NCBI RefSeq assembly: GCF_013122565.1 | Contig: NZ_CP053258.1 | DNA from: Escherichia coli | GTDB lineage: Bacteria > Pseudomonadota > Gammaproteobacteria > Enterobacterales > Enterobacteriaceae | Reading direction: 5' to 3' (one strand) | DNA length: 64,000 bases | In this document: piece by piece, positions 1 through 64,000 of the stretch | Layout: every line of letters starts with the position of its first letter | Position numbering within the stretch: the stretch's first letter is position 1 | Made by a program: the position numbers and the translations under genes | Notes under the pieces: model-generated | What the model was told of the DNA's origin: nothing | Database searches by the model: none | What the model saw: the letters and a program-made list of their open reading frames with translations, nothing else

Positions 1-588
1 CAGCAATATGCAGTAGCGGGAAAGAACGCGGTTCAGCAAATTATTACTTGCCAGATGGCTGTACTCTTCTTTGAGCGTCAGAATCACCTGCGTACCCGTT
101 TCCGAGGACTGATGCGGCGTAACGGTATATTTTTGCCCGTCAGTAGAGTGGTATTTCCAGCTCTGATCCGGCGTTTGCCAGGATGTGGTCAACACCGTGA
201 CCTCTTTTGCAAGTACAAATGCTGACAAGAAACCAAGGCCGAACATACCAATTAAACCGGTGTTGTCATCCTGCTGGCGCAACATTCGGGTATAACCCAC
301 GCCCACTGTTGCCAGGAAGCCGTGAATTTCGCTTTCTGTCAAACCCGCACCGGTATCGGTAATGGTGATGGTGGACTTCGCCACGTCTGCCACTACACGA
401 ATTTGGTTATCCTTTGGCGCATCGGGCTGCTCAATCCTGCGGCGCACGATCGCATCGTGTCCGTTCTGCACCAGCTCGCGCACGGCGACCACGGGCGTAG
501 AGTAAAGGTGCTTACTGAGCACCTCAATTAAGCCGTTTAAATTAACTTCAGTAGAATATGAACTGCCAGGTAACTGTAATGTACTCAT
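1..588 (-). CDS. HSP90/HtpG-family ATPase paralog, N-terminal part (gene continues beyond window start)
   Basis: Hand translation of minus strand from ATG at 588: MSTLQLPGSSYSTEVNLNGLIEVLSKHLYSTPVVAVRELVQNGHDA...ITITDTGAGLTESEI...LIGMFGLGFLSAFVLAKEVTV, matching HtpG N-domain motifs (RELISNASDA, ISDNGVGMT, IGQFGVGFYSAF). Sits in the K-12 yiiG position; identity with yiiG not verified. Confidence 0.55.
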   Translation of the reverse strand, partial: MSTLQLPGSSYSTEVNLNGLIEVLSKHLYSTPVVAVRELVQNGHDAIVRRRIEQPDAPKDNQIRVVADVAKSTITITDTGAGLTESEIHGFLATVGVGYTRMLRQQDDNTGLIGMFGLGFLSAFVLAKEVTVLTTSWQTPDQSWKYHSTDGQKYTVTPHQSSETGTQVILTLKEEYSHLASNNLLNRVLSRYCILL

Positions 589-854
589 TTTTCAATACTC
601 ATAATCCATCACCCACTATTGAAAATACATTGCTGTTTTTACAACCGGTGCAAGGTTTGTTATTTGCATTCACTCATCAGAAACATTTATTTATTGATGC
701 GATGATTAAAACAAAATGTCTTATATAAATAATGATTAATTCTTAAAGGATTAATGCGACCGGAGTATATCGATATAAACCGGAATTAACGAGATAATTT
801 ATTGTGGTGAAAATATTATTTAAATGCTGAATAATATATTGAGGATTATTTAAT

Positions 855-900
855 AGAAAAATAAAACCGCAATCCAGAATCAGAATTGCGGTATTTATTT
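855..900 (-). terminator. Stem-loop accgcaatccagaatcagaattgcggt with flanking T/A runs, downstream of fdhD
   Basis: Inverted repeat 866-892 flanked by T-rich tracts on both strands, immediately 3' of the fdhD stop. Confidence 0.5.
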
Positions 901-1735
901 AATTATGAATCAAACGCTGCGGATGCGTATAAACCGTCGCCCGACCCGGTTTACAAAAGCCCACCAGCGTCAGATTACAGCGCTCGGCCACTTCCACGGC
1001 AAGTGTGGTCGCGGCAGACACCGCAAACAAAATCTCTACGCCACACATCGCCGACTTTTGCACCATTTCATAACTGGCACGGCTGGAAACCAGTACCGCA
1101 CCTTGCTGCCAGCTTTCCCCTTCTTGTGACCGGCGGCCTAACAGTTTGTCCAGCGCCACATGACGCCCCACGTCTTCATGCCCGCCGACCAGTTCGCCAG
1201 ATGGCAACATCCATGCAGCGGCGTGAGTACAACCAGTCAGTTGCCCCACTGGCTGGAAATCGTTGAGATGACGTAATGCATCATCCAGTTTGTTGAGATC
1301 AAACGTCTGGGTGAACGGTAGCGGCTGCACCGGTTTTCCGATGTCATTAAGTTGCTCCACGCCGCATACACCACAGCCCGTACGTCCCGCCAGCGCCCGG
1401 CGGCGCTCCTTCAACCCCATAAAGCGGCGGCTGGAAAGCTCAATTTGTACTTCAAGACCATTACAGGAAGGAACGACATCCATGCCGAAGATATCGCGCG
1501 GGCTTTCTATAATCCCCTCGGAAAGCGAAAAACCGAGCGCAAAGTACTCAAGGTCTTTGGGCGACGCCATCATCACCACATGCGAAATGCCGTTGTAGAC
1601 CAGCGCAACGGGAACTTCTTCCGCCACCTCATCTAACCGTGGGTGTTGTAAATCATCACGTCGCCATAACACAATTTGACGAACACCTGTGACATTTGTC
1701 ACATTTTCGATTTCTTTTTGCTGTGTTTTTTTCAC
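899..1735 (-). CDS. fdhD: Formate dehydrogenase accessory sulfurtransferase FdhD
   Basis: 278-aa ORF divergent from fdoG; length and position match K-12 fdhD. Confidence 0.9.
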
Positions 1736-1928
1736 TTTCTATTAACCGGATAAGAACACACACACCAACATTATGGTATTCTGTTACAAACCCTTCCTGG
1801 ATGGAGGGAAATTGAGCCAATTCTGGACCTTTGCGGCCCCTTCCGCAAAGAAAAATAACTCCCACTCCCTGCACACGCAGCAAGCGAATGTAAATGGGAC
1901 GTGACAATGTCGAAACAAGGAGCAATCC

Positions 1929-4900
1929 ATGCAGGTCAGCAGAAGGCAGTTCTTTAAGATCTGCGCTGGCGGTATGGCAGGCACCACGGCAGCGGCACTG
2001 GGTTTTGCACCCAGCGTAGCACTCGCGGAAACCCGGCAGTATAAACTGCTGCGCACCCGCGAAACCCGTAATACCTGCACCTATTGTTCCGTAGGCTGTG
2101 GGCTGTTGATGTACAGCCTCGGTGACGGAGCAAAAAACGCCAAAGCATCTATCTTCCATATCGAAGGCGATCCGGATCACCCGGTCAACCGCGGTGCACT
2201 TTGTCCGAAAGGCGCTGGCCTGGTGGATTTCATCCACTCCGAAAGCCGTCTGAAGTTTCCGGAATACCGTGCGCCAGGTTCTGATAAATGGCAGCAAATC
2301 AGTTGGGAAGAGGCGTTTGATCGCATCGCCAAACTGATGAAAGAAGACCGCGATGCTAACTACATTGCGCAAAACGCCGAAGGCGTGACTGTTAACCGCT
2401 GGCTCTCTACCGGGATGCTGTGTGCTTCCGCATCGAGTAACGAAACCGGCTATTTAACGCAAAAATTCTCCCGCGCGCTGGGTATGCTCGCGGTCGACAA
2501 CCAGGCGCGTGTCTGACACGGACCAACGGTAGCAAGTCTTGCTCCAACATTTGGTCGCGGTGCGATGACCAACCACTGGGTCGACATCAAGAACGCCAAC
2601 CTCGTCGTGGTGATGGGCGGTAATGCCGCTGAAGCTCACCCGGTCGGGTTCCGCTGGGCGATGGAAGCCAAAATTCACAACGGCGCGAAGCTGATTGTGA
2701 TCGATCCTCGCTTTACGCGTACGGCGGCGGTAGCTGACTACTATGCCCCTATTCGTTCCGGTACTGACATTGCTTTCCTGTCAGGCGTATTGCTGTACCT
2801 GCTGAACAATGAAAAATTCAACCGCGAATACACCGAAGCCTATACCAACGCCAGCCTGATCGTGCGTGAGGATTACGGCTTTGAAGATGGCCTGTTCACC
2901 GGCTATGACGCGGAAAAACGCAAGTACGATAAATCCTCCTGGACTTACGAACTGGACGAAAACGGCTTCGCCAAACGCGATACCACGCTGCAACATCCGC
3001 GCTGCGTGTGGAACTTGCTGAAACAGCACGTTTCCCGCTACACGCCAGATGTGGTTGAAAACATCTGTGGTACGCCAAAAGACGCGTTCCTGAAAGTCTG
3101 CGAATACATCGCAGAAACCAGTGCTCACGATAAAACTGCCTCGTTCCTGTATGCCCTCGGCTGGACGCAACACTCCGTTGGTGCGCAAAACATTCGTACG
3201 ATGGCGATGATCCAGCTGCTGCTCGGCAATATGGGGATGGCAGGCGGCGGCGTTAACGCCCTGCGCGGTCACTCCAATATTCAGGGGCTGACGGACCTGG
3301 GGCTGCTGTCGCAGAGCCTGCCAGGTTACATGACGCTGCCAAGCGAGAAGCAGACCGATCTGCAAACCTACCTTACCGCCAACACGCCAAAACCGCTGCT
3401 GGAAGGCCAGGTAAACTACTGGGGCAACTACCCGAAATTCTTCGTCTCTATGATGAAGGCCTTCTTTGGTGATAAAGCGACGGCGGAAAATAGCTGGGGC
3501 TTTGACTGGTTGCCGAAGTGGGATAAAGGCTACGACGTCCTGCAATACTTCGAGATGATGAAAGAAGGCAAGGTCAATGGCTATATCTGCCAGGGCTTTA
3601 ACCCTGTTGCCTCATTCCCGAACAAAAACAAAGTGATCGGTTGTCTGTCGAAACTGAAGTTCCTCGTCACTATCGACCCGCTGAACACTGAAACCTCTAA
3701 CTTCTGGCAGAACCACGGTGAGCTGAACGAAGTTGACTCGTCGAAGATCCAGACCGAAGTGTTCCGTCTGCCATCGACCTGCTTCGCGGAAGAGAACGGT
3801 TCAATCGTTAACTCAGGTCGCTGGTTGCAGTGGCACTGGAAAGGTGCGGACGCCCCGGGGATTGCGCTGACTGACGGCGAGATCCTCTCCGGTATCTTCC
3901 TGCGCTTGCGCAAGATGTATGCCGAACAGGGTGGCGCAAACCCGGATCAGGTGCTGAACATGACCTGGAACTACGCCATTCCGCATGAGCCGAAGTCGGA
4001 AGAAGTGGCGATGGAGAGCAACGGTAAGGCGCTGGCCGATATTACCGATCCGGCAACCGGTGCGGTTATCGTCAAGAAAGGTCAACAACTTAGCTCGTTC
4101 GCCCAACTGCGCGATGACGGTACAACTTCCTGTGGTTGCTGGATTTTCGCCGGTAGCTGGACGCCGGAAGGCAACCAGATGGCACGCCGTGATAACGCCG
4201 ATCCGTCTGGCCTCGGTAACACGCTGGGCTGGGCATGGGCATGGCCGCTTAACCGCCGCATTCTGTATAACCGCGCCTCCGCAGATCCGCAGGGTAACCC
4301 GTGGGATCCGAAGCGTCAGTTGCTGAAATGGGACGGCACTAAGTGGACCGGCTGGGATATTCCGGACTACAGCGCAGCGCCTCCGGGTAGCGGCGTCGGG
4401 CCGTTTATCATGCAGCAGGAAGGCATGGGGCGTCTGTTTGCCCTCGATAAGATGGCGGAAGGTCCGTTCCCGGAACACTACGAGCCGTTTGAAACGCCGC
4501 TGGGAACTAACCCGCTGCATCCAAACGTTATCTCGAACCCGGCTGCACGTATCTTTAAAGACGACGCCGAAGCATTGGGTAAAGCCGATAAGTTCCCGTA
4601 TGTCGGAACCACCTATCGTCTGACCGAGCACTTCCACTACTGGACCAAACACGCGCTGTTGAACGCGATTTTGCAGCCAGAGCAGTTTGTGGAAATCGGT
4701 GAGTCGCTGGCGAATAAACTTGGCATTGCCCAGGGCGATACCGTGAAAGTCTCCTCCAACCGTGGCTATATCAAAGCCAAAGCGGTGGTGACCAAACGTA
4801 TTCGCACGCTGAAAGCGAACGGCAAAGATATCGATACCATCGGTATTCCGATTCACTGGGGCTATGAAGGCGTTGCGAAAAAAGGCTTTATTGCCAATAC

Positions 4901-4979
4901 GTTGACGCCATTCGTCGGTGATGCGAACACGCAGACGCCGGAGTTTAAGTCCTTCCTTGTGAATGTGGAAAAGGTGTAA
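1929..4979 (+). CDS. fdoG: Formate dehydrogenase-O alpha subunit (selenoprotein, in-frame TGA)
   Basis: ORFs 1929-2516 and 2565-4979 are in the same frame, joined through TGA at 2514-2516; Tat signal MQVSRRQFFKICAGG; total 1016 aa as in K-12 FdoG. Confidence 0.9.
2514..2570 (+). other. Selenocysteine UGA codon (2514-2516) and presumed downstream SECIS region
   Basis: In-frame TGA inside the molybdopterin enzyme ORF, with the reading frame continuing; SECIS hairpin inferred from position, not folded. Confidence 0.7.
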
Positions 4980-4991
4980 CGGAGACGACAT

Positions 4992-5894
4992 ATGGCTTAT
5001 CAATCGCAAGATATCATTCGTCGTTCCGCGACTAACGGTCTGACCCCCGCGCCTCAGGCGCGGGACTTCCAGGAAGAAGTGGCGAAACTCATCGACGTCA
5101 CCACCTGTATCGGCTGTAAAGCCTGTCAGGTGGCGTGTTCAGAGTGGAACGACATTCGCGATACCGTCGGCAATAACATTGGGGTGTACGACAACCCCAA
5201 TGATTTAAGTGCCAAATCGTGGACGGTGATGCGATTCTCGGAAGTGGAGCAGAACGACAAACTGGAATGGCTGATCCGCAAAGACGGCTGTATGCACTGT
5301 TCCGATCCCGGCTGCCTGAAAGCGTGCCCGGCGGAAGGTGCAATTATTCAGTATGCCAACGGTATCGTCGACTTCCAGTCCGAGCAGTGCATTGGCTGCG
5401 GTTATTGCATTGCGGGCTGTCCGTTCGACATTCCGCGCCTCAACCCGGAAGACAACCGCGTCTACAAATGTACGCTGTGCGTTGACCGCGTGGTGGTTGG
5501 GCAAGAACCGGCCTGCGTGAAGACCTGCCCAACGGGCGCGATTCACTTCGGTACGAAAGAGTCGATAAAAACGCTGGCGAGCGAGCGCGTGGCGGAGCTG
5601 AAAACCCGTGGTTACGACAATGCGGGCCTGTACGATCCGGCAGGTGTCGGTGGTACACACGTTATGTACGTGCTGCACCATGCTGACAAGCCAAATCTCT
5701 ATCATGGCTTGCCGGAGAACCCGGAAATCAGCGAAACCGTGAAATTCTGGAAAGGCATCTGGAAACCGCTCGCAGCTGTTGGCTTTGCGGCTACCTTCGC
5801 GGCCAGTATCTTCCACTACGTGGGTGTCGGTCCGAACCGTGCGGATGAGGAAGAGAATAATCTGCACGAAGAGAAAGACGAGGAGCGCAAATGA
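4992..5894 (+). CDS. fdoH: Formate dehydrogenase-O iron-sulfur (beta) subunit
   Basis: 300 aa with multiple CxxCxxCxxxCP ferredoxin motifs and C-terminal TM segment; follows fdoG. Confidence 0.9.
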
Positions 5895-6526
5895 AACGAC
5901 GTGACACCATCGTGCGCTACACCGCGCCGGAACGTATCAACCACTGGATCACCGCCTTCTGCTTCATCCTGGCGGCGGTGAGCGGGCTGGGCTTTTTGTT
6001 CCCGTCCTTCAACTGGTTGATGCAAATCATGGGCACACCGCAGCTGGCGCGAATTCTGCACCCGTTTGTCGGCGTGGTTATGTTTGCCTCGTTCATCATC
6101 ATGTTTTTCCGTTACTGGCATCACAACCTAATCAATCGGGATGATATCTTTTGGGCGAAGAATATTCGTAAGATCGTCGTCAACGAGGAAGTAGGTGACA
6201 CCGGGCGTTATAACTTCGGTCAGAAATGCGTTTTCTGGGCGGCGATTATTTTCCTGGTTCTGCTGCTGGTGAGCGGCGTGATTATCTGGCGTCCTTATTT
6301 TGCGCCTGCTTTCTCAATCCCGGTGATCCGATTCGCGTTAATGCTGCATTCATTTGCCGCAGTGGCGTTAATTGTGGTTATCATGGTGCATATCTACGCC
6401 GCCCTTTGGGTGAAAGGCACGATTACCGCCATGGTGGAAGGATGGGTTACCAGCGCCTGGGCGAAGAAACATCACCCGCGCTGGTACCGTGAGGTCCGCA
6501 AGACAACGGAAAAGAAAGCTGAATGA
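5891..6526 (+). CDS. fdoI: Formate dehydrogenase-O cytochrome b556 (gamma) subunit
   Basis: 211-aa polytopic membrane protein, overlapping fdoH stop (ATGA). Confidence 0.9.
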
Positions 6527-7452
6527 GTATTCGCATAATCCCGCAAGATGAGCTGGGTTCGGGCGAGAAACGTACGGCGGATATGATTCCGCCGTTATTG
6601 TTCCCTCGGCTCAAGAATTTATACAACCGCCGCGCCGAGCGTCTGCGCGAGCTGGCAGAAAATAATCCGCTGGGTGATTACCTGCGCTTTGCTGCGCTTA
6701 TCGCCCACGCCCAGGAAGTGGTGCTGTACGACCATCCGCTGGAGATGGATCTGACTGCACGCATTAAAGAAGCCAGCGCACAAGGCAAGCCCCCGCTGGA
6801 TATTCACGTTCTGCCGCGTGATAAGCACTGGCAAAAGCTGCTGATGGCGCTAATTGCTGAGCTGAAACCTGAAATGAGCGGCCCGGCGCTGGCAGTGATT
6901 GAGAATCTGGAGAAGGCATCGACTCAGGAGCTGGAAGATATGGCCAGCGCACTGTTTGCCTCTGATTTCTCATCCGTCAGTAGCGATAAAGCGCCGTTTA
7001 TCTGGGCTGCACTGTCGCTCTACTGGGCGCAGATGGCCAATCTGATCCCCGGCAAAGCCCGCGCTGAATACGGCGAACAACGTCAATATTGCCCGGTTTG
7101 TGGTTCTATGCCGGTGTCCAGCATGGTGCAAATTGGCACCACTCAGGGTCTGCGTTACCTGCACTGCAACCTGTGTGAAACCGAATGGCACGTAGTGCGC
7201 GTAAAATGCAGCAACTGCGAGCAGAGCGGCAAACTGCATTACTGGTCGCTGGATGACGAACAGGCCGCGATTAAAGCCGAAAGCTGCGATGACTGCGGCA
7301 CTTACCTGAAAATTCTCTATCAGGAAAAAGAACCGAAAGTTGAAGCCGTGGCAGATGACCTCGCCTCTCTGGTACTGGACGCACGAATGGAGCAAGAAGG
7401 CTATGCCCGCAGTTCCATCAACCCGTTCCTGTTTCCGGGTGAAGGGGAGTAA
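6523..7452 (+). CDS. fdhE: Formate dehydrogenase accessory protein FdhE
   Basis: 309 aa with CxxC pairs ([27 protein letters not shown]); overlaps fdoI stop. Confidence 0.9.
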
Positions 7453-7629
7453 TCTCTGACGTTTTCCGGGTGGCGCTGGTCGCCCGGATTACAGCTCATA
7501 GGGTGTGACGACACCATCTCTCGTATTCCGCGTTACCACCTCAAGCTATGCCGCCTGTGCCTGTTTGCCTCGTTCTTCCCTCCAACACATCGATAAGGTT
7601 ATTGGTATGTTACTGATGACAAGCGTAAG

Positions 7630-7745
7630 ATTGCCTGATGCGCTGCGCTTATCAGGCCTACCAATAAACTGCAATACATTGAATTTTCATGACTTTGTAG
7701 GCCGGATAAGGCGTTCACGCCGCATCCGGCATGAACAACGCACAC
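7630..7745. repeat. REP/BIME-type palindromic elements
   Basis: gcctgatgcgctgcgcttatcaggcctac and gtaggccggataaggcgttcacgccgcatccggca motifs typical of E. coli REP units. Confidence 0.75.
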
Positions 7746-7780
7746 GTTGTCAGCAATCTGATTGACATCATTTTTTCCCA

Positions 7781-8002
7781 TTACCCTTCCTCGCGCAGCT
7801 TACGCTGGTATTCGACACCATCTTCCTCATACACTTGCCAGATGCCAGGAACACTGGATCTTGCTGTTTGCAATTGATTTTCCAGGTATTGTTCTACCGC
7901 TTCTCGTAATAGGTCTGCACGCGGAAGATTACGCTGCACCTCAAGATCATCAAGTTGCTTAATCACCTCATTCGATAAATCGAGTAAAATTCTGCTCATA
8001 TC
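7781..8002 (-). CDS. yiiF: Ribbon-helix-helix (CopG/Arc-like) small DNA-binding protein
   Basis: ORF 7781-8038; likely start [12 protein letters not shown] at 8002; shares the REAVEQYLE motif with its neighbour. Confidence 0.7.
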
Positions 8003-8117
8003 CCAACCTGCCAGAGGGTTCGTAAATATTTCACCCATATCATTTTTGAATCTATGGAGAGAAAAGTACCCTTGCCGAATCTTAAAAGAAAGCTCATTTA
8101 CGCATCATTTTTTATTT

Positions 8118-8136
8118 TTGCGAGGCGTTTTCCAGA
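8118..8136 (-). promoter_or_regulatory. Conserved upstream motif ttgcgaggcgttttccaga, copy 1 (upstream of yiiF)
   Basis: Identical 19-mer recurs at 8557-8575 and, with one change, at 9788-9807, each about 90-120 bp upstream of a minus-strand start codon. Confidence 0.5.
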
Positions 8137-8241
8137 TATGATGTAACAGTTGCAGTTATTATAAGTTCAAGTAAAACAGTCTTGTATTAATACCAGAATA
8201 AGGGCATCTGGTTTTTATATTCAAGAATAATATATTTTTTG

Positions 8242-8460
8242 TCATTCCTTATGCTCCTTACACTGATCATCAACAACTACTGTCTCACCCCTTTGCCTGC
8301 CTCCCTTTGCTTTACGCACCGGAAATTGCTGCCGCTCCAGATATTGCTCAACCGCTTCGCGTAAAATTGCAGATCGTGAAACCTTACGCCAGCCCCGAAG
8401 CTTGTTCAGCCGTTTAATTGCCTCTTCTGATAAATGAAGAAAAACCGTATTCATCGTCAT
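8242..8460 (-). CDS. yiiE: Ribbon-helix-helix (CopG/Arc-like) small DNA-binding protein, paralog of yiiF
   Basis: ORF 8242-8469; [11 protein letters not shown] motif; tandem paralog of yiiF including its upstream region. Confidence 0.7.
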   Translation of the reverse strand: MTMNTVFLHLSEEAIKRLNKLRGWRKVSRSAILREAVEQYLERQQFPVRKAKGGRQRGETVVVDDQCKEHKE

Positions 8461-8556
8461 TGCCACCACCTAACATATATTATTCATTAATGTATGTACG
8501 AAAACTACGCCGGAAAATTAATTAACGAAAGCGGATTTTTGCATGTTGTTTTGTTT

Positions 8557-8575
8557 TTGCGAGGCGTTTTCCAGA
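8557..8575 (-). promoter_or_regulatory. Conserved upstream motif ttgcgaggcgttttccaga, copy 2 (upstream of yiiE)
   Basis: Same 19-mer as copy 1; also followed by the related gttgcagtt box seen after copy 1. Confidence 0.5.
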
Positions 8576-8985
8576 AATAATAAGAGCGTTGCAGTTGTTT
8601 CAATTGTTACTCAAAAATGGTTTAGTTATCGCCCAAAATGAATTATAGGTGCTATGAATATATTATATTCAGGGATATTTATTTTTTCATTGGATCTTTA
8701 TTTGCATAATCTGAATGGTGTAGCCGAAAAATGTCAGCATCCTAACAGCACCCGGATTTACGGTGAAATTAATCATCCATCACAGACCGGTCAGTACTGC
8801 TACCAACCGGTCTTAACTTGCTCATCGTTATAATTTTGTTGGTAACAGTTCGGGAAACAAGGAATTCCTTCCGGAACACCCCTGACATCATCCGATAGCA
8901 TTGACGTCAATCATCGGCGCGACGATGAGTTTTTTAATCGCATCATAGGGTGGCAACGGTCAGCACGATTACGGGTCATAGCAAA

Positions 8986-9090
8986 ACTCCTGAGCAGGTG
9001 GCACTACGCCGCTTTCACAGGAGTTCTGAATGCTGGTGCTTTCTGTATGGCATAACCATGCCTCTAACGGTTAAGTGCTTGCAGCACATG
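8986..9090. repeat. About 105-bp direct repeat, copy A (overlaps 3' end of antitoxin gene)
   Basis: aactcctgagcag..gccgctttcacaggagttctgaatgctggtgctttctgtatggc.. recurs at 10802-10906 with roughly 85 percent identity by eye. Confidence 0.8.
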
Positions 9091-9354
9091 TTGCGGATCA
9101 TTGGCAATCGCTCGCAGCAAAGCCTTTGCAGGCCCGGTCGGTGAACGTCGCCCCTGCTCCCAGTTACGCAACGTGTCTACACTTACAGAAATAAGATCGG
9201 CAAATTTAGATTGTGACAACCCTGAAGCGCGGCGTATTTCTTTGATTTTCATAGCATCAACTTCAAAAGTCCGCGAAGGCTGTCGCGTTCCTTCAATAAT
9301 TTCATTCATCTGGGCCATGCTGTGAGTCAACCGCTCAAAAAGTGCCTTATCCAT
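9064..9354 (-). CDS. HTH (XRE-family) antitoxin, HigA-like
   Basis: 96 aa; helix-turn-helix segment IRRASGLSQSKFADLISVSVDTLRNWEQG; start abuts the stop of the upstream toxin ORF. Confidence 0.7.
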   Translation of the reverse strand: MDKALFERLTHSMAQMNEIIEGTRQPSRTFEVDAMKIKEIRRASGLSQSKFADLISVSVDTLRNWEQGRRSPTGPAKALLRAIANDPQHVLQALNR

Positions 9355-9666
9355 TTACCACCTCGTATTTAACAACCGGAGCATTGCTTTTTCCTGGGGA
9401 GACAGATCATCTTTAATACCCTTACGATAAATAAGCAGTAATCTGATCTCATAATGTTTAACCTGATGAAAGTAAATAACCCTGACACCAGCACGTTTCC
9501 CCTTTCCTCCTGACACCCATCGAATCTTTCTTAACCCACCAGTTTCAGGTATTACCTCACCATAGTCAGGATTCAAGGCCAGGAAAAACTGAAAACGACT
9601 GAATTCATCGTCGGTCAGCAGTTTTTGAACATCTTCAGTAAAAATTTCCGTTTCGATGAAGAGCAT
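9355..9666 (-). CDS. RelE/HigB-superfamily (Gp49-like) toxin
   Basis: 103-aa basic protein placed upstream of an XRE antitoxin (toxin-first hig-type layout); conserved-looking GVRVIYF...LLLIYRKG core. Confidence 0.65.
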   Translation of the reverse strand: MLFIETEIFTEDVQKLLTDDEFSRFQFFLALNPDYGEVIPETGGLRKIRWVSGGKGKRAGVRVIYFHQVKHYEIRLLLIYRKGIKDDLSPQEKAMLRLLNTRW

Positions 9667-9787
9667 AATTATACGCCATTGGCTTAGAGTAACAATCCTT
9701 TTTGTACGTCATTGACGTACCCTTGAAACCACTAGCTTACTGATAGTGCTCCAGCAAAACCACGTCTCTGCCGGGTTTGTCTTTACA

Positions 9788-9807
9788 TTTGCGAGGCGCT
9801 TTCCAGA
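9788..9807 (-). promoter_or_regulatory. Conserved upstream motif tttgcgaggcgctttccaga, copy 3 (upstream of toxin-antitoxin operon)
   Basis: One-mismatch copy of the yiiE/yiiF upstream 19-mer, about 120 bp upstream of the toxin start. Confidence 0.5.
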
Positions 9808-9819
9808 TTTTTCACGCCC

Positions 9820-21189: not shown

Positions 21190-22092
21190 ATGCAAATCAC
21201 CAACATGCATTGCAGTGGACAGACCGTTTCACTTGCCGCGGGGGATTATCACGCGACCATTGTGACCGTCGGTGCAGGTCTGGCTGAATTAACCTTTCAG
21301 GGCTGTCATTTAGTTATTCCGCATAAGCCCGAAGAGATGCCACTGGCACATCTGGGCAAAGTCCTTATTCCGTGGCCGAACCGGATCGCCAACGGCTGTT
21401 ACCGCTATCAGGGGCAGGATTATCAGTTACCCATTAATGAACATGGTTCAAAAGCCGCTATTCATGGGCTGCTCGCCTGGCGTGACTGGCAAATCAGCGA
21501 ATTAACCGCCACCAGCGTTACCCTGACAGCTTTTCTGCCGCCCAGTTACGGCTATCCGTTTATGCTGGCTTCGCAGGTTGTTTATTCGCTCAATGCACGC
21601 ACGGGTCTTTCCGTTGAGATCGCAAGCCAGAATATTGGTACTGTGACCGCACCCTATGGTGTGGGTATTCATCCTTATTTAACCTGCAACTTAACGCCTG
21701 TTGATGACTATGTATTCCAGCTTCCGGCAAACCAGGTTTATGCCGTCGATGAGCACGCGAATCCGACAACGCTTCACCACGTTGATGAGCTGGATTTAAA
21801 TTTCACGCAGGCGAAAAAAATAGCCGCGACAAAAATCGACCACACCTTTAAAACCGCGAATGATCTGTGGGAAATGACCATTACCCATCCAGAGCAAGCG
21901 CTTTCGGTAAGCCTTTGTTCCGATCAACCCTGGGTGCAGGTTTATAGCGGCGAAAAATTACAGCGTCAGGGACTGGCAGTTGAACCTATGAGTTGCCCAC
22001 CTAACGCCTTTAATTCAGGTCTCGACTTATTATTACTGGAACCAGGGAAAACGCACCGCCTGTTTTTTAATATTTACGGGCAGCACAATTAA
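21190..22092 (+). CDS. yihR: Aldose-1-epimerase family protein
   Basis: 300-aa ORF; start may be a few codons upstream. Confidence 0.8.
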   Translation: MQITNMHCSGQTVSLAAGDYHATIVTVGAGLAELTFQGCHLVIPHKPEEMPLAHLGKVLIPWPNRIANGCYRYQGQDYQLPINEHGSKAAIHGLLAWRDWQISELTATSVTLTAFLPPSYGYPFMLASQVVYSLNARTGLSVEIASQNIGTVTAPYGVGIHPYLTCNLTPVDDYVFQLPANQVYAVDEHANPTTLHHVDELDLNFTQAKKIAATKIDHTFKTANDLWEMTITHPEQALSVSLCSDQPWVQVYSGEKLQRQGLAVEPMSCPPNAFNSGLDLLLLEPGKTHRLFFNIYGQHN

Positions 22093-22152
22093 TTTTATTA
22101 AGAAAAGAACGAGATCATTGTTTAGAGTTGTATTTACGCAACAGGAAATATC

Positions 22153-23028
22153 ATGGACTTTTTTACGTTATTTTCACCGGATGGGGTCATGCTGGAAACA
22201 AACGTGGTATGTATCGTTATCGCGTTAATGTTTCTTTATACCTTTGTGGGGATATGCGCGGGATTTGGCGGTGGTTTAACCACTATGCCGCTCGTCACGT
22301 TAATGCTCCCCGTAAAAATGGCAACTCCGCTCTCGGTGATTGTCGGCACCGCGACCGCCTTGTACGCCACCTGGCTGTCACGTAAAGAAACGGATTGGCG
22401 ATCGGCAATGGTACTGATTATTTTCTCGTTTCTGGGAATACCCGTCGGTTTATATGCGCTGTCATATTTACCCGACCATTTTATGAAAGTGGGCTTAGGC
22501 GGATTCCTTATCCTCTACTCGTTTTATAGTATGTTTATTCCACGCCTGCCGATTTATGACCGCAACTGGATCGCCGCACCTATAGGCGCAGTAGCTGGCG
22601 CATTAGGCGCGGCGTTCTCAACCAACGGACCGCCGATGGTTATCTACGGTATGCTGCGTAACTTAGGCCCGGCGGCATTTCGCGGCACTCTGAACGCTTT
22701 CTTCACCGCAAACAACATCGCGGTGATCGGCGGACTGGCGACCAGCGGAATTTTGACTGTTTCTATCTTTAAACTGGTGCTGTTTTGTATTCCCACCATG
22801 ATCCTCGGTTCACTGGTTGGACAATATGTGCATAAACGCATTTCAGTCAAAGTGTTCCGTGTGATGGTCTTTTTGTTGCTGATTGCCTCCGGTTCTATGT
22901 TGATAAAAGGCGCGCTGGGAATTCCCGCTGCTGCCGCGCTTCTGCCTCCTTTTACCTTGTTAGTTATACTGCAACTGGCATTTGGTAAAAAAGTGGCGGC
23001 AATCCGCCGGGCTGAAGAAAGTAAATAA
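22153..23028 (+). CDS. TauE/SafE-like (sulfite/sulfonate exporter family) membrane protein
   Basis: 291-aa polytopic protein with Gly-rich TM helices; RBS aggaaa upstream; lies between yihR and yihQ, where I recall no gene in K-12. Confidence 0.6.
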   Translation: MDFFTLFSPDGVMLETNVVCIVIALMFLYTFVGICAGFGGGLTTMPLVTLMLPVKMATPLSVIVGTATALYATWLSRKETDWRSAMVLIIFSFLGIPVGLYALSYLPDHFMKVGLGGFLILYSFYSMFIPRLPIYDRNWIAAPIGAVAGALGAAFSTNGPPMVIYGMLRNLGPAAFRGTLNAFFTANNIAVIGGLATSGILTVSIFKLVLFCIPTMILGSLVGQYVHKRISVKVFRVMVFLLLIASGSMLIKGALGIPAAAALLPPFTLLVILQLAFGKKVAAIRRAEESK

Positions 23029-23136
23029 TCACTTATGCGGGTTTTAATTTATACCAGCACCACATTCTTTAATTAATGAAACCTGTAACAACAGGATGGC
23101 ATGAAATATTAGCTTTATACTCTATGGAGATTATTT

Positions 23137-25173
23137 ATGGATACGCCACGCCCACAATTACCAGATTTTCAGTTTCATCAGAATAACGACAGTTTTACCC
23201 TACATTTTCAACAGCGTCTTATTTTAACCCATAGCAAAGATAATCCTTGTTTATGGATTGGTTCAGGTATTGCGGATATCGATATGTTCCGCGGCAATTT
23301 CAGCATTAAAGATAAACTACAGGAGAAAATTGCGCTTACCGACGCCATCGTCAGCCAGTCACCGGATGGTTGGTTAATCCATTTCAGCCGTGGTTCTGAC
23401 ATTAGCGCCACGCTGAATATCTCTGCCGACGATCAGGGCCGTTTATTGCTGGAACTACAAAACGACAACCTTAACCACAACCGTATCTGGCTGCGCCTTG
23501 CCGCTCAACCAGAGGACCATATCTACGGCTGCGGCGAACAGTTTTCCTACTTCGATCTGCGCGGCAAACCGTTCCCGCTATGGACCAGTGAACAAGGCGT
23601 TGGTCGCAACAAACAAACCTATGTCACCTGGCAGGCCGACTGCAAAGAAAATGCGGGCGGCGACTATTACTGGACTTTCTTCCCACAGCCTACGTTTGTC
23701 AGCACGCAGAAGTATTACTGCCATGTTAATAACAGTTGCTACATGAACTTCGACTTTAGCGCCCCGGAATACCATGAACTGGCGCTGTGGGAAGACAAAG
23801 CTACGCTACGTTTTGAATGTGCTGACACATACATCTCCCTGCTGGAAAAATTAACTGCCCTGCTGGGACGCCAGCCAGAACTGCCCGACTGGATTTATGA
23901 CGGGGTAACGTTCGGCATTCAGGGCGGGACGGAAGTGTGCCAGAAGAAACTGGACACCATGCGTAACGCGGGCGTGAAAGTCAACGGCATCTGGGCGCAG
24001 GACTGGTCCGGGATCCGTATGACCTCTTTTGGCAAGCGCGTAATGTGGAACTGGAAGTGGAACAGCGAAAACTACCCGCAACTGGATTCACGCATTAAGC
24101 AGTGGAATCAGGAGGGCGTGCAGTTCCTGGCCTATATCAACCCGTATGTAGCCAGCGATAAAGATCTCTGCGAAGAGGCGGCAAAGCGCGGTTATCTGGC
24201 AAAAGATGCCTCTGGCGGTGACTATCTGGTGGAGTTTGGCGAGTTTTACGGCGGCGTTGTCGATCTCACTAATCCGGAAGCCTACGCCTGGTTCAAGGAA
24301 GTTATCAAAAAGAACATGATTGAACTCGGCTGCGGCGGCTGGATGGCTGACTTCGGCGAGTATCTGCCCACCGACACTTACCTGCATAACGGCGTCAGCG
24401 CGGAAATTATGCATAACGCCTGGCCTGCGCTGTGGGCGAAGTGTAACTACGAAGCCCTTGAAGAAACGGGCAAGCTCGGCGAGATCCTTTTCTTTATGCG
24501 CGCCGGTTCTACCGGTAGCCAGAAATACTCCACCATGATGTGGGCGGGCGACCAGAACGTCGACTGGAGTCTCGACGATGGCCTGGCGTCGGTTGTCCCG
24601 GCGGCGCTGTCGCTGGCAATGACCGGACATGGCCTGCATCACAGCGACATTGGCGGTTACACCACCCTGTTTGAGATGAAGCGCAGCAAAGAGCTGCTGC
24701 TGCGCTGGTGCGATTTCAGCGCCTTCACGCCGATGATGCGCACCCACGAAGGTAACCGTCCGGGCGACAACTGGCAGTTTGACGGCGACGCGGAAACTAT
24801 CGCCCATTTCGCCCGTATGACCACCGTCTTCACCACCCTGAAACCTTACCTGAAAGAGGCCGTCGCGCTGAATGCGAAGTCTGGCCTACCGGTTATGCGC
24901 CCGCTGTTCCTTCATTACGAAGACGATGCGCACACTTACACCCTGAAATATCAGTACCTGTTAGGTCGCGACATTCTGGTCGCTCCGGTGCATGAAGAAG
25001 GCCGTAGCGACTGGACGCTCTATCTACCGGAGGATAACTGGGTCCACGCCTGGACGGGTGAAGCGTTCCGGGGCGGGGAAGTTACCGTTAATGCGCCCAT
25101 CGGCAAGCCGCCGGTCTTTTATCGCGCCGATAGCGAATGGGCGGCACTGTTCGCGTCGTTAAAAAGCATCTAA
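23137..25173 (+). CDS. yihQ: Sulfoquinovosidase (GH31)
   Basis: 678 aa; WAQDW and MWAGDQ glycoside-hydrolase motifs. Confidence 0.85.
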   Translation: MDTPRPQLPDFQFHQNNDSFTLHFQQRLILTHSKDNPCLWIGSGIADIDMFRGNFSIKDKLQEKIALTDAIVSQSPDGWLIHFSRGSDISATLNISADDQGRLLLELQNDNLNHNRIWLRLAAQPEDHIYGCGEQFSYFDLRGKPFPLWTSEQGVGRNKQTYVTWQADCKENAGGDYYWTFFPQPTFVSTQKYYCHVNNSCYMNFDFSAPEYHELALWEDKATLRFECADTYISLLEKLTALLGRQPELPDWIYDGVTFGIQGGTEVCQKKLDTMRNAGVKVNGIWAQDWSGIRMTSFGKRVMWNWKWNSENYPQLDSRIKQWNQEGVQFLAYINPYVASDKDLCEEAAKRGYLAKDASGGDYLVEFGEFYGGVVDLTNPEAYAWFKEVIKKNMIELGCGGWMADFGEYLPTDTYLHNGVSAEIMHNAWPALWAKCNYEALEETGKLGEILFFMRAGSTGSQKYSTMMWAGDQNVDWSLDDGLASVVPAALSLAMTGHGLHHSDIGGYTTLFEMKRSKELLLRWCDFSAFTPMMRTHEGNRPGDNWQFDGDAETIAHFARMTTVFTTLKPYLKEAVALNAKSGLPVMRPLFLHYEDDAHTYTLKYQYLLGRDILVAPVHEEGRSDWTLYLPEDNWVHAWTGEAFRGGEVTVNAPIGKPPVFYRADSEWAALFASLKSI

Positions 25174-25218
25174 TCACATCCGCCCGTGGGGAAACTCACG
25201 GGCAAAGGGAGAACAACG

Positions 25219-26604
25219 ATGAGTCACATCACAACGGAAGATCCGGCAACTTTGCGCCTGCCCTTTAAAGAGAAACTCTCTTACGGTATTGGCGACCTGG
25301 CCTCTAACATTTTGCTGGATATCGGCACGCTTTATCTTTTGAAGTTTTATACCGACGTTCTGGGGCTGCCTGGCACCTATGGCGGCATTATCTTTTTGAT
25401 CTCGAAATTCTTTACCGCCTTTACCGATATGGGAACCGGCATCATGTTGGATTCCCGACGCAAGATCGGTCCAAAAGGTAAATTCCGTCCTTTTATTCTG
25501 TATGCGTCATTCCCGGTTACCTTATTGGCAATCGCTAACTTTATCGGCACACCGTTCGATGTCACCGGTAAAACGGTGATGGCCACTATTCTGTTTATGC
25601 TTTACGGACTGTTTTTCAGCATGATGAACTGCTCCTACGGCGCAATGGTTCCCGCCATTACCAAAAACCCCAACGAACGCGCCTCGCTGGCAGCATGGCG
25701 TCAGGGCGGCGCTACGCTGGGCCTGCTGCTGTGCACGGTGGGATTCGTGCCGGTTATGAATCTTATCGAGGGTAATCAGCAACTTGGCTATATCTTCGCC
25801 GCCACGCTGTTTTCACTGTTTGGCCTGCTGTTTATGTGGATCTGCTATTCGGGCGTGAAAGAGCGTTATGTCGAAACCCAACCTACCAATCCGGCGCAAA
25901 AGCCTGGCCTGCTGCAATCTTTCCGCGCAATTGCCGGTAACCGCCCACTGTTCATTCTGTGCATTGCCAACCTCTGCACTTTAGGGGCGTTTAACGTCAA
26001 GCTCGCCATCCAGGTCTATTACACCCAGTACGTACTTAACGATCCCATCCTGTTGTCATATATGGGATTTTTCAGCATGGGCTGTATTTTCATCGGCGTG
26101 TTCCTGATGCCTGGCGCAGTCAGGCGTTTTGGTAAGAAGAAGGTCTATATCGGCGGCCTGCTGATTTGGGTGCTGGGCGATCTGCTCAACTATTTCTTCG
26201 GCGGCGGTTCGGTCAGCTTCGTGGCGTTCTCCTGCCTGGCATTCTTCGGCTCAGCGTTTGTTAACAGCCTGAACTGGGCGCTGGTTTCCGACACCGTCGA
26301 GTACGGCGAGTGGCGTACCGGCGTTCGTTCGGAAGGAACGGTCTACACCGGCTTCACCTTCTTTCGCAAAGTGTCTCAGGCGCTGGCTGGTTTCTTCCCC
26401 GGCTGGATGCTGACGCAAATCGGTTATGTGCCGAACGTGGCGCAGGCTGACCACACCATTGAAGGGTTGCGCCAGCTGATCTTCATCTACCCAAGCGCAC
26501 TGGCGGTAGTCACCATTGTGGCGATGGGCTGCTTCTACAGCCTGAACGAGAAGATGTATGTCCGCATTGTTGAAGAAATAGAAGCCCGTAAACGCACGGC
26601 GTAA
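25219..26604 (+). CDS. yihP: GPH-family sugar/sulfonate:cation symporter
   Basis: 12-TM transporter, paralog of the next gene; 461 aa from MSHITTED. Confidence 0.8.
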   Translation: MSHITTEDPATLRLPFKEKLSYGIGDLASNILLDIGTLYLLKFYTDVLGLPGTYGGIIFLISKFFTAFTDMGTGIMLDSRRKIGPKGKFRPFILYASFPVTLLAIANFIGTPFDVTGKTVMATILFMLYGLFFSMMNCSYGAMVPAITKNPNERASLAAWRQGGATLGLLLCTVGFVPVMNLIEGNQQLGYIFAATLFSLFGLLFMWICYSGVKERYVETQPTNPAQKPGLLQSFRAIAGNRPLFILCIANLCTLGAFNVKLAIQVYYTQYVLNDPILLSYMGFFSMGCIFIGVFLMPGAVRRFGKKKVYIGGLLIWVLGDLLNYFFGGGSVSFVAFSCLAFFGSAFVNSLNWALVSDTVEYGEWRTGVRSEGTVYTGFTFFRKVSQALAGFFPGWMLTQIGYVPNVAQADHTIEGLRQLIFIYPSALAVVTIVAMGCFYSLNEKMYVRIVEEIEARKRTA

Positions 26605-26646
26605 TAATAATAAACAACGCCCTGCGGGGCGTTATAAGGAGTGATT

Positions 26647-28050
26647 ATGTCTGACCATAATCCACTGACATTAAAACTGAATCTGCGGGAAAAAATCGCC
26701 TATGGTATGGGCGACGTCGGTTCGAATTTAATGCTCTGCATCGGTACTCTGTATCTCCTCAAATTTTATACCGATGAATTAGGGATGCCTGCTTACTATG
26801 GCGGGATTATCTTTCTGGTGGCGAAGTTTTTTACCGCGTTTACCGATATGCTCACCGGATTTTTACTCGACTCGCGGAAAAATATTGGGCCTAAAGGCAA
26901 ATTTCGTCCCTTTATTTTATATGCAGCAGTTCCGGCGGCGTTAATTGCAACGCTCCAGTTTATCGCCACCACCTTTTGTTTGCCGGTTAAAACGACGATT
27001 GCCACCGCGCTGTTTATGATGTTTGGACTTTCATACAGTCTGATGAACTGCTCGTATGGTGCGATGATCCCGGCAATTACCAAAAACCCGAATGAGCGCG
27101 CGCAGCTCGCGGCTTACCGCCAGGGTGGTGCAACCATAGGGCTATTGATTTGTACCGTGGCGTTTATTCCGTTGCAGTCGCTTTTTTCTGACTCAACCGT
27201 CGGTTATGCCTGTGCGGCACTTATGTTCTCCATTGGCGGCTTTATTTTTATGATGCTGTGCTACAGAGGCGTCAAAGAGCATTATGTGGACACAGCGCCA
27301 ACCGGACATAAAGCCAGTATTCTCAAATCTTTTTGCGCGATATTTCGTAATCCACCATTGCTGGTTTTATGCATTGCTAACCTGTGTACTCTGGCGGCAT
27401 TTAATATCAAACTGGCGATTCAGGTCTATTACACCCAGTATGTGCTGAATGATATTAATTTATTGTCGTGGATGGGATTCTTCAGTATGGGATGCATCCT
27501 CGTCGGCGTATTACTGGTGCCAGTAACTGTAAAATGTTTTGGTAAAAAACAGGTTTATTTAGCTGGCATGGTGCTATGGGCGGTGGGTGATATACTGAAT
27601 TATTTCTGGGGAAGTAACTCTTTCACTTTCGTCATGTTCTCTTGTGTCGCCTTTTTTGGCACGGCCTTTGTAAACAGCCTGAACTGGGCACTGGTACCAG
27701 ATACCGTAGATTACGGTGAATGGAAAACCGGTATTCGTGCCGAAGGTTCTGTTTATACCGGTTATACCTTCTTTCGTAAAATTTCTGCCGCACTTGCTGG
27801 CTTCTTGCCAGGCATTATGCTGACGCAAATCGGTTATGTTCCCAACATCGCGCAAAGTGATGCGACATTACAGGGTTTGCGTCAGCTCATTTTTATCTGG
27901 CCTTGTGCACTGGCAATTATTGCTGCATTGACGATGGGATTCTTTTACACACTCAATGAAAAACGGTTTGCGTTGATTATTGAGGAAATCAACCAACGCA
28001 AAAATAAAGAGATGGCGACAGAAGAAAAAACGGCTTCCGTAACGTTATAA
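26647..28050 (+). CDS. yihO: GPH-family sulfoquinovose transporter
   Basis: 467 aa from MSDHNPL; paralogous to yihP. Confidence 0.8.
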   Translation: MSDHNPLTLKLNLREKIAYGMGDVGSNLMLCIGTLYLLKFYTDELGMPAYYGGIIFLVAKFFTAFTDMLTGFLLDSRKNIGPKGKFRPFILYAAVPAALIATLQFIATTFCLPVKTTIATALFMMFGLSYSLMNCSYGAMIPAITKNPNERAQLAAYRQGGATIGLLICTVAFIPLQSLFSDSTVGYACAALMFSIGGFIFMMLCYRGVKEHYVDTAPTGHKASILKSFCAIFRNPPLLVLCIANLCTLAAFNIKLAIQVYYTQYVLNDINLLSWMGFFSMGCILVGVLLVPVTVKCFGKKQVYLAGMVLWAVGDILNYFWGSNSFTFVMFSCVAFFGTAFVNSLNWALVPDTVDYGEWKTGIRAEGSVYTGYTFFRKISAALAGFLPGIMLTQIGYVPNIAQSDATLQGLRQLIFIWPCALAIIAALTMGFFYTLNEKRFALIIEEINQRKNKEMATEEKTASVTL

Positions 28051-28116
28051 ATGTCAATAGCCGCTATTTCCATCCTGGTGGGTGGCGGCCTCCCTACGTT
28101 TAAAAATGGACTTATT

Positions 28117-28809
28117 ATGAAAAAGATTAATGCAATAATTTTATTATCTTCTCTGACCTCTGCCTCAGTATTCGCTGGCGCATACGTCGAAAACAGGGAG
28201 GCATATAATCTCGCCTCCGATCAGGGCGAGGTTATGCTACGTGTGGGTTATAACTTCGATATGGGCGCGGGTATTATGTTAACCAATACCTATAACTATC
28301 AGCGAGAAGATGAACTAAAACATGGATATAACGAAATCGAAGGTTGGTATCCTTTATTTAAACCAACCGATAAATTAACCATCCAGCCCGGTGGCTTAAT
28401 TAATGATAAGAGTATCGGTTCGGGTGGTGCAGTTTATCTGGATGTTAACTACAAATTTACTCCGTGGTTTAACCTGACGGTGCGTAATCGTTTTAACCAT
28501 AATAACTACAGCTCAACCGATTTAAACGGTGATCTGGATAATAATGACAGCTACGAGATTGGCAACTACTGGAACTTTATTATTACCGATAAGTTCTCAT
28601 ATACCTTTGAACCGCATTATTTTTATAACATTAATGATTTCAATAGCAGCAATGGTACGAAGCATCACTGGGAAATCACTAACACCTTCCGTTATCGCAT
28701 TAATGAGCACTGGCTGCCCTATATTGAATTGCGCTGGTTAGACCGCAACGTCGAGCCGTACCACCGTGAGCAAAACCAGATTCGTATCGGGACGAAGTAT
28801 TTCTTCTGA
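28117..28809 (+). CDS. ompL: Outer membrane porin OmpL
   Basis: Signal peptide MKKINAIILLSSLTSASVFA and terminal aromatic residue (..GTKYFF). Confidence 0.85.
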   Translation: MKKINAIILLSSLTSASVFAGAYVENREAYNLASDQGEVMLRVGYNFDMGAGIMLTNTYNYQREDELKHGYNEIEGWYPLFKPTDKLTIQPGGLINDKSIGSGGAVYLDVNYKFTPWFNLTVRNRFNHNNYSSTDLNGDLDNNDSYEIGNYWNFIITDKFSYTFEPHYFYNINDFNSSNGTKHHWEITNTFRYRINEHWLPYIELRWLDRNVEPYHREQNQIRIGTKYFF

Positions 28810-28820
28810 TGTAAAAATGT

Positions 28821-28850
28821 AAAAAGCCGCTGATATTTAAGCGGCTTTTT
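28821..28850 (+). terminator. Rho-independent terminator after ompL
   Basis: aaaaagccgctgatatttaagcggcttttt stem-loop with T-run. Confidence 0.8.
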
Positions 28851-28989
28851 ACACAGATATTCACAATATAAATAACTCTCCATAATTATATAACTACGTT
28901 GATTATAAAATATTCCTCGTCCTCTCTATCAAAGCCATTGACTACTCGGTAAGATCTTTTCCACTGCAACACTCACAAGGAATGAGAAA

Positions 28990-29838
28990 ATGGAAAAGAA
29001 ATTTTTTATGGATTGGGATAATGAAATCCCGCAAGAAGAATTTATTAACAATATTTTAGCCGATGAAGACCTACCCAAACTTCGCTCTCTGATTATTGGT
29101 CGTTGGGGGGAGTGCTGGGATGAGGAAAGTTGCCAATCGATAATCGACATGTTTGTTGAACATGCTGAACGCTTCACGCATCTTGAATCCCTGTATGTCG
29201 GCGATATGGAAAGTGATGAGTGTGAGATTTCGTGGATAAAACAAGGGGATTATTCTCGTCTGTATGCTGCGCTGCCGAATCTGAAAAAGCTGACAATTAA
29301 AGGTACTCAGGGCCTGGAACTGGGAGAAATCGCCCACGACAAGCTTGAGCATCTGGAAATTATCTCTGGCGGTACGCCGTGCGACGTGTTCGCTTCATTG
29401 CAAAATTCCCACCTGCCTGCGTTAAAAACACTTATCGTTTATATTGGCGTTGAGAATTATGGTTTTGATGCATCGCTGGATATCGTGATGAAGCTGGCGT
29501 TGAAATCCCTCTTCCCGAGCCTGACGCATCTTGGCCTGGTGAACAGCGAAGAGCAAAACGAAATCGTCCGCCGCGTGCTGGAAAGCGATATTCTGCCACA
29601 ACTGGAAGTGCTGGAACTTTCCTTGGGTACACTCACCGACGAAGGCGCGGAGTCTCTTCTCAAACATGCCGATCGCCTTAGCCATCTGAAACTGCTGGAT
29701 TTGCATCATCATTACCTTACAGAAAAAATGCAGGAAAAATTGCAGAAAACGCTACCGATCGAAGTGGATGTCTCATACAGAAATAAACCGCGTACTTATA
29801 GTGATAGAGTTTATATGACTCCCATGTTTACCGAATAA
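28990..29838 (+). CDS. Acidic cytoplasmic leucine-rich-repeat-like protein
   Basis: 282 aa; repeated LxxLxxLxL segments (LPNLKKLTI, LEHLEII, LPALKTLIV, LTHLGLV, LPQLEVLEL, LSHLKLLDL); RBS aaggaatgag. Confidence 0.5.
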   Translation: MEKKFFMDWDNEIPQEEFINNILADEDLPKLRSLIIGRWGECWDEESCQSIIDMFVEHAERFTHLESLYVGDMESDECEISWIKQGDYSRLYAALPNLKKLTIKGTQGLELGEIAHDKLEHLEIISGGTPCDVFASLQNSHLPALKTLIVYIGVENYGFDASLDIVMKLALKSLFPSLTHLGLVNSEEQNEIVRRVLESDILPQLEVLELSLGTLTDEGAESLLKHADRLSHLKLLDLHHHYLTEKMQEKLQKTLPIEVDVSYRNKPRTYSDRVYMTPMFTE

Positions 29839-29898
29839 AGTGCCTATAACAGGAGATGGCAACATCTCCTGTTATTTATCACAGAAAAGGAATTCTTC

Positions 29899-30885
29899 GT
29901 GATTACGCTAATTTGTCATCCTGAAAGCAAACGCACATTTTATTTTTTCCAGGCCGCGTCACGCTTGCAGGAACATATCAACGTAGTGAGCTATGATCAA
30001 GCACTTACCCTGCCCTTAAATAAAGGCATGGTAAAAATTGATCCCCCCTTACATCAGGAAACAGATATTCGCTTAATTAATACGGTTAGCCAAAACTATA
30101 TTACTTTTTTACAAAAAATGGCTAACCGAAGAGAAATCCGTTTTATTAACTCGCCAGAAGGTATCATTCATCTTCTGGATAAACGCCACTGTAAGCAACG
30201 ATTAATTGAACACGCGATCCCGACACCGCCAATATTAGCGGATGATATCCGTAGCTACGATCAACTGATCGCCTGTATGCGCAGCGAAAAGGTTTATCGC
30301 GTGTTTATTAAGCCGAATTTCGGATCAGGGGCCGCCGGGGTGCTGGCATTGAGTTTACATCCCGGCGATAACCGCCAGGTGCTTTATTGCGCCATCCAGG
30401 TTGCAGGTGACAGGCTGGTGAACAGTAAACATATTATCCGCTATGAAAACAGCGATGATATTACGTTGATTGTGAATGCTATTTTACAACAAGAAAATAT
30501 TATCGAATGCTGGCTGGCAAAAGCCAGAGTGGGCAATAAAAGCTACGATTTACGAATAGTATACGTTAATGGCGAAATCGTCTGGCGGGTTGTCAGAACA
30601 TCATCACAGCCGATCACCAATTTGCATCTACAAAATGAAGCTATCCGTTTTGCCGATCTTAATTTACCCGCAGAAAAAGTTACTGAAATTGACACGCTTT
30701 GTCTCAACGCCATGAAACTCTACCCGGACGTACACATTGCCGGGATTGACGTATTACTCACGCAAAACTTAACCCCCTATATTATCGAAATTAACGGCCA
30801 GGGCGATCTTATTTATCAGGACACCTGCGAACAAAACATAATTTATCAACGCCAGATTCAGGTAATGAGAGAACACCATGTATAA
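29899..30885 (+). CDS. ATP-grasp ligase (RimK-like)
   Basis: GTG start with RBS; KPNFGSGAAGV and ...YIIEINGQGDL resemble ATP-grasp motifs; 8-nt overlap with next ORF. Confidence 0.55.
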   Translation: MITLICHPESKRTFYFFQAASRLQEHINVVSYDQALTLPLNKGMVKIDPPLHQETDIRLINTVSQNYITFLQKMANRREIRFINSPEGIIHLLDKRHCKQRLIEHAIPTPPILADDIRSYDQLIACMRSEKVYRVFIKPNFGSGAAGVLALSLHPGDNRQVLYCAIQVAGDRLVNSKHIIRYENSDDITLIVNAILQQENIIECWLAKARVGNKSYDLRIVYVNGEIVWRVVRTSSQPITNLHLQNEAIRFADLNLPAEKVTEIDTLCLNAMKLYPDVHIAGIDVLLTQNLTPYIIEINGQGDLIYQDTCEQNIIYQRQIQVMREHHV

Positions 30886-31750
30886 CGTAACTGACGAAGT
30901 ACCAGAAAATACCCGCACGGCAATCCATTCCTGCGATGGCGAAATCAATATGAATGATTTGATTGCCAGGGAAGCGAACGTTCTGTTTGTGGTGCTTGAT
31001 TCCCTGCGTTTTGATATTGCGTTTCAGGAACAAGAGGCGGGCAATACGCCGAACATTAACCGCTATGGTCGCTGGATAAAGTGCGAAGCCGCTGGCAATT
31101 TTACCTGGCCTTCGCATCATTCGATGTTTTCTGGTTTTATGCCTAAGCCACTGGAAGCCGCACCAGGTCATTCAATGCTCTTTTTTCCCAAAGATATTGG
31201 CTTAGGGCGTTTAGGACCAAAAAATGCGTTCGCATTCAGTGAAGAGACGTGGATTAAGGGGATGGAAAACAAAGGTTACCGCACTATCTGCGTGGGTGGC
31301 GTCTCCTTTTTTAATAACCGTTCAGGGATGGGAAAAGTGTTCCCGGCGATGTTTAAAGAGAGTTACTGGTATCCTAATTTCTCCTGCACGGTGAAAGAGA
31401 GCATGGATAATCAGCTCACCTTAATTAACAAAAAGGTGAACGCTGAACAGCCGCTGATGATGTATATCAATATCGACACCATTCATTATCCGAATCACTT
31501 TTATATTGAAAATGCCAAACCTGGCGATACGGTAGAAACGCATGCCGCTGCCCTACATTATATTGATGCCAGAATCGATAAACTTTTTGATATCTTTCGG
31601 CAAACCAGGAGGGAGACGTTAGTTATTCTCTGTTCCGATCATGGCACCTGCTACGGGGAAGACGGTAAATATTTCCACAGTTTTAACCATCCGATTGTGA
31701 ATACCGTACCCTATTTTCACTTTGTGTTAGACGGCAAAACCCATGAATAA
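30878..31750 (+). CDS. Alkaline-phosphatase-superfamily metalloenzyme (sulfatase/phosphotransferase-like)
   Basis: N-terminal VLDSLRFD and C-terminal LCSDHGTCYGEDG metal-binding-type motifs. Confidence 0.5.
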   Translation: MYNVTDEVPENTRTAIHSCDGEINMNDLIAREANVLFVVLDSLRFDIAFQEQEAGNTPNINRYGRWIKCEAAGNFTWPSHHSMFSGFMPKPLEAAPGHSMLFFPKDIGLGRLGPKNAFAFSEETWIKGMENKGYRTICVGGVSFFNNRSGMGKVFPAMFKESYWYPNFSCTVKESMDNQLTLINKKVNAEQPLMMYINIDTIHYPNHFYIENAKPGDTVETHAAALHYIDARIDKLFDIFRQTRRETLVILCSDHGTCYGEDGKYFHSFNHPIVNTVPYFHFVLDGKTHE

Positions 31751-32981
31751 TGAATCGATTTATCAGCAATATATGTACAGTTACCCGCATAAGACCGCTT
31801 ATCGGGAATTAAACAATATTGCTTTTGCAGATGTGAAGTCGCGTATTTACGAGCATAAAACACATCTCTATATTCATATGCCTTTTTGCCAGAGCCGCTG
31901 CGGGTTTTGTAATCTTTTTACCTGCACGGGCGCAGACAATGCCTTTATCGACAACTACATAGAGGCGATTATCGTCCAGGCCCAGCAAATGCAACTTGCG
32001 CCTGTAGACTGGGCCAGTTTTACCATTGGCGGCGGTACGCCACTGCTGCTTAATGTCGGGCAACTGTCGCGATTGTTTCGCGGGGTGTTTGACGAATTAC
32101 AGGTCGATGCGCAGATTTTTAAGGCCATTGAAACATCGCCTTCCGATACCTCTGCCGAAAAAGTCGCGTTGTTGCGCCAGCTTGCGGTAAACCGTGTCAG
32201 TATTGGTGTTCAGAGTTTTAACGATCTGGAACTTGCCACATTACACCGCCGCCATAGCACTAAAAATGCCCATCGGGCGCTGGAGCTACTGCGCACGGGT
32301 AATTTCCCGATACTCAATATTGATATTATTTACGGTATTCCCGGTCAAACAGCCGCAAGTTTATTGGCGTCGCTTAATCAGGCATTAGATTATCAACCTG
32401 ACGAACTGTTTCTGTACCCACTGTATAACATGCCTCGCCAGCCGGATATGTATAGCCTCTATATTGAAGCCCGCGATCGCTTATTGCATGAAGGTTATAC
32501 GCAAACGTCAATGCGCCGTTTTGTGCGGGTGAATAATGATTCGGCGGTTGAAAGTTGTGGCTTTGAAAATTCGCTGGCGCTTGGCGCGGGCGGGCGCAGT
32601 TACCTGGGCAATTTACATTACTGCACGCCGTGGTCGCAAAACCAGCCTGCATCGCGACAAATTGTCGCGGATTTTATCGCCCGACAAGATAAAACCCTTA
32701 TTAACCACGGCTATGTGCTTTCACAAGCAGAAATGAAGCGGCGTTTTGTTATCAAGAATCTCTTTTTCTATAAAGGGCTTTCGTTACGTGATTATCAGCG
32801 CCAGTTCTCCTCTGAGGTATTAAGCGATTTTCCCCTGCTGGGCGATTTTATCAAACAAGATTATTGCCACCAGCAGGATAATCGCATTCTGCTCACCGCG
32901 CAGGGTTTGGCGCTTTCGGACCAGCTTGGCCCGCTGTTTATTTCCCCGGAAGTTCGCAGGCTGGAGACGCATAAACGATGA
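31743..32981 (+). CDS. HemN-family radical SAM protein (paralog of coproporphyrinogen oxidase; HemW / class C methyltransferase-like)
   Basis: LYIHMPFCQSRCGFCNLF (CX3CX2C) and FTIGGGTPLL, parallel to LYVHIPFCHKLCYFCGC / LHWGGGTPTYL in the canonical hemN of this window. Confidence 0.7.
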   Translation: MNNESIYQQYMYSYPHKTAYRELNNIAFADVKSRIYEHKTHLYIHMPFCQSRCGFCNLFTCTGADNAFIDNYIEAIIVQAQQMQLAPVDWASFTIGGGTPLLLNVGQLSRLFRGVFDELQVDAQIFKAIETSPSDTSAEKVALLRQLAVNRVSIGVQSFNDLELATLHRRHSTKNAHRALELLRTGNFPILNIDIIYGIPGQTAASLLASLNQALDYQPDELFLYPLYNMPRQPDMYSLYIEARDRLLHEGYTQTSMRRFVRVNNDSAVESCGFENSLALGAGGRSYLGNLHYCTPWSQNQPASRQIVADFIARQDKTLINHGYVLSQAEMKRRFVIKNLFFYKGLSLRDYQRQFSSEVLSDFPLLGDFIKQDYCHQQDNRILLTAQGLALSDQLGPLFISPEVRRLETHKR

Positions 32982-33832
32982 CGCTCAAGCAGATCCAGAC
33001 GCTGATTTATCGCGGCGAGATAAAGTCGTGTAATTATCGCTGTGGCTATTGTCCGTTTCATAAACAAGACCGCAATGATAAGCAGCAGGATGAAGCGGCA
33101 TTATGGCGCATGGTTGAGCATTTACCGGCGCTGGGTTCACCGTTAAATGTGTTGATTACACCCTACGGCGAAGCATTGCGTTATCGGTATTATATGGCGG
33201 CGATGGCGGAAATAAGCCGTTATTCCCATGTCCAGGCGGTGGGTATTCAGACCAACGCCTCGTTTAATTTATCCTCGTTGATAGCGACTTTTCAGCACTC
33301 TCAGGGCGATTTAGCAAAGCTGCGGCTGTGGTGTTCATTTCATCCTTCCCAGGTCAGTAAAGAAGTTTTCCTTAAACAGATACTGGCAATTAAGGACGCG
33401 GGGATTAATTGTTCTGTGGGGGCCGTCGCCAACGTAACCGACTACGACACATTCCAGTGGTTACGCGCGCATCTTCCTTCCGATATCTATTTCTGGCTAA
33501 ACGCCAATGAGCGCGATAAAAGGCCCACCAGCGACGAAAGAAATAGCCAGTTTCAGTTGCTGGACCCGCTTTATCCTTTGGAAACCAGCCTCTGGCCTGC
33601 CAATGTTGCGTTTTGTCTCGGCGGCAAAAAGAGCGTGTTTATGAATGCCGAAGGCGATCTCTTCGCCTGTAATATCAGCAAAATTAAAATCGGCAATTTA
33701 TATCAGCAGCAACTTTCATCTCCAGCCTGTATGGCCAGGCACTGCCACTGTTATCTGGCTTATCATCTGCGTCAGGATATCCCGGCCCTCTCACAATTTG
33801 ATGCTGAACGCTGTTTTCGGATCTTCCCTTAA
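32978..33832 (+). CDS. Radical SAM protein with C-terminal Cys-rich (SPASM/twitch-like) region
   Basis: N-terminal SCNYRCGYCPF (CX3CX2C); C-terminal FACN...PACMARHCHC cluster; ATGA overlap with upstream ORF. Confidence 0.55.
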   Translation: MTLKQIQTLIYRGEIKSCNYRCGYCPFHKQDRNDKQQDEAALWRMVEHLPALGSPLNVLITPYGEALRYRYYMAAMAEISRYSHVQAVGIQTNASFNLSSLIATFQHSQGDLAKLRLWCSFHPSQVSKEVFLKQILAIKDAGINCSVGAVANVTDYDTFQWLRAHLPSDIYFWLNANERDKRPTSDERNSQFQLLDPLYPLETSLWPANVAFCLGGKKSVFMNAEGDLFACNISKIKIGNLYQQQLSSPACMARHCHCYLAYHLRQDIPALSQFDAERCFRIFP

Positions 33833-34530
33833 TGATCTGCCGGTTAATCGCGCTCGATTTAGATGGCACATTGCTGAACAGCAAGAAGATGATTTCCCCT
33901 GCGTCGGTTTCGGCACTGCAAAGCGCACAACAGGCAGGCGTGAAGATTATTCTCGCCACCGGGCGTTCGCACAGCGAAGCCCTGCCTTATTACCAGCAAT
34001 TGCAGTTAACCGGGCCGATGATTTGCTGTAACGGCAGCTATCTTTATCATCCGTATCAGCGGCAAATAGTGAATCCGCAACCGCTTAATATTCAGCAGGT
34101 GGAGAAACTGCGAGCATGGTTTTCACTACACTCACTCCAGCCAATTTTGTATACCCACGATGAGTTAACTTTGCAGATAAGCCTGGTACATCGCAAGGCT
34201 TCGTTATTGCGCCAGGCTGAGGAATTTGCCCGGCAAGAATTATCGCTGGCCTGTAGCTGGTCCTGGCATCATCAACTGGATATTACACAGGCGGGGTGTG
34301 AGAAAGGCAAAAGTCTGGCCTGGTATGCACAGCAGCAAAATATCGCTCTGGATGAAATCATCGCCTTTGGCGATAACGATAATGATGCGGGGATGTTGCA
34401 GATGGTAGGGAAAGGTATTGCGATGGGCAATGGTAGCTTTCTGGCAAAAGCCAGCTCTAACTGCGTTATCGGTCACAACAACACTGACGCGATTGCGGAT
34501 TTTCTTTATGCGCAGGGGGTCAGTTCATGA
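33832..34530 (+). CDS. HAD-superfamily (Cof-like) phosphatase
   Basis: Motif I IALDLDGTLLNS; C-terminal FGDNDNDAGM; start overlaps upstream stop by 1 nt. Confidence 0.7.
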   Translation: MICRLIALDLDGTLLNSKKMISPASVSALQSAQQAGVKIILATGRSHSEALPYYQQLQLTGPMICCNGSYLYHPYQRQIVNPQPLNIQQVEKLRAWFSLHSLQPILYTHDELTLQISLVHRKASLLRQAEEFARQELSLACSWSWHHQLDITQAGCEKGKSLAWYAQQQNIALDEIIAFGDNDNDAGMLQMVGKGIAMGNGSFLAKASSNCVIGHNNTDAIADFLYAQGVSS

Positions 34531-34602
34531 CGCATCTTATCAGGTCTACAAAAGCAAAAAACCTGCCATCGCTGGCAGGTTTTTTATGACTAAAAAACGA
34601 AA

Positions 34603-36426
34603 TTAATCGTCTTTCGGTGCGCGGTTAGCGCGACGACGATCGTTTTCCGTCAGGTGACGTTTACGAATACGGATAGAGGTCGGAGTCACTTCTACCAGTT
34701 CGTCATCATCGATGAACTCCAGAGCTTGTTCCAGAGTCATGCGGATAGGCGGAACCAGAACAACGGCTTCGTCAGTACCGGAAGCACGCATGTTGGTCAG
34801 TTTCTTACCGGTCAGGCAGTTTACAGTCAGGTCGTTAGAGCGGCTATGAATACCGATAATCTGACCTTCGTAAACTTCTGCACCGTGACCGAGGAACAGC
34901 TTACCGCGATCCTGCAGACCGAACAGCGCGAACGCGACCGCTTTACCCTGACCGTTAGAGATCAGTACGCCGTTCTGACGCTGACCCACTTCACCCGGAC
35001 GTACGTCGTCGTAGTGGCTGAAGGTGGAGTACAGCAGACCAGTACCGGAAGTCATGGTCATGAACTCAGAACGGAAGCCAATCAGACCACGGCTTGGGAT
35101 CACGTAGTCGAGACGTACGCGGCCTTTACCGTCTGGATTCATGTTTTTCAGGTCGCCTTTACGTTCGCCCAGCGCCTGCATTACAGAACCCTGATGCTGT
35201 TCTTCAACGTCCAGAGTCACGTTTTCATACGGCTCTTGTTTACGACCGTCGATTTCACGGAAGATAACTTTCGGACGGGATACCGCCAGTTCGAAACCTT
35301 CACGACGCATGTTTTCGATCAGAACAGACAGGTGCAGTTCGCCACGACCAGAAACGCGGAACGCATCGGCGTCTTCGGTTTCTTCTACGCGCAGCGCAAC
35401 GTTGTGTACCAGTTCTTTGTTCAGACGATCCAGGATCTGACGAGACGTTACGAACTTACCTTCTTTACCGCAGAACGGCGAGGTGTTAACGCAGAAGAAC
35501 ATAGAAACGGTCGGCTCATCAACGGAGAGTGCCGGCAGCGCTTCAACGTTTTGCGTGTCGCAAACGGTGTCAGAAATGTTCAGTTCGCCCAGGCCCGTGA
35601 TCGCCACGATATCGCCAGCTTCCGCCAGGTCGGTTTCGATACGTTCCAGACCGAGGTGGCCCAGCACTTTACCGACTTTCGCGTTACGGGTTTTGCCTTC
35701 GCTATCGATGATAGTGACCTGCTGGTTCGGCTTCACTTTACCGCGCTTGATGCGGCCAATGCCGATAACGCCAACATAGCTGTTGTAATCGAGCTGAGAA
35801 ATCTGCATCTGGAACGGACCGTCAAGGTCAACGTCCGGCGCAGGAACGTGATCAACAATCGCCTGATACAGCGGGGTCATGTCTTCAGCCATATCTTCGT
35901 GGTCCAGACCCGCGATACCGTTCAGCGCAGAAGCGTAAACGATCGGGAAGTCCAGCTGCTCGTCGGTCGCGTCGAGGTTAACGAACAGGTCGAATACCTG
36001 ATCCACAACCCAGTCAGGACGCGCGCCAGGGCGGTCAACTTTGTTGATAACAACAATCGGCTTCAGGCCGTAAGCAAACGCTTTTTTGGTTACGAAGCGC
36101 GTTTGCGGCATCGGGCCGTCAAATGCGTCAACCACCAGCAGCACTGAGTCTACCATGGACATTACACGTTCAACTTCACCACCGAAGTCGGCGTGCCCCG
36201 GGGTATCAACGATGTTGATACGGTAATCATTCCATTTGATAGCGGTGTTTTTCGCGAGGATGGTAATCCCACGCTCTTTCTCCAAATCGTTGGAGTCCAT
36301 CACGCGCTCTTGGGTTTCGGCACGAGAGTCGAACGTACCGGATTGTTGGAGCAGCTTGTCTACCAGGGTGGTTTTACCATGGTCTACGTGCGCGATGATG
36401 GCGATATTACGCAATTTTTCGATCAC
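34603..36426 (-). CDS. typA: Ribosome-dependent translational GTPase BipA/TypA
   Basis: 607 aa; G1 [12 protein letters not shown]-like architecture. Confidence 0.9.
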
Positions 36427-36577
36427 AACTTTGCCTCAGGCATTAGAAATAGCGCGTTATTGTACACGGATTAATCGCACTACAAAACAGGATCACAAAC
36501 ATCCTCCGCAAACAAGTATTGCAGAGTCCCTTTGTGATCGCTTTCACGGAGCATAAAAAGGGTTATCCAAAGGTCAT

Positions 36578-36645
36578 TGCACCAATATGGTGCTTAATGT
36601 TTCCATTGAAGCACTATATTGGTGCAACATTCACATCATGGTGCA
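36578..36645 (+). promoter_or_regulatory. NtrC (NRI) enhancer sites upstream of glnA
   Basis: Dyad sites tgcaccaatatggtgct, gcactatattggtgca and tcacatcatggtgca (TGCACC-N-GGTGCA type). Confidence 0.75.
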
Positions 36646-36698
36646 GCCCTTTTGCACGATGTTAAGCATGATAACGCCTTTTAGGGGCAATTTAAAAG

Positions 36699-36715
36699 TT
36701 GGCACAGTTTTCGCT
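36699..36715 (+). promoter_or_regulatory. Sigma-54 promoter glnAp2
   Basis: ttGGcacagttttcGCt with GG/GC spacing typical of -24/-12 promoters, about 85 bp upstream of the glnA ATG. Confidence 0.8.
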
Positions 36716-36798
36716 TTATCTTTTTTACGGCGACACGGCCAAAATAATTGCAGATTTCGTTACCACGACGACAATGACCAATCCAGGAGAGTTAAAGT

Positions 36799-38208
36799 AT
36801 GTCCGCTGAACACGTACTGACGATGCTGAACGAGCACGAAGTGAAGTTTGTTGATTTGCGCTTCACCGATACCAAAGGTAAAGAACAGCACGTCACTATC
36901 CCTGCTCATCAGGTGAATGCTGAATTCTTCGAAGAAGGCAAAATGTTTGACGGCTCCTCGATTGGCGGCTGGAAAGGCATTAACGAATCCGACATGGTGC
37001 TGATGCCAGACGCATCCACCGCAGTGATTGACCCGTTCTTCGCCGACTCTACCCTGATTATCCGTTGCGACATCCTTGAACCTGGCACCCTGCAAGGCTA
37101 TGACCGTGACCCGCGCTCTATTGCGAAGCGCGCCGAAGATTACCTGCGTTCCACTGGCATTGCCGACACCGTACTGTTCGGGCCAGAACCTGAATTCTTC
37201 CTGTTCGATGACATCCGTTTCGGATCATCTATCTCCGGTTCTCACGTTGCTATCGACGATATCGAAGGCGCATGGAACTCCTCCACCCAATATGAAGGTG
37301 GTAACAAAGGTCACCGTCCGGCAGTGAAAGGCGGTTACTTCCCGGTGCCACCTGTAGACTCTGCTCAGGATATTCGTTCTGAAATGTGTCTGGTGATGGA
37401 ACAGATGGGTCTGGTGGTTGAAGCCCATCACCACGAAGTAGCGACTGCTGGTCAGAACGAAGTGGCTACCCGCTTCAATACCATGACCAAAAAAGCTGAC
37501 GAAATTCAGATCTACAAATATGTTGTGCACAACGTGGCGCACCGCTTCGGTAAAACCGCGACCTTTATGCCAAAACCGATGTTCGGTGATAACGGCTCCG
37601 GTATGCACTGCCACATGTCGCTGTCTAAAAACGGCGTTAACCTGTTCGCGGGTGACAAATATGCAGGTCTGTCTGAGCAGGCGCTGTACTACATTGGCGG
37701 CGTAATCAAACACGCTAAAGCGATTAACGCCCTGGCAAACCCGACCACCAACTCTTACAAGCGTCTGGTCCCGGGCTACGAAGCACCGGTAATGCTGGCT
37801 TACTCTGCGCGTAACCGTTCTGCGTCTATCCGTATTCCGGTGGTTTCTTCTCCGAAAGCACGTCGTATCGAAGTACGTTTCCCGGATCCGGCGGCTAACC
37901 CGTACCTGTGCTTTGCTGCCCTGCTGATGGCCGGTCTTGATGGTATCAAGAACAAGATCCATCCGGGCGAAGCCATGGACAAAAACCTGTATGACCTGCC
38001 GCCAGAAGAAGCGAAAGAGATCCCACAAGTTGCAGGCTCTCTGGAAGAAGCACTGAACGAGCTGGATCTGGACCGCGAGTTCCTGAAAGCCGGTGGCGTG
38101 TTCACGGATGAAGCGATCGATGCGTACATCGCTCTGCGTCGCGAAGAAGATGACCGCGTGCGTATGACTCCGCATCCGGTAGAGTTTGAGCTGTACTACA
38201 GCGTCTAA
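36799..38208 (+). CDS. glnA: Glutamine synthetase
   Basis: 469 aa; [25 protein letters not shown]-terminus; adenylylation-region NLYDLP. Confidence 0.95.
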
Positions 38209-38404
38209 GTGTTTTAGTTGCCGTGGAAACTTTTCGCCTGTCTCTGGCAGGCCTGGGATCGGTGGCAAGCACATTACGCCGGATGCGACGCAAATGCGTC
38301 TTATCCGGCCTACACGGTGATGATGTGGTAGGCCGGAGCAGGTGAGTCGCTCTCCAACGTGAAGTTTGTCAGCTATCTGTAGCCCATCTCTGCATGGGCT
38401 TTTT
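38209..38404 (+). ncRNA. glnA 3' UTR with REP units and intrinsic terminator (candidate GlnZ-type 3'UTR sRNA)
   Basis: REP motifs gccggatgcgacgcaaatgcgtcttatccggcctac then hairpin gcccatctctgcatgggc plus T-run (38381-38404); sRNA status is inferred from recalled literature on glnA 3'UTR sRNAs. Confidence 0.4.
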
Positions 38405-38493
38405 TCTCCGTCAATTCTCTGATGCTTCGCGCTTTTTATCCGTAAAAAGCTATAATGCACTAAAATGGTGCAACCTGTTCAGGAGACTGCTTT

Positions 38494-39543
38494 ATGGCAA
38501 CAGGCACGCAGCCCGATGCTGGGCAGATCCTCAACTCGCTGATTAACAGTATTTTGTTAATCGATGACAACCTGGCGATCCATTACGCCAACCCCGCCGC
38601 GCAACAACTGCTCGCCCAAAGCTCCCGCAAATTGTTTGGTACACCGTTACCGGAACTGTTGAGCTACTTCTCATTAAATATCGAGCTGATGCAAGAAAGT
38701 CTGGAGGCGGGGCAAGGTTTTACCGATAACGAAGTGACGCTGGTCATCGACGGGCGCTCGCATATCCTTTCTGTGACGGCCCAGCGTATGCCGGACGGCA
38801 TGATCCTGCTGGAGATGGCGCCGATGGATAACCAGCGCCGCTTAAGCCAGGAACAGCTACAACATGCTCAACAAGTTGCTGCCCGTGATTTAGTGCGTGG
38901 CCTGGCACATGAGATTAAAAATCCGCTTGGCGGTTTACGTGGCGCGGCGCAGCTTCTCAGCAAAGCATTACCTGACCCTTCACTGCTGGAATATACCAAA
39001 GTGATTATCGAACAGGCGGACCGGCTGCGAAATCTGGTCGACCGTCTGTTGGGGCCGCAACTACCCGGTACGCGCGTTACCGAAAGTATTCACAAAGTGG
39101 CTGAACGCGTGGTGACGCTGGTGTCGATGGAACTGCCGGACAACGTGCGGTTGATTCGTGATTACGACCCCAGCCTGCCGGAACTGGCGCACGACCCGGA
39201 TCAAATTGAACAGGTCTTGCTGAATATTGTGCGCAATGCGCTACAGGCGCTGGGGCCTGAAGGCGGTGAAATCATTCTGCGGACCCGCACCGCGTTTCAA
39301 CTGACCTTACACGGCGAGCGCTATCGGCTGGCGGCGCGGATTGATGTGGAAGACAACGGGCCGGGCATTCCGCCTCATTTGCAGGATACGCTGTTTTACC
39401 CGATGGTCAGCGGCCGCGAAGGTGGCACCGGGCTTGGCTTATCCATCGCCCGTAATTTGATTGATCAGCATTCAGGCAAAATTGAATTTACCAGTTGGCC
39501 AGGTCATACCGAGTTCTCGGTTTACCTGCCTATCAGGAAATAA
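38494..39543 (+). CDS. glnL: Nitrogen regulation sensor kinase NtrB
   Basis: 349 aa; H-box [14 protein letters not shown]-binding DNGPGI/GTGLGL. Confidence 0.9.
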
Positions 39544-39554
39544 AGGTGACGTTT

Positions 39555-40964
39555 ATGCAACGAGGGATAGTCTGGGTAGTCGATGACGATAGTTCCATCC
39601 GTTGGGTGCTTGAACGTGCGCTCGCTGGAGCGGGTTTAACCTGTACGACATTTGAGAACGGCGCGGAGGTACTGGAGGCGCTGGCGAGCAAAACGCCGGA
39701 TGTGCTGCTTTCAGATATCCGTATGCCGGGAATGGACGGGCTGGCACTGCTCAAGCAGATTAAACAGCGCCATCCGATGCTTCCGGTCATCATTATGACC
39801 GCACATTCCGATCTGGATGCTGCCGTCAGCGCCTATCAACAAGGGGCGTTTGATTATCTGCCCAAACCGTTTGATATCGACGAAGCCGTGGCGCTGGTTG
39901 AGCGCGCCATCAGTCATTACCAGGAACAGCAGCAGCCGCGTAATGTTCAGCTTAATGGCCCAACGACCGATATCATCGGCGAAGCGCCAGCCATGCAGGA
40001 CGTGTTCCGTATTATCGGTCGGCTTTCGCGTTCTTCTATTAGCGTGCTGATTAACGGCGAATCCGGCACCGGTAAAGAACTGGTCGCTCATGCCCTGCAT
40101 CGCCACAGTCCGCGAGCCAAAGCGCCGTTTATCGCGCTGAATATGGCGGCTATCCCGAAAGATTTGATCGAATCAGAACTGTTTGGTCACGAGAAAGGCG
40201 CATTTACCGGCGCGAATACCATTCGTCAGGGGCGTTTTGAACAGGCTGATGGCGGTACATTATTTCTCGATGAAATTGGCGATATGCCGCTGGATGTGCA
40301 GACGCGTTTGCTGCGCGTGCTGGCAGACGGTCAGTTTTACCGCGTTGGCGGCTATGCGCCGGTGAAAGTGGATGTGCGGATTATCGCTGCCACTCACCAG
40401 AATCTCGAACAGCGGGTGCAGGAAGGTAAGTTCCGTGAGGATCTGTTCCACCGCCTGAACGTTATCCGCGTTCATCTGCCGCCGCTGCGCGAACGTCGGG
40501 AAGATATTCCCCGTCTGGCGCGCCATTTTTTACAGGTTGCCGCGCGCGAACTGGGCGTAGAAGCGAAGTTGCTGCATCCGGAAACCGAAGCTGCTCTGAC
40601 GCGTCTGGCGTGGCCAGGCAACGTGCGCCAGCTGGAAAACACCTGCCGCTGGCTAACAGTGATGGCCGCCGGGCAGGAAGTGTTGATTCAGGATTTGCCC
40701 GGCGAACTGTTTGAATCAACGGTTGCGGAGAGTACTTCGCAAATGCAACCGGACAGTTGGGCGACACTTTTAGCGCAGTGGGCAGACAGAGCGCTGCGTT
40801 CCGGTCATCAAAACCTGCTTTCCGAAGCGCAGCCTGAGCTGGAGCGGACATTATTGACGACCGCGTTGCGACATACACAGGGGCATAAACAGGAAGCGGC
40901 GCGGCTACTCGGCTGGGGCCGCAACACCCTGACGCGTAAGTTAAAAGAGCTAGGGATGGAGTGA
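39555..40964 (+). CDS. glnG: Nitrogen regulation response regulator NtrC (sigma-54 activator)
   Basis: Start [12 protein letters not shown] (receiver domain); AAA+ GESGTGKE; 469 aa; track ORF begins upstream in-frame. Confidence 0.9.
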
Positions 40965-41074
40965 TTCAGGCTTGTGTGTAAAGATTGATTATTGAGCGCA
41001 AATTGCTGGTATTTTGCGCTTTACTGTTCCGATAAGTTCAGTATGATCTTGCCCGGAAAACGGGGAGAGTCATT

Positions 41075-41185
41075 ATGCTGGAATCAATAATTAATCTGGT
41101 ATCGAGTGGCGCAGTTGACAGCCACACACCGCAAACTGCTGTTGCTGCCGTGCTGTGTGCCGCGATGATTGGGCTGTTTAGTTGA
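41075..41185 (+). CDS. yshB: Small protein YshB (36 aa)
   Basis: ATG 41075 to TGA 41185 encodes MLESIINLVSSGAVDSHTPQTAVAAVLCAAMIGLFS; position between glnG and hemN as I recall for K-12 yshB. Confidence 0.55.
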   Translation: MLESIINLVSSGAVDSHTPQTAVAAVLCAAMIGLFS

Positions 41186-41199
41186 AGCTCGTTGTTTAT

Positions 41200-41300
<101 letters not shown>

Positions 41301-41384
41301 ACAAAAGCAATAATTTCAACAGGTTTTGTTGACCAGCGCATCAGGCAACCTTGTTCTCAGCACATTGATAGCGCCATTCACTAT

Positions 41385-42758
41385 TTAAATCACCCGAGAG
41401 AACTGCTGCATCCGCGCTTTCTGGCGCAGATAGGTATCAAAGCACATGCAAATGTTGCGGATCAGCAAGCGACCTTTCGCCGTCACCTGTATTCCCTTCT
41501 CATCCACATCCACCAGCCCATCTTTTGCTAATGGGGCGAGCAGCTTGAGATCTTCCGCAAAGTAATCAGCGAAGTGCAAATCCCACTGTTTCTCAATAGG
41601 GGCGTAATCCAGACGGAAGTTGCAGATGAGCGACTTAATCACATCGCGGCGAATACAGTCATCACGCGTTAGCGCAATACCACGCCACAGCGCGTTGCCT
41701 TGTTCATCCACTTGCTGATAGTACTGCTTCAACTCTTTCTGGTTCTGCGCGTAGCAGTCGCCAATCATGCTGATGGCGGAAACGCCCATCCCCAGCAGAT
41801 CGGTATCGCCCTGAGTGGTGTAGCCCTGGAAGTTACGATGCAGCACGCCTTCACGCTGGGCCACCGCCAGCTCGTCATCCGGACGGGCAAAGTGATCCAT
41901 ACCGATAAACTGATAGCCCGATTGCGTCAGGAAGGCGATGGTTTCCTGCAGGATATCGAGTTTTTGCTGCGGACTCGGCAGGTCAGCATCTTTGATTTTG
42001 CGCTGAGCAGCAAAAATGGTCGGCAGATGCGCATAGTTAAAGACGCTCAGACGGTCAGGGTTTAGCTCCGCCACGCGTTTCAGGGTAAAGGCGAAACTTT
42101 CCGGCGTCTGTTTCGGCAGGCCGTAAATCAGGTCGATGTTGGTGGAGGTAAAGCCAATCTCACGCGCATGGTTAAGCAGCGCAAAGATAAACTCTTCATC
42201 CTGCTCGCGGTTAACCAGACGTTGCACTTCTTTGTTGAAGTCCTGCACGCCCATACTCAGGCGATTAAAGCCCTCGGCGCGTAAATGATCGAGTACATCC
42301 AGTTCGATTTCCCGCGGATCGACTTCGATCGAAATCTCCGCATCGGCATTGAACTGGAAGTTTTCGCGCAGCAGCTTCATCAGGCGGCTGATTTGCGCTT
42401 TATTAAGATACGTCGGCGTTCCGCCGCCCCAGTGCAGCTGGCTGACGTGACGCCCGGCGAACAGCGGTGCACGATGGACGATTTCTTGCTCCAGCGCGTC
42501 CAGATACTGATCGGCCTTGTGCTGCTGGCGAGTAACAATCTTATTACAACCGCAGAAGTAACAAAGCTTATGGCAGAACGGGATATGTACGTAGAGAGAT
42601 AATGGACGCTCAGGATAGCGCGCCACGGCTTGTAAAAACGCCTGTTCGCCGAAGTCTTCTGAAAACTCCAGCGCGGTCGGGTACGAGGTGTATCGTGGCC
42701 CGGAATAGTTATATTTCTGGATCAGGGCCAGATCCCAGTCGATTTGCTGTACAGACAT
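41385..42758 (-). CDS. hemN: Oxygen-independent coproporphyrinogen III oxidase
   Basis: Radical SAM CHKLCYFCGC and GGGTP motifs; 457 aa from MSVQQIDWD. Confidence 0.9.
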   Translation of the reverse strand: MSVQQIDWDLALIQKYNYSGPRYTSYPTALEFSEDFGEQAFLQAVARYPERPLSLYVHIPFCHKLCYFCGCNKIVTRQQHKADQYLDALEQEIVHRAPLFAGRHVSQLHWGGGTPTYLNKAQISRLMKLLRENFQFNADAEISIEVDPREIELDVLDHLRAEGFNRLSMGVQDFNKEVQRLVNREQDEEFIFALLNHAREIGFTSTNIDLIYGLPKQTPESFAFTLKRVAELNPDRLSVFNYAHLPTIFAAQRKIKDADLPSPQQKLDILQETIAFLTQSGYQFIGMDHFARPDDELAVAQREGVLHRNFQGYTTQGDTDLLGMGVSAISMIGDCYAQNQKELKQYYQQVDEQGNALWRGIALTRDDCIRRDVIKSLICNFRLDYAPIEKQWDLHFADYFAEDLKLLAPLAKDGLVDVDEKGIQVTAKGRLLIRNICMCFDTYLRQKARMQQFSRVI

Positions 42759-42946
42759 GCTCACTCCTTCCGATGGCGTCTCTGGCGGCTACGGCGTACC
42801 GGCGGATGCCCGTTTCGGGTCATCAGCCGGTTGCGCAGCCACTTTTGTCGCCGCGACAACCGCTGTAGTTTAACGAATAACCACACCAGATAACATATAA
42901 CCGGAAGGGTTATCAGCAGAACGGGAAGGCCCACGGCGGAAATCCG

Positions 42947-43456
42947 TTAGTTACCCCGCAGCAGACGCATCATGTCTTCTTGCTTCTCGTCTTCTTCCTC
43001 TTCTTCGTCATCGTCATAAGAGAGGCCGAGTTTCTGCATCAACTCATCAATACGATCCAGTTTAGCATCCACCCAGGATTGCTCTTCGGCGCTCAGGGTT
43101 TCGCCTGCTTCCAGACGTTCCAGCAGCGCATCCAGACGCTCATCCGTTTCCAGTAATTCCAACTCCGCCTGCGGTGAAAGCATAGGTTTCTCACTCTTCG
43201 GTTTGTGCTGTTTGGTGACTTTTTCAGTCACGCCCAATGGAATAGGGGTTTTGCTGCCAATACGTGGATCTTTCGGTGCGTTCTGGCCTTTGCTGCCTGA
43301 CGTGGTGTTACCGCCCGCTGCGCGGCTGCCCGGCGCATGACCACGACGTTTTTTCTGACGCTTACGGTCACGAGCTTCCTGATCCAGCTCCTCGCGTGTT
43401 TTTCGACGCGCTTTTGCATGACCTTTGCTGCGTGAGTTTGAAGATGATGGTTTCAT
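42947..43456 (-). CDS. yihI: Der GTPase-activating protein YihI
   Basis: Highly basic N-terminus and acidic C-terminal tail; 169 aa from [12 protein letters not shown]. Confidence 0.85.
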
Positions 43457-43522
43457 AATGGTTCGTCTTTTAGCCGTTTTATTCAGTATAGATTTGCGGC
43501 GGAATCTAACAGAAAGCAAGCA

Positions 43523-43767
43523 AAGAAAAAAGGCGACAGATTACTCTGTCGCCTTTTTTCCTGACTCATAACCCTTAACGGGTCTTACAATCCTTGCAGG
43601 CCGCCAACACACCCTGTTTTTCCATTAGCCGGAACAATCCGTGTTGATTCCATTTCCGTTTAATTACGTCTCCGGACGTTTGTCTTCCTGACAATCCTCT
43701 GTCTTCGCCTCCTGGCGCTCCTGACCCTCATCCTGAGTCATTGTTCCTGTTAGCGTCCTCGCTCTAT
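43523..43767 (-). ncRNA. csrC: CsrC small RNA (CsrA-sequestering)
   Basis: Minus-strand sequence begins ATAGAGCGAGGACGCTAACAGGAACAATGACTCAGGATGAGGGTCAGGAGCG, carries many GGA motifs, and ends in the terminator GGCGACAGAGTAATCTGTCGCCTTTTTT; lies between yihI and engB. Confidence 0.8.
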
Positions 43768-44037
43768 GGGTGCTACTTTACGCCTTTGCTTTAAACAAAC
43801 AATCAACCGCCATCAGCATTTGCACATTTTCAGAGTTTTATATAAAAGCAATTAGCTGATTTATATAGCTTATTTGATATGGATCGCAGAATTTTCTCTG
43901 CTATTTCGCATAAAGACTATCGGCAATGTCTCACAAAGCGTATGGCTTTTACTTACAACGCTCACGCCGAAAAATCCGCCTTTTATTATGGTTCAGGTAT
44001 AATCGCCACAAAGCTTTGACTGACGGAGACGACCGCT

Positions 44038-44670
44038 TTGACTAATTTGAATTATCAACAGACGCATTTTGTGATGAGTGCGCCAGATATTCGCCACCTA
44101 CCTTCCGATACCGGAATTGAAGTGGCTTTTGCAGGCCGTTCCAACGCAGGTAAATCCAGCGCGCTGAACACGCTGACTAACCAGAAAAGCCTGGCTCGTA
44201 CCTCAAAAACCCCTGGACGCACCCAGCTTATCAACCTGTTTGAAGTGGCTGACGGCAAGCGTCTGGTTGACTTGCCTGGGTACGGTTATGCGGAAGTCCC
44301 GGAAGAGATGAAGCGCAAATGGCAGCGCGCGCTCGGCGAATACCTCGAAAAACGTCAGAGCCTGCAAGGTCTGGTGGTGCTAATGGATATTCGCCATCCG
44401 CTGAAAGATTTGGATCAGCAGATGATTGAGTGGGCGGTAGACAGCAATATCGCCGTTCTGGTGCTGCTGACCAAAGCGGACAAACTGGCAAGCGGCGCAC
44501 GTAAAGCGCAATTGAATATGGTGCGTGAAGCGGTGCTGGCGTTTAACGGTGATGTGCAGGTTGAAACGTTTTCTTCGCTGAAGAAACAAGGCGTGGACAA
44601 GCTGCGGCAGAAACTGGATACCTGGTTTAGCGAGATGCAGCCTGTAGAAGAAACGCAGGACGGCGAATAA
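44038..44670 (+). CDS. engB: Ribosome biogenesis GTPase EngB/YihA
   Basis: TTG start; [23 protein letters not shown]1 GRSNAGKSS. Confidence 0.9.
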
Positions 44671-44684
44671 TTTTCTTGCCTTAA

Positions 44685-44770
44685 AGCTTGTGCCGGATGT
44701 GGCGTATCCGGCCCGTAAATTCAATAGATTACAATTCTACCGTTGGCCTGATAAACATGGCGCATCAGGC
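44685..44770. repeat. REP palindromic elements
   Basis: gccggatgtggcgtatccggc and ggcctgataaacatggcgcatcaggc. Confidence 0.7.
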
Positions 44771-44794
44771 ATTACGGACTTTTTCTTTCGCCCA

Positions 44795-44903
44795 ATAAAA
44801 AACGCCCCAGTCATTACTGACTGGGGCGGCTAAAATATTCAGCCAAATCCGATTACGTGAAGTAAAAGGTCTGAAAGATAGAACATCTTACCTCTGTACC
44901 CTA
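44795..44903 (-). ncRNA. spf: Spot 42 small RNA
   Basis: Reverse complement reads GTAGGGTACAGAGGTAAGATGTTCTATCTTTCAGACCTTTTACTTCACGTAATCGGATTTGGCTGAATATTTTAGCCGCCCCAGTCAGTAATGACTGGGGCGTTTTTTA. Confidence 0.9.
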
Positions 44904-45051
44904 CGCGACTAACTTTACTCTTTTTTGTTCAGTTCAGAAAGCACTTTTTGTAATTTTTTTTCAGTTGTTGCATAGGAATTTCTAATAGCCATCACAAAAC
45001 GTGACAGCTTATGTTGCTTACTTACGAAAAAAGGGCATGTTCAGGCGAATC

Positions 45052-47838
45052 TTAGTGCGCCTGATCCCAGTTTTCGCCACTCCCCACTTCCACCAGCAAC
45101 GGCACATCCAGACGGGTACAGTTTTCCATCAGTTGATGAATCTGCTTCGCGACGGCATCGACATCATCTTTATGAACTTCAAATACCAGTTCATCGTGTA
45201 CCTGCATGATCATACGCACACGCGGTTGCTCAGCCTGTAACCACGCATCAACGGCAATCATCGCCCGTTTGATAATGTCGGCGGCGGTTCCCTGCATTGG
45301 CGCGTTAATAGCTGCACGTTCAGCCGCTGCACGACGAGCACCATTGCTGGATTTGATATCCGGCAGATACAGACGGCGTCCGTCCAGCGTTTCAACGTAG
45401 CCCTGCTCTTTCGCCTGAGCACGGGTGCGTTCCATATACTCCAGCACGCCAGGGTAGCGTTCGAAGTAAAGGTCCATGTACTTCTGCGCTTCTTTACGTG
45501 GAATGTTCAATTGCCGCGCCAGACCGAAAGCACTCATGCCATAAATCAGACCAAAGTTGATCGCTTTCGCGCTACGGCGTTGCTCGCTGGTGACGGTTTC
45601 CAGTGGCAAACCAAACACTTCTGCCGCCGTTGCCCGGTGGATATCTTTTCCTTCCGCGAATGCGGTCAGCAAGCCTTTGTCACGCGAGAGATGCGCCATA
45701 ATGCGCAGTTCAATCTGCGAGTAGTCCGCTGAGACAATCACATAATCCTCTGGCGCAATAAACGCCTGGCGGATACGACGACCTTCTTCGTTACGCACCG
45801 GAATGTTTTGCAGGTTAGGATCGGTTGACGATAAACGTCCCGTTGCAGTTACTGCCTGGTGATAAGAGGTATGCACACGCCCGGTTTTCGGGTTGATCAT
45901 CAGCGGCAGCTTGTCGGTGTAAGTCGACTTCAGCTTCGCCAGACCACGATACTCCAGAATCACTTTTGGCAACGGATAGTCCAGCGCCAGTTCTTCCAGT
46001 ACCTCTTCCGACGTTGACGGCGCGCCACCCGGCGTTTTCTTCAGCGGTTTAATGCCCTGTTTTTCAAACAGAATGGTTTGTAACTGCTTGGTGGAAGAAA
46101 GGTTAAATTCTTCACCTGCAATTTCATGCGCTTTCTTTTCCAGCTCAGCAAGACGAAGGGTGAGCTCTTCAGAATGATTGTGCAGCACTTTCGGATCGAT
46201 CTTCACACCGTTACGTTCAATGCGTGAAAGCACCGGCACCAGCGGCATTTCGATATTCTCGAAGACGTTCAACGGCCCTTTGTGTTTTTGCAGATCCGGC
46301 CACATTTTCAGATGCAACTGCAAGGTGACATCCGCATCTTCGGCGGCGTAACGTCCGGCCTCTTCGAGGGCAATCTGGTTAAAGGTCAGTTGATTTTTGC
46401 CTTTACCCGCAATCTCTTCAAAAGTGATGGTTTTGTGCTTCAACCAACGTTCCGCGAGGCTGTCCATATCGTGACGCCCGGCAACGCTATTGAGAATGTA
46501 GGACTCCAGCATGGTATCAAACGCAATCCCACGCAGCTCAATGCCGTAATTCGCCAGAATACCGCGGTCGTATTTCAGGTTTTGCCCGACCTTCAGCGCC
46601 TTTTCATTTTCCAGCAGCGGTTTTAGCAACTCGAGTGCACGCTCGCGAGAGATTTGATCGGGCGCATCAAGATAATCATGAGCAACCGGAATATATGCCG
46701 CTACGCCTGGCTCGATAGCAAAAGAAAGCCCGACCAGGTTAGCAGAGATGTTATCGAGGCTGTCGGTTTCGGTATCAAATGCAAATACCGGCGCTTTTTC
46801 CAGCTTCGCAATCCACGCTTTCAGTGTTTCTTCATCAAGGATGGTGACGTAGTTGTCATAAGAAATCACCGTTGCCGTCACTTCTGGCGCTTCGTCTGCA
46901 ACACTGGTTTCCTGCGGTCTGGCTGCGGGTTTCGCCCCTTTAGCCTGTAACCATTTGCCCGCTTCGACATCAGCAGTCCAGCGTTTGAACTCATACTTTT
47001 TGAACAGCCCCAACAACTCTTCCGCCGCCGGTTGCTGCACTTCCAGTTGTTCACAGGTCAGCTCCAGTTCAACGTCGGTTTTAATCGTCGCCAGCTGGTA
47101 TGAGAGATAAGCAACTTCTTTGTTTTGCTCGAGCTTCGCTGCCATTGTTTTCGCGCCACGGAAGCTCAACCCAGCAATTTTTTCTGGCTCGGCATACAGC
47201 GTATCCAGTCCGCCAAGACCTTGCAGCAATGCCTGCGCGGTTTTTTCACCGACGCCCGGTACGCCAGGGATGTTATCAGAGGAGTCACCCATCAGCGCCA
47301 GGAAGTCGATGATCAGTTCAGGCGGCACGCCGTACTTATTCACCACCTCTTCCGGTCCGAGGATGGTATTCGTCATGGTATTGATAAGCGTAATATTTGG
47401 CGTCACCAGCTGCGCCATATCTTTATCGCCAGTGCTGATCAGCACCGGACGCCCAGCTTTTTCGGCTTCGCGCGCCAGAGTACCGATAACGTCGTCCGCT
47501 TCTACGCCAGAAACCGCCAGCAGCGGCAGTCCCATCGCTTTAACCATCGCGTGCAGAGGTTCGATTTGTGCTCGCAGATCGTCCGGCATTGGCGGGCGAT
47601 GTGATTTGTAATGTTCAAACAGTTCATCACGAAAGGTTTTTCCCTTGGCGTCAAAGACCACCGCTGCATGCGTCGGTTTATATTGCATGATCAGACTGCG
47701 CAGCATGTTGAGGACACCATACATCGCACCGGTAGGCTCGCCTGCGCTGTTAGTCAGCGGGGGAAACGCGTGATATGCGCGATAAAGATAAGATGAACCA
47801 TCTACAAGGATAAGTGGATTTTGGGGGATCTGAACCAT
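45052..47838 (-). CDS. polA: DNA polymerase I
   Basis: 928 aa; [21 protein letters not shown] 5'-nuclease N-terminus; Klenow motifs. Confidence 0.95.
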
Positions 47839-47961
47839 AATGTCCGTGCCTGTTTATCAGTTTATGGGTAAAGGATGCCACAGACAGGATGAAAACATGA
47901 GTTTTTCGCCGCTTTTCGTGAAAATCTTTTGTAGATCTTCTGGATCGCTCGCAAATCGTCA

Positions 47962-47970
47962 TGTGGATAA
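47962..47970 (-). promoter_or_regulatory. DnaA box (TTATCCACA) in polA upstream region
   Basis: Plus strand tgtggataa is the reverse complement of the 9-mer consensus; a second near-consensus box tgtggatag lies at 48103-48111. Confidence 0.5.
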
Positions 47971-48201
47971 CTTTGTGCATAAATTATTTACATCGCTTTT
48001 AATTTATTATCATGCTTTTTACAGCATGATGTTTGTCTTTGTTTTTCATGTAGTTAAAAATAAAGCCATCCCTAATAATTGAGATAATGGGATTTTTTCT
48101 AATGTGGATAGATATGAATTATTTTTCTCCTTAAGGATCATCCGTTATTTGGGGCGTTTTCTGCTAAAATCTGCGCCTTGCGCTTCTTTAGCGCACTGTC
48201 T

Positions 48202-49134
48202 ATGGCTAACCTTTTGAATAAATTCATTATGACGAGAATACTCGCTGCGATAACCCTTTTGCTGAGTATCGTATTGACCATTTTGGTCACTATTTTTTGC
48301 TCCGTCCCGATCATCATTGCCGGGATTGTAAAACTATTGCTACCTGTGCCAGTCATTTGGCGAAAGGTTTCGCGTTTTTGTGATTTTATGATGTATTGCT
48401 GGTGCGAAGGTCTGGCGGTATTACTGCATCTGAACCCACACCTGCAATGGGAAGTTCACGGGCTGGAAGGGTTAAGTAAGAAGAACTGGTATCTGCTTAT
48501 TTGTAACCACCGTAGTTGGGCAGATATTGTCGTACTGTGCGTGCTGTTTCGTAAGCACATTCCGATGAATAAATATTTCCTCAAGCAGCAACTGGCCTGG
48601 GTGCCTTTTCTTGGCCTGGCGTGCTGGGCGCTGGATATGCCGTTTATGAAGCGTTATTCCCGCGCTTATTTATTACGTCATCCGGAGCGACGTGGTAAAG
48701 ATGTCGAAACCACTCGGCGTTCTTGTGAAAAGTTTCGCCTGCATCCCACCACAATTGTCAATTTCGTTGAAGGCTCCCGTTTCACGCAAGAAAAACATCT
48801 ACAAACCCACTCCACTTTTCAAAACTTGTTGCCACCAAAGGCGGCAGGCATTGCGATGGCGCTAAATGTACTGGGTAAACAATTCGATAAACTTCTTAAT
48901 GTTACGCTGTGTTATCCGGACAATAACCGTCAGCCGTTCTTCGATATGTTAAGCGGTAAACTGACGCGAATTGTCGTACATGTGGATTTGCAGCCTATTT
49001 CCGATGAGTTACATGGCGACTACATCAATGACAAAAGCTTTAAGCGCCATTTTCAGCAATGGCTGAACTCACTGTGGCAGGAAAAAGACCGGCTTCTGAC
49101 GTCGTTGATGTCATCACAGCGGCAGGACAAGTAA
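48202..49134 (+). CDS. yihG: Acyltransferase (PlsC-like) YihG
   Basis: 310 aa from [16 protein letters not shown] acyltransferase motif. Confidence 0.85.
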
Positions 49135-49174
49135 ATTTTGCTCGCCTCTGAATGAGCAGAGGCGAGTGAGTATT

Positions 49175-50605
49175 TTAATGAACAAAACGTCCGGCACGAG
49201 ACATAAATTCTTCTTCGCTCATCTCCTGTCCGTTAAAAACAACTTTACCCGGTGTATAACGCAGTTGCAGCGAGGCGGTATTGTTGTCAATCGTGATTAA
49301 CTGAAACATCTGACCTAAGGTCATCATCCCGCTGATTTGTTTATCAGCCTGCTTTTGCGCTTTTTCCGCATCCATTCCTTCAGATAAATTAAGCTGTTTT
49401 GCGATTTCTGTGACGACATTAAGCGGTAACTTCACATCAAAATTGAGCGATTTGATATCTTTGTTTGTGGATGATGAAGATTTGGCTGGGTCGGCAATAC
49501 TGATATCCAGATTGGCATTTAGTTCGCCGAGTGCGTTCTTCCATCTTACCGGTTGTTTAATGGTCGGCTCACTTTGTTGTAATAACGGTAAATACTCTTT
49601 GAACAATGCAGCATTCACTTCTTGCAGAGCAACTTCATCGTTTGCTAACTCAGGGTGTGCAGCAAGCTGCTTCTGCATCGCAATGTTATAATGGATGATA
49701 AATTGGCGCACTGCTGAGGGATCAATAGATTCAGCAATCAATGACCACTCACCACTACCGAGTTGCTGATTCCCTTTTGTTAACTTATCAAGTTCGTAGG
49801 TCAGATTGACATTGATATAATCTTTGTCTTTAACGCGATCCAGCCTGGTTTTTGCAACGAAAGCATCGATTTGGGCAACGTCTTCCCCCTGATTGATAAT
49901 ATTAACCTGATTAAATTTCGACTCGCTTTCACCAACCGGAAATTTCTTTTCTTCTAATCGTGTCAGAGAATCAATGGTAAAACTTTTTGCCGTTACTTTG
50001 TTCATTGGTGATAATTGCAGAACAATATCTTCGACTTTGCCTTCAATATCCAGGTTAGACAATGAACTACCATCACCATTAAAAGTAAACTGGCCTTCAC
50101 CAAAGGAAAACTTTCCATACTCTGCAGGGGCAACATCTAATGTCGTGGAGAAGGAGCCACCAAACGCGAATCGCAATGTTGCTTCCACGGGCGATTTATT
50201 TTTCGCGGCAATAAATAGCGGTTGTGTCAGTTCATTATTCACTAAGCTCACTTTTGCCGCTGCCAGTGCTGGGATGACATTACCATGCATTAACATTGTG
50301 ATGGGCAACGGACCGTGCTCAACATCCACATCAAATGCAACTTTCTGGCCTGGCTTGATATTGAGATCGGGTGCACCGTTATCAAATGAAATTTGCATTT
50401 GAAAATGGGAATTAAAAAAGCCTTTGTCAAAGTTTTTATAACTTAACGTCATATCGTAGGCATGTTCACCTTTCTTTTTAGCATCGTTAAAATCTTTAAT
50501 AAATTTTTCGACACCAGGCTGAATTTGCGTACCTGTGTACCATGTGCCACCACCCCAGATTACGGCTAACGCAACAATAACACCTGTAGCTGACTTACGT
50601 ATCAT
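49175..50605 (-). CDS. yihF: DUF945-family protein YihF
   Basis: ORF 49175-50647; 476 aa from MIRKSATGVIVALAV (N-terminal signal/TM). Confidence 0.8.
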   Translation of the reverse strand: MIRKSATGVIVALAVIWGGGTWYTGTQIQPGVEKFIKDFNDAKKKGEHAYDMTLSYKNFDKGFFNSHFQMQISFDNGAPDLNIKPGQKVAFDVDVEHGPLPITMLMHGNVIPALAAAKVSLVNNELTQPLFIAAKNKSPVEATLRFAFGGSFSTTLDVAPAEYGKFSFGEGQFTFNGDGSSLSNLDIEGKVEDIVLQLSPMNKVTAKSFTIDSLTRLEEKKFPVGESESKFNQVNIINQGEDVAQIDAFVAKTRLDRVKDKDYINVNLTYELDKLTKGNQQLGSGEWSLIAESIDPSAVRQFIIHYNIAMQKQLAAHPELANDEVALQEVNAALFKEYLPLLQQSEPTIKQPVRWKNALGELNANLDISIADPAKSSSSTNKDIKSLNFDVKLPLNVVTEIAKQLNLSEGMDAEKAQKQADKQISGMMTLGQMFQLITIDNNTASLQLRYTPGKVVFNGQEMSEEEFMSRAGRFVH

Positions 50606-50759
50606 ATAAATATTCCCTGATAAAACAGCAAAACTTTGAATATCCACTTATGCTGAAATAATGTCCAGCGGCAGGATGCATTATCAGAATGTATTTATAT
50701 TTATTAAATAATAAAAAAAGCCCGTGAATATTCACGGGCTTTATGTAATTTACATTGAA

Positions 50760-51386
50760 TTATTTTTTCTCGGACAGATATTTCACTGTATCAGCATACT
50801 GCTGAACAAAAACATCCATATTGCTGGTATCCATACCCTGCGGATTCAGCTGATATTTACCGTTAACAAACATCGCCGGAACACCACGCAATTGCACGTC
50901 AGCTGCAGCTTTTTCCTGCTGAGCGACCAGAGATTTCACCACGAAGCTGTTCCACGCCGCGTCGTACTCTTCACCTTTAATACCTGCGTTGATAAATACA
51001 TCGCGGATATCAGAAGCAGAACGAATGGTCTGGGTTTTCTGTACGCCTTCAAACAGCGGAACAGTGACTTTGTCTTCCACGCCCAGCGCCATCGCCACAG
51101 CCCATGCCTGAGTCAGATCTTTGCCCAGGTCACCACCCATGAAGTTGACGTGGTATTTAGTCATCTTCACGCCTTCCGGCAGTTTTTTCTTCACATTATC
51201 AGAAATATGCAGAACTTCTTCAAACTGATAGCAGTGCGGGCAGAAGAAAGAGAAAAACTCCAGCACTTGCGGCGCGCCAGCTACCGGTTTTTCCAGGGTA
51301 GTGTACTGTTTACCATCTTCATACTGCGCCGCCGATGTGCTAAACGCTAAAACTAAACCAGCCAGCGCCAGCCAAATCTTTTTCAT
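50760..51386 (-). CDS. dsbA: Periplasmic thiol:disulfide oxidoreductase DsbA
   Basis: 208 aa; signal peptide; active site [12 protein letters not shown]. Confidence 0.95.
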
Positions 51387-51402
51387 GATCTACTCTCTCC
51401 GA

Positions 51403-52389
51403 TTAATACATAGGTGTTAATTGCAAAGGGGGTTCTTGTAGAACTTTTGCCTGTTCTATAAAAGTCGCCGTCTGTCGTAGCCAGTAATCTTCCCCGGTTA
51501 ACCACGGGAAATTTTTCGGGAACGCGGGATCAGCCCAACGCCGTATTAGCCAGGCAAGATAATAAACCAAACGCATGGCGCGTAAAGGTTCAATCAGTCC
51601 GATTTCAGCGGTGTCGAACTCGCTAAATTCTTCATAAGCTTCAATAATAGTTTCCAGTTGCATCCGCTGCTCGGCTTTATCGCCATTGAGCAACATCCAC
51701 AAATCCTGAATAGCTGGACCATTACGTGCATCATCCAGATCAACAAACATTGGACCATCGCGCCAGAGAATATTCCCGGCGTGGCAGTCTCCATGTAGCC
51801 GCAGAACGGTGAAATCTTCCCGCCAGTGTGCTGTAACGGCGGCGATCAGCTCATCTGTCGCTTTCAGGAATGCCGCTTTCAACCCGGAAGGTATCAGTGT
51901 AGCGTCCTCAAACAGCTTGCGTGGCTCAATGAGATATTCATTCAGACCGATGGTCGGGCGATGGATAAAAAGCTGTTTGCGCCCCGTCTGGTGCATACGC
52001 CCTAAATAACGCCCAACCGCTTCCATCTGATCGATATTATCAGCTTCGAACTGGCGACCACCGACGCTGGGAAAAACAGCGAAATAAAATCCCTGATGAT
52101 TCAATAAAGTCTGACCGTTAAAAGCCACAGGTGCTGCAACCGGAACTTCATCATTTACCAGCTGCAACGCAAATTGATGTTCTTCGAGGATTTGATCGGC
52201 TGTCCAACGTTCAGGACGATAAAATTTGACGACAAAACGTCGACGATCTTCGTCCTGAAATTGATAGACACGGTTTTCATAGCTGTTAAGCGGGGTAAGA
52301 CCGGAATCCACCCGGATCCCATGCTCAAACAGAGCGTCCATGATGGTATCCGGGTGTAGTGTCTGGAAAGTAAAAGCGCTGTTGTTCAT
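51403..52389 (-). CDS. srkA: Stress-response Ser/Thr kinase SrkA (YihE)
   Basis: 328 aa; kinase-like LHGDCHAGN and VDLDD motifs. Confidence 0.85.
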   Translation of the reverse strand: MNNSAFTFQTLHPDTIMDALFEHGIRVDSGLTPLNSYENRVYQFQDEDRRRFVVKFYRPERWTADQILEEHQFALQLVNDEVPVAAPVAFNGQTLLNHQGFYFAVFPSVGGRQFEADNIDQMEAVGRYLGRMHQTGRKQLFIHRPTIGLNEYLIEPRKLFEDATLIPSGLKAAFLKATDELIAAVTAHWREDFTVLRLHGDCHAGNILWRDGPMFVDLDDARNGPAIQDLWMLLNGDKAEQRMQLETIIEAYEEFSEFDTAEIGLIEPLRAMRLVYYLAWLIRRWADPAFPKNFPWLTGEDYWLRQTATFIEQAKVLQEPPLQLTPMY

Positions 52390-52465
52390 CCTATCATCCG
52401 GAAAACATTACGAATGATGAAGGATATCATTTCACGATGATTTTGGTGGCGCCGCTTACAAGCTT

Positions 52466-52735
52466 TTACTCTTTAATTACGCCGCGAGCGCGTAACAGCG
52501 CCGTTTTGAAGTCTTCTTCATAATCTTTCTGCAAACCCGGGATCACCGCATCTTTCGCGGAATCACGCATTTTCAGGTGATAGATCAGAATGTCATCCGT
52601 CAAATCCGCCAGTTCGCCGTCAAAACCTGACTCTTTCGCCAGTTTCTGCAAAAATTGCAACAGGTTAAGGTCTGGCTCTTTTTGCCAGGCTGGCTGGAGG
52701 AGTTCAATAACTTCATTCAGACGTTTACATTTCAT
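52466..52735 (-). CDS. yihD: Small protein YihD
   Basis: 89 aa from [14 protein letters not shown]. Confidence 0.8.
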
Positions 52736-52804
52736 AGTGATGCTCCTTACTCTTGAGACAGACACGTTAGCAGGGTCAATCCCACAATAAAAGAGGCGAT
52801 ATCG

Positions 52805-53389
52805 GTGAATCTGATGACGACGATAACAGGCGTTGTGCTGGCGGGCGGTAAAGCCAGACGAATGGGCGGCGTAGATAAAGGATTGCTGGAATTAAATGGC
52901 AAACCGCTGTGGCAACATGTCGCTGACGCGCTTATGACGCAGCTCTCTCACGTCGTGGTTAATGCTAATCGTCATCAGGAAATCTATCAGGCAAGCGGTC
53001 TGAAAGTGATTGAAGATTCACTGGCGGATTACCCAGGCCCTCTGGCAGGAATGCTTTCAGTAATGCAGCAGGAAGCTGGTGAGTGGTTTTTGTTTTGTCC
53101 GTGCGATACGCCTTACATTCCCCATGATTTAGCCGCCCGGCTTAATCATCAGCGCAAAGATGCGCCTGTCGTGTGGGTCCATGACGGTGAACGCGATCAC
53201 CCGACTATTGCTCTGGTAAACCGCGCTATTGAGCCTTTGTTGCAGGAATATTTGCAAACCGGAGAACGACGGGTAATGGCATTCTTGCGTCTGGCTGGCG
53301 GGCATGCGGTTGATTTCAGCGATCATAAAGATGCATTTGTTAACGTGAATACGCCAGAGGAGCTTGCCCGATGGCAGGAAAAACGATGA
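52805..53389 (+). CDS. mobA: Molybdenum cofactor guanylyltransferase
   Basis: 194 aa; [20 protein letters not shown]. Confidence 0.9.
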
Positions 53390-53898
53390 TACCGTTGCTC
53401 GCCTTTGCTGCGTGGAGTGGCACCGGAAAAACTACGCTTTTGAAAAAACTGATCCCGGCATTATGCACCAGAGGGATCCGTCCGGGGCTGATTAAGCATA
53501 CGCACCATGATATGGATGTTGATAAGCCAGGCAAAGATAGCTATGAGCTGCGCAAGGCTGGCGCGGCACAAACCATCGTTGCCAGCCAGCAACGATGGGC
53601 CTTGATGACGGAAACACCAGACGAAGAAGAGCTGGATCTACATTTTCTCGCCAGTCGAATGGATACCTCAAAGCTGGATTTGATTCTGGTCGAAGGGTTT
53701 AAGCATGAAGAGATCGCAAAGATTGTGCTGTTTCGCGATAGAGCCGGGCATCGACCGGAAGAATTAGTGATAGACAGGCATGTTATTGCTGTAGCCAGTG
53801 ATGTGCCGCTTAATCTTGATGTCGCGTTACTGGATATTAATGATGTTGAGGGGCTGGCTGATTTTGTGGTGGAGTGGATGCAAAAGCAGGACGGATAA
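53371..53898 (+). CDS. mobB: Molybdopterin-guanine dinucleotide biosynthesis adapter protein
   Basis: P-loop WSGTGKTT; overlaps mobA end. Confidence 0.85.
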
Positions 53899-53960
53899 GC
53901 AAGAGTAGGCTGGATAAGACGCGCCAGCGTCGCATCCGGCATTTTTTTCTGCGCCAATGC

Positions 53961-53990
53961 AAAAAGGCCATCCGTCAGGATGGCCTTTCG
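53961..53990. terminator. Bidirectional intrinsic terminator between mobB and 5S rRNA (rrn terminator)
   Basis: aaaaaggccatccgtcaggatggcctttcg hairpin with flanking A/T runs. Confidence 0.75.
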
Positions 53991-53999
53991 CTTAATTTG

Positions 54000-54119
54000 A
54001 TGCCTGGCAGTTCCCTACTCTCGCATGGGGAGACCCCACACTACCATCGGCGCTACGGCGTTTCACTTCTGAGTTCGGCATGGGGTCAGGTGGGACCACC
54101 GCGCTACGGCCGCCAGGCA
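54000..54119 (-). rRNA. rrfA: 5S ribosomal RNA
   Basis: Reverse complement matches the E. coli 5S sequence TGCCTGGCGGC...GGAACTGCCAGGCAT (120 nt). Confidence 0.95.
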
Positions 54120-54211
54120 AATTCTGTTTTATCAGACCGCTTCTGCGTTCTGATTTAATCTGGATCAGGCTGAAAATCTTCTCTCATCCGCCAAAACAGC
54201 TTCGGCGTTGT

Positions 54212-57115
<2,904 letters not shown>

Positions 57116-57288
57116 TCACAACCCGAAGATGTTTCACTTCAGAGTTGCGAAAATTTGAGAGACTCACGAACAACTTTCGTTGTTCAGTGTTTCAATTTTC
57201 AGCTTGATCCAGATTTTTAAAGAGCAAAACTTCGCAGTGAACCTTTGCAGGTACACTCTGAAGTATTTTTTATTTAATCACTACAGAG

Positions 57289-57364
57289 ATGGTGGAGCTA
57301 TGCGGGATCGAACCGCAGACCTCCTGCGTGCAAAGCAGGCGCTCTCCCAGCTGAGCTATAGCCC
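57289..57364 (-). tRNA. alaT: tRNA-Ala (UGC)
   Basis: Reverse complement GGGGCTATAGCTCAGCTGGGAGAGCGCCTGCTTTGCACGCAGGAGGTCTGCGGTTCGATCCCGCATAGCTCCACCA. Confidence 0.95.
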
Positions 57365-57406
57365 CATAACATGTAGTTAAAACCTCTTCAAATTTGCGGT
57401 GCAAAT

Positions 57407-57483
<77 letters not shown>

Positions 57484-57552
57484 TGTAGAGGTTTTACTGC
57501 TCATTTTCATCAGACAATCTGTGTGAGCACTGCAAAGTACAGTTCTTTAAGG

Positions 57553-59093
<1,541 letters not shown>

Positions 59094-59221
59094 TAAAAGT
59101 TTGATGCTCAAAGAATTAAACTTCGTAATGAATTACGTGTTCACTCTTGAGACTTGGTATTCATTTTTCGTCTTGCGACGTTAAGAATCCGTATCTTCGA
59201 GTGCCCACACAGATTGTCTGA

Positions 59222-59238
59222 TAAATTGTTAAAGAGCA
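59222..59238 (-). promoter_or_regulatory. rrn leader boxA antitermination element
   Basis: Minus strand TGCTCTTTAACAATTTA. Confidence 0.8.
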
Positions 59239-59264
59239 GTGCCGCTTCGCTTTTTCTCAGCGGC

Positions 59265-59315
59265 GCGGGGTGTGCATAATACGCTTTCCCGCTACAGAGT
59301 CAAGCATTTTTTTGC
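59265..59315 (-). promoter_or_regulatory. rrn P2 promoter
   Basis: Minus strand TTGACT...TATTAT (plus-strand agtcaa / ataata) upstream of boxA. Confidence 0.7.
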
Positions 59316-59384
59316 TTTTCTCTGTTGAGATTCTCAGGAGAACCCCGCTGACCCGGCGGCGTGTTTGCCGTTGTTCCGTGTCAG

Positions 59385-59450
59385 TGGTGGCGCATTATAG
59401 GGAGTTATTCCGGCCTGACAAGAGGAAATTTAAAATAATTTTCTGACCGC
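59385..59450 (-). promoter_or_regulatory. rrn P1 promoter with A/T-rich UP element
   Basis: Minus strand TTGTCAGGCCGGAATAACTCCCTATAATGCGCCACCACTG preceded by AAATTATTTTAAATTTCCTCT. Confidence 0.8.
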
Positions 59451-59470
59451 GCATTTTTTATTCTTTATGC

Positions 59471-60016
59471 TTATTTCAGCGTCGGTTTGTCGGTTAAATG
59501 GGCGATTTCTCGGGCGAAATTTGCCACCTGCTCCCAATCGGTATAGACAACTTCTTTGCGCGTATCCGTTTCACCGCCTGACATCTTCATAATTAGCTTG
59601 ATCATAAAACGATCGTACCAGCGATAACGTGGGTAACGCAGCGCCCCGGCAATGACCGCGCAGCGATCGGGACGCCATTGCGAGTTCATCAGAAACTTCC
59701 GCGCGTAGCTGTTGGTCTGTGGAGTACGCTTCTCCGGTTTGCGCGCCACCAGGTTTACGGAATAAAAGGCGCTCGGCATCGAATTCAGTCGCGTCGCATG
59801 TTTTTTGACAAATTCCTGGAACGCAGAGTGGTAGTGACCATAGCGAATAGAAGCACCAATGACCACACGGTCATAATTTTCCCATTGTGGTTCTTCAATG
59901 CGGTGCACATTGGCGACATCCGTCTGGATCCCCAGTTCTTTCAGTTCCGAAGCCAGGTAGGAGGCAATCTCGCGCGTTTGTCCGTCCCTTGTTGAGAAAA
60001 GAATTAATGTTTTCAC
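59471..60016 (-). CDS. hemG: Protoporphyrinogen IX dehydrogenase (menaquinone-dependent, flavodoxin-like)
   Basis: 181 aa; [18 protein letters not shown] flavodoxin fold. Confidence 0.9.
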
Positions 60017-60027
60017 GTATTACTCCA

Positions 60028-61479
60028 TCATTCACGCCAGAAAGTCGGGGTAAAGAGCACCAGCAATGTAAAGACCTCGAGACGACCAAACAGCATGTTG
60101 GCAATCAGGATCCATTTAGCCACCGGGTTCATACTGGTAAAGTTATCAGCAACCACGCCAAGCCCTGGCCCCAGGTTATTCAATGTCGCAACAACTGAGG
60201 CAAAGGCAGAAAAGTCATCCACGCCCGTGGCGATAATCGCCAGCATACTGACAATAAACACCAATGCATAGGCGGAGAAAAATCCCCAAACGGCTTCGAG
60301 GATACGTTCCGGCAGTGCGCGATTCCCCAGCTTAATGCTATAGACGGCGTTCGGATGCACCAGTCGTTTCAGCTCACGGTTCCCCTGCTTAAACAGCAGC
60401 AGGATGCGGATCACTTTCAGGCCACCGCCCGTTGACCCGGCACAACCGCCGATAAAAGCTGAACATAAAAGCAGTACCGGCAAAAAGAGCGGCCAGCGGG
60501 CAATGCTGTCAGTCGTAAACCCGGCGGTTGTCGCCATCGACACCACCTGGAAAAACGCCTGGTTAATTGTCATCAGCGCCGAACTGTAGACATTATGAAA
60601 CCACAGTACGAGGGTACAAATAATCACCAGCGTAAACTGTACGCCGATAAACATGCGAAATTCCGGATCGCGCCAATAAACCTTCAGACTACGCCCACTT
60701 AATAGTGAAAAGTGCAGACCGTAGTTACAGCCGGAGATCAGCAGAAAGATAGCAATGATAGTGTTAATTGTCGGGCTGTCGAAATAACCGATACTGGCAT
60801 CATGTGTCGAGAAGCCGCCAATAGCGATAGTCGCAAAGCTATGGCCGATGGCATCAAAGGCATCCATTCCGGCAAACCACAACGCCAGCGCACAGGCGAC
60901 GGTCAGCAAGACATAAATCAACCACAGGGTTTTCGCCGTTTCCGCAATTCGCGGGCGCATTTTGTTATCTTTCAGCGGGCCGGGCATTTCTGCGCGATAG
61001 AGCTGCATCCCACCCACGCCGAGGATAGGCAGTATCGCAACCGCTAACACGATGATCCCCATCCCGCCAAACCATTGCAGCATCTGGCGATAAAAGAGGA
61101 TGGCGTGAGGGAGCGAATCCAGCCCCACCAGCGTAGTGGCCCCGGTGGTGGTCAGGCCAGAGAAAGATTCAAAAAACGCATCGGTAATCGTGAGGTTCGG
61201 GCTTTCCGAGAAGATAAAAGGGAGCGCACCGACGCTACCCAGCACGGTCCAGAACAGCACCACTATCAGAAACCCCTCACGGGATTTAAGTTCGCCTTTC
61301 TCTTTGCGGTTCGGCCACCACAGCATAGAGCCAATGGCGAGGGCGACAAAAAAGGTCTGGGTAAAAGCGCGGCCCGCTCCATCCCGGTAGATGAGTGCTA
61401 CCAGCCCAGGGATAATCATGGTCCCTGAAAATAAGATGACCAGTAGTCCAACGATTCGGGTAATGGCGCGAAAATGCAT
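60028..61479 (-). CDS. trkH: Potassium uptake protein TrkH
   Basis: 483-aa polytopic membrane protein. Confidence 0.9.
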   Translation of the reverse strand: MHFRAITRIVGLLVILFSGTMIIPGLVALIYRDGAGRAFTQTFFVALAIGSMLWWPNRKEKGELKSREGFLIVVLFWTVLGSVGALPFIFSESPNLTITDAFFESFSGLTTTGATTLVGLDSLPHAILFYRQMLQWFGGMGIIVLAVAILPILGVGGMQLYRAEMPGPLKDNKMRPRIAETAKTLWLIYVLLTVACALALWFAGMDAFDAIGHSFATIAIGGFSTHDASIGYFDSPTINTIIAIFLLISGCNYGLHFSLLSGRSLKVYWRDPEFRMFIGVQFTLVIICTLVLWFHNVYSSALMTINQAFFQVVSMATTAGFTTDSIARWPLFLPVLLLCSAFIGGCAGSTGGGLKVIRILLLFKQGNRELKRLVHPNAVYSIKLGNRALPERILEAVWGFFSAYALVFIVSMLAIIATGVDDFSAFASVVATLNNLGPGLGVVADNFTSMNPVAKWILIANMLFGRLEVFTLLVLFTPTFWRE

Positions 61480-61517
61480 CTCTGCCGCTTCCTTAGTTCT
61501 GCAAAACGAAGTGGGGA

Positions 61518-62132
61518 TTATTCTTCAATCGCTAACAATTGCAATGAACCACGGCTAAAATCCGCCAGCTTTGCGGAAAATTCAGCCACTTTCGCCGCCG
61601 GAAGCGCCACCCGCAGCAGAACGAATGCCTGATAATCACTGTTGATAATTTTGCCGTCACACTGCCCCAGCAACGCTTCAATGCCGGTTAACTGATGATA
61701 TTCACATTGCAAAGTATATTCGGTTAATGGCGTCTTGCGTTGGGTCGTTAGCTGGCGCAGCGCCTGATTCACGCCGCCGCCATACGCTTTCACTAACCCA
61801 CCGGTGCCAAGCAATATGCCGCCGTAGTAGCGCACTACCACAGCGGTAATTTCCCCAACGCCGCTGCCCATTAGCTGGGCGAGCATCGGTTTACCTGCCG
61901 TTCCCGCCGGCTCCCCATCGTCAGAGAAACCCAGCTGTTGTGAATCATCCGGCGCACCCGCCACCCACGCCACGCAATGGTGCCGGGCATCGGGGTGTTC
62001 TGCCCGTACCGATTCAACAAACGCTTTCGCCGCCTCAACGCCATCGGTATGCGCCAACATCGTTATGAAGCGGCTCTTTTTGATCTCTTCAACGACCGTG
62101 ACCGGTGCCGCAGGAATTAACCAGCTTTCCAT
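61518..62132 (-). CDS. yigZ: IMPACT-family protein YigZ
   Basis: 204 aa from the second Met; overlaps pepQ stop. Confidence 0.8.
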   Translation of the reverse strand: MESWLIPAAPVTVVEEIKKSRFITMLAHTDGVEAAKAFVESVRAEHPDARHHCVAWVAGAPDDSQQLGFSDDGEPAGTAGKPMLAQLMGSGVGEITAVVVRYYGGILLGTGGLVKAYGGGVNQALRQLTTQRKTPLTEYTLQCEYHQLTGIEALLGQCDGKIINSDYQAFVLLRVALPAAKVAEFSAKLADFSRGSLQLLAIEE

Positions 62133-63463
62133 CACGCCAGTTTCAGATCCCGGGTCATGTTTTCCACGTTGTTTTCGTGGATCACCACGTTGTCTTCGAT
62201 ACGAATGCCGCCGAACGGTTTCAGTGCTTCAATTTTCTGCCAGTTGAAGTGCTTGCTGAACTGCCCTTCACGCCACGGTGCCAGCAGCGATTCAATGAAG
62301 TAAATACCCGGTTCGATGGTTAACACCATGCCCGGCTGGAGAATACGGGTGCAGCGCAGGTACGGATATTTTGCCGGTGCCGCGAGGTGCGTACCGCTAT
62401 CATCTTGCATAAAGCCAGCTACGTCATGCACCTGCAGGCCCAGCGGATGGCCGATACCGTGCGGCATAAACGGTCCGGTGAGATCGTTTTCGACCATCGC
62501 TTCTTCACTCATATCGGTGATGATTTGATGTTTACGCAGCAATTTGGCGATGCGCTGATGGAACTGGATGTGGTAATCCACATAGCTGACGCCTGCTTTC
62601 ATGGTGGCGATCAGCGCCAGTTGTTCATCATTTACGTCTTTCACCAGCTGTGCGTAGTCGTTGTCACTTTTTGCCGACCAGGTACGAGTCAGGTCAGCCG
62701 CATAGCCGTTATATTCGGCCCCGGCATCCAGCAGGAAGCTGCGCATCTCTTCCGGTGCCTGATGATCCAGTTTGGTATAATGCAGTACCGCAGCGTGTTC
62801 ATTAAGCGCCACAATGTTGCTGTAAGGTACGTCGGTATCACGATGACCGGTCGCGGTCAGATAAGCAATGTTGATATCGAACTCGCTCATGCCAGAACGG
62901 AACGCTTCTTCTGCCGCGCGATGACCGTTGACCGCCATTTTCTGCGCTTCACGCATACAGGCCAGTTCGTACTCGGTTTTGAAGGAGCGATAGTAATGCA
63001 GGTAGTCGATCACCCCTTTCGGGTTGATGTTGCTGGCCTCAATACCCAGTTGCAGCGCACGTTCCGGCACCGGACCGATATAACCGATATTGCCGCGCGC
63101 AGCAGGCAGCAGGCTACCAATGCCATCGGCTTTCGGCAGCGCGATCACTTCCACATCTTCAGTCCAGAAGGAGTTCGGCAGCGGTTCGACGTTGTGCCAG
63201 TAATCAACCGGCAGATAAAACCACAGTTTCGGCTTGTTCACGCCATCCACCAGCAACCAGCAGTTTGGCACCTGAGTTACCGGCACCCATGCTTTGAATT
63301 GCGGGTTCACTTTAAACGGATAGGGATGATCGTCGAGAAAAACGTTGAACAGTTCGCCGGAGTGAATAAGTAACGCATCCAGCTTGAAGCGCGCCAGCGC
63401 ATCGCGAGTCCGTTCCTGTAAGGTAGCTATATGATTTTTATAGAGTGAGGCCAGTGATTCCAT
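62132..63463 (-). CDS. pepQ: Xaa-Pro dipeptidase (prolidase)
   Basis: 443 aa; metallopeptidase M24 motifs [13 protein letters not shown]. Confidence 0.9.
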
Positions 63464-63652
63464 TTTTTACCCTTCTGTTTTTTTGACCTTAAGTCTCCGC
63501 ATCTTAGCACATCGTTCATCCAGAGCGTGATTTCTGCCGAGCGTGATCAGATCGGCATTTCTTTAATCTTTTGTTTGCATATTTTTAACACAAAATACAC
63601 ACTTCGACTCATCTGGTACGACCAGATCACCTTGCGGATTCAGGAGACTGAC

Positions 63653-64000
63653 ATGCTTTACAAAGGCGACACCCTGTACCTTGACTGGCTGGAAGATGGC
63701 ATTGCCGAACTGGTATTTGATGCCCCAGGTTCAGTTAATAAACTCGACACTGCGACCGTCGCCAGCCTCGGCGAGGCCATCGGCGTGCTGGAACAGCAAT
63801 CAGATCTAAAAGGGCTGCTGCTGCGTTCGAACAAAGCAGCCTTTATCGTCGGTGCTGATATCACCGAATTTTTGTCCCTGTTCCTCGTTCCTGAAGAACA
63901 GTTAAGCCAGTGGCTGCATTTTGCCAATAGCGTGTTTAATCGCCTGGAAGATCTGCCGGTGCCGACCATTGCTGCCGTCAACGGCTATGCGCTGGGCGGT
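63653..64000 (+). CDS. fadB: Fatty acid oxidation complex alpha subunit, N-terminal part (continues beyond window)
   Basis: [32 protein letters not shown] enoyl-CoA hydratase N-terminus, divergent from pepQ. Confidence 0.85.

What the first reader, a model, noticed from the sequence alone, without database searches (positions are those of the whole stretch)
1..898. Truncated HSP90 (HtpG-family) paralog next to fdhD, preceded by an AT-rich spacer
Hand translation of the minus strand from 588 gives an unmistakable HSP90 N-terminal ATPase domain (RELVQNGHDA, ITDTGAGLT, LIGMFGLGFLSAF). E. coli has its housekeeping htpG elsewhere, so this is a second, divergent HSP90-like gene. The 300-bp spacer 589-898 is extremely AT-rich. 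Divergent HSP90-like ATPases are of interest as possible stress or defense components. Whether this equals K-12 yiiG, which occupies this position, is unverified.
Basis: partly seen in the sequence, partly recalled or inferred. Interest (0 to 1): 0.5.

Follow-up and report, generated by a model that had tools for sequence, protein, structure and literature searches.

The report
HSP90 paralog with obligate TPR partner
The window starts inside an intact second HSP90-type chaperone gene that is paired across many bacteria with a large uncharacterised TPR protein; about 95% of complete E. coli genomes, K-12 included, lack the pair, apparently through deletion.

Summary
Window 588→1 (minus strand) encodes the first 196 residues of an HSP90-family ATPase, and 589-898 is 27.7% G+C. 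The gene is cut only by the window edge. In near-identical E. coli genomes it is 611 aa and is followed 1 nt later by a 768-aa TPR-solenoid gene.

It is not yiiG, which is a separate DUF3829 lipoprotein gene next door, and it is not a copy of htpG. It scores below the curated cut-offs of both HtpG and NCBI's 'HSP90 family protein' model, so it forms its own clade.

The two genes are adjacent on the same strand in 74 of 75 loci found through the partner, and in 4 of 4 found through the HSP90 side. These span Xanthomonas, Stenotrophomonas, Lysobacter, Betaproteobacteria, an alphaproteobacterial MAG, Holophaga and a Chloroflexi MAG. No third gene is conserved.

In Enterobacteriaceae the pair sits at one locus next to fdhD and diverges in step with its flanks. 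254 of 5426 complete E. coli genomes keep it. K-12 lacks exactly 4.55 kb between short repeats. I found no link to defence, plasmids or phages.

The most likely function is a specialised Hsp90 machine with a dedicated TPR adaptor or client. That function is inferred, not shown.

The parts
1..588 (-). Codons 1-196 of a 611-codon HSP90-family gene (N-terminal GHKL ATPase domain). The rest of the gene and the partner gene lie beyond the left edge of the window.
   Evidence: Translation. Pfam HATPase_c_3 E=1.3e-10. The full gene was recovered from LHM10-1 as L001 13753-15588, 99.66% nucleotide identity over these 588 bases. The full protein hits Pfam HSP90 at 33.8 bits (cut-off 24.4), NF010683 at 288 bits and TRAP1/HtpG at E~1e-30.
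589..865 (-). AT-rich 5' region of the operon, presumed promoter and regulatory region. It contains a 24-bp palindrome, CCGGAGTATATCGATATAAACCGG, at 760-783.
   Evidence: 27.7% G+C over 589-898. The spacer is 93.5-99% conserved across Escherichia species, as well as or better than the adjacent coding sequence. Palindrome. No consensus sigma-70 site was found on the minus strand, so the promoter is not located.
866..892 (-). Intrinsic-terminator-like hairpin directly downstream of fdhD, followed by a T run.
   Evidence: Terminator scan: 10-bp stem with 5 G-C pairs, then TTTATTTTTC.
1..894 (.). Right-hand end of the 4.55-kb segment that K-12 lacks (TPR gene, HSP90 gene, spacer and fdhD terminator). 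The junction lies at the last codons of fdhD.
   Evidence: blastn of K-12 against L001: K-12 homology stops at L001 11339 and resumes at 15895, which is window 895. Both junctions carry TATTT(A)TTTAATTA.
899..1735 (-). fdhD, the flanking core gene. It is context, not part of the module.
   Evidence: ORF list and RefSeq annotation of the colinear locus.

Best explanation
Window 1-588 is the start of the first gene of a two-gene operon. That gene encodes a catalytically intact HSP90-family ATPase of 611 aa. It is followed 1 nt later by a 768-aa partner. The partner has a highly conserved N-terminal helical module with four near-invariant cysteines and one histidine, then a long TPR-like solenoid, then a C-terminal alpha/beta domain with no detectable relatives. 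I propose that the two proteins work as one unit: a specialised Hsp90-type chaperone whose TPR partner is its dedicated adaptor or co-chaperone, or possibly its obligate client, while ATP binding and hydrolysis by the HSP90 dimer drives remodelling. Shown here: the identity and intactness of the ATPase, the strict gene pairing, the partner's fold class, the vertical inheritance, and the absence of the pair from most E. coli. Inferred: physical interaction, chaperone activity, metal binding by the Cys4 motif, and any physiological role. The AT-rich spacer is the operon's 5' regulatory region plus the fdhD terminator.
For: HSP90 identity:
- The full-length protein passes Pfam HSP90 and HATPase_c_3 cut-offs.
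- It aligns with TRAP1 and HtpG over the N and middle domains at E~1e-30. The middle-domain catalytic arginine motif aligns too: TASRE here against LSRE in TRAP1.
- E38/N42/D45, D78xGxG, GxFGxGFxSAF and R321 are at least 95% conserved in 76 clade members.

Pairing:
- The partner family forms 560 clusters at 50% identity, all about 750-785 aa and aligned end to end.
- In 74 of 75 loci with a complete upstream gene, the partner starts -4 to +122 nt after the HSP90-like stop on the same strand.
- The reciprocal test from the HSP90 side gave 4 of 4 with a 754-776 aa Pfam-less gene directly downstream.
- No other gene is conserved across 26 genus-level representatives.

Partner structure:
- The AlphaFold2 model has pLDDT 95 and pTM 0.87.
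- Invariant or near-invariant residues include C101, C106, C144, C147 and H66.

Vertical inheritance and loss:
- Identity of the pair tracks its flanks from E. coli to Superficieibacter.
- Salmonella Infantis carries the pair at the same fdhD-proximal locus.
- K-12 lacks exactly the 4.55-kb segment, between microhomologies. K-12's intergenic terminator is homologous to the one downstream of the TPR gene.
- Other deletion forms occur at the same locus.
Against: - No experiment or interaction prediction was possible. Adjacency shows co-function, not what that function is.
- The HSP90-like C-terminus has no conserved EEVD-type tail, so the eukaryotic way of docking TPR proteins does not apply.
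- The C-terminal 250 residues match no solved HSP90, so dimerisation is unverified.
- No sigma-32-like or clear sigma-70 promoter was seen, so heat-shock control is unsupported.
- One genome, Thorsellia, has the partner with no HSP90-like gene anywhere in the 15-kb locus retrieved.
- About 95% of complete E. coli genomes lack the pair, so any role is dispensable there.
Confidence: 0.55

Rival explanations
1. The partner is not an adaptor but the obligate client. It would be a metal- or redox-active protein (Cys4 plus His module) whose folding, metal loading or activation needs its own HSP90-type chaperone, and the physiological activity lies in the partner.
For: The most conserved part of the partner is the N-terminal 180 residues, with 56% mean column identity. 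It has invariant C101, C106, C144, C147, H66, D119 and E133. That pattern is more typical of a metal or active site than of a repeat scaffold. The partner evolves faster overall than the HSP90-like protein (31-41% against 52-63% identity).
Against: No enzyme family matches the N-terminal module or the C-terminal domain, by Pfam or PDB sequence or profile. Fold searches of the whole-chain model returned only TPR solenoids. The C-terminal domain has few conserved polar residues.
Confidence: 0.2
2. It is an anti-phage or conflict system: a TPR sensor protein coupled to a GHKL ATPase.
For: It is accessory in E. coli at 4.7% of complete genomes. There are weak PADLOC hits of the GHKL N-terminus to TmtA and a type II restriction enzyme model. 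The best structural matches include MalT domain III and phage AimR/Rap-type sensor TPRs.
Against: No recognisable effector domain is present. PADLOC finds nothing for the partner. The PADLOC hits cover only the generic ATP-binding fold, whereas the protein aligns with HSP90 over more than 550 residues. The pair occurs in every one of the roughly 20 named Xanthomonas species among the 80 returned loci. It sits in housekeeping contexts: efp/earP, greA, serS, thiC, topA and hslVU. It is inherited vertically. The locus shows the pair or one of a few deletion forms rather than varied cargo. The partner matches 3 of 72,556 plasmid records and no genuine phage.
Confidence: 0.08
3. It is a recently acquired genomic islet, with the AT-rich spacer as a sign of foreign DNA, rather than an old resident locus.
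For: The spacer is 28% G+C and the segment is absent from K-12. Distribution across Proteobacteria is patchy, with 55-63% identical HSP90-like proteins in distant phyla, which implies some horizontal transfer at deep levels.
Against: The genes have E. coli-like composition at 49-51% G+C. There is no integrase, transposase or tRNA at the junctions. The position and order are the same in E. whittamii, other Escherichia and Superficieibacter, and Salmonella carries the pair at the same fdhD-proximal locus. Where measured, divergence of the pair matches that of fdhD and frvR. K-12's remaining terminator is homologous to the one downstream of the TPR gene, as expected for a deletion.
Confidence: 0.07
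4. It is an artefact: a misassembled copy of htpG, or simply K-12 yiiG.
For: None.
Against: It scores only 199 bits on the HtpG model against a cut-off of 371, and is about as distant from HtpG as from mitochondrial TRAP1. It is a single chromosomal copy at the same place in 254 complete genomes. yiiG is a different, adjacent DUF3829 gene.
Confidence: 0

Closest known systems
HtpG / TRAP1 (canonical bacterial and mitochondrial HSP90)
   Same: Same GHKL N-domain motifs and the same middle-domain catalytic arginine loop. Alignable over residues 10-359 at E~1e-30, and similar in length at 611 aa against 624.
   Different: It scores 199 bits against the 371-bit HtpG cut-off. Its C-terminal 250 residues are not recognisable against solved HSP90s. 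It is always paired with a TPR protein, whereas no co-chaperone is known for HtpG to my knowledge (my own knowledge of the field, not tested here).
NCBIfam NF010683 / PRK14083 'HSP90 family protein' (non-HtpG bacterial HSP90 clade)
   Same: It is the best-scoring model and aligns nearly end to end, residues 13-571 on model positions 8-562 of 604.
   Different: Every member tested scores 270-290 bits, well under the 455-bit cut-off: E. coli, Xanthomonas, P. aeruginosa PA7, Holophaga, Chloroflexi and Superficieibacter. This makes it a sister clade, which is why RefSeq calls it only 'ATP-binding protein'. Whether true NF010683 members also have a TPR partner was not tested.
Eukaryotic HSP90 with TPR co-chaperones (Hop/Sti1, PP5, CHIP, Tom70, UNC-45)
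   Different: There is no EEVD-like tail on the HSP90-like protein. The partner is far larger and carries two unrelated conserved modules. The link here is genetic (operon), and binding is not shown.
CnoX (YbbN) and Hsp33: bacterial TPR-containing and Zn-Cys4 stress holdases
   Same: CnoX joins a redox module to a TPR domain (PMC10490939). That CnoX hands clients to ATP-dependent chaperones, and that Hsp33 uses a four-cysteine zinc centre as a redox switch, is from my own knowledge. The partner combines four conserved cysteines with TPR repeats.
   Different: There is no thioredoxin fold and no sequence similarity to either. Metal binding and redox sensitivity are untested.
Sacsin and other HSP90-like GHKL modules (MORC, MutL-type, MzaB, TmtA)
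   Same: Weak N-terminal hits to the sacsin ATP-binding domain, BbrUII/HgiDII restriction enzyme, MzaB and TmtA models.
   Different: Those hits cover only the ATP-binding fold, about 100 residues. This protein keeps HSP90-specific middle-domain features that they lack.

Membership tests
HSP90 family (Pfam PF00183 with a GHKL N-domain) | Bergerat-fold ATP site: catalytic Glu, Mg-binding Asn, DxGxG, and the glycine-rich lid GxxGxG | tested here: met
   E38, N42, D45, D78-G80-G82 and G113-F-G-L-G-F are present in the window translation and at least 95% conserved in 76 clade members. HATPase_c_3 scores 41.9 bits against a cut-off of 25.
HSP90 family (Pfam PF00183 with a GHKL N-domain) | HSP90 middle domain with the catalytic arginine loop (…LSRE…) | tested here: met
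   PF00183 scores 33.8 bits against a cut-off of 24.4. 'LTPTASREDLQ' aligns with TRAP1 'IPLNLSRELLQ'. R321 is conserved. This was seen in the full-length gene from L001, not inside the window.
HSP90 family (Pfam PF00183 with a GHKL N-domain) | C-terminal dimerisation domain | tested here: inconclusive
   The NF010683 profile aligns to model position 562 of 604. No solved HSP90 aligns beyond residue 359.
HtpG orthologue (NCBIfam NF003555, equivalog) | Score at or above the curated cut-off of 371 bits | tested here: not met
   199 bits for E. coli and 185-192 bits for five other clade members.
NCBIfam NF010683 'HSP90 family protein' (equivalog) | Score at or above the curated cut-off of 455 bits | tested here: not met
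   288 bits for E. coli and 270-290 bits for other members.
YiiG (DUF3829 lipoprotein), the K-12 gene at this position | Sequence identity with K-12 b3896, or presence of a DUF3829 domain | tested here: not met
   yiiG is a separate gene (L001 10195-11250) beside the pair. K-12 goes directly from fdhD to yiiG. A DUF3829 profile hits only that neighbour.
EEVD-dependent TPR co-chaperone system (Hop/Sti1 type) | Conserved acidic EEVD-like C-terminal tail on the HSP90 | tested here: not met
   C-termini end …LINQGK, …QLLAR, …QQMLR and so on. No acidic tail is conserved in 75 sequences.
EEVD-dependent TPR co-chaperone system (Hop/Sti1 type) | Carboxylate-clamp residues in a three-repeat TPR domain of the partner | not tested
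Known anti-phage defence systems (PADLOC-DB v2) | Significant full-length match of either protein to a defence-system model | tested here: not met
   The HSP90-like protein gives only N-terminal GHKL hits at E no better than 5e-6 over about 110 residues. The partner gives no hits.
STAND / NLR-like sensors (MalT-type) | P-loop NTPase (NACHT or NB-ARC) module preceding the TPR sensor | tested here: not met
   The partner has no P-loop domain by Pfam or NCBIfam. The resemblance is limited to the TPR superhelix.

The most novel reading that the evidence does not exclude
This would be the first bacterial Hsp90 system with a dedicated TPR co-chaperone. It is an ancient clade spread across several phyla, in which an HSP90 ATPase works obligatorily with a Cys4-containing TPR-solenoid protein. 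That would be an independent or ancestral counterpart of the eukaryotic HSP90-TPR co-chaperone arrangement, docking in a way that does not use EEVD.
Probability: 0.35. Interest if true: 0.7.

Novelty: new variant of a known kind. Interest (0 to 1): 0.45.

Why it matters
To my knowledge, bacterial Hsp90 (HtpG) is regarded as working without co-chaperones, and its clients are poorly defined. A second HSP90 clade locked to one large TPR protein offers a simple two-component system for asking how an Hsp90 is targeted. It occurs across Gammaproteobacteria, Betaproteobacteria, an alphaproteobacterial MAG, Holophaga (Acidobacteria) and a Chloroflexi MAG. It is available in tractable hosts: E. coli E2348/69 and ST131-type strains, Xanthomonas, Stenotrophomonas and P. 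aeruginosa PA7. K-12 is a natural null background.

For E. coli genomics, it shows that a gene that looks 'accessory' can be an old resident being lost by small deletions rather than an imported island. The gene is also under-annotated in RefSeq, as 'ATP-binding protein' and 'tetratricopeptide repeat protein'. I found no paper on the pair in the searchable library.

Tried and rejected
- **First homologue search.** Searching with the E. coli HSP90-like protein returned 120 near-identical Escherichia entries and gave no distant view. I switched to the representative library for the partner and to a Holophaga query for the HSP90 side.
- **Single-sequence AlphaFold2.** The model of the partner was useless at pLDDT 46. 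The run based on alignment A1 gave pLDDT 95.
- **Fold searches.** They take only whole models, so the C-terminal alpha/beta domain was swamped by TPR matches. The afdb50 library was not available. Model coordinates are not exposed, so I could not check whether the four cysteines are close in space.
- **Profile searches of partner modules.** Searches of the C-terminal domain (A2) and the N-terminal module (A3) against PDB sequences and Pfam found nothing significant.
- **Neighbour clustering.** Naive ORF calling produced spurious antisense ORFs in high-GC loci, which formed the third cluster. The conclusion that no third gene is conserved rests on the real clusters only.
- **Literature.** Seven searches found nothing on this pair: Hsp90 paralog/TPR, Hsp90xo, anti-phage+Hsp90+TPR, HtpG groups, Xanthomonas/Stenotrophomonas paralog, HtpG co-chaperone operon, and conflict systems/GHKL. 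The only relevant background was Chen et al. 2006 on HtpG groups A/B/C (PMC1525184), which cites Stechmann & Cavalier-Smith 2004 on deep bacterial paralogy.
- **Promoter.** The consensus scan found no sigma-70-like site on the coding strand of the spacer. I saw no sigma-32-like motif by eye.
- **Rejected readings.** The gene is not yiiG, not a misassembled htpG, not a plasmid- or phage-borne element, and not at a hotspot with variable cargo.

Full report
**1.

The minus strand from window 588 reads MSTLQLPGSSYSTEVNLNGLIEVLSKHLYSTPVVAVRELVQNGHDA…ITITDTGAGLTE…GLIGMFGLGFLSAF… and runs off the left edge after 196 codons. The fragment alone matches Pfam HATPase_c_3 at E=1.3e-10, 41.9 bits against a cut-off of 25. 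The 310-bp spacer 589-898 is 27.7% G+C. fdhD occupies 899-1735 on the same strand.

**2. The complete gene and its partner**

A megablast of window 1-898 finds one chromosomal copy in 254 of 5426 complete E. coli genomes, at 90-99.4% identity, and none on plasmids.

In strain LHM10-1 (L001) the gene is an intact 611-codon ORF annotated 'ATP-binding protein'. One nucleotide after it, on the same strand, comes a 768-codon 'tetratricopeptide repeat protein'. The local order is fdhD, HSP90-like gene, TPR gene, yiiG, frvR. E2348/69 has the same pair but no yiiG.

So the gene is truncated only by the window. It is also not yiiG: K-12 goes straight from fdhD to yiiG, a DUF3829 lipoprotein gene.

**3. 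What the first protein is**

- The full-length protein passes the Pfam HSP90 and HATPase_c_3 thresholds.
- It aligns with TRAP1 and E. coli HtpG over residues 10-359 at E~1e-30. The middle-domain arginine loop aligns as well.
- NCBIfam ranks NF010683 'HSP90 family protein' first at 288 bits (cut-off 455), and HtpG NF003555 second at 199 bits (cut-off 371).
- Five homologues give the same sub-threshold pattern: Xanthomonas, P. aeruginosa PA7, Holophaga, a Chloroflexi MAG and Superficieibacter.

The clade is therefore a distinct branch of the HSP90 family. It is not a copy of htpG. In 76 members the ATP-site residues and R321 are at least 95% conserved, so these are active enzymes under strong constraint. 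There is no conserved EEVD-like tail.

**4. What the second protein is**

Sequence libraries give only weak TPR hits, and PADLOC gives nothing. The representative library holds 560 clusters of relatives, 355 of them at E<1e-30. Nearly all are 750-785 aa and align end to end.

A 74-sequence alignment shows a strongly conserved N-terminal module. It has invariant W6, W59, C101, P102 and D119, and near-invariant H66, C106, C144 and C147. The motif reads CPQSxC…37…CxxC.

With that alignment, AlphaFold2 gives pLDDT 95 and pTM 0.87. The model is an all-helical solenoid for residues 1-562, a short low-confidence linker near 360-376, and an alpha/beta domain for residues 580-768.

Neither the N-terminal module nor the C-terminal domain matches any Pfam family or solved structure by profile.

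**5. The pairing is the rule**

A scan of one genome per species found 237 relatives of the partner. The 80 loci returned cover:

- roughly 20 named Xanthomonas species plus unnamed Xanthomonas isolates;
- Stenotrophomonas, Lysobacter and Pseudoxanthomonas;
- P. aeruginosa PA7;
- Azovibrio, Azoarcus, Azonexus, Duganella and Variovorax;
- Holophaga, a Chloroflexi MAG and Desulfovibrio;
- Phytobacter, Kosakonia, Budvicia, Superficieibacter, Wohlfahrtiimonas, Ignatzschineria and Thorsellia.

In 74 of 75 loci with a complete upstream HSP90-like ORF, the partner starts -4 to +122 nt after its stop on the same strand. The exception has the two genes 2.5 kb apart.

Going the other way, I started from four HSP90-side relatives in other backgrounds: an alphaproteobacterial MAG, a Methylophilaceae MAG and two unnamed metagenome contigs. 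All four have a 754-776 aa Pfam-less gene directly downstream.

No third gene is conserved across 26 genus-level representatives. The surroundings are ordinary housekeeping genes.

The one real exception is Thorsellia, where the partner has no HSP90-like gene anywhere in the 15-kb locus retrieved.

**6. History at the E. coli locus**

K-12 lacks exactly L001 11340-15894, which is 4555 bp. That segment holds the TPR gene, the HSP90 gene, the spacer and the fdhD terminator. Both junctions carry TATTT(A)TTTAATTA. K-12's remaining intergenic hairpin is homologous to the terminator downstream of the TPR gene. The junction changes the last codons of fdhD, from …QRLIHN here to …QRLSN in K-12.

The same gene order is found in E. 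whittamii, other Escherichia and Superficieibacter. Salmonella Infantis carries the pair at the same fdhD-proximal locus.

Nucleotide identity of the two genes tracks that of fdhD and frvR across Escherichia and Superficieibacter:

| Compared with LHM10-1 | HSP90 gene | TPR gene | fdhD |
|---|---|---|---|
| E2348/69 | 97.3% | 93.9% | 96.7% |
| E. whittamii | 93.6% | 89.3% | 91.0% |
| Superficieibacter | 76.4% | 71.2% | 76.2% |

Among E. coli genomes without the pair, 3643 have the K-12-type junction. Roughly 1500 match only the first 297 bases of the junction probe. In the one such genome I examined, AR_0006, yiiG is an N-terminally truncated pseudogene, which points to a different, larger deletion.

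The genes have host-like composition at 49-51% G+C, and there are no mobility genes at the junctions. The partner matches 3 of 72,556 plasmid records. Its one 'phage' match is a mislabelled Salmonella contig.

The simplest reading is an old, vertically inherited locus that is being lost piecemeal, not an imported island.

**7. The spacer**

It contains the fdhD terminator hairpin at 866-892. The remainder is the 5' region of the operon.

It is 93.5-99% conserved within Escherichia, at least as well as the coding sequence. It holds a 24-bp palindrome at 760-783.

No consensus promoter was found on the coding strand, so regulation is unknown.

**8. Mechanism**

What is shown is an intact HSP90-type ATPase, strictly and tightly co-transcribed with one TPR-solenoid protein. 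I infer that they act as one machine.

- **Most likely (about 0.55):** the partner is a dedicated adaptor or co-chaperone. Its TPR groove and conserved N-terminal Cys4 module would engage substrate or signal, while the HSP90 dimer supplies ATP-driven remodelling.
- **Client variant (about 0.2):** the partner is itself the client or the active component.
- **Defence (about 0.08):** this is disfavoured. There is no effector domain. PADLOC gives no hit for the partner and only short N-terminal ATP-fold hits for the HSP90-like protein. The pair is present in every Xanthomonas genome among the returned loci. The contexts are housekeeping, inheritance is vertical, and the pair is absent from mobile elements.
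- **Recent island (about 0.07):** also disfavoured, for the reasons in section 6.

**9. Comparison with known systems, and novelty**

The first protein is a member of the HSP90 family. It is not an HtpG orthologue, and by the curated thresholds it is not a member of NF010683.

The arrangement works like eukaryotic HSP90 with TPR co-chaperones but fails the defining EEVD feature. It also recalls CnoX and Hsp33, but without any homology.

Chen et al. 2006 (PMC1525184) describe non-canonical bacterial HSP90 groups B and C. I did not place this clade among them, and I found no paper describing the TPR pairing.

I class the finding as a new variant of a known kind. Interest is moderate: it is a good lead for the Hsp90 field, but the gene itself is already catalogued and no function has been demonstrated.

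The rest of the window is ordinary E. coli core sequence: fdoGHI-fdhE, the yih sulfoquinovose genes, glnALG, polA, an rRNA operon and fadBA.

Noticed in passing
L001 10195-11250 (yiiG); L091 2314-4505 and 9897-10997; L009 3-593 and 5024-7007; L095 2998-3954: DUF3829 (YiiG-family) exported proteins flank the HSP90-TPR pair in 8 of 93 loci from three unrelated backgrounds: Enterobacteriaceae at about 50% G+C, and two metagenome contigs at 63% and 69% G+C. In Salmonella and L009 there are three copies, on both sides of the pair. None were seen in Xanthomonadaceae loci. This could be a recurrent functional link, such as a client, or a coincidence.
   Followed up: partly
L074 4755-7061 (Thorsellia anophelis): This is the only genome seen where the partner gene stands alone, with no HSP90-like gene anywhere in the 15-kb locus retrieved. 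Its neighbours are a NAMPT-type phosphoribosyltransferase, a PRPP-synthetase-like gene, an HD plus AAA_33 protein and an RNA ligase.
   Followed up: partly
window 895-905 (3' end of fdhD): FdhD ends …HPQRLIHN (278 aa) here but …HPQRLSN (277 aa) in K-12. The presence/absence junction of the 4.55-kb segment falls in the last codons of fdhD.
   Followed up: yes
L090 4290-4931 (E. coli AR_0006); L002 (E2348/69): There are at least three different deletion forms at this locus. In the K-12 type the pair is lost and yiiG is intact. In AR_0006 the pair is lost and yiiG is an N-terminally truncated pseudogene, and roughly 1500 genomes share its partial junction match. In E2348/69 the pair is kept and yiiG is lost.
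   Followed up: partly
window 760-783: A 24-bp palindrome, CCGGAGTATATC|GATATAAACCGG, lies in the conserved AT-rich spacer. It is a possible operator for an unknown regulator.
   Followed up: no
window 8985-9089 and 10802-10905; window about 10820-13200: Two imperfect direct repeats of about 105 bp (about 89% alike). The second lies at the left edge of a 2.4-kb stretch that is absent from E2348/69. The colinear LHM10-1 record annotates a transposase and a truncated hypothetical gene there.
   Followed up: no
L005 2383-2760: In a sewage metagenome contig a second partner-like ORF begins right after the first, at 45% identity to residues 1-126. This suggests a tandem duplication of the partner gene.
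   Followed up: no
L091 (AFYI01000005.1): A record in the 'phages' collection is really a 156-kb Salmonella Infantis chromosomal contig. It shows the pair near fdhD in Salmonella, with no S. Typhimurium LT2 locus tag noted for either gene in the record's annotation.
   Followed up: partly

What the first reader, a model, noticed from the sequence alone, without database searches (positions are those of the whole stretch)
1929..4979. fdoG is one selenoprotein gene that the ORF track splits at an in-frame TGA
ORFs 1929-2516 and 2565-4979 are in the same frame and are separated only by TGA at 2514-2516 (..NQARV-U-HGPTVASLAPTFGRGAMTNHW..). Established knowledge: formate dehydrogenase catalytic subunits contain selenocysteine encoded by UGA with a downstream SECIS element. 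Automated annotation would call two fragments or a pseudogene.
Basis: partly seen in the sequence, partly recalled or inferred. Interest (0 to 1): 0.25.

Follow-up and report, generated by a model that had tools for sequence, protein, structure and literature searches.

The report
fdoG selenocysteine codon with SECIS hairpin
The apparent stop codon inside this E. coli formate dehydrogenase gene (fdoG) is the well-known UGA that is read as selenocysteine with the help of an RNA hairpin just after it, so this is one intact gene and an ordinary, textbook feature.

Summary
ORFs 1929-2516 and 2565-4979 share one frame, and TGA at 2514-2516 is the only interruption.

The gene is fdoG, the catalytic subunit of formate dehydrogenase-O.
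- It is 99.05% identical to K-12 b3894, against 75.2% to fdnG.
- It sits in the fdhD / fdoG-fdoH-fdoI-fdhE arrangement.

The TGA aligns with the selenocysteine position (X196) of the solved FdnG structure 1KQF.

The sequence 2511-2569 matches Rfam SECIS_3 above its curated threshold, at 84.3 bits against 63.

Comparative evidence agrees:
- The 92-nt TGA+SECIS segment is identical in 5318 of 5433 E. coli records.
- It forms the longest identical run (71 nt) between the paralogues fdoG and fdnG.
- In 117 TGA-type homologues from many genera, the apical helix is paired 7 of 7, with compensatory changes and an invariant GU loop.
- The 4 Cys-codon homologues lack the hairpin.

RefSeq/PGAP calls one 3051-nt CDS. 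Other pipelines do deposit the 195-aa and 804-aa fragments.

Verdict: already known, low interest.

The parts
1929..4979 (+). fdoG, a single coding sequence of 1016 codons plus TAA, encoding the catalytic alpha subunit of formate dehydrogenase-O with selenocysteine at codon 196
   Evidence: One frame with one internal TGA. 99.05% nt identity to K-12 b3894 fdoG with 1 aa difference, and 0 aa differences to WP_011310337.1. TIGR01553 scores 1574 bits against a cutoff of 814. PDB 1KQF chain A aligns over residues 1-1015. RefSeq annotates the orthologous 3051-nt stretch as one CDS.
1929..2027 (+). Predicted twin-arginine (Tat) signal peptide, MQVSRRQFFKICAGGMAGTTAAALGFAPSVALA
   Evidence: The S-R-R-x-F-F-K motif is read directly from the translation, and the N-terminus aligns with that of FdnG 1KQF. 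The cleavage site is inferred, not tested.
2514..2516 (+). UGA codon 196, recoded as selenocysteine (active-site Sec, followed by His197)
   Evidence: It aligns with X196 of 1KQF. It is TGA in K-12 fdoG, fdnG and fdhF and in 117 of 121 homologous sites from other genera.
2511..2569 (+). Bacterial SECIS element (extent of the Rfam SECIS_3 match); the hairpin proper spans about 2517-2559
   Evidence: RF01989 at 84.3 bits against gathering 63, E 2e-19, full model 1-59. The MFE hairpin of 2514-2560 is -13.8 kcal/mol. The region lies within the 71-nt run (2511-2581) that is identical between fdoG and fdnG, the next longest run being 36 nt.
2528..2545 (+). Apical minihelix GG-U-AGCAA-GUC-UUGCU-CC, the presumed SelB-binding part. 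It starts 11 nt after the UGA and has a bulged U (2530) and loop G2536/U2537
   Evidence: It folds on its own as ((.(((((...))))))). It is paired 7 of 7 in all 117 TGA-type homologues. Two pairs show compensatory changes (GC/AU/GU and AU/CG/GC), and the loop GU is invariant at positions my search pattern left free. The 11-nt spacing and the GGU...GUC motif are the same as in K-12 fdhF.
4992..5894 (+). fdoH, the iron-sulfur beta subunit
   Evidence: TIGR01582 at 475.9 bits against a cutoff of 334.7. RefSeq calls it fdoH.
5891..6526 (+). fdoI, the cytochrome b556 gamma subunit
   Evidence: NF007924 at 453.3 bits against a cutoff of 341. The FdnI model NF007558 reaches only 243.6 against a cutoff of 339. 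100% nt identity to K-12 fdoI.
6523..7452 (+). fdhE, formate dehydrogenase accessory protein
   Evidence: NF002925 at 602.4 bits against a cutoff of 426.
899..1735 (-). fdhD, the divergently transcribed accessory sulfurtransferase
   Evidence: TIGR00129 at 339.2 bits against a cutoff of 140.9. The synteny matches K-12.

Best explanation
Positions 1929-4979 are one intact gene, fdoG, encoding the Tat-exported molybdopterin/[4Fe-4S] catalytic subunit of E. coli formate dehydrogenase-O. Codon 196 (UGA, 2514-2516) is not a terminator. It is decoded as the active-site selenocysteine. An mRNA hairpin inside the coding sequence, the SECIS (about 2517-2559), has an apical minihelix at 2528-2545 that begins 11 nt after the UGA. 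When the ribosome reaches the UGA, this hairpin binds the specialised elongation factor SelB carrying GTP and Sec-tRNA(Sec), which outcompetes release factor 2. Translation then continues through the remaining 820 codons. What is shown here: the frame, the homology, the position of Sec, the presence and conservation of the SECIS, its covariation, and the operon context. What is inferred from established knowledge of the E. coli selABCD system and not testable in this window: SelB binding, actual selenium incorporation, and the presence of selA, selB, selC and selD elsewhere in this genome.
For: There is a single in-frame TGA in a 1017-codon frame. Rfam SECIS_3 matches 2511-2569 above threshold, and it is the only such hit in 64 kb. 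1KQF FdnG aligns end to end with X196 opposite the TGA, and TIGR01553 scores 1574 bits. The region downstream of the TGA is under purifying selection as coding sequence: against PS10-3 fdoG there are 23 nt differences, 22 at third codon positions, and 0 aa changes; against K-12 there are 29 nt differences and 1 aa change. The 92 nt around the TGA are identical in 5318 of 5433 E. coli records, and the lowest-ranked record still has the TGA and the SECIS. fdoG and fdnG are 75.2% identical overall, yet their longest identical run is 71 nt at 2511-2581, and 19 of 19 synonymous codons after the TGA are identical (P about 3.6e-5 from the gene-wide rate of 0.584). In a truncated cross-genus sample, 117 sites carry TGA and 4 carry TGC or TGT. 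All 117 TGA sites keep 7 of 7 apical pairs, the loop GU, and G at the free third position of the Thr codon. The 4 Cys sites keep only 4-6 pairs and have no GU loop. Compensatory changes occur at pairs 18:30 (GC 37, AU 10, GU 4) and 21:27 (AU 32, CG 17, GC 2), with 100% of cells paired. The spacing and motif are the same as in K-12 fdhF, the archetypal SECIS. PMC8124441 describes the SelB/SECIS mechanism and names FDH-O (fdoGHI) as carrying a catalytic Sec.
Against: Nothing found argues against it. The limits are as follows. The hairpin's folding energy is not exceptional against shuffles (z +0.38 and -1.63). The register of the lower stem is ambiguous: the Rfam register gives A.G and A.C mismatches in the enterobacterial sequence type, and ViennaRNA shifts it by one. 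The 71-nt identity with fdnG could partly reflect gene conversion rather than RNA-level selection alone.
Confidence: 0.97

Rival explanations
1. The TGA is a genuine nonsense codon. fdoG would then be a pseudogene or a truncated 195-aa product, and the downstream 804-codon ORF a decaying remnant.
For: A naive ORF list shows two ORFs, and many public gene calls deposit the two fragments separately.
Against: The downstream 820 codons have no further stop. They differ from other E. coli almost only at synonymous sites: 0 aa changes in 23 nt differences in one comparison and 1 in 29 in the other. The same TGA is fixed across E. coli, in the paralogue fdnG, and in 117 of 121 homologous sites across genera. 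A curated-threshold SECIS follows it. The solved FdnG structure is a continuous chain through this position.
Confidence: 0.01
2. Two separate genes: a 195-aa Fe-S domain protein and an 804-aa molybdopterin protein initiated at ATG 2565.
For: An ATG exists at 2565, and some databases list an 804-aa protein.
Against: Codons 197-212 (2517-2564) are conserved as protein (HGPTVASLAPTFGRGA) in all homologues and are part of the 1KQF chain. They include His197 next to Sec. The ATG encodes an internal Met of the conserved GRGAMTNHW motif. RefSeq and the curated K-12 record give one CDS.
Confidence: 0.005
3. The UGA is read through, but mainly by a near-cognate ordinary tRNA (Trp or Cys) rather than by Sec-tRNA(Sec).
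For: None from this work. Low-level near-cognate suppression of UGA is a known general phenomenon (my own knowledge, not tested here).
Against: Strict nucleotide-level conservation and covariation of a SelB-type hairpin at the fixed 11-nt spacing would be unnecessary for near-cognate read-through. Lineages that do not use Sec simply carry TGC or TGT and lose the hairpin.
Confidence: 0.01

Closest known systems
E. coli K-12 fdoG (b3894), formate dehydrogenase-O alpha subunit, Sec196
   Same: Same length (3051 nt), 99.05% nt identity with 1 aa difference, identical TGA and 63 nt downstream, and the same fdhD / fdoGHI-fdhE neighbourhood.
   Different: 29 nucleotide differences, 26 of them at third codon positions, and one substitution (K689 here, S in K-12). 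The segment to the left of fdhD (window 1-900) is an accessory piece present in only 254 of 5426 E. coli genomes.
E. coli fdnG (b1474), formate dehydrogenase-N alpha subunit, PDB 1KQF
   Same: 77% aa identity, colinear alignment, Sec at the same residue 196, and an identical SECIS sequence (71 nt identical around the TGA).
   Different: It is a paralogue at a different locus (yddG-fdnGHI-yddM) with 75.2% nt identity overall. The gamma subunit next to the window's gene matches the FdoI model, not the FdnI model.
E. coli fdhF SECIS, the archetypal bacterial SECIS for formate dehydrogenase-H
   Same: UGA-C context, 11 nt between the UGA and the minihelix, a GG/CC base, a bulged U, and a loop containing GU.
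   Different: The fdoG/fdnG minihelix is 18 nt rather than 17. It has an extra A-U (or G.U) pair closing a GUC triloop, where fdhF has a GGUC tetraloop. It belongs to Rfam SECIS_3. The one other SECIS family listed in the 9-kb E-value scan, SECIS_2, scores only 28.1 bits against 70.
Rfam RF01989 SECIS_3
   Same: Full-length match to model positions 1-59 at 84.3 bits, above the gathering score of 63.
   Different: In this enterobacterial sequence type, two lower-stem pairs of the Rfam consensus register are non-canonical (A.G and A.C), and a register shifted by one nucleotide pairs about equally well.

Membership tests
Bacterial SECIS element (Rfam RF01989 SECIS_3) | Covariance-model score at or above the curated gathering score | tested here: met
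   84.3 bits against 63, E 2e-19, model positions 1-59 of 59. It is the only SECIS hit above threshold in the 64-kb window.
Bacterial SECIS element (Rfam RF01989 SECIS_3) | Lies inside the coding sequence immediately 3' of an in-frame UGA | tested here: met
   The UGA is at 2514-2516 and corresponds to model positions 4-6.
Bacterial SECIS element (Rfam RF01989 SECIS_3) | Apical minihelix at a fixed distance (11 nt) from the UGA, with a bulged U and GU in the loop (SelB determinants known from fdhF; the determinants themselves are from my own knowledge) | tested here: met
   The sequence is GG-U-AGCAA-GUC-UUGCU-CC at 2528-2545. The spacing and motif are the same as in K-12 fdhF. Loop GU and the bulged U are invariant in 117 of 117 TGA-type homologues.
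Bacterial SECIS element (Rfam RF01989 SECIS_3) | Helix supported by covariation across homologues | tested here: met
   The upper helix has 100% of cells paired in 51 distinct sequences, and 2 pairs show double (compensatory) changes. The whole-structure covariation score is 0.213-0.220, against 0.04-0.10 for slid controls. Lower stem: 84-87% paired, register ambiguous.
Bacterial SECIS element (Rfam RF01989 SECIS_3) | Binds SelB and directs Sec insertion | not testable with these tools
   This needs biochemistry or genetics. Inferred from established knowledge and PMC8124441.
Respiratory formate dehydrogenase N/O alpha subunit (NCBIfam TIGR01553) | HMM score above the curated cutoff over the full length | tested here: met
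   1574 bits against 814.2, residues 2-1015 on profile positions 1-1009 (Sec was replaced by Cys for the search).
Respiratory formate dehydrogenase N/O alpha subunit (NCBIfam TIGR01553) | Active-site Sec followed by His, at the position of Sec196-His197 of FdnG | tested here: met
   The 1KQF alignment places X196 opposite the TGA codon, with HGPTVASL conserved after it.
Respiratory formate dehydrogenase N/O alpha subunit (NCBIfam TIGR01553) | Twin-arginine signal peptide | tested here: met
   SRRQFFK is read at residues 4-10 of the translation. Export itself was not tested.
Respiratory formate dehydrogenase N/O alpha subunit (NCBIfam TIGR01553) | Encoded together with beta (4x[4Fe-4S]) and gamma (cytochrome b) subunits | tested here: met
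   fdoH matches TIGR01582 at 475.9 bits, and fdoI matches NF007924 at 453.3 bits. They lie directly downstream.
fdoG (FDH-O) as opposed to fdnG (FDH-N) | Orthology to K-12 b3894 by identity and by synteny (fdhD upstream and divergent, fdhE downstream) | tested here: met
   99.05% nt identity to b3894 against 75.2% to b1474. The gene order is fdhD(-) fdoG fdoH fdoI fdhE. The gamma subunit passes the FdoI model and fails the FdnI model. RefSeq/PGAP nevertheless labels the gene 'fdnG'.
fdoG (FDH-O) as opposed to fdnG (FDH-N) | Expression in aerobic or nitrate-respiring cells independent of NarL/Fnr induction | not testable with these tools
   This is a physiological property and was not addressed.
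Selenocysteine-decoding trait | The genome encodes selA, selB, selC (tRNA-Sec) and selD | not testable with these tools
   None of these lies in the 64-kb window. ARAGORN finds only tRNA-Ile and tRNA-Ala in the rrn spacer. The rest of the genome is not available.

The most novel reading that the evidence does not exclude
The most novel reading the evidence still allows concerns the perfect 71-nt identity between fdoG and fdnG, and the identical 47 nt shared across Escherichia, Citrobacter, Enterobacter, Klebsiella, Yersinia, Photorhabdus and Providencia. This conservation extends about 20 nt beyond the hairpin, to 2581. It might reflect more than SelB binding, for example a second overlapping constraint such as extended SECIS-ribosome or regulatory contacts, or recurrent gene conversion between the paralogues.
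Probability: 0.1. Interest if true: 0.3.

Novelty: already known. Interest (0 to 1): 0.04.

Why it matters
There is nothing new biologically. FdoG Sec196 and its SECIS are textbook E. coli features and are already captured by Rfam (SECIS_3), NCBIfam, the curated K-12 record and PGAP. The practical value is as an annotation check. ORF-based or Prodigal-type gene calling splits this gene, and the fragments are abundant in public protein collections. Some even carry wrong names, such as 'sulfate ABC transporter substrate-binding protein'. A scan pipeline should therefore merge same-frame ORF pairs separated by a TGA followed by a SECIS before looking for novelties.

Tried and rejected
(1) Thermodynamic folding as a stand-alone test. 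The 66-nt stretch gives z = +0.38 (130 of 200 shuffles fold as well), the 47-nt stretch z = -1.63, and the 18-nt minihelix z = -2.06. The hairpin is predicted but is not exceptional, so I relied on the covariance model and comparative data.

(2) Pseudogene and two-gene readings. Both are rejected on synonymous-only divergence downstream of the TGA, conservation of the TGA, and the continuous 1KQF chain.

(3) Whether the window is Shigella, or an artificially altered sequence, because the best E. coli match to fdoG is only 99.3%. No IS-like repeats were found. The differences are almost all at third codon positions. The left flank matches a subset of E. coli at 99.4%. So this is a natural, mosaic E. 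coli-type lineage. I could not identify the exact strain: loci carrying the identical FdhE protein are still only about 97.7% identical in DNA.

(4) Reading Thanbichler & Bock 2002 (PMC139081) for the SelB determinants. The paper is not held, so the statements about the bulged U and loop GU as SelB contacts rest on my own knowledge.

(5) Two script calls failed only because loci are stored together in one file.

(6) I tested both the Rfam and the ViennaRNA register of the lower stem. Neither is clearly better, at 84.5% and 86.5% of cells paired.
Full report
**Observation.**
The ORF list shows 1929..2516 (+, 195 aa) and 2565..4979 (+, 804 aa). Translating 1929-4979 in one frame gives 1017 codons. 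The only internal stop is at codon 196, and the terminal stop is TAA. The peptide around the internal stop is ..DNQARV*HGPTVASLAPTFGRGAMTNHW.., and the raw sequence has TGA at 2514-2516. The 48 nt between the TGA and the ATG at 2565 are open in frame. The second ORF 'starts' at 2565 only because an ORF lister needs a start codon.

**Identity of the gene.**
- With Cys substituted for the stop, the protein matches NCBIfam TIGR01553 (formate dehydrogenase-N/O alpha subunit) at 1574 bits, against a cutoff of 814.
- It aligns end to end (residues 1-1015) with the solved E. coli FdnG chain 1KQF_A. The non-standard residue X196 of the structure lies exactly opposite the TGA, and HGPTVASLAPTFGRGAMTNHW is conserved after it.
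- The neighbours are fdhD on the opposite strand (899-1735), then fdoH (4992-5894), fdoI (5891-6526) and fdhE (6523-7452). Each passes its curated NCBIfam cutoff.
- The gamma subunit passes the FdoI model (453 bits against 341) and fails the FdnI model (244 against 339).
- This is the gene order of the K-12 fdo locus, not that of yddG-fdnGHI-yddM.
- At the DNA level the gene is 99.05% identical to K-12 fdoG (29 differences, 26 at third codon positions, 1 amino-acid change). It is 99.25% identical to fdoG of strain PS10-3 (23 differences, 22 at third positions, no amino-acid change). It is only 75.2% identical to K-12 fdnG.

So the gene is fdoG. The near-exclusive synonymous divergence on both sides of the TGA shows that the whole 1016-codon frame is maintained as protein.

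**The SECIS.**
- A scan of 1-9000 against Rfam finds SECIS_3 (RF01989) at 2511-2569 on the + strand, at 84.3 bits (gathering score 63) and E 2e-19. It covers the whole model, with the UGA at model positions 4-6.
- At gathering thresholds it is the only SECIS hit in the 64-kb window.
- ViennaRNA folds 2514-2560 into a hairpin of -13.8 kcal/mol. The apical part, 2528-2545, is GG-U-AGCAA-GUC-UUGCU-CC, which is ((.(((((...))))))) in dot-bracket.
- The minihelix begins 11 nt after the UGA. K-12 fdhF, the archetypal bacterial SECIS, has the same 11-nt spacer followed by GG-U-UGCA-GGUC-UGCA-CC.
- From my own knowledge, not tested here, the bulged U and the loop G and U are the SelB contacts.
- The folding energy alone is not remarkable: z = +0.38 for a 66-nt stretch, -1.63 for 47 nt and -2.06 for the minihelix.

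**Comparative evidence within E. coli.**
- The gene is present in 5425 of 5426 complete E. coli genomes.
- The 92 nt around the TGA (2484-2575) are identical in 5318 of 5433 records.
- The lowest-ranked record still has the TGA and the identical SECIS. Its three mismatches all lie upstream, and it is in fact an fdnG-type copy.
- Between the paralogues fdoG and fdnG, the longest identical nucleotide run is 71 nt at window 2511-2581, and the next longest is 36 nt.
- All 19 degenerate codons after the TGA use the same codon in both genes. The gene-wide rate of codon identity is 0.584, which gives P of about 3.6e-5.

This is the signature of a nucleotide-level constraint overlapping the coding sequence. 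Local gene conversion cannot be excluded as a contributor.

**Comparative evidence across genera.**
- One pattern scan of species-representative genomes allowed TGA, TGC or TGT, followed by codons for H-G-P-T-V-A-x-L-A-P with free third positions.
- The window's exact 47 nt is the commonest type, with 23 loci. These include Photorhabdus, Yersinia, Citrobacter, Providencia, Enterobacter, Klebsiella and E. albertii.
- In all 117 TGA sites the seven apical pairs are intact, the loop GU is invariant, and the third position of the Thr codon is always G, which pairs with the first C of the Pro codon.
- The four Cys-codon homologues keep only 4-6 of 7 pairs and have CT, CA or CG in place of the loop GU. 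They serve as a small natural negative control.
- On the 51 distinct Sec-type sequences (alignment A1), the upper helix has 100% of cells paired.
- It shows compensatory changes at two pairs: GC 37 / AU 10 / GU 4, and AU 32 / CG 17 / GC 2. All four covarying columns were unconstrained by my pattern.
- The covariation score is 0.21-0.22, against 0.04-0.10 for slid controls.
- The lower stem is less clear. The Rfam register and a register shifted by one nucleotide give 84.5% and 86.5% of cells paired. In the enterobacterial sequence type the Rfam register contains A.G and A.C.

**Mechanism.**
Shown here: one frame, Sec-position homology, a threshold-passing and covarying SECIS at the canonical spacing, and the operon context. 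Inferred from established knowledge (summarised in PMC8124441): SelB-GTP carrying Sec-tRNA(Sec) binds the apical hairpin and delivers Sec to the UGA in competition with RF2, producing the full-length Tat-exported catalytic subunit of FDH-O. [quoted passage not shown] The only tRNAs are Ile and Ala in an rrn spacer. That part therefore cannot be checked.

**The annotation remark.**
- RefSeq/PGAP annotates the orthologous stretch as a single intact 3051-nt CDS, not as a pseudogene, although under the name 'fdnG: formate dehydrogenase-N subunit alpha'. The curated K-12 record says fdoG.
- The exact 195-aa and 804-aa fragments of this window are both in the large public protein collection. Each was seen on at least 1000 contigs, in clusters of 3382 and 6687 members. 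Some 195-aa fragments are mislabelled 'sulfate ABC transporter substrate-binding protein'.
- In NCBI assemblies that carry the identical FdhE, the neighbouring gene is called as 1016 aa in two (L126, L128) and as 804 aa in two (L127, L130). In one (L129) no gene is listed at that position.

**Rivals.**
- A true nonsense mutation or pseudogene is excluded by the fixed TGA, the synonymous-only divergence downstream, and the SECIS.
- Two separate genes are excluded by the conserved codons 197-212 and by the continuous solved chain.
- Near-cognate read-through does not explain a conserved, covarying SelB-type hairpin at a fixed spacing.

**Verdict.**
The finding is correct and is a textbook, already-annotated feature: E. 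coli FdoG Sec196 with its SECIS (Rfam SECIS_3). Novelty: already known. Interest is low. The only practical lesson is that ORF-based tracks should merge same-frame ORF pairs separated by a TGA followed by a SECIS.

Noticed in passing
window 1760-1958 (+): There is a sub-threshold Rfam match to RF02778, the FdoG-1 5' UTR thermometer (32 bits against gathering 50, E 5.8e-5, full model 1-193). It covers the fdhD-fdoG intergenic region and the first codons of fdoG. The 193-nt intergenic region differs from K-12 at only 2 positions.
   Followed up: no
window 1929-4979; loci L001, L126-L130: RefSeq/PGAP names the gene at the fdo locus 'fdnG: formate dehydrogenase-N subunit alpha', next to 'fdoH' and 'fdoI'. 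This looks like a naming artefact; my guess is that it comes from the name of the NCBIfam model TIGR01553, which I did not check. In other NCBI assemblies the same gene is called as 1016 aa or as 804 aa, or no gene is listed there.
   Followed up: partly
window 1929-2513 (the 195-aa fragment as deposited in public protein sets): Members of the fragment's 90% cluster from Cronobacter malonaticus and Hafnia alvei are named 'sulfate ABC transporter substrate-binding protein'. This is an evident mis-annotation of the N-terminal FdoG/FdnG fragment.
   Followed up: no
window 1-900: The segment to the left of fdhD does not align with the yiiG side of K-12 or PS10-3. It occurs in only 254 of 5426 E. 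coli genomes, at up to 99.4% identity, where it is annotated 'ATP-binding protein'. It is an accessory insertion point next to fdhD.
   Followed up: partly
window 7400-56900: Divergence from the 5426 complete E. coli genomes is uneven. The best match is 94.2% (93% covered) for 7400-32000, the yih sulfoquinovose region with STM4012-4015-family genes, and only 723 genomes cover at least 80% of it. The best match is 97.7% for 32001-56900. In contrast, fdoG is 99.3% identical to its best match and fdoI is 100% identical to K-12. No IS-like repeats were found. The lineage looks mosaic or under-sampled, and I could not identify the strain.
   Followed up: partly
window 7597-7751 and 41222-41299: There are REP/BIME-like matches (Rfam naRNA4 and ES036). 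Those downstream of fdhE are below threshold. One at 41222-41299 is above threshold, at 82.3 bits.
   Followed up: no
window 36508-59094 (-): Known RNA genes were found, as expected for this chromosomal region: ES222 (36508-36615), CsrC (43514-43767), Spot 42 (44796-44914), and an rrn operon. The operon comprises 5S (54002-54117), 23S (54212-57115), tRNA-Ala and tRNA-Ile (57290-57484) and 16S (57553-59094).
   Followed up: no
window 2517-2526 with 2551-2559 (lower SECIS stem): The register of the lower stem is ambiguous. The Rfam consensus register leaves A.G and A.C in the enterobacterial sequence type, and ViennaRNA prefers a register shifted by one nucleotide. Across 51 sequences the two registers pair about equally, at 84.5% and 86.5% of cells.
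   Followed up: partly
window 25916-26215 and 27326-27625: A 300-nt direct repeat at 69% identity with 1410-nt spacing lies in the region syntenic with the adjacent MFS transporter genes yihP and yihO of another strain. It probably reflects their paralogy.
   Followed up: no

Follow-up and report, generated by a model that had tools for sequence, protein, structure and literature searches.

A 19-nucleotide repeat upstream of yiiF, yiiE and a toxin–antitoxin operon, in a stretch of Escherichia coli DNA of 64,000 nucleotides (the window), is probably the core of a 22-bp CRP-S (Sxy-dependent CRP) site, at which CRP acts with the competence activator Sxy. On this reading CRP-Sxy would activate four units from a class I distance: yiiF, yiiE, the toxin–antitoxin operon and a divergent esterase gene. 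Because the 19-mer appears to be a CRP-Sxy site, the four units are probably members of a single known global regulon rather than privately wired to each other. From the sequence of these sites we infer that CRP and Sxy bind them, where transcription starts, and which way and how strongly the genes are regulated. The kind of site is already known; the toxin operon and the esterase gene are likely to be new members of the regulon, whereas Sinha et al. (2009) may already list the K-12 sites of yiiE (b3889) and yiiF (b3890). In the literature searched, which did not include that paper, no report of Sxy induction of yiiE or yiiF was found, and no description of their function or regulation.

A short repeat upstream of minus-strand genes

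Three of the units lie on the minus strand. yiiF (7781..8038) is an orphan antitoxin-type gene of the ribbon-helix-helix (RHH), VapB-like kind; in C. koseri, Lelliottia, Franconibacter and Enterobacter sp. a PIN (VapC) gene comes after its orthologue. yiiE (8242..8460) encodes an RHH/CopG protein, and the two proteins are indeed paralogues, as had been proposed (46% identity over 52 aa, E = 3e-13). The toxin-first operon (9064..9666) comprises a RelE/ParE-superfamily (HigB2-like) toxin (9355-9666) and a NadS-family HTH antitoxin (9064-9354). The antitoxin scores 60.7 bits against NadS NF041265, for which the cut-off is 60. The toxin has a weak match to PF06296 (E = 0.008) and otherwise no significant match in PADLOC, NCBIfam or Pfam; its ST131 orthologue is annotated as a RelE/ParE toxin. 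The same three resources returned nothing for the neighbouring 617-aa ORF. Divergent from the toxin operon, on the plus strand, is a gene for an alpha/beta-hydrolase of the hormone-sensitive-lipase family (9895..10803), an esterase that matches the LipP1 family with E = 4e-71, under the curated cut-off, and that is conserved across the Enterobacteriaceae by protein similarity. The fdhE–fabY interval is a variable hotspot.

The 19-mer, TTGCGAGGCGTTTTCCAGA, occurs without mismatch at 8118-8136 and at 8557-8575; a third copy, at 9789-9807, has one mismatch. The preliminary description had reported all three, placing the start of the third at 9788, one position too early. A search of both strands of the 64 kb with up to three mismatches finds these three matches only, compared with a mean of 0.01 in shuffled sequence, where three or more matches occurred in 0 of 100 shuffles. 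Each copy lies in an intergenic region, upstream of a gene on the minus strand. The distance to the start codon, earlier put at 90–120 bp, is roughly that: 80 nt (ATG at 8038) or 119 nt (ATG at 7999) for yiiF, 97 nt for yiiE (start codon at 8460), and 123 nt for the toxin (start codon at 9666). The third copy lies in a divergent intergenic region, and the esterase gene on the plus strand starts 88 nt away from it.

The regions upstream of yiiF and yiiE are themselves paralogous over about 100 nt (72% identity), within which a 27-nt core is 93% identical; the third copy has the core alone in common with them. The three window copies cannot be counted as independent instances: yiiE and yiiF are duplicates, and both of their sites may descend from site 3. 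The preliminary description had named a common genome-wide repeat with no positional bias as an outcome that would count against shared regulation, and the counts speak otherwise: the window has three copies, and a pattern scan across some 100,000 species genomes returned 51 loci, approximately 31 of them both enterobacterial and intergenic. The scan pattern was derived from the window copies themselves, so that half-site conservation among its matches is partly an artefact of the search.

It might be argued that the copies are non-functional relics of duplication, or the ends or attachment sites of mobile toxin–antitoxin cassettes. yiiE and yiiF are after all tandem duplicates with paralogous upstream DNA, the fdhE–fabY interval is variable, and a relBE cassette inserted between nrdG and cybC has the motif. 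We regard this as very unlikely. The core is 93–100% identical, against 72% for the flanking DNA and 46% for the proteins, and its spacing to the predicted −10 elements is conserved across genera. A comparison of empty and filled nrdG–cybC sites shows that the motif is internal to the insert, roughly 100 bp from the boundary. Around the yiiE copy K-12 shares sequence on either side, and this copy is therefore not an att-type junction. Mobile ends would be expected to show a boundary position, paired terminal repeats and a high copy number, and none of these was found.

Resemblance to CRP-S sites

Read on the plus strand, each copy has the form T-TGCGA-N6-TTCCA-GA. Extended to 22 bp and annotated without strand, site 1, upstream of yiiF (8116..8137), is TTTTGCGAGGCGTTTTCCAGAT, with half-sites TGCGA at 8119-8123 and TTCCA at 8130-8134. 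Site 2, upstream of yiiE (8555..8576), is TTTTGCGAGGCGTTTTCCAGAA (half-sites 8558-8562 and 8569-8573), and site 3, between the toxin operon and the esterase gene (9787..9808), is ATTTGCGAGGCGCTTTCCAGAT (half-sites 9790-9794 and 9801-9805). The string TGCGA-N6-TTCCA is exact in all three and has no further exact match in the 64-kb window. It coincides with the E. coli CRP-S consensus of Sinha et al. (2009), in the form quoted by Sondberg et al. (2019; PMC6728893), namely 5'-T4G5C6G7A8-N6-T15T16C17C18A19-3'. All three sites thus have the asymmetric 22-bp arrangement, with a TGCGA half carrying C6 and a TTCCA-type half 6 bp away. In addition, T is never found at position 6 of a CRP-S site, and a half-site that lacks C6 carries G6 (Cameron & Redfield 2006). 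The window sites follow this rule: the complementary strand of the second half reads TGGAA, which places G at position 6.

The likeness extends to sites that have been studied experimentally. Site 3 is identical at 18 of 22 bases to the genetically validated K-12 sxy site, ATTTGCGAGGCTCTTTCCGAAA. The ppdD site in K-12, ATTTGCGAGGCGTTACGAAGAA, lies inside the fragment used in a published CRP gel-shift; all three window sites have TTTGCGAGGCG in common with it, and the 13-mer TTTGCGAGGCGTT is shared by ppdD and the yiiE and yiiF sites. Common control of yiiF, yiiE and the toxin–antitoxin operon, as first suggested, is thus most likely provided by a shared cis-regulatory site, but the match to the consensus, and to sxy and ppdD, argues against a private circuit among the three units.

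An alternative is that the sites bind cAMP-CRP alone, which would place the genes under ordinary catabolite control and make Sxy unnecessary. The TGCGA half-site is near to the canonical TGTGA, and CRP does bind CRP-S sites weakly in vitro. However, the substitution that gives C6 lowers CRP binding about 80-fold, and the asymmetric pairing of half-sites is reported to be what makes activation Sxy-dependent, since two good halves give Sxy-independent activity (PMC6728893). The second half-site in the window, TTCCA, is far from TCACA. Control by CRP without Sxy is therefore unlikely.

CRP-S sites, though asymmetric, are orientation-independent according to Sondberg et al. (2019; PMC6728893). Among the scan matches both orientations occur upstream of toxin–antitoxin operons, and the site also occurs between divergent genes, which bears on occurrence and not on activity. 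It is reversed in the relBE cassette (nrdG–cybC) and in a Gp49-like/HTH cassette (ilvY–ilvA), as expected of CRP-S sites, which work in either orientation.

The same observation tells against a sigma-54 promoter. On the gene strand the motif, TGGAAAACGCCTCGCA, has GG and GC at −24/−12 spacing and fits TGG-N9-TCGCA; TCGC is likewise present at −12 in glnAp2. A promoter, though, could not be present in both orientations relative to its downstream genes, and the fully conserved bases of the motif include spacer-flanking positions that are not read by sigma-54. Moreover, neither yiiE nor yiiF has a reported sigma-54 ChIP-seq peak in K-12 (Bonocora et al. 2015), although there is a peak in nearby fdoI, and neither is a target in RpoN genomic SELEX (Shimada et al. 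2021). With no binding reported at yiiE or yiiF and the motif in both orientations, we reject this explanation as scarcely credible.

Several other candidates were tried and rejected. TTGCGA as a sigma-70 −35 element has no −10 element at 16–18 nt on either strand. The consensus sites of PurR, Cra, LacI-family proteins, MarA/SoxS, CpxR and PutA gave partial half-site matches only, and an Rfam scan of 7400–10000 for structured RNA gave sub-threshold REP-related matches only (7597-7751).

Promoter spacing and the divergent esterase gene

If these are CRP-S sites, promoters should lie at a suitable distance. Activation from a class I position was taken to need a site near −62, −72, −83 or −93. 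In 8 of 30 enterobacterial instances a TAnnnT hexamer is found at offset 69–74 from the edge of the site, compared with fewer than 5 at every other offset between 30 and 129. The site is thereby centred at −70.5 from the predicted start of yiiF, yiiE, the toxin operon and the esterase gene alike, and the same spacing is seen in RHH-PIN and HigB2-like orthologues of six other genera. The −10 elements concerned are weak hexamers (3/6 matches), and the starts are predictions.

For yiiF the predicted −10 element is TACTTT (8063..8068, minus strand), with a predicted start at about 8056 and site 1 at −70.5; RHH-PIN orthologues of Superficieibacter, Enterobacter sp., Lelliottia and Franconibacter have TATTTT, TACTTT or TATTCT at offset 69–74. 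For yiiE it is TAGTTT (8502..8507, minus strand), with a predicted start at about 8495 and site 2 at −70.5, and the yiiE block aligns with that of yiiF (GGGTACTTTTC / GCGTAGTTTTC). On the toxin side the predicted element of a distal promoter, P1, is TAAGCT (9734..9739, minus strand), with a predicted start at about 9727, which would put site 3 at −70.5. Citrobacter amalonaticus has TAAGGT at the identical offset despite intervening indels. In Salmonella and Pseudocitrobacter the hexamer (TAGGGT and TAGGCT) shifts by 1–2 nt, which makes P1 the least secure part of the explanation.

The toxin operon also has a proximal promoter (9668..9720, minus strand), consisting of TTGTTA and TATAAT separated by 16 nt (9695-9668), with a 10/12 match to consensus. 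Its TATAAT ends 2 nt before the toxin ATG, with a start predicted at or within that codon, and it is kept in C. amalonaticus. Two palindromes accompany it, GTACGTCATTGACGTAC (9704-9720) and GCCAATGGC, the latter within the spacer, and we infer that they form the antitoxin operator. This main promoter is 136 nt from the CRP-S site, too far for class I activation.

The preliminary description assigned the third copy to the toxin operon alone. This is incomplete: a toxin-side promoter is predicted, but the most conserved partner of the site is the divergent esterase gene, with a promoter predicted at equal distance. The core of the esterase promoter (9856..9878, plus strand) consists of a −10 element TATAAA (9856-9861) followed by a LexA box, CTGTACATTCATACAG (9863-9878). 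The predicted start is at about 9868. The box is a CTGT-N8-ACAG palindrome overlapping the promoter and is kept in all orthologous promoters examined. The CRP-S site, TATAAA and LexA box occur at fixed spacing in Escherichia, Salmonella, Citrobacter, Enterobacter, Leclercia and Lelliottia, and likewise in the esterase promoters of Pseudocitrobacter, Superficieibacter, Atlantibacter, Franconibacter and Phytobacter.

Esterase orthologues collected by protein similarity and not by motif gave an unbiased set of seven loci. The half-sites are kept in six of the seven, C. koseri (TACGA) and E. hormaechei (TTCAA) each having a single change, and the spacers vary (GGCGCT, GACGCT, GCAGCT, GCCGCT and GCCTCT). 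Among E. coli strains, polymorphisms in the yiiE copy are found in the 6-nt spacer only, which is GACGTT in O157 and GGTGTT in JCKP02. Fixed half-sites around a varying spacer are a pattern typical of a transcription-factor site.

The esterase promoters also bear on the suggestion that the motif is an operator for YiiE, YiiF or the antitoxin, through which the orphan RHH proteins would cross-regulate the toxin–antitoxin promoter. The idea is attractive because two RHH genes and a toxin–antitoxin operon have the motif upstream of them, and autoregulation is common among RHH antitoxins. Such an operator should be a repeat or palindrome that overlaps its own promoter and occurs only with its cognate repressor gene. 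The motif is instead asymmetric, has neither inverted nor direct sub-repeats, and is centred about 60 nt upstream of the predicted −10 element, clear of the promoter. It matches the CRP-S consensus, and the same sequence is found at sxy and ppdD, which have no connection with RHH proteins. Site 3 is also kept in esterase promoters, including those of Enterobacter hormaechei and Leclercia, where there is no RHH or toxin–antitoxin gene at the locus. Better candidates for such operators are found near the start codons, namely ATATAC-N6-GTATAT in the RHH-PIN orthologues, and in the toxin operon the two palindromes described above. Action of the RHH proteins on the toxin–antitoxin promoter through the 19-mer is thus highly improbable.

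Possible mechanism and comparison with known systems

On the basis of these observations, we propose the following scheme. At low-affinity, asymmetric CRP-S sites cAMP-CRP activates transcription only together with the competence co-activator Sxy (TfoX). In cells that have Sxy and high cAMP, expression of yiiF and yiiE, and expression from the distal promoter of the HigB2-like/NadS operon, would thus be turned on by CRP-Sxy, since each site lies about 70.5 nt upstream of the start predicted from a weak −10 element, a class I position. Site 3 would also work towards its other side, on the esterase gene, which LexA is presumed to repress. The proximal toxin promoter, with its palindromes, is presumably repressed by the antitoxin, giving a P1/P2 layout like that of hicAB. 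The ancestral layout, as seen in other genera, may have been one CRP-S site serving both directions, with the esterase gene on one side and an RHH-PIN or HigB2-like module on the other; Escherichia would then have duplicated the site together with the RHH gene, giving yiiE and yiiF, and lost the PIN toxin.

A wider proposal can be made tentatively. Unrelated families of toxin–antitoxin and orphan antitoxin genes (RHH-PIN, HigB2/NadS, RelBE, Gp49-like/HTH) could have come recurrently under CRP-Sxy in the Enterobacteriaceae, some on small inserted cassettes already equipped with a CRP-S site and one sharing its site with an SOS-controlled esterase, so that the competence state would arm dispersed modules. 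If true, DNA uptake would be linked physiologically to toxin–antitoxin activity more widely than in the few cases described. We know of no natural condition that induces the Sxy regulon of E. coli. What had looked like a local circuit would be membership of a global regulon, which provides yiiE, yiiF, the strain-variable HigB2-like operon and the widely conserved esterase gene with a testable regulator. It would add to the unexplained link between competence and toxin–antitoxin systems (hicAB, higBA, chpSB, toxTA), and it points to a promoter at which SOS (LexA) and competence (CRP-Sxy) signals are joined.

The closest comparison is with the sxy (tfoX) promoter (Jaskolska & Gerdes 2015; Sondberg et al. 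2019). Its site is likewise asymmetric and 22 bp long, reading TGCGA-GGCTCT-TTCCG compared with TGCGA-GGCG(C/T)T-TTCCA in the window, and its conserved half is promoter-proximal, as it is for yiiF, yiiE and the toxin operon. It has a −10-like TAAGTT at offset 70, where the window sites have theirs at 69. The second half-site of sxy ends in G and that of the window sites in A, which makes the window sites closer to the published TTCCA. The sxy site is experimentally validated, whereas the window sites are known from sequence.

The ppdD site (Cameron & Redfield 2006), which shares the 13-mer noted above with yiiE and yiiF, is about 135 nt upstream of its ATG, near to the distance in the toxin operon (131 nt). 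Its second half-site, ACGAA, is degenerate, unlike those of the window. The gene content also differs, in that ppdD and hofM/yrfD are genes for DNA-uptake machinery, while those in the window encode RHH proteins, a toxin–antitoxin pair and an esterase.

The Sxy-induced gene sbmC, with the site TGCGA-GTCTGC-TCGCA, is also an SOS gene. It thus combines CRP-S and SOS control, and the esterase promoter likewise pairs a CRP-S site with a LexA box. The sbmC site is, however, palindromic (two TGCGA-type halves), whereas that in the window is asymmetric, and the esterase is unrelated to SbmC and absent from K-12.

For toxin–antitoxin systems, CRP-S control is documented in H. influenzae toxTA and at P1 of E. 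coli hicAB, and chpSB, higBA and hokD are induced by overexpression of Sxy. The K-12 regions upstream of hicA and higB lack TGCGA-N6-TTCCA and have TGGAA-N6-TTCC(A/T) instead, and for this reason they are of no use as strict positive controls. In hicAB, P1 is CRP-S-dependent and P2 is repressed by the antitoxin (Turnbull & Gerdes 2017). This operon, toxTA (Findlay Black et al. 2020) and the operon in the window are all toxin-first type II systems in which a CRP-S site lies distally and another promoter sits at the start codon of the toxin gene. The families differ, being RelE/ParE-like with NadS in the window, compared with HicA/HicB or Gp49-like/XRE in hicAB and toxTA. The operon in the window also differs in that both of its promoters are predicted, and in that it shares its CRP-S site with a divergent gene.

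Motif copies and their surroundings

The region considered here is the fdoGHI-fdhE / yiiF-yiiE / fabY (yiiD) region of Escherichia. The exact 19-mer TTGCGAGGCGTTTTCCAGA is found at 8118-8136 (site 1, upstream of yiiF) and 8557-8575 (site 2, upstream of yiiE), and a third copy with one mismatch lies at 9789-9807 (site 3). With up to three mismatches allowed, these are the sole matches in 64 kb, and three matches were seen in none of 100 shuffles. The shared motif noted in the preliminary description is thus real, although the third copy had been started one base too early, at 9788. The paralogy of yiiE and yiiF also holds: the proteins are 46% identical over 52 residues. Their upstream DNA is paralogous over about 100 nt (72% identity, rising to 93% in a 27-nt core), and the third copy has the core alone in common with these regions. 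It is flanked on one side by the HigB2-like/NadS toxin-antitoxin operon (9064-9666, minus strand) and on the other by a divergently transcribed alpha/beta-hydrolase gene (an HSL-family esterase, 9895-10803, plus strand), which had previously gone unmentioned. Neither the operon nor the hydrolase gene is found in K-12.

Several other features of the interval were observed. At 8144-8160 and 8585-8600, about 14 nt beyond sites 1 and 2, there is a conserved block that reads GTTGCAGTT, or AACTGCAAC on the gene strand; it is missing at site 3 and could be a site for an RHH protein or another factor. The yiiF start codon of K-12 (ATG AAC...) is ACG in the window, so that yiiF starts either at an upstream ATG at 8038 (85 aa) or at an internal ATG at 7999 (72 aa). 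Between site 2 and the antitoxin stop codon (8577-9063, about 490 bp) there is no convincing gene, and there are hairpins at 8784-8813 and 8982-9028. K-12 keeps the window sequence up to 8857, followed by an AT-rich segment and a pseudogene fragment in place of the toxin-antitoxin operon and esterase gene. Between fdhE and yiiF there is a REP/BIME-type palindromic repeat cluster (7597-7751) with sub-threshold Rfam matches to naRNA4 and ES036; strain JCKP02 has an IS621 element inserted in this interval. The esterase gene is adjoined by a 617-aa ORF (10972-12825, minus strand). Among 5,426 complete E. coli genomes, about 1,060 have it, as a 'hypothetical protein' beside a transposase; many E. 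coli lack it and have fabY directly at this point. It gave no match in Pfam, NCBIfam or PADLOC searches. It has a CX5R phosphatase-like motif, CKSAKDRT, and by eye only resembles IpgD/SopB-type effectors.

Identity of the motif

Read on the plus strand, the motif is T-TGCGA-GGCG(T/C)T-TTCCA-GA. The E. coli motif for CRP-S sites, which are CRP binding sites dependent on the competence co-activator Sxy (TfoX), was given by Sinha et al. (2009), in the form quoted by Sondberg et al. (2019, PMC6728893), as 5'-T4G5C6G7A8-6N-T15T16C17C18A19-3'. In each of the three copies all 10 core positions agree with it, and the window contains no further such match. Enterobacterial CRP-S half-sites without C6 have G6 (Cameron & Redfield, 2006), and G6 is present in the second half-site of the window motif, read as TGGAA. 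As positive controls, two K-12 promoters were read. The sxy site is ATTTGCGAGGCTCTTTCCGAAA, and site 3 (ATTTGCGAGGCGCTTTCCAGAT) is identical to it at 18 of 22 positions; the ppdD site is ATTTGCGAGGCGTTACGAAGAA, within the fragment of a published CRP gel-shift, and has TTTGCGAGGCGTT in common with sites 1 and 2. The CRP-S motif is asymmetric and functions in either orientation, and Sxy dependence needs both of its unlike half-sites, by a class I-like mechanism (Sondberg et al., 2019).

This kind of site is well known, and the most likely regulator is CRP-Sxy rather than the RHH proteins. The 2009 survey reportedly lists 34 CRP-S transcription units. Given their close agreement with the published consensus, the yiiE and yiiF sites of K-12 may already figure in that list (Sinha et al., 2009). 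For the window toxin operon and esterase, both absent from K-12, no description of regulation was found in the literature searched.

Other readings were considered. On the gene strand, TCTGGAAAACGCCTCGCAAA superficially fits a sigma-54 promoter (GG-N10-GC), but in K-12 genome-wide sigma-54 ChIP-seq places a site in nearby fdoI and none at yiiE or yiiF (Bonocora et al., 2015), and RpoN genomic SELEX likewise has none there (Shimada et al., 2021). For a mobile-element end or attachment site, K-12 matches both flanks of the yiiE copy, as far as window position 8857, so that none of the copies is an att-type junction; in an unrelated relBE cassette inserted at nrdG-cybC, moreover, the motif is about 100 bp inside and not at the edge. 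An Rfam scan for a structured RNA gave nothing relevant. The preliminary description had the RHH proteins possibly acting on the toxin-antitoxin promoter, but E. hormaechei and Leclercia keep the site although their fdhE-hydrolase interval contains neither an RHH nor a toxin-antitoxin gene, which rules out an RHH operator.

When about 100,000 species-representative genomes were scanned for TCTGGAAARCRYCTCGCAAA, 51 loci were returned. About 20 are in unrelated phyla, mostly within long ORFs, the sort of match expected by chance, while about 31 are intergenic in Enterobacteriaceae. The latter include the same fdhE-hydrolase interval (Citrobacter, Franconibacter, Atlantibacter, Phytobacter, Superficieibacter), positions upstream of RHH-PIN pairs and, in C. 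amalonaticus, of a HigB2-like toxin, a Gp49-like/HTH pair between infA and clpA, the relBE cassette at nrdG-cybC in several Escherichia species, a Gp49-like/HTH cassette at ilvY-ilvA, and non-toxin-antitoxin contexts, for example between a large lipoprotein gene (yfhM-like by eye) and a PTS gene. Seen from the downstream operon the motif can face either way, and it turns up in many contexts; it is thus a dispersed regulatory motif and does not belong to yiiE, yiiF and the toxin operon alone. The shared element does imply common control, as first proposed; it is the private circuit that falls, and control is most likely through membership of a global regulon.

The relBE cassette (L057, 2043-2757) and the ilvY-ilvA cassette (L058, 1813-2774) are small insertions, each with a CRP-S-type site, that directly abut the stop codon of a convergent housekeeping gene; the nrdG-cybC insert brings its own terminator in place of the native bidirectional one. 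The relBE and yiiF sites have an extended similarity of about 36 nt (TTACAT..CAT.TCTGGAAAACGCCTCGCAAAAAT). In the infA-clpA interval of Enterobacter, Lelliottia and relatives (L009, L011, L016, L020), the CRP-S-type site has a LexA-box-like ACTGT-N8-CCAG 18 nt away, a second example of adjoining SOS and CRP-S elements; the pair adjoins a 146-aa ORF without an assigned family and, in one genome, also the Gp49-like/HTH toxin-antitoxin pair.

The scan returned only sequences matching the pattern and gives no measure of half-site conservation, so hydrolase orthologues were gathered by protein similarity and their loci compared. Both half-sites are intact in Salmonella, Leclercia, Lelliottia and Pseudocitrobacter, with one change each in E. 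hormaechei (TTCAA) and C. koseri (TACGA); the middle positions of the spacer vary freely. Strain polymorphisms in the E. coli yiiE copy are confined to the spacer. A Trabulsiella hydrolase copy with different genomic surroundings no longer has the site but retains the other promoter elements. Conserved half-sites around a variable spacer are what one would expect if a protein bound here and contacted both half-sites.

Promoter geometry and history of the locus

Across all the enterobacterial genera examined, more than ten in number, the hydrolase promoter keeps a CRP-S site, a -10 of the form TATAA(A/C) and a LexA box at constant distances, and the DNA between these blocks is not conserved. 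In the window, TATAAA is at 9856-9861 (plus strand), directly followed by a perfect LexA box, CTGTACATTCATACAG, at 9863-9878. Together with the CRP-S site, these predict joint SOS and competence control of the esterase.

Taking the start as 7 nt after the -10, the CRP-S site is centred at -70.5. Each site also has, on its opposite side, a TAnnnT hexamer at the mirror offset: TACTTT for yiiF (8063-8068), TAGTTT for yiiE (8502-8507) and TAAGCT for the toxin operon (9734-9739), each a predicted -10. TAnnnT occurs at offset 69 in 8 of 30 enterobacterial instances, and this is the sole offset from 30 to 129 with at least five. RHH-PIN orthologues of four genera have TATTTT, TACTTT or TATTCT there, and the C. 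amalonaticus toxin operon has TAAGGT despite intervening indels; in C. koseri, Salmonella and Pseudocitrobacter the hexamer lies 1-2 nt away from this offset. The sxy promoter has TAAGTT at offset 70, and malT has a class I position at -70.5. Class I positions lie near -62, -72, -83 and -93 (Cameron & Redfield), and a centre near -70.5, measured from predicted starts, is a recognised one. The third copy had been assigned to the toxin operon, but site 3 probably matters to the divergent esterase gene no less than to that operon.

Other genera carry a single, probably bidirectional site, with the hydrolase gene on one side and, on the other, an RHH-PIN pair, a HigB2-like pair or no such pair. 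YiiF appears to be the orthologue of the RHH (VapB-like) partner of RHH-PIN pairs, whose PIN toxin is missing in Escherichia; yiiE and its own copy of the site would come from a tandem duplication, and the HigB2-like operon would now stand next to the original site. In RHH-PIN orthologues (L070, L072, L022, L042), where the yiiF-like gene has retained its PIN partner, an inverted repeat, ATGATATACTGGAGGTATATATGAG (ATATAC-N6-GTATAT), is conserved just upstream of the RHH start codon, overlapping this codon and the ribosome-binding site. In Escherichia yiiF it is degenerate, ATGATATGGGTGAAATATTTACG. It is likely to be a VapB operator that decayed in Escherichia after toxin loss.

Comparison with known toxin-antitoxin operons

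In addition to its predicted distal promoter, the toxin operon has a strong proximal one (9695-9668, minus strand: TTGTTA, 16 nt, TATAAT). The TATAAT ends 2 nt before the toxin ATG, so proximal transcripts would be leaderless or lack the toxin start. A perfect palindrome, GTACGTCATTGACGTAC (9704-9720), flanks this promoter, and GCCAATGGC lies within its spacer; both are likely antitoxin operators. The proximal elements are kept in C. amalonaticus (toxin 71% and antitoxin 84% identical).

Sxy overexpression in K-12 is reported to induce chpSB, higBA and hokD. In hicAB and toxTA, the antitoxin leaves the distal CRP-S promoter unrepressed but represses a proximal promoter at the toxin start, whose transcripts make only antitoxin. 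The window toxin operon is similar in layout to hicAB (P2) and toxTA, with a distal CRP-S promoter and a proximal promoter at the toxin start, both of them predicted here.

What the first reader, a model, noticed from the sequence alone, without database searches (positions are those of the whole stretch)
8470..9063. Roughly 600-bp apparently non-coding stretch between yiiE and the toxin-antitoxin module
No convincing ORF covers this interval (the only track ORF there, 8950-9144, overlaps the repeat and antitoxin gene and looks spurious), yet it sits at the junction between the conserved RHH pair and the strain-specific islet. It is AT-rich in its 5' half and contains short palindromes (accggtcagtactgctaccaaccggtc). 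It could hold a degraded gene, an sRNA or the recombination site used for islet acquisition.
Basis: seen in the sequence. Interest (0 to 1): 0.3.

Follow-up and report, generated by a model that had tools for sequence, protein, structure and literature searches.

The report
Decayed small-gene remnants upstream of yiiE
The 600-bp "empty" stretch is not a new gene or RNA: it holds the control region of the small regulator gene yiiE and the wreck of two small genes cut down by a ~400-bp deletion, and its one odd feature is a 20-base box that also precedes unrelated toxin-antitoxin operons in other enteric bacteria.

Summary
Window 8470-9063 has no ORF longer than chance gives (59 aa; shuffles 57±17). 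Its 5' half is AT-rich (33% against 47.5% GC) and it carries the quoted palindrome.

It is a composite:
- 8470-8606: the yiiE leader and promoter, paralogous to the yiiF upstream region, with a conserved 20-nt box at 8556-8575.
- 8607-8783: an AT-rich spacer with no conserved ORF or RNA structure.
- 8784-8813: the palindrome, a strong minus-strand hairpin just 3' of where a 92-aa gene (ORF-B) ends in other strains.
- 8822-8979: the C-terminal third of ORF-B joined to the first 17 codons of a 70-aa gene (ORF-A) across a ~398-bp deletion scar at 8924/8930.
- 8985-9083: the ORF-A leader, which is also copy 1 of a 99-nt direct repeat flanking the toxin-antitoxin and hydrolase genes.

ORF-A and ORF-B are intact in 1270 of 5426 complete E. 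coli genomes and under purifying selection (dN/dS 0.11-0.24).

K-12 aligns only to 8857. It then jumps to 12722, inside a 617-aa gene, so the "islet-free" state is a deletion.

Verdict: ordinary gene decay plus a regulatory region. The box is unexplained and worth following up.

The parts
8470..8555 (-). 5' leader of yiiE, between the box and the start codon at 8460 (GTG at 8469)
   Evidence: ORF map. This is part of the 100-nt repeat 8500-8599, which is 72% identical to the yiiF upstream region 8061-8160. It is present in all E. coli alleles examined.
8556..8575 (-). Box 2: TTTGCGAGGCGTTTTCCAGA on the + strand (sense TCTGGAAAACGCCTCGCAAA), about 95 nt upstream of the yiiE start codon
   Evidence: There are three copies in the window (8117, 8556, 9788) and none in 100 shuffles. 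The same box occurs in many Enterobacterales upstream of unrelated toxin-antitoxin operons.
8576..8606 (-). Promoter-proximal segment of yiiE with a -10-like TATTAT (8583-8578) abutting the box. The promoter is predicted, not shown.
   Evidence: Paralogy with the yiiF upstream region. A -10-like hexamer abuts the box in many of the enteric copies (my reading of the sequences listed; not counted). The sigma-70 scan did not list a canonical promoter here.
8607..8783 (.). AT-rich spacer (26-35% GC) with no conserved ORF, promoter or RNA structure
   Evidence: Composition. The 59-aa + strand ORF is broken by a 19-bp deletion in K-12 and by indels in B2 alleles. The sigma-70-like site 8690-8662 loses its -35 in K-12. 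The RNAalifold covariation term is positive on both strands. Identity to other alleles is 79-98%.
8784..8813 (-). The palindrome: a 13-bp-stem hairpin in minus-strand RNA, about 10 nt 3' of the position of the ORF-B stop codon. Inferred to be the 3' stem-loop or terminator remnant of the ORF-A/ORF-B transcript.
   Evidence: Minus strand -20.8 kcal/mol, z -3.96; plus strand -14.6 kcal/mol. The stem core (11 pairs, GACCGGUUGGU/ACUGACCGGUC) is invariant in 7 alleles that otherwise differ by up to about 20%; the outermost and innermost pairs vary. A Klebsiella-like locus has a canonical terminator at the same position after ORF-B. There is no U tract.
8822..8924 (-). Remnant of the C-terminal ~34 codons of ORF-B (92 aa, hypothetical protein WP_001296612.1 in B2 strains). 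The stop codon is lost, and an in-frame stop lies near the junction.
   Evidence: Alignment with strain Seattle 1946 and six-frame translation. ORF-B is intact at this locus in L004, L006, L007, L138-L143. dN/dS is 0.12-0.24.
8924..8930 (.). Deletion scar: about 398 bp (L004 3563-3960) are missing, between imperfect 11-nt direct repeats GCGACGGCGAA and ACGACAGCGGA
   Evidence: BLAST end points and flank sequences and the alignment. The same scar is present in M8, strain 104 and O55:H7.
8929..8979 (-). First 17 codons of ORF-A (70 aa, Cys-rich, phrog_4499), with ATG at 8979-8977. The stub reads on to a stop at 8913-8911 (22 aa).
   Evidence: tblastn of ORF-A hits window 8979-8842. Frame translation gives MTRNRADRCHPMMRLKN against MTRNRAERRHHMVRLKK. 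phrog_4499 E 1.4e-13. dN/dS is 0.11-0.13.
8985..9083 (-). Copy 1 of a 99-nt direct repeat. It is the conserved ORF-A leader, with the SD AGGAG (8991-8987) inside the 3' arm of a hairpin, and its right end overlaps the last 6 codons and stop of nadS.
   Evidence: Repeat pair at 87% identity. Fold. The same leader precedes ORF-A in L139 and L141.
10802..10900 (-). Copy 2 of the 99-nt repeat, between the hydrolase stop and the 3' end of the 617-aa gene. O55:H7/O157:H7 carry a single copy-2-like repeat and lack the 1.8 kb in between.
8857..8858 (.). Left end of the K-12-type deletion (8858-12722, about 3.9 kb). The junction has no repeat or microhomology beyond 1 nt.
   Evidence: K-12-like DNA aligns to 8431-8857 and then to 12722-13288. 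Junction sequences. PGAP annotates the 39-codon stub as a pseudogene 'missing C-terminus'.
8117..8136 (-). Box 1, upstream of yiiF. In yiiF-less strains, homology to the window ends exactly at its 3' (sense) edge.
   Evidence: Query_from 417, which equals window 8116, in many genomes.
9788..9807 (-). Box 3, 121 nt upstream of the toxin start codon

Best explanation
The interval is a composite of one working and several dead parts, all belonging to minus-strand transcription units.

The first ~135 bp next to yiiE (8470-8606) are the leader and promoter region of yiiE, an orphan VapB-like ribbon-helix-helix gene. This region arose with the gene by tandem duplication of the yiiF unit. It keeps a 20-nt box under strong constraint.

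The remainder is what is left of a two-gene module, ORF-A and ORF-B, that lies between the toxin-antitoxin pair and yiiE in other strains. The remnants, in order along the minus strand, are:
- the ORF-A leader with its Shine-Dalgarno sequence,
- 17 codons of ORF-A,
- a ~398-bp microhomology-flanked deletion,
- about 34 codons of ORF-B,
- the 3' hairpin of the module,
- an AT-rich spacer.

The remnants are predicted to make no protein longer than 22-36 aa and to have no function of their own.

The ORF-A leader is duplicated 1.8 kb away. This gives a 99-nt direct repeat around the toxin-antitoxin and hydrolase genes, across which these genes have been lost in O157/O55-type strains. K-12-type strains lost everything from 8858 to inside the 617-aa gene by an unrelated illegitimate deletion.

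Shown: the anatomy, the homologies, the selection on the intact genes and the population counts. Inferred: that the hairpin is a 3' end element, that the promoter sits next to the box, and the direction of the rearrangements.
For: - No ORF exceeds chance.
- The yiiE and yiiF upstream regions are paralogous: 100 nt at 72% identity, 93% over the 27 nt around the box.
- B2 and other strains carry an extra ~390 bp between window 8930 and 8931 that encodes ORF-B (annotated by PGAP) and ORF-A (annotated in some records).
- tblastn finds the ORF-A stub in the window.
- The deletion end points lie between 11-nt imperfect direct repeats.
- ORF-A matches phrog_4499 at E 1.4e-13.
- ORF-A and ORF-B are syntenic in a second E. 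coli lineage and in a Klebsiella-like species at 59-74% identity. Their dN/dS is 0.11-0.24 with saturated dS.
- The hairpin folds at -20.8 kcal/mol (z -3.96) on the minus strand. Its stem core is invariant, and a canonical terminator sits at the same place in the Klebsiella-like locus.
- The 99-nt repeat is present in two copies, and O55:H7 has a single copy.
- K-12 joins 8857 to 12722 and keeps a 39-codon stub of the 617-aa gene.
- Population counts among 5426 genomes: 1270 have the intact form, about 1650 the scarred form, and 2056 have no match to 8858-9063.
- In Citrobacter youngae and the Klebsiella-like species the yiiF orthologue is followed by a PIN toxin gene.
Against: - There are no expression data. 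The yiiE promoter is not canonical: the best -35/-10 pair has a 14-nt spacer and the scan did not list it.
- The hairpin lacks a U tract, so it does not qualify as an intrinsic terminator.
- The 177-bp AT-rich spacer is kept in all E. coli, including K-12, and has no assigned role. The Klebsiella-like locus has only 84 nt there.
- The direction of change (deletion or insertion) is inferred from parsimony. For the 99-nt repeat, integration and excision cannot be told apart.
- The function of ORF-A and ORF-B is unknown: no Pfam, NCBIfam or PADLOC hit.
Confidence: 0.82

Rival explanations
1. The interval encodes a small regulatory RNA (for example 8607-8860), with the palindrome as its terminator or structural core.
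For: The hairpin is strong and its stem core is invariant. The segment is kept in all E. coli, even in K-12, where everything beyond 8857 is deleted. A sigma-70-like site lies at 8690-8662 on the minus strand.
Against: There is no Rfam match at E<=1. The covariation term is positive on both strands, and only the invariant hairpin is kept. The hairpin has no U tract. The sigma-70-like site loses its -35 in K-12 through a 19-bp deletion, and the scan found no more sites than shuffles give (4 against 4.7). Alleles differ by 42-63-nt indels inside the segment.
Confidence: 0.06
2. The interval contains the attachment or recombination site through which the toxin-antitoxin/hydrolase/617-aa 'islet' was acquired by an islet-free ancestor.
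For: The toxin-antitoxin and hydrolase segment is bounded by 99-nt direct repeats, as expected after Campbell-type integration, and O55:H7 has one copy and no insert. The 20-nt box marks the proximal edge of variable content at three loci.
Against: The K-12 junction (8857|12722) has no repeat, and K-12 retains the 5' stub of the 617-aa gene, so K-12 is a deletion derivative. The hydrolase, toxin, nadS, ORF-A and ORF-B order is syntenic in a Klebsiella-like species, and hydrolase, toxin and nadS in Citrobacter amalonaticus, so these genes are old residents of the fdhE-fabY locus. There is no tRNA gene. The 99-nt repeat is the leader of a resident gene, not a recognisable att core.
Confidence: 0.08
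3. The interval still encodes a small protein: the 59-aa + strand ORF 8654-8833, the 64-aa ORF 8950-9144, or the 22-36-aa minus-strand stubs.
For: The ORFs exist. The ORF-A stub keeps a good Shine-Dalgarno sequence 7 nt from its ATG.
Against: The ORF lengths are what chance gives. The 59-aa ORF is frameshifted in K-12 and B2. The 64-aa ORF is antisense to nadS and to the ORF-A leader. The stub retains 12 of 17 ORF-A residues and then runs out of frame into a stop.
Confidence: 0.04
4. The conserved box is a sigma-54 (-24/-12) promoter driving yiiE, yiiF and the toxin operon, and the region upstream of it holds enhancer sites.
For: The box has GG-N10-GC spacing (TGGAAAACGCCTCGCA). glnAp2 also has TCGC at -12 (OS37).
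Against: With a weight matrix built from 50 intergenic ChIP sites, the three window boxes score 3.7-4.4 bits. That is below every true site (minimum 4.7, median 14.9), and 244-323 window 17-mers score as high. Of all box variants scored, only the prlF copy (6.9 bits) exceeds any true site (3 of 50). No sigma-54 ChIP-seq peak at yiiE, yiiF, prlF or ygfZ in K-12, and none at yiiE/yiiF by genomic SELEX. The most conserved part of the box, CGYCTCGCAAA, covers the sigma-54 spacer.
Confidence: 0.03

Closest known systems
The variable yiiD(fabY)-fdhE locus of E. coli with a relE/yiaG-type toxin-antitoxin pair (described for AIEC NRG857c and CFT073; PMC7232551)
   Same: It is the same locus and the same toxin-antitoxin pair. 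That paper also notes that K-12 and HS lack the toxin-antitoxin genes and their bordering genes while yiiD and fdhE are conserved.
   Different: That description stops at presence or absence of genes. Here the non-coding stretch is resolved into the yiiE leader, the ORF-A and ORF-B remnants, a deletion scar and a 99-nt repeat, and K-12 is shown to be a deletion derivative.
Decay of chromosomal toxin-antitoxin islets, such as ccdO157 at folA-apaH (Mine et al. 2009, cited in PMC7232551; details from my own knowledge)
   Same: Small accessory genes in an intergenic hot spot are present, degraded or absent in different E. coli lineages.
   Different: The decayed genes here are not the toxin-antitoxin pair itself, which is intact in the window. 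They are a neighbouring two-gene module of unknown function.
K-12 yiiE-fabY intergenic region with the PGAP pseudogene 'hypothetical protein, missing C-terminus'
   Same: Window 8470-8857 is the orthologue of the yiiE-proximal 390 bp of that region, at about 88-93% identity with a 19-bp indel.
   Different: K-12 continues directly into the stub of the 617-aa gene. The window continues into the ORF-B and ORF-A remnants and the toxin-antitoxin genes.
Putative mobile promoters: homologous promoter segments upstream of non-homologous genes (PMC3488235)
   Same: The 20-nt box with an abutting -10-like hexamer recurs upstream of unrelated operons (RelE-like/NadS, RHH/PIN, PrlF/YhaV, Gp49/HTH).
   Different: The shared segment is only 20 nt. 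It is restricted to Enterobacterales and sits at the edge of variable DNA. Its promoter activity has not been shown.
Integron cassette arrays (attI/attC, SOS-controlled integrase; from established knowledge)
   Same: There is a conserved site followed by variable small cassettes, tandem units each preceded by the site, and a LexA box in the adjacent divergent promoter region.
   Different: The box is not an imperfect palindrome and has no GTTRRRY core. No integrase is adjacent, because the divergent gene is an alpha/beta hydrolase. The cassettes carry their own leaders. This is an analogy only.

Membership tests
Pseudogene / deletion remnant of a protein-coding gene (ORF-A, ORF-B) | Recognisable similarity of the remnant to an intact gene | tested here: met
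   tblastn of ORF-A hits window 8979-8842 (E 7e-4). The DNA alignment is collinear on both sides of the gap. The frame translation shows PEGIxxFPxCY of ORF-B.
Pseudogene / deletion remnant of a protein-coding gene (ORF-A, ORF-B) | Intact orthologue at the same position in related genomes | tested here: met
   L004, L006, L007, L139 and L141, all between nadS (or the 178-aa gene) and yiiE/RHH. 1270 of 5426 genomes carry the intact form.
Pseudogene / deletion remnant of a protein-coding gene (ORF-A, ORF-B) | The intact gene is a real coding gene (purifying selection or family membership) | tested here: met
   dN/dS is 0.11-0.13 for ORF-A and 0.12-0.24 for ORF-B, with dS 1.2-2.0. ORF-A matches phrog_4499 at E 1.4e-13. 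ORF-B has no family.
Pseudogene / deletion remnant of a protein-coding gene (ORF-A, ORF-B) | A disabling lesion in the copy at hand | tested here: met
   A ~398-bp deletion removes codons 18-70 of ORF-A, the spacer between the two genes, and codons 1 to about 58 of ORF-B.
Intrinsic (Rho-independent) terminator (hairpin 8784-8813) | Stable GC-rich stem-loop | tested here: met
   -20.8 kcal/mol, 13-bp stem, z -3.96 on the minus strand.
Intrinsic (Rho-independent) terminator (hairpin 8784-8813) | U tract directly after the stem | tested here: not met
   The stem is followed by GUGAUGGAUG on the minus strand and UAACUUGCUC on the plus strand. The terminator scan did not list it.
Known small RNA family / structured RNA | Match to a curated covariance model | tested here: not met
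   Rfam 15 searched at E<=1 over 7000-11000. The only hits are REP-associated, at 7654-7751.
Known small RNA family / structured RNA | Compensatory base changes that support a structure | tested here: not met
   The RNAalifold covariation term is +0.72 (minus strand) and +0.83 (plus strand). Two pairs on each strand change on both sides, and none of them is in the hairpin stem core.
Sigma-54 promoter (the 20-nt box) | GG and GC dinucleotides 10 nt apart | tested here: met
   TGG-AAAACGCCTC-GCA, read from the sequence.
Sigma-54 promoter (the 20-nt box) | Weight-matrix score in the range of experimentally bound sites | tested here: not met
   The window boxes score 3.7-4.4 bits, against a minimum of 4.7 and a median of 14.9 for 50 ChIP sites. 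244-323 equal or better 17-mers occur in the 64-kb window.
Sigma-54 promoter (the 20-nt box) | Occupancy by sigma-54 in vivo or in vitro | tested here: not met
   No ChIP-seq peak in MG1655 at 4,077,0xx-4,078,1xx or at prlF or ygfZ, and no genomic SELEX peak at yiiE/yiiF. This is a literature check only.
Insertion with target duplication or att sites (islet boundaries) | Direct repeats at the two ends of the variable segment | tested here: inconclusive
   Met for the toxin-antitoxin and hydrolase segment (99 nt, 87% identity). Not met for the K-12-type junction 8857|12722. The repeat is the leader of a resident gene, so ordinary homologous recombination is enough to explain it.
Integron-type cassette site (the box) | Imperfect inverted repeats with a conserved GTTRRRY core | tested here: not met
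   The box T[CT]TGGANNNCG[CT]CTCGCAAA is asymmetric and has no such core.
Integron-type cassette site (the box) | Adjacent tyrosine-recombinase (integrase) gene | not tested
   The genes next to the box are an alpha/beta hydrolase (Pfam Abhydrolase_3) or a 150-aa protein with no family. The rest of the genome was not searched for a cognate recombinase.
Autoregulated RHH-antitoxin-type promoter (yiiE leader) | RHH gene directly downstream; related RHH genes paired with a toxin elsewhere | tested here: met
   RHH_1 E 1.1e-11 for YiiE. The YiiF orthologues in C. youngae and the Klebsiella-like species are followed by a PIN gene.
Autoregulated RHH-antitoxin-type promoter (yiiE leader) | Operator repeats bound by the RHH protein; mapped transcription start | not testable with these tools
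   No binding or start-site data are available here. The paper with dRNA-seq start sites is not held.

The most novel reading that the evidence does not exclude
The 20-nt box (sense T[CT]TGGANNNCG[CT]CTCGCAAA; box 2 lies inside the interval) may be a previously undescribed cis element of Enterobacterales. It would define the 5' boundary of small toxin-antitoxin-type cassettes. It could be the crossover point for cassette swapping and tandem arraying (box-cassette-box-cassette, as in toxin/nadS - yiiE - yiiF here). It could instead be a shared start-of-transcript signal through which unrelated toxin-antitoxin operons are controlled together, in part alongside LexA. The evidence does not exclude either reading. 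Homology between genomes with different cassettes ends 0-9 nt after the box at three independent loci. The box precedes five non-homologous toxin-antitoxin families: it lies about 100-145 nt upstream of the first gene in four of them, and about 65 nt upstream in inverted orientation beside relBE. LexA-like boxes sit at three fixed offsets in 17 of 61 box copies scanned.
Probability: 0.2. Interest if true: 0.65.

Novelty: new member of a known kind. Interest (0 to 1): 0.3.

Why it matters
For the finding itself the value is corrective. A stretch that looks like unexplained non-coding DNA is shown to be a regulatory leader plus the wreck of two real but uncharacterised small genes. The textbook K-12 state of the yiiE-fabY region is shown to be a deletion derivative that still carries a gene stub.

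This has two practical uses for annotation. ORF-A is often left unannotated, and it is a conserved member of the phage-linked family phrog_4499. The PGAP pseudogene in K-12 can now be named as the 5' end of the 617-aa gene.

The larger potential lies in the box. If one short sequence marks where unrelated toxin-antitoxin modules are inserted, swapped or co-regulated in enteric chromosomes, that would bear on an old question: how chromosomal toxin-antitoxin 'islets' move and why they sit where they do.

Tried and rejected
- Sigma-54 reading of the box. Rejected by the weight-matrix score and by the absence of ChIP or SELEX peaks.
- sRNA. Rfam found nothing in the interval. RNAalifold on seven alleles, both strands, gave no covariation.
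- Coding potential of the 59-aa and 64-aa ORFs. Their lengths are what chance gives and the frames are not conserved.
- tRNA or tmRNA as an integration target. None found in 7000-13500.
- Terminator-like site at 8911-8928 followed by T6 on the + strand. It is created by the deletion junction, and its fold is not better than shuffles (z -0.8).
- Sigma-70-like site 8690-8662. Not conserved, because its -35 is deleted in K-12.
- Phage origin of the box. Only 8 matches in IMG/VR, which is at or below the chance level.
- Defence-system assignment of ORF-A, ORF-B, the toxin and the 617-aa protein. No PADLOC hit apart from generic HTH matches for NadS.
- Literature search for the box sequence. It found only unrelated papers.
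- Searches for yiiE/yiiF biology and for mapped start sites of yiiE or prlF. Nothing usable was found, and two papers are not held.
- Right-hand cassette boundary as a second specific site. It is simply the fdhE stop codon.
- The box as the edge of the relBE cassette at cybC-nrdG. There the box lies 110 nt inside the inserted segment and points away from relBE, so that case does not fit the boundary model.
Full report
**Setting.** The window is E. coli. fdoI-fdhE are 98-99% identical to E. coli genomes, and the local gene order is the following:

| Gene | Coordinates | Strand |
|---|---|---|
| fdoI, fdhE | upstream | + |
| yiiF | 7781-8038 | - |
| yiiE | 8242-8460 | - |
| the interval | 8470-9063 | |
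| nadS (HTH antitoxin) | 9064-9354 | - |
| RelE-like toxin | 9355-9666 | - |
| alpha/beta hydrolase | 9820/9895-10803 | + |
| 617-aa gene of unknown family | 10972-12825 | - |
| fabY (yiiD) | 13201-14190 | - |

The yiiD-fdhE locus is already described as variable, with this toxin-antitoxin pair present in AIEC and CFT073 and absent in K-12 (PMC7232551).

**Observation.** It is confirmed.
- The longest complete ORF in 8470-9063 is 59 aa. Shuffles of the interval give 57 ± 17 aa, and 40% reach 59.
- GC is 33% in the 5' half and 47.5% in the 3' half.
- The quoted palindrome is the inverted repeat 8784-8796/8801-8813.

**Comparison with other E. coli.** Four states of the interval exist.
- K-12-type genomes align to 8431-8857 and then jump to 12722-13288. 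The junction has no repeat. The 39 codons left of the 617-aa gene are what PGAP calls a pseudogene 'missing C-terminus'. K-12 is therefore a 3.9-kb deletion derivative, not a state before acquisition.
- O55:H7/O157:H7-type genomes align through to about 9089 and then jump to about 10880. They lack the toxin-antitoxin and hydrolase genes.
- M8 and strain 104 are collinear with the window across the whole interval.
- B2 strains such as Seattle 1946, strain 190693 and others carry about 390 extra bases between window 8930 and 8931.

Counts among 5426 complete genomes are as follows. 1270 have the long form. About 1650 have the short form (2922 genomes covering 8858-9063, minus the 1270). 2056 have no match to 8858-9063.

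**The extra DNA encodes two genes.** Both lie on the minus strand.
- ORF-B is 92 aa and PGAP annotates it as a hypothetical protein.
- ORF-A is 70 aa, basic and Cys-rich (TPCxCSCWMCGH). It is annotated only in some records.
- ORF-A matches phrog_4499 at E 1.4e-13. Neither gene has a Pfam, NCBIfam or PADLOC match.
- Diverged copies of both genes, at 59-74% identity, sit side by side at the same locus in another E. coli lineage and in a Klebsiella-like species.
- Pairwise dN/dS is 0.11-0.13 for ORF-A and 0.12-0.24 for ORF-B, with dS of 1.2-2.0. Both are genuine genes.

The window keeps the following remnants:
- the ORF-A Shine-Dalgarno sequence (AGGAG, 8991-8987) and the ATG (8979-8977),
- 17 ORF-A-derived codons, MTRNRADRCHPMMRLKN,
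- a scar at 8924/8930,
- about 34 codons of the ORF-B C-terminus (8924-8822), with the stop codon lost.

The missing ~398 bp (L004 3563-3960) lie between imperfect 11-nt direct repeats, GCGACGGCGAA and ACGACAGCGGA. This is a typical microhomology deletion.

**The palindrome.** On the minus strand it folds into a 13-bp stem at -20.8 kcal/mol (z -3.96), which is stronger than on the plus strand at -14.6 kcal/mol.
- It starts about 10 nt after the position of the ORF-B stop.
- Its stem core (11 pairs) is invariant in seven alleles that differ by up to about 20% around it.
- The Klebsiella-like locus has a canonical terminator at the same place.
- It has no U tract.

I therefore read it as the 3' stem-loop of the ORF-A/ORF-B transcript. 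This is inferred, and it is not a proven terminator.

**The 99-nt repeat.** Positions 8985-9083 recur at 10802-10900 with 87% identity.
- Copy 1 is the conserved leader of ORF-A, and the same sequence precedes ORF-A in L139 and L141. It contains a hairpin whose 3' arm holds the Shine-Dalgarno sequence.
- The two copies bracket nadS, the toxin gene and the hydrolase gene.
- O55:H7 has one copy of the copy-2 type and none of these genes. This fits loss by recombination between the copies, or the reverse, gain by integration. The direction is not settled.

**The yiiE-proximal part.** Positions 8500-8599 are 72% identical to 8061-8160 upstream of yiiF. The two RHH genes with their upstream regions are therefore a tandem duplication.
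- In Citrobacter youngae and the Klebsiella-like species, the YiiF orthologue is followed by a PIN toxin gene. YiiE and YiiF thus look like orphan VapB-type antitoxins.
- The AT-rich spacer 8607-8783 has no conserved ORF, no conserved promoter and no covariation on either strand. Its role, if it has one, is open.

**The box.** Within the duplicated segment, 20 nt stand out: TTTGCGAGGCGYTTTCCAGA on the + strand.
- It occurs three times in the window (8117, 8556, 9788) and in no shuffle. Its distance upstream of the start codon is 78 nt for yiiF, 95 nt for yiiE and 121 nt for the toxin gene.
- A scan of about 100,000 species' genomes was cut off at 120 rows, and I estimate about 140 chance matches across the whole collection. 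More than 50 of the 120 rows are intergenic copies in Enterobacterales.
- These copies lie upstream of RelE-like/NadS, RHH/PIN, PrlF/YhaV and Gp49/HTH operons, beside a RelB/RelE cassette, upstream of ygfZ, and upstream of a 150-aa protein family.
- Viral contigs give only 8 matches.
- It is not a sigma-54 promoter.

Three sets of comparisons show that shared sequence ends 0-9 nt after the box and variable content begins there:
- yiiF present or absent in E. coli;
- different cassettes next to the hydrolase gene in Escherichia, Citrobacter, Superficieibacter, Phytobacter and the Klebsiella-like species;
- a toxin-antitoxin pair present or absent between infA and clpA.

The far boundary is just the fdhE stop codon. 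One case, relBE at cybC-nrdG, does not fit. LexA-like boxes lie at three fixed offsets from 17 of 61 box copies scanned. In the window, the LexA-like box is at 9863-9878, just upstream of the hydrolase start codon.

I cannot decide between three readings of the box: a conserved start-of-transcript or operator element, a short-homology crossover point, or both. I report it as unexplained.

**Verdict.** The 'degraded gene' option is right. The sRNA option is unsupported. The 'recombination site for acquisition' option is mostly wrong in direction, although three rearrangement junctions do lie in the interval. The interval itself is ordinary: a regulatory leader plus gene decay. Its only unusual content is box 2.

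Noticed in passing
window 8117-8136, 8556-8575, 9788-9807; loci L009-L124, L140-L143: A 20-nt box (sense T[CT]TGGANNNCG[CT]CTCGCAAA) is dispersed in Enterobacterales intergenic regions. It is found mostly 100-145 nt upstream of unrelated toxin-antitoxin-type operons, and it marks the point where sequence shared between genomes gives way to variable cassettes. It is not sigma-54 and not phage-borne. I found no description of it in the literature searched.
   Followed up: partly
window 9863-9878: A LexA-box-like sequence, CTGTACATTCATACAG (CTGT-N8-ACAG, close to my recollection of the sulA operator), lies directly after a TATAAA and 4 nt before the first ATG (9883) and 16 nt before the annotated hydrolase start (9895). 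It sits at the same offset (-70/-71 from the box) in Citrobacter youngae, C. amalonaticus, Superficieibacter and Phytobacter. This suggests SOS control of the hydrolase gene and/or the divergent toxin operon.
   Followed up: partly
window 7781-8038 and 8242-8460; L068, L141: YiiF orthologues in Citrobacter youngae and a Klebsiella-like species are followed by a PIN-domain (VapC-type) toxin gene. The E. coli yiiE and yiiF genes therefore look like orphan antitoxins that have lost their toxin partners.
   Followed up: partly
L001 3637-3753 (K-12-like), equivalent to window 12722-12837: The PGAP pseudogene 'hypothetical protein, missing C-terminus' between yiiE and fabY in K-12 is the 39-codon 5' stub of the 617-aa gene that is intact in the window (10972-12825).
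   Followed up: yes
window 10972-12825: The 617-aa protein has no Pfam, NCBIfam, PHROG or PADLOC match. In some RefSeq genomes its split halves are labelled 'transposase' or 'hypothetical protein'. The gene is AT-rich (about 35-40% GC), and in other strains it is replaced by a 60-nt terminator (M8) or by other genes (DUF6708; 175/178-aa genes).
   Followed up: no
window 7700-8860 compared with 5891-7452: yiiF (89-91%), the spacer (79-98%) and yiiE (92-98%) are far more diverged between E. coli lineages than the adjacent fdoI-fdhE (98-99%). The alleles are mosaic: for example, strain 104 is 99.5% identical in 8858-9063 but lacks yiiF.
   Followed up: partly
window 7654-7751: REP-type palindromic units downstream of fdhE give sub-threshold Rfam hits (naRNA4 38 bits against 59.5; ES036 33.5 bits against 37.6). 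They explain the roughly 12 BLAST places per genome.
   Followed up: no
window 8216-8238 and 8472-8494: A 23-nt inverted repeat (83% complementary) brackets the yiiE coding sequence: the 5' leader against the 3' flank. It could be chance in AT-rich DNA or a 5'-3' pairing. It was not evaluated.
   Followed up: no
L004/L005 just after box 1 (yiiF-less strains): In yiiF-less strains the box is followed by ATACGAGAGAT and then TTTGCGGG, an inverted partial copy of the box end (CTCGCAAA-N11-TTTGCGGG). The 15 nt carrying it are absent from the yiiF-containing window.
   Followed up: no
L058/L059, L049/L050, L020, L080, L120 (Enterobacter, Lelliottia, Silvania): A family of ~150-aa proteins with no Pfam match (MATTPKFSY...EPYITAH) is present in several copies per genome. 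Where the ORF is intact it is preceded, about 145 nt or more upstream, by the box and a conserved leader (L049 and L059 show only the leader). A separate ~145-aa gene (a different-looking sequence, not compared) sits divergent from the box and a LexA box between infA and clpA.
   Followed up: no
window 8911-8928: The deletion junction fortuitously creates a terminator-like hairpin followed by T6 on the + strand. Its fold is no better than shuffles.
   Followed up: yes

Follow-up and report, generated by a model that had tools for sequence, protein, structure and literature searches.

A toxin–antitoxin gene pair of the HigB-2/HigA-2 type beside fdhE in Escherichia coli, with candidate operators

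The DNA analyzed here, referred to as the window, is a stretch of 64,000 nucleotides of E. coli contig NZ_CP053258.1, in which a preliminary description had pointed out two small minus-strand open reading frames with abutting stop and start codons. Both were found at the following positions, each with an ATG start, together with a motif that precedes the second of them.

9355..9666, minus strand: toxin gene, higB-2-like, PF06296 family; 103 amino acids plus stop, ATG start, from the list of open reading frames
9064..9354, minus strand: antitoxin gene, higA-2-like, labeled "NadS family" by NCBI; 96 amino acids plus stop, ATG start
9358..9364, minus strand: Shine-Dalgarno motif GAGGTGG for the antitoxin, within the last toxin codons (…R-W-stop), read from the sequence

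The antitoxin ATG (9354-9352) directly abuts the toxin stop codon TAA (9357-9355), and all homologues examined likewise have the toxin gene first and the two genes abutting. The terminal R-W codons of the toxin are retained in nearly all orthologues, and the toxin start has no purine-rich motif comparable to the GAGGTGG of the antitoxin. The toxin is, as had been described, a basic protein, with a computed pI of 9.3. The helix-turn-helix (HTH) character given to the downstream protein was also confirmed, its XRE-type HTH being matched by the Pfam models HTH_3 (E 3.1e-9) and HTH_31 (E 9.4e-8).

The similarity of both proteins to HigB-2 and HigA-2 is, in sequence comparison, far above chance. 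The toxin was aligned by phmmer with the HigB-2 entries of the PDB (9tv9, 5ja9, 5ja8, 8a0x, and 5mje) over residues 2-99 without gaps, with E values of 1e-19 to 1e-18 and an identity of 42-43% (BLASTP, 42%, E 3e-25). The preliminary description had made its case depend on family-level similarity to RelE/HigB toxins, and such similarity is evident (best E 1.1e-19). The toxin residues R49, R62, Y80, and K82 align with the catalytic residues R51, R64, Y82, and K84 of Vibrio cholerae HigB2 (VcHigB2), whose replacement by alanine lowers the activity 170- to 3000-fold (PMC5416850), and they are invariant in 15 homologues, down to an identity of 47% for the joined toxin-linker-antitoxin sequences. 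An AlphaFold2 (AF2) model of the toxin-linker-antitoxin fusion was obtained with a pLDDT of 84 and a pTM of 0.71, in which the toxin domain, with a pLDDT of >90 except for the beta2-beta3 loop, has a RelE/BECR fold with a C-terminal helix, and HigB2 chains were its top matches by Foldseek (TM-score 0.80-0.86, rmsd 1.6-2.5 Å). By analogy with VcHigB2, we infer that the toxin would be a ribosome-dependent mRNA endonuclease.

With respect to the family, the only Pfam match of the toxin was a partial, sub-threshold one to PF06296 (E 0.0077, 16.9 bits), but orthologues at 70-74% identity have precomputed PF06296 matches, some marked weak, and VcHigB2 itself matches this model. On these sequence relationships, the toxin is assigned to the PF06296 "RelE/HigB-2" family. 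It had been called Gp49-like, and this assignment (Gp49/DUF891) was rejected because no PF05973 match was present among the Pfam domains with E values of up to 10. Thus, the profile searches that the preliminary description had proposed yielded HTH_3 for the antitoxin and nothing for PF05973, and only the weak PF06296 match for the toxin. The Pfam models for Rts1-type HigB (PF05015) and K-12 HigB/YgjN (PF09907) and the NCBIfam toxin models likewise gave no match to it.

The antitoxin was similar to HigA-2 in the PDB over the HTH domain (E 1.8e-8), and its C-terminal domain matched 5j9i by Foldseek with a TM-score of 0.79-0.83. In the AF2 fusion model, antitoxin residues 3-21 form a helix and residues 28-31 a strand, both with a pLDDT of >90, so that the protein is predicted to bind the toxin with its N-terminal helix and strand and to dimerize and repress through a C-terminal XRE HTH domain. 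It also reached 60.7 bits (cut-off 60; E 1.2e-16; residues 5-89) against the NCBIfam NadS model NF041265, and the RefSeq annotation is nadS. An identification as the MqsA antitoxin (TIGR03830/PF15731) was rejected, as the score was 39.1 bits against a cut-off of 61.8 with only the HTH part aligned; the 96-amino-acid sequence is devoid of cysteine and therefore does not have an N-terminal CxxC zinc-binding domain such as that of MqsA. Taken together, the pair is, by its sequences, a real toxin–antitoxin module of the V. cholerae HigB-2/HigA-2 type, in agreement with the initial proposal of a toxin-first, hig-type type II module composed of a RelE-superfamily toxin and an XRE-HTH antitoxin.

The pair had been placed in a strain-specific segment, or islet. 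Comparison of the window with K-12 MG1655 by BLAST delimited the segment and the repeats within it as follows.

8858..12721, no strand assigned: segment of 3,864 bp absent from K-12 MG1655
8985..9090, no strand assigned: left copy of a direct repeat of ~105 bp, overlapping the last 9 antitoxin codons
10802..10905, no strand assigned: right copy of the direct repeat of ~105 bp, from BLAST and pairwise alignment

The segment contains the toxin–antitoxin pair, a hydrolase gene, and most of an open reading frame of 617 amino acids. Its absence from K-12, along with the lack of a PF09907 or PF05015 match, agrees with the earlier statement that the pair is not the K-12 higBA locus. The strain-specific nature of the segment was not upheld, as the pair is present in about 2,635 of 5,426 complete E. 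coli genomes, that is, about half, and at the same site beside fdhE in ten genera, the copies adjacent to fdhE including those of Salmonella, Enterobacter, Klebsiella spallanzanii, Cronobacter, Yokenella, Kluyvera, Leclercia, Lelliottia, and Pluralibacter. The neighbors are housekeeping genes (fdhE, fabY, and an esterase gene), none of them a defense gene. The locus is an old, conserved, syntenic position beside fdhE across Enterobacteriaceae and is ancestral, not acquired. In K-12, the two flanks of the segment meet at one base, with a junction microhomology of 1 nt, and the first ~100 nt of the 617-amino-acid open reading frame are retained, which indicates a deletion in the K-12 lineage; the loss of the pair by a clean deletion is the most likely explanation of these sequences. 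The direct repeats (10802-10905 versus 8986-9090, 86.7% identity by BLAST and 87% by pairwise alignment) bracket the toxin–antitoxin and hydrolase genes, and strain SMS-3-5 has kept the left repeat element but not those genes. Four states were observed: the pair with the 617-amino-acid gene (the window), the pair only (FDAARGOS_497), the 617-amino-acid gene only (SMS-3-5), and neither (K-12).

The region upstream of the toxin and that downstream of the antitoxin contain several candidate regulatory elements.

9704..9720, no strand assigned: candidate operator O1, a perfect palindrome GTACGTCA-N-TGACGTAC with the core TACGT-N5-ACGTA, from an inverted-repeat search
9672..9686, no strand assigned: candidate operator O2, a near-palindrome TAAGCCAATGGCGTA with TAAGC-N5-GCGTA, read from the sequence
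9686..9712, minus strand: candidate sigma-70 promoter P1, ATGACG-N15-TACTCT, derived from conservation
9668..9695, minus strand: candidate sigma-70 promoter P2, TTGTTA-N16-TATAAT, from a promoter scan, 10 of 12 matches
9788..9806, minus strand: conserved upstream block CTGGAAAGCGCCTCGCAAA, kept in 13 of 14 orthologous upstream regions
8982..9028, minus strand: hairpin, possible operon terminator; two inverted 21-nt arms, 76% complementary, around a 5-nt loop

O1 has 8-nt arms, which are 100% complementary across a 1-nt gap, and is the sole exact GTACG-N7-CGTAC in the 64 kb of the window; it is invariant across five genera, in which it was found by way of the protein. Its half-site and spacing are those of the VcHigA2 operator TGTACGC-N5-GCGTACA, which has been footprinted and crystallized (PMC11006873). 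O2 lies 33 bp from O1, center to center, and ends 5 nt before the toxin ATG. Its block AGCCA(A/G)TGGCGTA is invariant in the five-genus alignment, and a perfect or near-perfect copy was present at the same position in the homologues on a Pseudomonas plasmid, in Acinetobacter, and on a Pantoea plasmid. In sequence, O1 and O2 follow the TACGY-N5-RCGTA pattern of the VcHigA2 operator, and they are predicted to be binding sites of the antitoxin.

P2 was the single promoter called by the scan in the window copy and has the best-scoring -10 element, its Leclercia counterpart being called as well. However, as only 1 nt separates this -10 element from the toxin ATG, a transcript from P2 would probably not include the start codon of the toxin; in V. 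cholerae, the -10 element (TACACT) overlaps the right arm of the operator in the register of P2, but 6 nt before the ATG. Because P2 alone cannot explain the translation of the toxin, the second candidate, P1, was derived from conservation. In the TAnnnT hexamer that immediately precedes O2, A2 and T6 are shared by 14 of 14 chromosomal orthologues. The -35 element of P1, inside O1, is TTGACG in most genera, with a 16-nt spacer elsewhere versus 15 nt here, and the Leclercia copy was called by the promoter scan as TTGACG-N16-TACTAT. The transcript from P1 is predicted to start near 9679-9680, which would give a leader of ~13 nt without a Shine-Dalgarno motif. The upstream block at 9788-9806 is conserved whatever the upstream neighbor; only the copy in Pluralibacter, which has lost the toxin by deletion, has decayed. 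The block agrees in its GG-N10-GC spacing with what we take to be the arrangement of sigma-54 promoters, and it is without the C of TGGCA that is usually conserved in them; based on spacing and conservation, a sigma-54 promoter is suggested here as an idea and not as a claim. The hairpin, located 36 nt downstream of the antitoxin stop codon within the left direct repeat, may be the operon terminator. In an Rfam search of 8400-10000, there was no match to a known RNA element or a type I or III antitoxin RNA.

The closest known system is HigB-2/HigA-2 of V. cholerae (VCA0468/VCA0469; PDB 5JA8, 5JA9, 5JAA, 5J9I, and 8A0X), with which the pair shares the toxin-first order, the ungapped toxin similarity with the same four catalytic residues, the predicted RelE-like fold with a C-terminal helix, operator half-sites of the form TACGY with a 5-nt spacer, and, as judged by analogy with HigA-2, an antitoxin with an N-terminal neutralizing segment followed by a C-terminal XRE HTH. 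The differences are that the N-terminus of the E. coli toxin is shorter by 2 residues; that the genes abut, whereas those of V. cholerae overlap by 14 nt; that there are two candidate operators versus one; that the toxin ATG comes 5 nt after the operator versus 10; and that the site is a fixed one beside fdhE in the core genome, in contrast to a superintegron cassette. In addition, of the four VcHigA2 residues that contact bases, two are replaced in the E. coli antitoxin (R68 by D60 and E71 by R63) and two, N72 and R77, are kept. The PF06296 "RelE" family (PF_RelE) is characterized by the toxin-then-antitoxin order and ribosome-dependent mRNA cleavage and includes relE-yiaG modules (Gerdes 2025, PMC11980606). 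The present toxin belongs with this family, and its antitoxin is likewise of the HigA2/YiaG-like type, but, unlike the relE-yiaG subfamily, the toxin does not have an extended disordered N-terminus, and its own PF06296 score is sub-threshold. HigB/HigA of Rts1, HigB/HigA (YgjN/YgjM) of K-12, and the Gp49 systems are also toxin-first with a RelE-superfamily toxin and an XRE-HTH antitoxin, but the toxins belong to PF05015, PF09907, and PF05973, respectively, none of which the present toxin matched. VcHigB2 is structurally nearer to RelE than to Rts1 HigB (PMC5416850; PMC11980606). HigBA2 of Acinetobacter baumannii was rejected as a close relative because its toxin, HigB2Ab, has a GP49 domain despite its name (PMC5906591).

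Purifying selection on both genes is strong. Against other genera, dN was 0.16-0.23 in the toxin gene and 0.09-0.15 in that of the antitoxin; as dN/dS was mostly not computable because of saturated synonymous sites, this reading uses dN together with the few ratios that were defined (0.05-0.08). The toxin was, at the same time, found to be inactivated independently six times by deletion (as in Pluralibacter), truncation, or frameshift with the antitoxin intact, the converse case being absent, and an ST131 genome and strain SE15 were found to carry a frameshift allele of the toxin. Indirectly, toxin-only pseudogenes in six lineages favor a toxin that would be harmful and countered by its antitoxin. 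This frequent decay also indicates that the toxin is dispensable. A 53-amino-acid "HigB-2" entry of strain 536 was not counted as a pseudogene, as it may reflect an old mis-annotated start. The toxin allele of the window, with I48, is rare (5 contigs versus at least 1000 for V48), but the copy is intact and therefore probably active.

We consider it likely, with a probability of roughly 80%, that the pair is a chromosomal type II toxin–antitoxin operon of the V. cholerae HigB-2/HigA-2 type and works as proposed by analogy with that system. The toxin would enter the ribosomal A site and cleave the mRNA being translated, with R49, R62, Y80, and K82 as its RelE-like active site. The antitoxin would neutralize it with the N-terminal segment, folding on it as a helix and a short strand, would dimerize through the C-terminal XRE HTH domain, and would repress the operon by binding to O1 and O2, which cover the promoter region. 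An excess of antitoxin may be favored at translation because no Shine-Dalgarno motif precedes the toxin start, whose leader would be very short or absent, whereas the antitoxin has the strong GAGG motif.

It could alternatively be that the module has been domesticated and serves mainly in regulation, with the antitoxin (HigA-2/NadS/YiaG-like) kept as a transcription factor of the host and the toxin a decaying or attenuated passenger. The antitoxin is indeed better conserved across genera than the toxin (81-88% versus 69-75% identity), 9 of the 10 E. coli sampled encode the same antitoxin protein, nearly all changes in the gene being synonymous, and the antitoxin is intact in all copies with a deleted, truncated, or frameshifted toxin. 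Moreover, a fixed cross-genus synteny is unusual for a mobile toxin–antitoxin pair, the conserved block at 9788-9806 travels with the module, and K-12 has an orphan relative, YiaG (PMC11980606). However, strong purifying selection between genera acts on the toxin too, all of whose catalytic residues are invariant, most copies are intact, the operator-like sites seen in the 64 kb searched are only those of the module, and a broken toxin with an intact antitoxin is likewise predicted by a working toxin–antitoxin pair; we regard domestication as unlikely. It is quite unlikely, in our estimation, that an ancient, vertically inherited pair has been wired into host regulation; in that case, the antitoxin would be kept as a regulator even when the toxin is lost, the overlapping promoters would give one transcript with the toxin start codon and one without it, and the upstream GG-N10-GC block would be a sigma-54-type or other host-factor input.

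For two further roles, both raised in the preliminary description, the analysis gave no evidence. A primary function in abortive infection against phages is very unlikely: RelE/ParE-superfamily modules are discussed as defense toxins (PMC11980606), and homologues occur in seven phage records and in PHROGs families 5869 and 2104, but some of the phage records are bacterial contigs or are without annotation, the toxin matched none of the families of PADLOC-DB 2.0 and the antitoxin only generic HTH models, the neighbors are of the housekeeping type, and the vertical syntenic inheritance is unlike that of typical defense islands. The least probable role is that of an addiction module stabilizing the surrounding variable segment. 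Although V. cholerae higBA-2 can stabilize plasmids (Christensen-Dalsgaard and Gerdes 2006, as summarized in PMC11980606) and the family is common on plasmids (757 records), about half of the E. coli genomes are without the pair, all four states of the pair and the 617-amino-acid gene occur, the bracketing direct repeats would permit precise loss, and the region is ancestral. Against both roles stands the repeated loss of the locus or inactivation of its toxin. The working toxin–antitoxin operon is thus the reading that we prefer.

The pair is already known. UniRef names these exact proteins "Toxin HigB-2" and [quoted passage not shown] and RefSeq lists a RelE/ParE-family toxin and NadS. Because of these labels and the old, conserved position beside fdhE, the finding, although correct, is ordinary. 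Searches of the literature for the RefSeq accessions, "NadS," and experiments on E. coli HigB-2 returned nothing specific, and in the literature that could be searched, we found neither a kill/rescue experiment on the E. coli pair nor a paper explaining the name NadS.

As a discovery, the pair therefore amounts to little, its family being structurally and biochemically characterized and already named. The analysis makes two corrections, namely that the family is PF06296/HigB-2 and not Gp49, and that the locus is an old, core-adjacent one beside fdhE, most likely lost by K-12, and not a strain-specific island. What it adds is the recurrent toxin-only decay, including the ST131 and SE15 frameshift allele, and the conservation of the HigA-2 operator motif, which extends from Vibrio to the homologues in Enterobacteriaceae, Pseudomonas, and Acinetobacter. 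If the two-promoter reading is true, it would provide a simple route to antitoxin excess in a toxin-first operon, and K-12, being without the locus, is a clean host for testing the pair.

The toxin and antitoxin are encoded by two minus-strand ORFs, in which the antitoxin ATG directly follows the toxin stop codon TAA, as determined by reading the sequence. This bears out the preliminary description of two abutting minus-strand ORFs, and the features considered are as follows.

7781-8038 and 8242-8469, minus strand: CopG/ribbon-helix-helix proteins (YiiF-like and YiiE, respectively), between fdhE and the pair
8985-9090 and 10802-10905: direct repeat of ~105 bp, 87% identical, flanking the pair and the esterase gene
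9064-9354, minus strand: antitoxin ORF, 96 aa
9355-9666, minus strand: toxin ORF, 103 aa
9672-9686: candidate operator O2, a near-palindromic second copy (TAAGCCAATGGCGTA), found by sequence reading and ending 5 nt before the toxin ATG
9704-9720: candidate operator O1, a perfect palindrome (GTACGTCA-N-TGACGTAC), found by repeat search
9788-9806, minus strand: upstream block (CTGGAAAGCGCCTCGCAAA), ~120-140 nt 5' of the toxin ATG
9820/9896-10803, plus strand: alpha/beta hydrolase, hormone-sensitive-lipase type; LipP1-like at E 4e-71, which falls short of the curated cut-off
10972-12825, minus strand: intact 617-aa ORF

The upstream protein was confirmed to be basic (computed pI of 9.3) and the downstream one to carry an XRE-type helix-turn-helix (Pfam HTH_3, E 3.1e-9), as claimed. 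In a sequence search of solved structures, V. cholerae HigB-2 (VcHigB2) gave the only matches to the toxin (E 1.1e-19 to 1e-18), aligned without gaps across residues 2-99, with an identity of 42% by BLASTP, and the antitoxin matched HigA-2 (VcHigA2; E 1.8e-8). The toxin was also described earlier as HigB/Gp49-like. The Pfam search gave PF06296 "RelE" as its sole match, at a sub-threshold E of 0.0077, and no match to Gp49 (PF05973) or to the HigB families; PF06296 also takes in VcHigB2 itself. A recent classification of the RelE/ParE superfamily assigns HigB-2 to PF06296, a family in which the toxin gene comes first and mRNA is cleaved in a ribosome-dependent manner, and which is kept apart from Rts1 HigB, K-12 HigB, and Gp49 (PMC11980606). 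Thus, "HigB" is right in the HigB-2 sense, and "Gp49-like" is wrong.

The pair is already known: the UniRef entries for these very proteins read "Toxin HigB-2" and "Antitoxin HigA-2". In RefSeq, the toxin is a "type II toxin-antitoxin system RelE/ParE family toxin" ("hypothetical protein" in older annotations) and the antitoxin, which scores narrowly above the cut-off of the NCBI NadS model (60.7 bits vs 60), is a "NadS family protein". No experimental work on the E. coli pair was found in the literature searched, which included few subscription journals. In K-12 BW25113, nadS (RS26030) is annotated and reported to be expressed (PMC12350097); as K-12 lacks the pair at this locus, it has another NadS-family gene elsewhere.

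Alanine substitution of VcHigB2 R51, R64, Y82, and K84 lowers activity by 170- to 3000-fold (Hadzi et al, PMC5416850). The residues aligned with these, R49, R62, Y80, and K82, were invariant in six aligned toxins and in 15 toxin-antitoxin pairs whose joined sequences are as little as 47% identical. For a toxin-linker-antitoxin fusion modeled with the 15-pair alignment (pLDDT 84, pTM 0.71), the best solved matches in Foldseek were HigB2 chains, at TM 0.80-0.86, and the C-terminal domain of HigA2, at TM 0.79-0.83. In the model, residues 3-21 of the antitoxin are helical and 28-31 form a strand, both at pLDDT >90, in agreement with the published folding of the HigA2 N-terminus on its toxin as a helix plus strand (PMC5416850). 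We infer from this that the antitoxin may neutralize the toxin by its N-terminal helix and strand, as HigA2 does.

O1 is the sole exact GTACG-N7-CGTAC in the 64-kb window. It shares with O2 the layout TACGY-N5-RCGTA, which is also that of the VcHigA2 operator, TGTACGC-N5-GCGTACA, known from footprinting and a crystal structure (PMC11006873) and read here directly in the V. cholerae locus sequence. In orthologous loci of five genera picked by protein identity, both operators were invariant and the surrounding sequence had diverged. Distant homologues on a Pseudomonas plasmid and an Acinetobacter contig likewise have the motif immediately upstream, as does, with two copies, one on a Pantoea plasmid; it was not found upstream of the Morganella plasmid or phage Shamal homologues. 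Of the four residues with which VcHigA2 contacts bases, the antitoxin shares N72 and R77 but has D60 in place of R68 and R63 in place of E71. The sequence thus lends good support to a predicted autorepression via O1 and O2. Within the conserved O2 core, CCAATGG, lies an ATG (9677-9679) from which an out-of-frame mini-ORF of 14 codons runs across the toxin start; a message initiated mid-O2 would have this ATG at its 5' end.

A consensus scan called one promoter, TTGTTA-N16-TATAAT (9695-9668). Its -10 ends 1 base before the toxin ATG, so that its transcript would probably lack the toxin start codon. The V. cholerae -10 shares bases with the right arm of the operator and stops 6 nt short of the ATG, rather than 1 nt, and the usual -10-to-start spacing suggests a leaderless toxin message there. 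A second candidate promoter, 18 nt upstream of the scan-called one, is suggested by a TAnnnT hexamer (TACTCT, 9691-9686), of which A2 and T6 were kept in all 14 chromosomal orthologues, and by the element ahead of it within O1 (TTGACG in most genera, ATGACG in the window); in Leclercia, the scan calls both promoters. Transcription from this candidate would start near the O2 center and leave a ~13-nt leader without a Shine-Dalgarno motif. The antitoxin has GAGGTGG 3 nt before its ATG, and the candidate layout would fit weak toxin and strong antitoxin translation. The upstream block was kept in 13 of 14 orthologous loci, independently of the upstream neighbor, and the Pantoea plasmid copy has a similar TGGCAG-N5-GGGCA at a roughly equal distance. 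We take its spacing, GG-N10-GC, to be sigma-54-like.

The pair had been placed in a strain-specific segment or islet, which its distribution contradicts. Of 5,426 complete E. coli genomes, 2,635 carry the 761-bp locus at ≥80% coverage, almost without exception as a single chromosomal copy, and the pair lies between yiiE/fdhE and esterase/fabY. Orthologues (toxin 69-75%, antitoxin 81-88% identity) adjoin fdhE at the same position in Yokenella, Enterobacter, Klebsiella spallanzanii, and Cronobacter, and a Salmonella record has the same order (lipase, HigB-2, regulator, fdhE). A DNA-pattern scan added Leclercia, Lelliottia, Kluyvera, and Pluralibacter, for which the check covered the pair and its operators and confirmed both. 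Homologues were common on plasmids (757 records, mostly <60% identity) and rare in phage records (7). The hydrolase gene, divergently transcribed from the pair, accompanies it in E. coli, Enterobacter, K. spallanzanii, and Salmonella and is absent in Yokenella and Cronobacter. On the other side, the YiiF-like protein and YiiE, neither of which matched NCBIfam, belong to an antitoxin-like fold class and have no adjacent toxin.

K-12 MG1655 lacks exactly 8858-12721 (3,864 bp): the flanks meet cleanly at a single base, where there is 1 nt of microhomology, and nothing takes the place of the missing stretch. Of the 617-aa ORF, K-12 retains the initial ~100 nt. Given this junction, the retained stretch, and the cross-genus synteny, the most economical reading is a deletion in the K-12 lineage. 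The direct repeat, which covers the last nine antitoxin codons and holds a hairpin with 21-nt arms, occurs only at this locus, in one or two places per genome. It could mediate pair loss in genomes of the SMS-3-5 type, in which the repeat and the 617-aa region are present and the pair is absent; FDAARGOS_497 shows the reverse, the pair without the 617-aa region. The 617-aa ORF, split and partly annotated as "transposase" in SMS-3-5, was found at ≥80% coverage in 1,061 of 5,426 E. coli genomes, with a best identity of only 98%. It had no Pfam, NCBIfam, or PDB sequence match; its CKSAKDR resembles the CX5R phosphatase motif of SopB/IpgD. Taken together, the synteny, the K-12 gap, the direct repeat, and the SMS-3-5 and FDAARGOS_497 states indicate that the region is an old, mosaic, deletion-prone spot and not an acquired island.

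In V. cholerae, the pair acts by mRNA cleavage and is able to stabilize plasmids (PMC11980606). Here, the many independent losses leave no sign of the suggested stabilization of the surroundings, and the suggested role in phage defense is not borne out, as the toxin had no PADLOC match and the neighbors are housekeeping genes. Against other genera, the toxin had a dN of 0.16-0.23 and the antitoxin one of 0.09-0.15; synonymous sites were saturated between genera, and the few defined ratios were 0.05-0.08. The antitoxin protein was identical in nine of ten sampled E. coli genomes. The toxin alone was inactivated at least six times: by a deletion in Pluralibacter, an internal deletion in E. chuandaensis, nonsense codons in Lelliottia and one K. 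spallanzanii genome, a +G frameshift at nt 168 common to E. coli ST131 OX637959 and AVS0366, and Q26* in DS566-2. In the latter three genomes, the toxin is labeled a pseudogene by RefSeq and the antitoxin protein is unchanged, and the 69-aa product of the frameshift allele occurs on 70 contigs, strain SE15 among them. The window toxin is intact, with a rare I48 (5 contigs vs at least 1000 for V48). The antitoxin was intact in every toxin-inactivated case, and no intact toxin with a broken antitoxin was seen among the loci examined. Such a one-sided pattern is expected of an active toxin and is also compatible with a role of the antitoxin in its own right.

What the first reader, a model, noticed from the sequence alone, without database searches (positions are those of the whole stretch)
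22153..23028. TauE/SafE-like exporter gene inserted inside the sulfoquinovose catabolic cluster
A 291-aa polytopic membrane ORF with its own RBS lies between yihR and yihQ, where I recall K-12 having only an intergenic region. Established knowledge: sulfoglycolysis ends in a C3 sulfonate (DHPS) that must be exported, and TauE/SafE-family proteins export sulfite and sulfonates. Inference: a plausible dedicated product exporter that would make this SQ cluster more complete than the K-12 version.
Basis: partly seen in the sequence, partly recalled or inferred. Interest (0 to 1): 0.45.

Follow-up and report, generated by a model that had tools for sequence, protein, structure and literature searches.

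The report
Sulfonate exporter gene K-12 lost
The ORF is a real, well-conserved TauE/TSUP-family membrane transporter gene inside the sulfoquinovose-degradation cluster, most likely the exporter for the waste sulfonate DHPS; it is ancestral, and about half of E. coli strains, including K-12, have lost it.

Summary
Window 22153-23028 (+) is a 291-aa ORF with an AGGAA ribosome-binding site, lying between yihR and yihQ. It matches Pfam TauE (PF01925, E 4.7e-35). K-12 has an unrelated 198-bp spacer there.

The word "inserted" is not supported. Salmonella and E. whittamii carry the gene in the same slot. It has diverged in step with its neighbours, is under strong purifying selection (dN/dS 0.05) and has ordinary GC content. 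Among 5,426 complete E. coli genomes, 24% carry it (including O157:H7), 49% carry one AT-rich K-12-type spacer allele, and about 26% lack yihR-yihQ. The two alleles are interspersed on flanking-gene trees, so this is an old, recombining polymorphism.

The export role rests on gene context only. Orthologues (72-95% identical) were found only in sulfoglycolysis clusters, in all 13 loci examined. Seven of those are Entner-Doudoroff-type clusters with a YihU-like reductase and one symporter. In Klebsiella the gene occupies the slot of one of the two YihO/YihP-type carriers. No sulfite-releasing enzyme lies nearby. The next relatives are at most 38% identical and sit in unrelated contexts.

The most likely role is DHPS export, which is untested. 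RefSeq already annotates the gene generically. TauE-type exporters are known from other sulfoquinovose clusters, so this is a new member of a known kind.

The parts
16185..16994 (-). csqR (yihW), the DeoR-family repressor of the cluster. These are ORF limits; the RefSeq-type start would give 261 aa.
   Evidence: Pfam HTH_DeoR plus DeoRC. 100% amino-acid identity to K-12 and O157 CsqR.
17004..17906 (-). yihV, sulfofructose kinase
   Evidence: Pfam PfkB. 98-99% identical to the K-12 and O157 proteins.
18068..18964 (+). yihU, sulfolactaldehyde reductase (forms DHPS)
   Evidence: Pfam NAD_binding_2 and NAD_binding_11. RefSeq name in K-12 and O157.
18988..19866 (+). yihT, sulfofructose-phosphate aldolase
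   Evidence: Pfam DeoC.
19882..21123 (+). yihS, sulfoquinovose isomerase
   Evidence: Pfam GlcNAc_2-epim.
21190..22092 (+). yihR, sulfoquinovose mutarotase (aldose-1-epimerase)
   Evidence: Pfam Aldose_epim. It is the most diverged gene between the tauE-plus and tauE-minus alleles.
22143..22147 (+). Shine-Dalgarno-like AGGAA, 5 nt upstream of the tauE ATG
   Evidence: Read directly from the sequence. Orthologues have AAGGA or AGGAG at the same place.
22153..23028 (+). TauE/TSUP-family permease gene (291 aa), the subject of the finding and the proposed DHPS exporter
   Evidence: Pfam PF01925 E 4.7e-35. dN/dS 0.048. AF2 model with 4+4 helices plus an extra C-terminal helix, pLDDT 95.9. Orthologues lie only in sulfoglycolysis clusters.
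23082..23095 (.). Perfect palindrome CCTGTAACAACAGG, about 41 nt upstream of the yihQ ATG. It lies in the ~55 bp next to yihQ that both alleles share. Function unknown.
   Evidence: Conserved in the window, O157, K-12 and E. whittamii but not in Salmonella. Not enriched in the window and absent from the yihV/yihU spacer.
23137..25173 (+). yihQ, sulfoquinovosidase (GH31)
   Evidence: Pfam Glyco_hydro_31 domains.
25219..26604 (+). yihP, GPH/MFS_2 carrier, named in the literature as the putative DHPS exporter
   Evidence: Pfam MFS_2. 65% identical to YihO. The literature wording is 'most likely' or 'putative'.
26647..28050 (+). yihO, GPH/MFS_2 carrier (sulfoquinovose importer in K-12)
   Evidence: Pfam MFS_2.
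28117..28809 (+). ompL, porin
   Evidence: NCBIfam porin OmpL, E 9e-142.

Best explanation
The ORF is a functional secondary transporter of the TSUP (TauE/SafE, PF01925) family and an original component of the enterobacterial sulfoglycolysis gene set. The proposed mechanism is as follows. Sulfoquinovose enters through a YihO/YihP-type symporter. YihS, YihV and YihT convert it to DHAP plus sulfolactaldehyde. YihU reduces sulfolactaldehyde to the dead-end anion 2,3-dihydroxypropane-1-sulfonate (DHPS). This 9-helix permease then lets DHPS leave the cytoplasm, probably driven by the membrane potential or proton gradient as for other small anion exporters.

It is probably transcribed with yihR and yihQ, since the gaps are 60 and 108 bp and no terminator-like site on the + strand was predicted in either gap. 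The gene was present at this position in the common ancestor of Escherichia and Salmonella. A single replacement allele (a 198-bp AT-rich spacer) later arose and now sits in about half of E. coli, including K-12, so both states segregate and recombine within the species.

Shown here: the gene is real, belongs to the family, is conserved, sits in these contexts, and has this distribution and polarity. Inferred: the substrate (DHPS), the direction of transport (export), the energy coupling and the co-transcription.
For: Family and fold:
- Pfam TauE at 121.8 bits.
- The AF2 model (pLDDT 95.9, pTM 0.91) has two repeats of four long helices, each with a short helix after the first, plus an extra C-terminal helix at 259-289.

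Selection and polarity:
- dN/dS is 0.048 against O157. dN against Salmonella is 0.085, within the 0.077-0.100 range of the other yih genes except yihS (0.020) and yihR (0.208).
- Salmonella (two loci) and E. whittamii have the gene in the same yihR|yihQ slot.
- tauE nucleotide identity is 96.6-98.3% within E. coli, 94.5-96.2% to E. whittamii and about 74% to Salmonella.
- GC content is 49.2%, against 50% for the window.

Context specificity:
- All 13 orthologue loci examined are sulfoglycolysis clusters.
- Four have tauE between yihR and yihQ.
- Two have it after yihQ. In Klebsiella quasipneumoniae only one YihO/P-type carrier remains and tauE takes the other slot.
- Seven are Entner-Doudoroff-type clusters: LacI, SSF symporter, dehydratase, aldolase, epimerase, lactonase, a YihU-like reductase, an SDR and tauE as the last gene. 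None has an aldehyde dehydrogenase, and a single importer-type carrier is present.
- tauE subclades follow context.
- An exhaustive search of 1.84 billion representatives found one full-length 50%-identity cluster for this subfamily, then a gap to at most 38% identity. The two nearest distant relatives checked are in unrelated neighbourhoods.

Other points:
- No sulfite-releasing enzyme lies within about 10 kb in any locus.
- YihO and YihP are 65% identical paralogues of a sugar-symporter family, and the DHPS-export role of YihP is only 'most likely' or 'putative' in the literature.
- TauE-type proteins are the predicted sulfolactate or DHPS exporters in other sulfoquinovose pathways: SftE, SqwE and Arthrobacter.
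Against: - No transport, expression or mutant data exist for this protein in anything I could search.
- K-12 and about half of E. coli grow on sulfoquinovose and excrete DHPS without the gene, so it is dispensable or redundant there.
- The family name comes partly from an uptake permease (TsaS), so direction cannot be read from homology.
- The Klebsiella single carrier is only slightly closer to YihO (73%) than to YihP (68.5%), so 'TauE replaces YihP' is suggestive and not clean.
- The Enterobacter kobei sulfo-EMP cluster has YihP and a further MFS_2 carrier (cut off by the end of the locus) without its own tauE, although a tauE sits 1.4 kb away in the adjacent ED cluster.
- Polarity rests on two outgroups. 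E. albertii, E. fergusonii and other Escherichia species could not be sampled.
Confidence: 0.6

Rival explanations
1. It is a sulfite exporter, as the database name says. It would remove sulfite released when a sulfonate is desulfonated.
For: The Pfam family name and the RefSeq product name are 'sulfite exporter TauE/SafE family protein'.
Against: The sulfo-EMP pathway and these reductase-type ED clusters end in an intact C3 sulfonate. No sulfolyase, Xsc, SuyAB or glycyl-radical DHPS lyase is encoded in or beside any of the 13 loci. The name is a family label and not an assay. The protein is at most 38% identical to any relative outside sulfoglycolysis clusters.
Confidence: 0.05
2. It is an importer of a sulfonated substrate, such as sulfoquinovose, sulfoquinovosyl-glycerol or another sulfonate, and not an exporter.
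For: TSUP is named after a 4-toluenesulfonate uptake permease, so direction is not fixed by family. The gene sits next to yihQ, the glycosidase that acts on imported glycosides.
Against: Every cluster already has a sugar-type symporter (YihO/YihP or SSF) suited to sulfoquinovose or its glycosides. Apart from tauE, no cluster has any other candidate for product efflux. A roughly 290-aa 8-9-helix carrier is small for a sugar glycoside. K-12 takes up sulfoquinovose without it, and its yihO mutant fails to grow.
Confidence: 0.1
3. It is an accessory anion valve for something other than DHPS, for example sulfolactate, sulfolactaldehyde or an unrelated anion. DHPS would still leave through YihP or an unknown route.
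For: About half of E. coli has lost the gene without losing the pathway. The literature assigns export to YihP. TauE-type proteins in other organisms are linked to sulfolactate.
Against: Strong purifying selection and strict linkage to clusters carrying a sulfolactaldehyde reductase and no sulfolactaldehyde dehydrogenase point to DHPS as the product these cells make. The YihP assignment has no experimental support in the papers read.
Confidence: 0.2
4. One reading: the gene is a recent insertion into a K-12-like cluster.
For: K-12 lacks it, and the yih locus is known to be structurally labile in E. coli. Its position differs between genera.
Against: Salmonella and E. whittamii have it in the same slot with co-divergence. 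No compositional anomaly, repeats or mobile-element genes flank it. The K-12 spacer is not an empty site: 142 bp of it are unrelated 27.5%-GC sequence present as one allele in 2,634 genomes. Allelic diversity of tauE within E. coli reaches 3.4%.
Confidence: 0.08

Closest known systems
SftE and SqwE, the TauE-type predicted sulfolactate/DHPS/isethionate exporters of the sulfo-transaldolase and sulfo-transketolase pathways in Firmicutes (Bacillus aryabhattai, Eubacterium rectale, Clostridium)
   Same: They share the Pfam family. They are encoded inside a sulfoquinovose catabolic cluster next to a sulfolactaldehyde reductase or dehydrogenase. They are proposed to expel the short-chain sulfonate end product.
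   Different: The pathways (sulfo-EMP and reductase-type sulfo-ED) and the phylum differ. The enterobacterial/Vibrio proteins form their own tight clade with no relative above 38% identity outside it. This clade carries an extra C-terminal helix. None of these exporters, including SftE, has been assayed as far as I could find.
TauE of Cupriavidus necator, SafE, and TsaS of Comamonas, the founding members of the TSUP family (TC 2.A.102; from my own knowledge)
   Same: They share the PF01925 domain, a 4+4 helix architecture, and handling of sulfite or small organosulfonates.
   Different: Those genes sit in taurine, sulfoacetate or toluenesulfonate pathways, with desulfonation or uptake. Here no desulfonating enzyme is nearby.
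YihP of E. coli K-12, the textbook putative DHPS exporter
   Same: It is encoded in the same cluster and is proposed for the same step.
   Different: YihP is a 461-aa GPH/MFS_2 sugar-symporter-type protein, 65% identical to the importer YihO. It is unrelated in fold to the TSUP protein. It is present in both tauE-plus and tauE-minus alleles.
The long and short yih cassettes of E. coli (Kaznadzey et al. 2025, PMC12608037)
   Same: The locus is the same, and so is the theme of structural variants scattered across the species tree by recombination.
   Different: That study describes only ompL-yihOPQRSTUVW and yihTUVW. It does not mention the tauE-containing long form, which here accounts for 24% of complete genomes.

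Membership tests
TSUP / TauE-SafE family (Pfam PF01925) | Significant match to the family profile above the curated threshold over most of the domain | tested here: met
   121.8 bits against a cut-off of 32.6, E 4.7e-35, residues 23-248 on profile positions 2-235 of 237.
TSUP / TauE-SafE family (Pfam PF01925) | Polytopic membrane protein built from two four-helix repeats (8 TMS) | tested here: met
   The AF2 model (pLDDT 95.9) has helices 16-36, 54-75, 82-105 and 108-128, then 138-155, 173-198, 203-227 and 232-255. A short helix follows the first helix of each half. There is one extra helix at 259-289. The repeat is not significant at sequence level (BLAST of the two halves, E 0.25).
TSUP / TauE-SafE family (Pfam PF01925) | Transports sulfite or a small organosulfonate | not testable with these tools
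   This needs transport assays. No solved structure of any family member was found by sequence or by fold.
Sulfoglycolysis end-product exporters (TauE-type genes in sulfoquinovose clusters, e.g. SftE) | Encoded within a sulfoquinovose catabolic cluster, on the same strand as the catabolic genes | tested here: met
   In the window it lies between yihR and yihQ. The same holds for all 13 orthologue loci in 11 other taxa.
Sulfoglycolysis end-product exporters (TauE-type genes in sulfoquinovose clusters, e.g. SftE) | Co-occurs with the enzyme that makes the excreted C3 sulfonate (sulfolactaldehyde reductase or dehydrogenase) | tested here: met
   YihU is present in every EMP-type locus. A YihU-like NAD_binding_2 reductase (30% identical to YihU) is present in every ED-type locus. 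No aldehyde dehydrogenase is present.
Sulfoglycolysis end-product exporters (TauE-type genes in sulfoquinovose clusters, e.g. SftE) | Induced by sulfoquinovose, and required for or able to carry out DHPS or sulfolactate efflux | not testable with these tools
   No expression or mutant data were found for this gene in the searchable literature.
Sulfite exporter in the strict sense (TauE of taurine or sulfoacetaldehyde pathways) | Linked to a sulfite-releasing desulfonation enzyme (Xsc, SuyAB, CuyA, HpsG and similar) | tested here: not met
   No such Pfam family occurs among the called genes within 8-10 kb in any locus.

The most novel reading that the evidence does not exclude
This TSUP protein, and not YihP, may be the authentic ancestral DHPS exporter of enterobacterial sulfoglycolysis. 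It would be a portable export module shared by the sulfo-EMP clusters and a reductase-type (DHPS-forming) sulfo-ED cluster. YihO and YihP, at 65% identity, would both be importers, for example of sulfoquinovose and its glycerol glycoside. K-12, the model organism in which the pathway was defined, would then be a natural exporter-loss variant that releases DHPS by an unidentified route, and the textbook transporter assignment would be wrong.
Probability: 0.3. Interest if true: 0.55.

Novelty: new member of a known kind. Interest (0 to 1): 0.35.

Why it matters
[quoted passage not shown] E. coli is a primary degrader in the gut, and the DHPS it excretes feeds sulfide-producing bacteria. The export step has never been shown experimentally; it is assigned to YihP by default.

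A dedicated TSUP gene is present in Salmonella, O157:H7 and a quarter of E. coli. The same gene appears in the ED-type clusters of Hafnia, Kluyvera, Edwardsiella and Vibrio. This gives a concrete, easily tested candidate for the exporter.

It also shows that the K-12 cluster used as the reference is a reduced version. The natural presence/absence polymorphism supplies near-isogenic comparisons for DHPS release and cross-feeding. Otherwise the finding is an ordinary annotated transporter of a known family in an expected context.

Tried and rejected
- **Remnants of tauE in the K-12 spacer.** MAFFT and short-word blastn find only the last ~55 bp shared, so this is not a simple deletion scar. The 142-bp unique part is single-copy in E. 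coli and matches nothing in the other loci.
- **Palindrome as a CsqR site.** The palindrome upstream of yihQ has no second copy in the yihV/yihU spacer and is not enriched, so the idea was dropped.
- **Promoter and terminator scan.** The counts were close to those from shuffled sequence (17 vs 15.8 ± 4.5 promoter-like, 23 vs 15.8 ± 4.4 terminator-like). No + strand terminator-like site fell in the gaps flanking tauE. This is only weak support for co-transcription.
- **Genome-collection scan.** The scan with the single protein returned only 5 loci because the peptide patterns are exact. Contexts were widened with exact-protein look-ups instead.
- **Solved structures.** There is no sequence hit and no Foldseek hit at E <= 0.001 (best were BacA/UppP and nucleotide-sugar transporters). 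No template exists to infer a binding site.
- **NCBIfam.** No model matches.
- **Internal repeat by sequence.** Not significant.
- **Literature.** The Salmonella locus tag I guessed from memory (STM4020) gave no papers. Denger et al. 2014 is not held, so I cannot exclude that its supplementary figures show this gene.
- **Recent foreign insertion.** Rejected on co-divergence, composition and outgroup position.

Full report
**1. What is in the sequence**

Window 22153-23028 (+) is an ATG-initiated ORF of 291 codons. AGGAA lies at 22143-22147, five bases before the start. The translation is hydrophobic throughout. It matches Pfam TauE (PF01925, 'sulfite exporter TauE/SafE') at 121.8 bits against a curated cut-off of 32.6 (E 4.7e-35), covering residues 23-248.

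The surrounding genes are the complete sulfoquinovose (sulfo-EMP) cluster:
- csqR and yihV lie on the minus strand.
- yihU, yihT, yihS, yihR, the ORF, yihQ, yihP, yihO and ompL lie on the plus strand.

The gaps are 60 bp after yihR and 108 bp before yihQ. A simple consensus scan found no terminator-like site on the + strand in either gap. Its counts were close to those from shuffled sequence, so this is only weak support for co-transcription. The window is E. coli-like: 97.5% DNA identity to O157:H7 across the cluster, against 93% to E. whittamii.

**2. Is the gene real and functional?**

Yes, on four grounds:
- The exact protein occurs on more than 1,000 public contigs.
- Against the O157:H7 allele, dN/dS is 0.048 (dS 0.127). 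This lies within the range of the neighbouring yih genes, from about 0 for csqR to 0.116 for yihR.
- The N-terminus MDFFTLF(S/T)PDG is conserved out to Vibrio, which fixes the start codon.
- An AlphaFold2 model built on a 101-sequence alignment is very confident (mean pLDDT 95.9, pTM 0.91).

The model shows two similar halves. Each half has a long helix, a short helix, then three long helices (16-128 and 138-255). An additional C-terminal helix spans 259-289.

The generic relatives are about 240 aa long and align only to residues ~17-252. The N-terminal ~15 residues and the ninth helix are therefore particular to this subfamily. No solved structure of the family was found by sequence or by fold (no Foldseek hit at E <= 0.001).

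**3. Comparison with K-12 and other E. coli**

K-12 DH1 has a 198-bp non-coding spacer between yihR and yihQ. It is not an empty site. Only the ~55 bp next to yihQ are shared with the tauE-bearing version; these include the palindrome CCTGTAA(C/T)AACAGG and the ribosome-binding site. The other 142 bp are unrelated sequence of 27.5% GC.

| State, among 5,426 complete E. coli genomes | Genomes | Share |
|---|---|---|
| tauE region present (1,287 near full length), annotated 'sulfite exporter TauE/SafE family protein'; includes O157:H7 and many ETEC | 1,296 | 24% |
| K-12-type 142-bp sequence, single copy | 2,634 | 49% |
| No yihR-yihQ at all; probably the 'short cassette' of Kaznadzey et al. 2025 | about 1,420 | 26% |

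That 2025 paper is devoted to yih cassette variation and does not mention the tauE-bearing form.

**4. Insertion or loss?**

The evidence favours an ancestral gene that the K-12-type allele lost:
- Salmonella enterica has the gene in the same yihR|yihQ slot, in a cluster at the same chromosomal site (yihX/yihY on one side and typA/glnA on the other). The protein is listed in about 24,000 index blocks of the contig collection.
- E. whittamii also has it in the same slot.
- Divergence tracks the neighbours. dN against Salmonella is 0.085, versus 0.077-0.100 for the other yih genes apart from yihS (0.020) and yihR (0.208).
- tauE nucleotide identity is 96.6-98.3% among E. coli alleles, 94.5-96.2% to E. 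whittamii and about 74% to Salmonella.
- GC content (49.2%) equals the window average.

I built trees of yihR and yihQ from six tauE-plus and six tauE-minus E. coli strains, with E. whittamii as outgroup. The two states are interspersed. For example, a tauE-minus strain has a yihR 99.2% identical to that of a tauE-plus strain. The tauE-minus spacer is one allele of 197-204 bp found on backgrounds up to 8% apart.

The most economical reading is as follows. The gene was present in the Escherichia-Salmonella ancestor. A single deletion or replacement allele arose within Escherichia. Both alleles have since been shuffled by homologous recombination. The limitation is that only two outgroups could be sampled.

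**5. What it most likely does**

The functional argument rests on context alone; nothing was assayed. Orthologues are 72-95% identical across Enterobacterales and Vibrio. I examined 13 loci from 11 other taxa, and every one is a sulfoglycolysis cluster.

| Arrangement | Taxa |
|---|---|
| (a) yihR-tauE-yihQ | E. coli O157, E. whittamii, Salmonella (two loci) |
| (b) yihQ-tauE-yihP-yihO | Enterobacteriaceae bacterium RIT691 |
| (b) yihQ-tauE-yihO | Klebsiella quasipneumoniae; only one YihO/P-type carrier remains and tauE occupies the other slot |
| (c) tauE as last gene of an Entner-Doudoroff-type cluster | Hafnia (two loci), Leminorella, Edwardsiella, Vibrio owensii, Kluyvera, Enterobacter kobei, Mixta |

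The type (c) cluster consists of a LacI regulator, an SSF symporter, a sulfogluconate-dehydratase-like gene, an HpcH aldolase, an epimerase, a lactonase, a YihU-like reductase and an SDR dehydrogenase, followed by tauE.

Three features of the ED-type clusters matter:
- They contain a reductase of the YihU family (30% identical) and no aldehyde dehydrogenase, so their predicted product is DHPS, as in sulfo-EMP.
- They have one importer-type carrier, and tauE is the only other transporter.
- In Kluyvera the ED cluster sits at the same chromosomal site as the E. coli EMP cluster. In Enterobacter kobei an ED cluster with tauE lies beside an EMP cluster that lacks both yihR and tauE.

The tauE tree splits into three subclades that match these three contexts.

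An exhaustive HMMER search of 1.84 billion representatives found a single full-length 50%-identity cluster for this subfamily. Below it there is a gap to at most 38% identity. The two nearest distant relatives I looked up lie in unrelated neighbourhoods.

None of the loci encodes a sulfite-releasing enzyme, which argues against the literal 'sulfite exporter' label.

The common denominator is therefore a pathway that makes DHPS inside the cell and needs to dispose of it. Export of DHPS is the best-supported role, at about 0.6 confidence. Direction, substrate and energy coupling are all inferred.

**6. Relation to the accepted model**

Papers on the K-12 pathway assign DHPS export to YihP, but only as 'most likely' or 'putative'. 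In the mutant list quoted in one of those papers, yihO, yihS, yihV, yihT and yihU mutants fail to grow and yihP is not listed.

YihO and YihP are both GPH/MFS_2 sugar-symporter-type proteins and are 65% identical to each other. That is an odd pairing for a sugar importer and a C3-sulfonate exporter.

TauE-type proteins are the predicted sulfonate exporters in the sulfo-transaldolase (SftE), sulfo-transketolase (SqwE) and Arthrobacter sulfo-EMP clusters. The present gene fits that pattern.

It remains possible that the TSUP protein is the original exporter and that K-12 manages without it by another route. I put this at about 0.3. One paper's figure legend notes genes 'without predicted function' in the clusters it depicts (which include S. 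flexneri) and a frameshifted yihP in S. flexneri. This would be worth checking against that hypothesis.

**7. Novelty and verdict**

The gene is already annotated generically in RefSeq, and its family is a known component of sulfoquinovose clusters in other phyla. It is therefore a new member of a known kind, not a new kind of system.

What appears to be unreported in the literature I could search:
- Its presence in the E. coli and Salmonella clusters.
- Its status as an old presence/absence polymorphism.
- Its sharing between the EMP-type and reductase-type ED clusters.

Interest is moderate-low (0.35). The finding offers a cheap, direct test of an unverified step in a well-studied pathway, and it corrects the view that K-12 holds the full cluster. 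Nothing about the gene itself is surprising.

Noticed in passing
window 28990-34530: Between ompL and typA the window carries six + strand genes. Five are STM4015, STM4014 (ATP-grasp), STM4013/SEN3800 hydrolase (sulfatase-like), STM4012 radical SAM and STM4011 radical SAM family genes. The sixth is a 232-aa Cof-type HAD phosphatase that matches its profiles in two pieces. K-12 has yihN and yihM downstream of ompL at this point. Only 157 of 5,426 complete E. coli genomes cover at least 80% of window 28000-40000, at about 96% identity. One of the two Salmonella loci (L004) has the same island. Function unknown.
   Followed up: partly
L005/L006 (Hafnia), L009, L010, L011, L012, L013, L015: about 1000-10900 in each: A conserved Entner-Doudoroff-type sulfoglycolysis cluster occurs in Enterobacterales and Vibrio. 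It has a YihU-like reductase (30% identical to YihU) in place of the sulfolactaldehyde dehydrogenase of the Pseudomonas putida pathway, so it should yield DHPS and not sulfolactate. In Kluyvera it occupies the same chromosomal site (yihX ... typA) as the sulfo-EMP cluster of E. coli. In Enterobacter kobei the ED and EMP clusters lie side by side.
   Followed up: partly
L001 (K-12 DH1) 5864-6000, aligned with window 21124-21189: K-12 and some other strains carry an extra GC-rich repeat of about 74 bp in the yihS-yihR spacer (GGGTGCGGGTTTTCCCCTCTCCCTAACCCTCTCCCCAAAGGGGCGAGGGGAC...). From memory it looks like a boxC-type element. It is absent from the window, O157, E. whittamii and Salmonella, and it varies independently of tauE presence.
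   Followed up: partly
window 25219-28050 (yihP, yihO): YihP and YihO are 65% identical paralogues of the GPH/MFS_2 symporter family. That is unexpectedly close for proteins assigned opposite jobs (DHPS export versus sulfoquinovose import). Klebsiella quasipneumoniae keeps only one of them (73% to YihO, 68.5% to YihP).
   Followed up: partly
window 21190-25173 (yihR, yihQ), compared with L001, L002 and L020-L028: Nucleotide diversity at yihR and yihQ within E. coli is high: pairwise identity falls to 91% for yihR and 93% for yihQ. The gene trees are mutually incongruent, which indicates a recombination hot spot at this locus.
   Followed up: partly
window 23082-23095: A perfect 14-bp palindrome, CCTGTAACAACAGG, lies about 41 nt upstream of yihQ. 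It is kept in both tauE-plus and tauE-minus Escherichia alleles but not in Salmonella. It is a possible regulatory site or small hairpin. It is not found in the yihV/yihU spacer, which the literature names as the CsqR-binding region.
   Followed up: partly
protein cluster of the window's TauE: The 90%-identity protein cluster holding this TauE also lists 299-300-aa members named aldose-1-epimerase (YihR). This is probably a clustering or gene-calling artefact from the adjacent gene.
   Followed up: no
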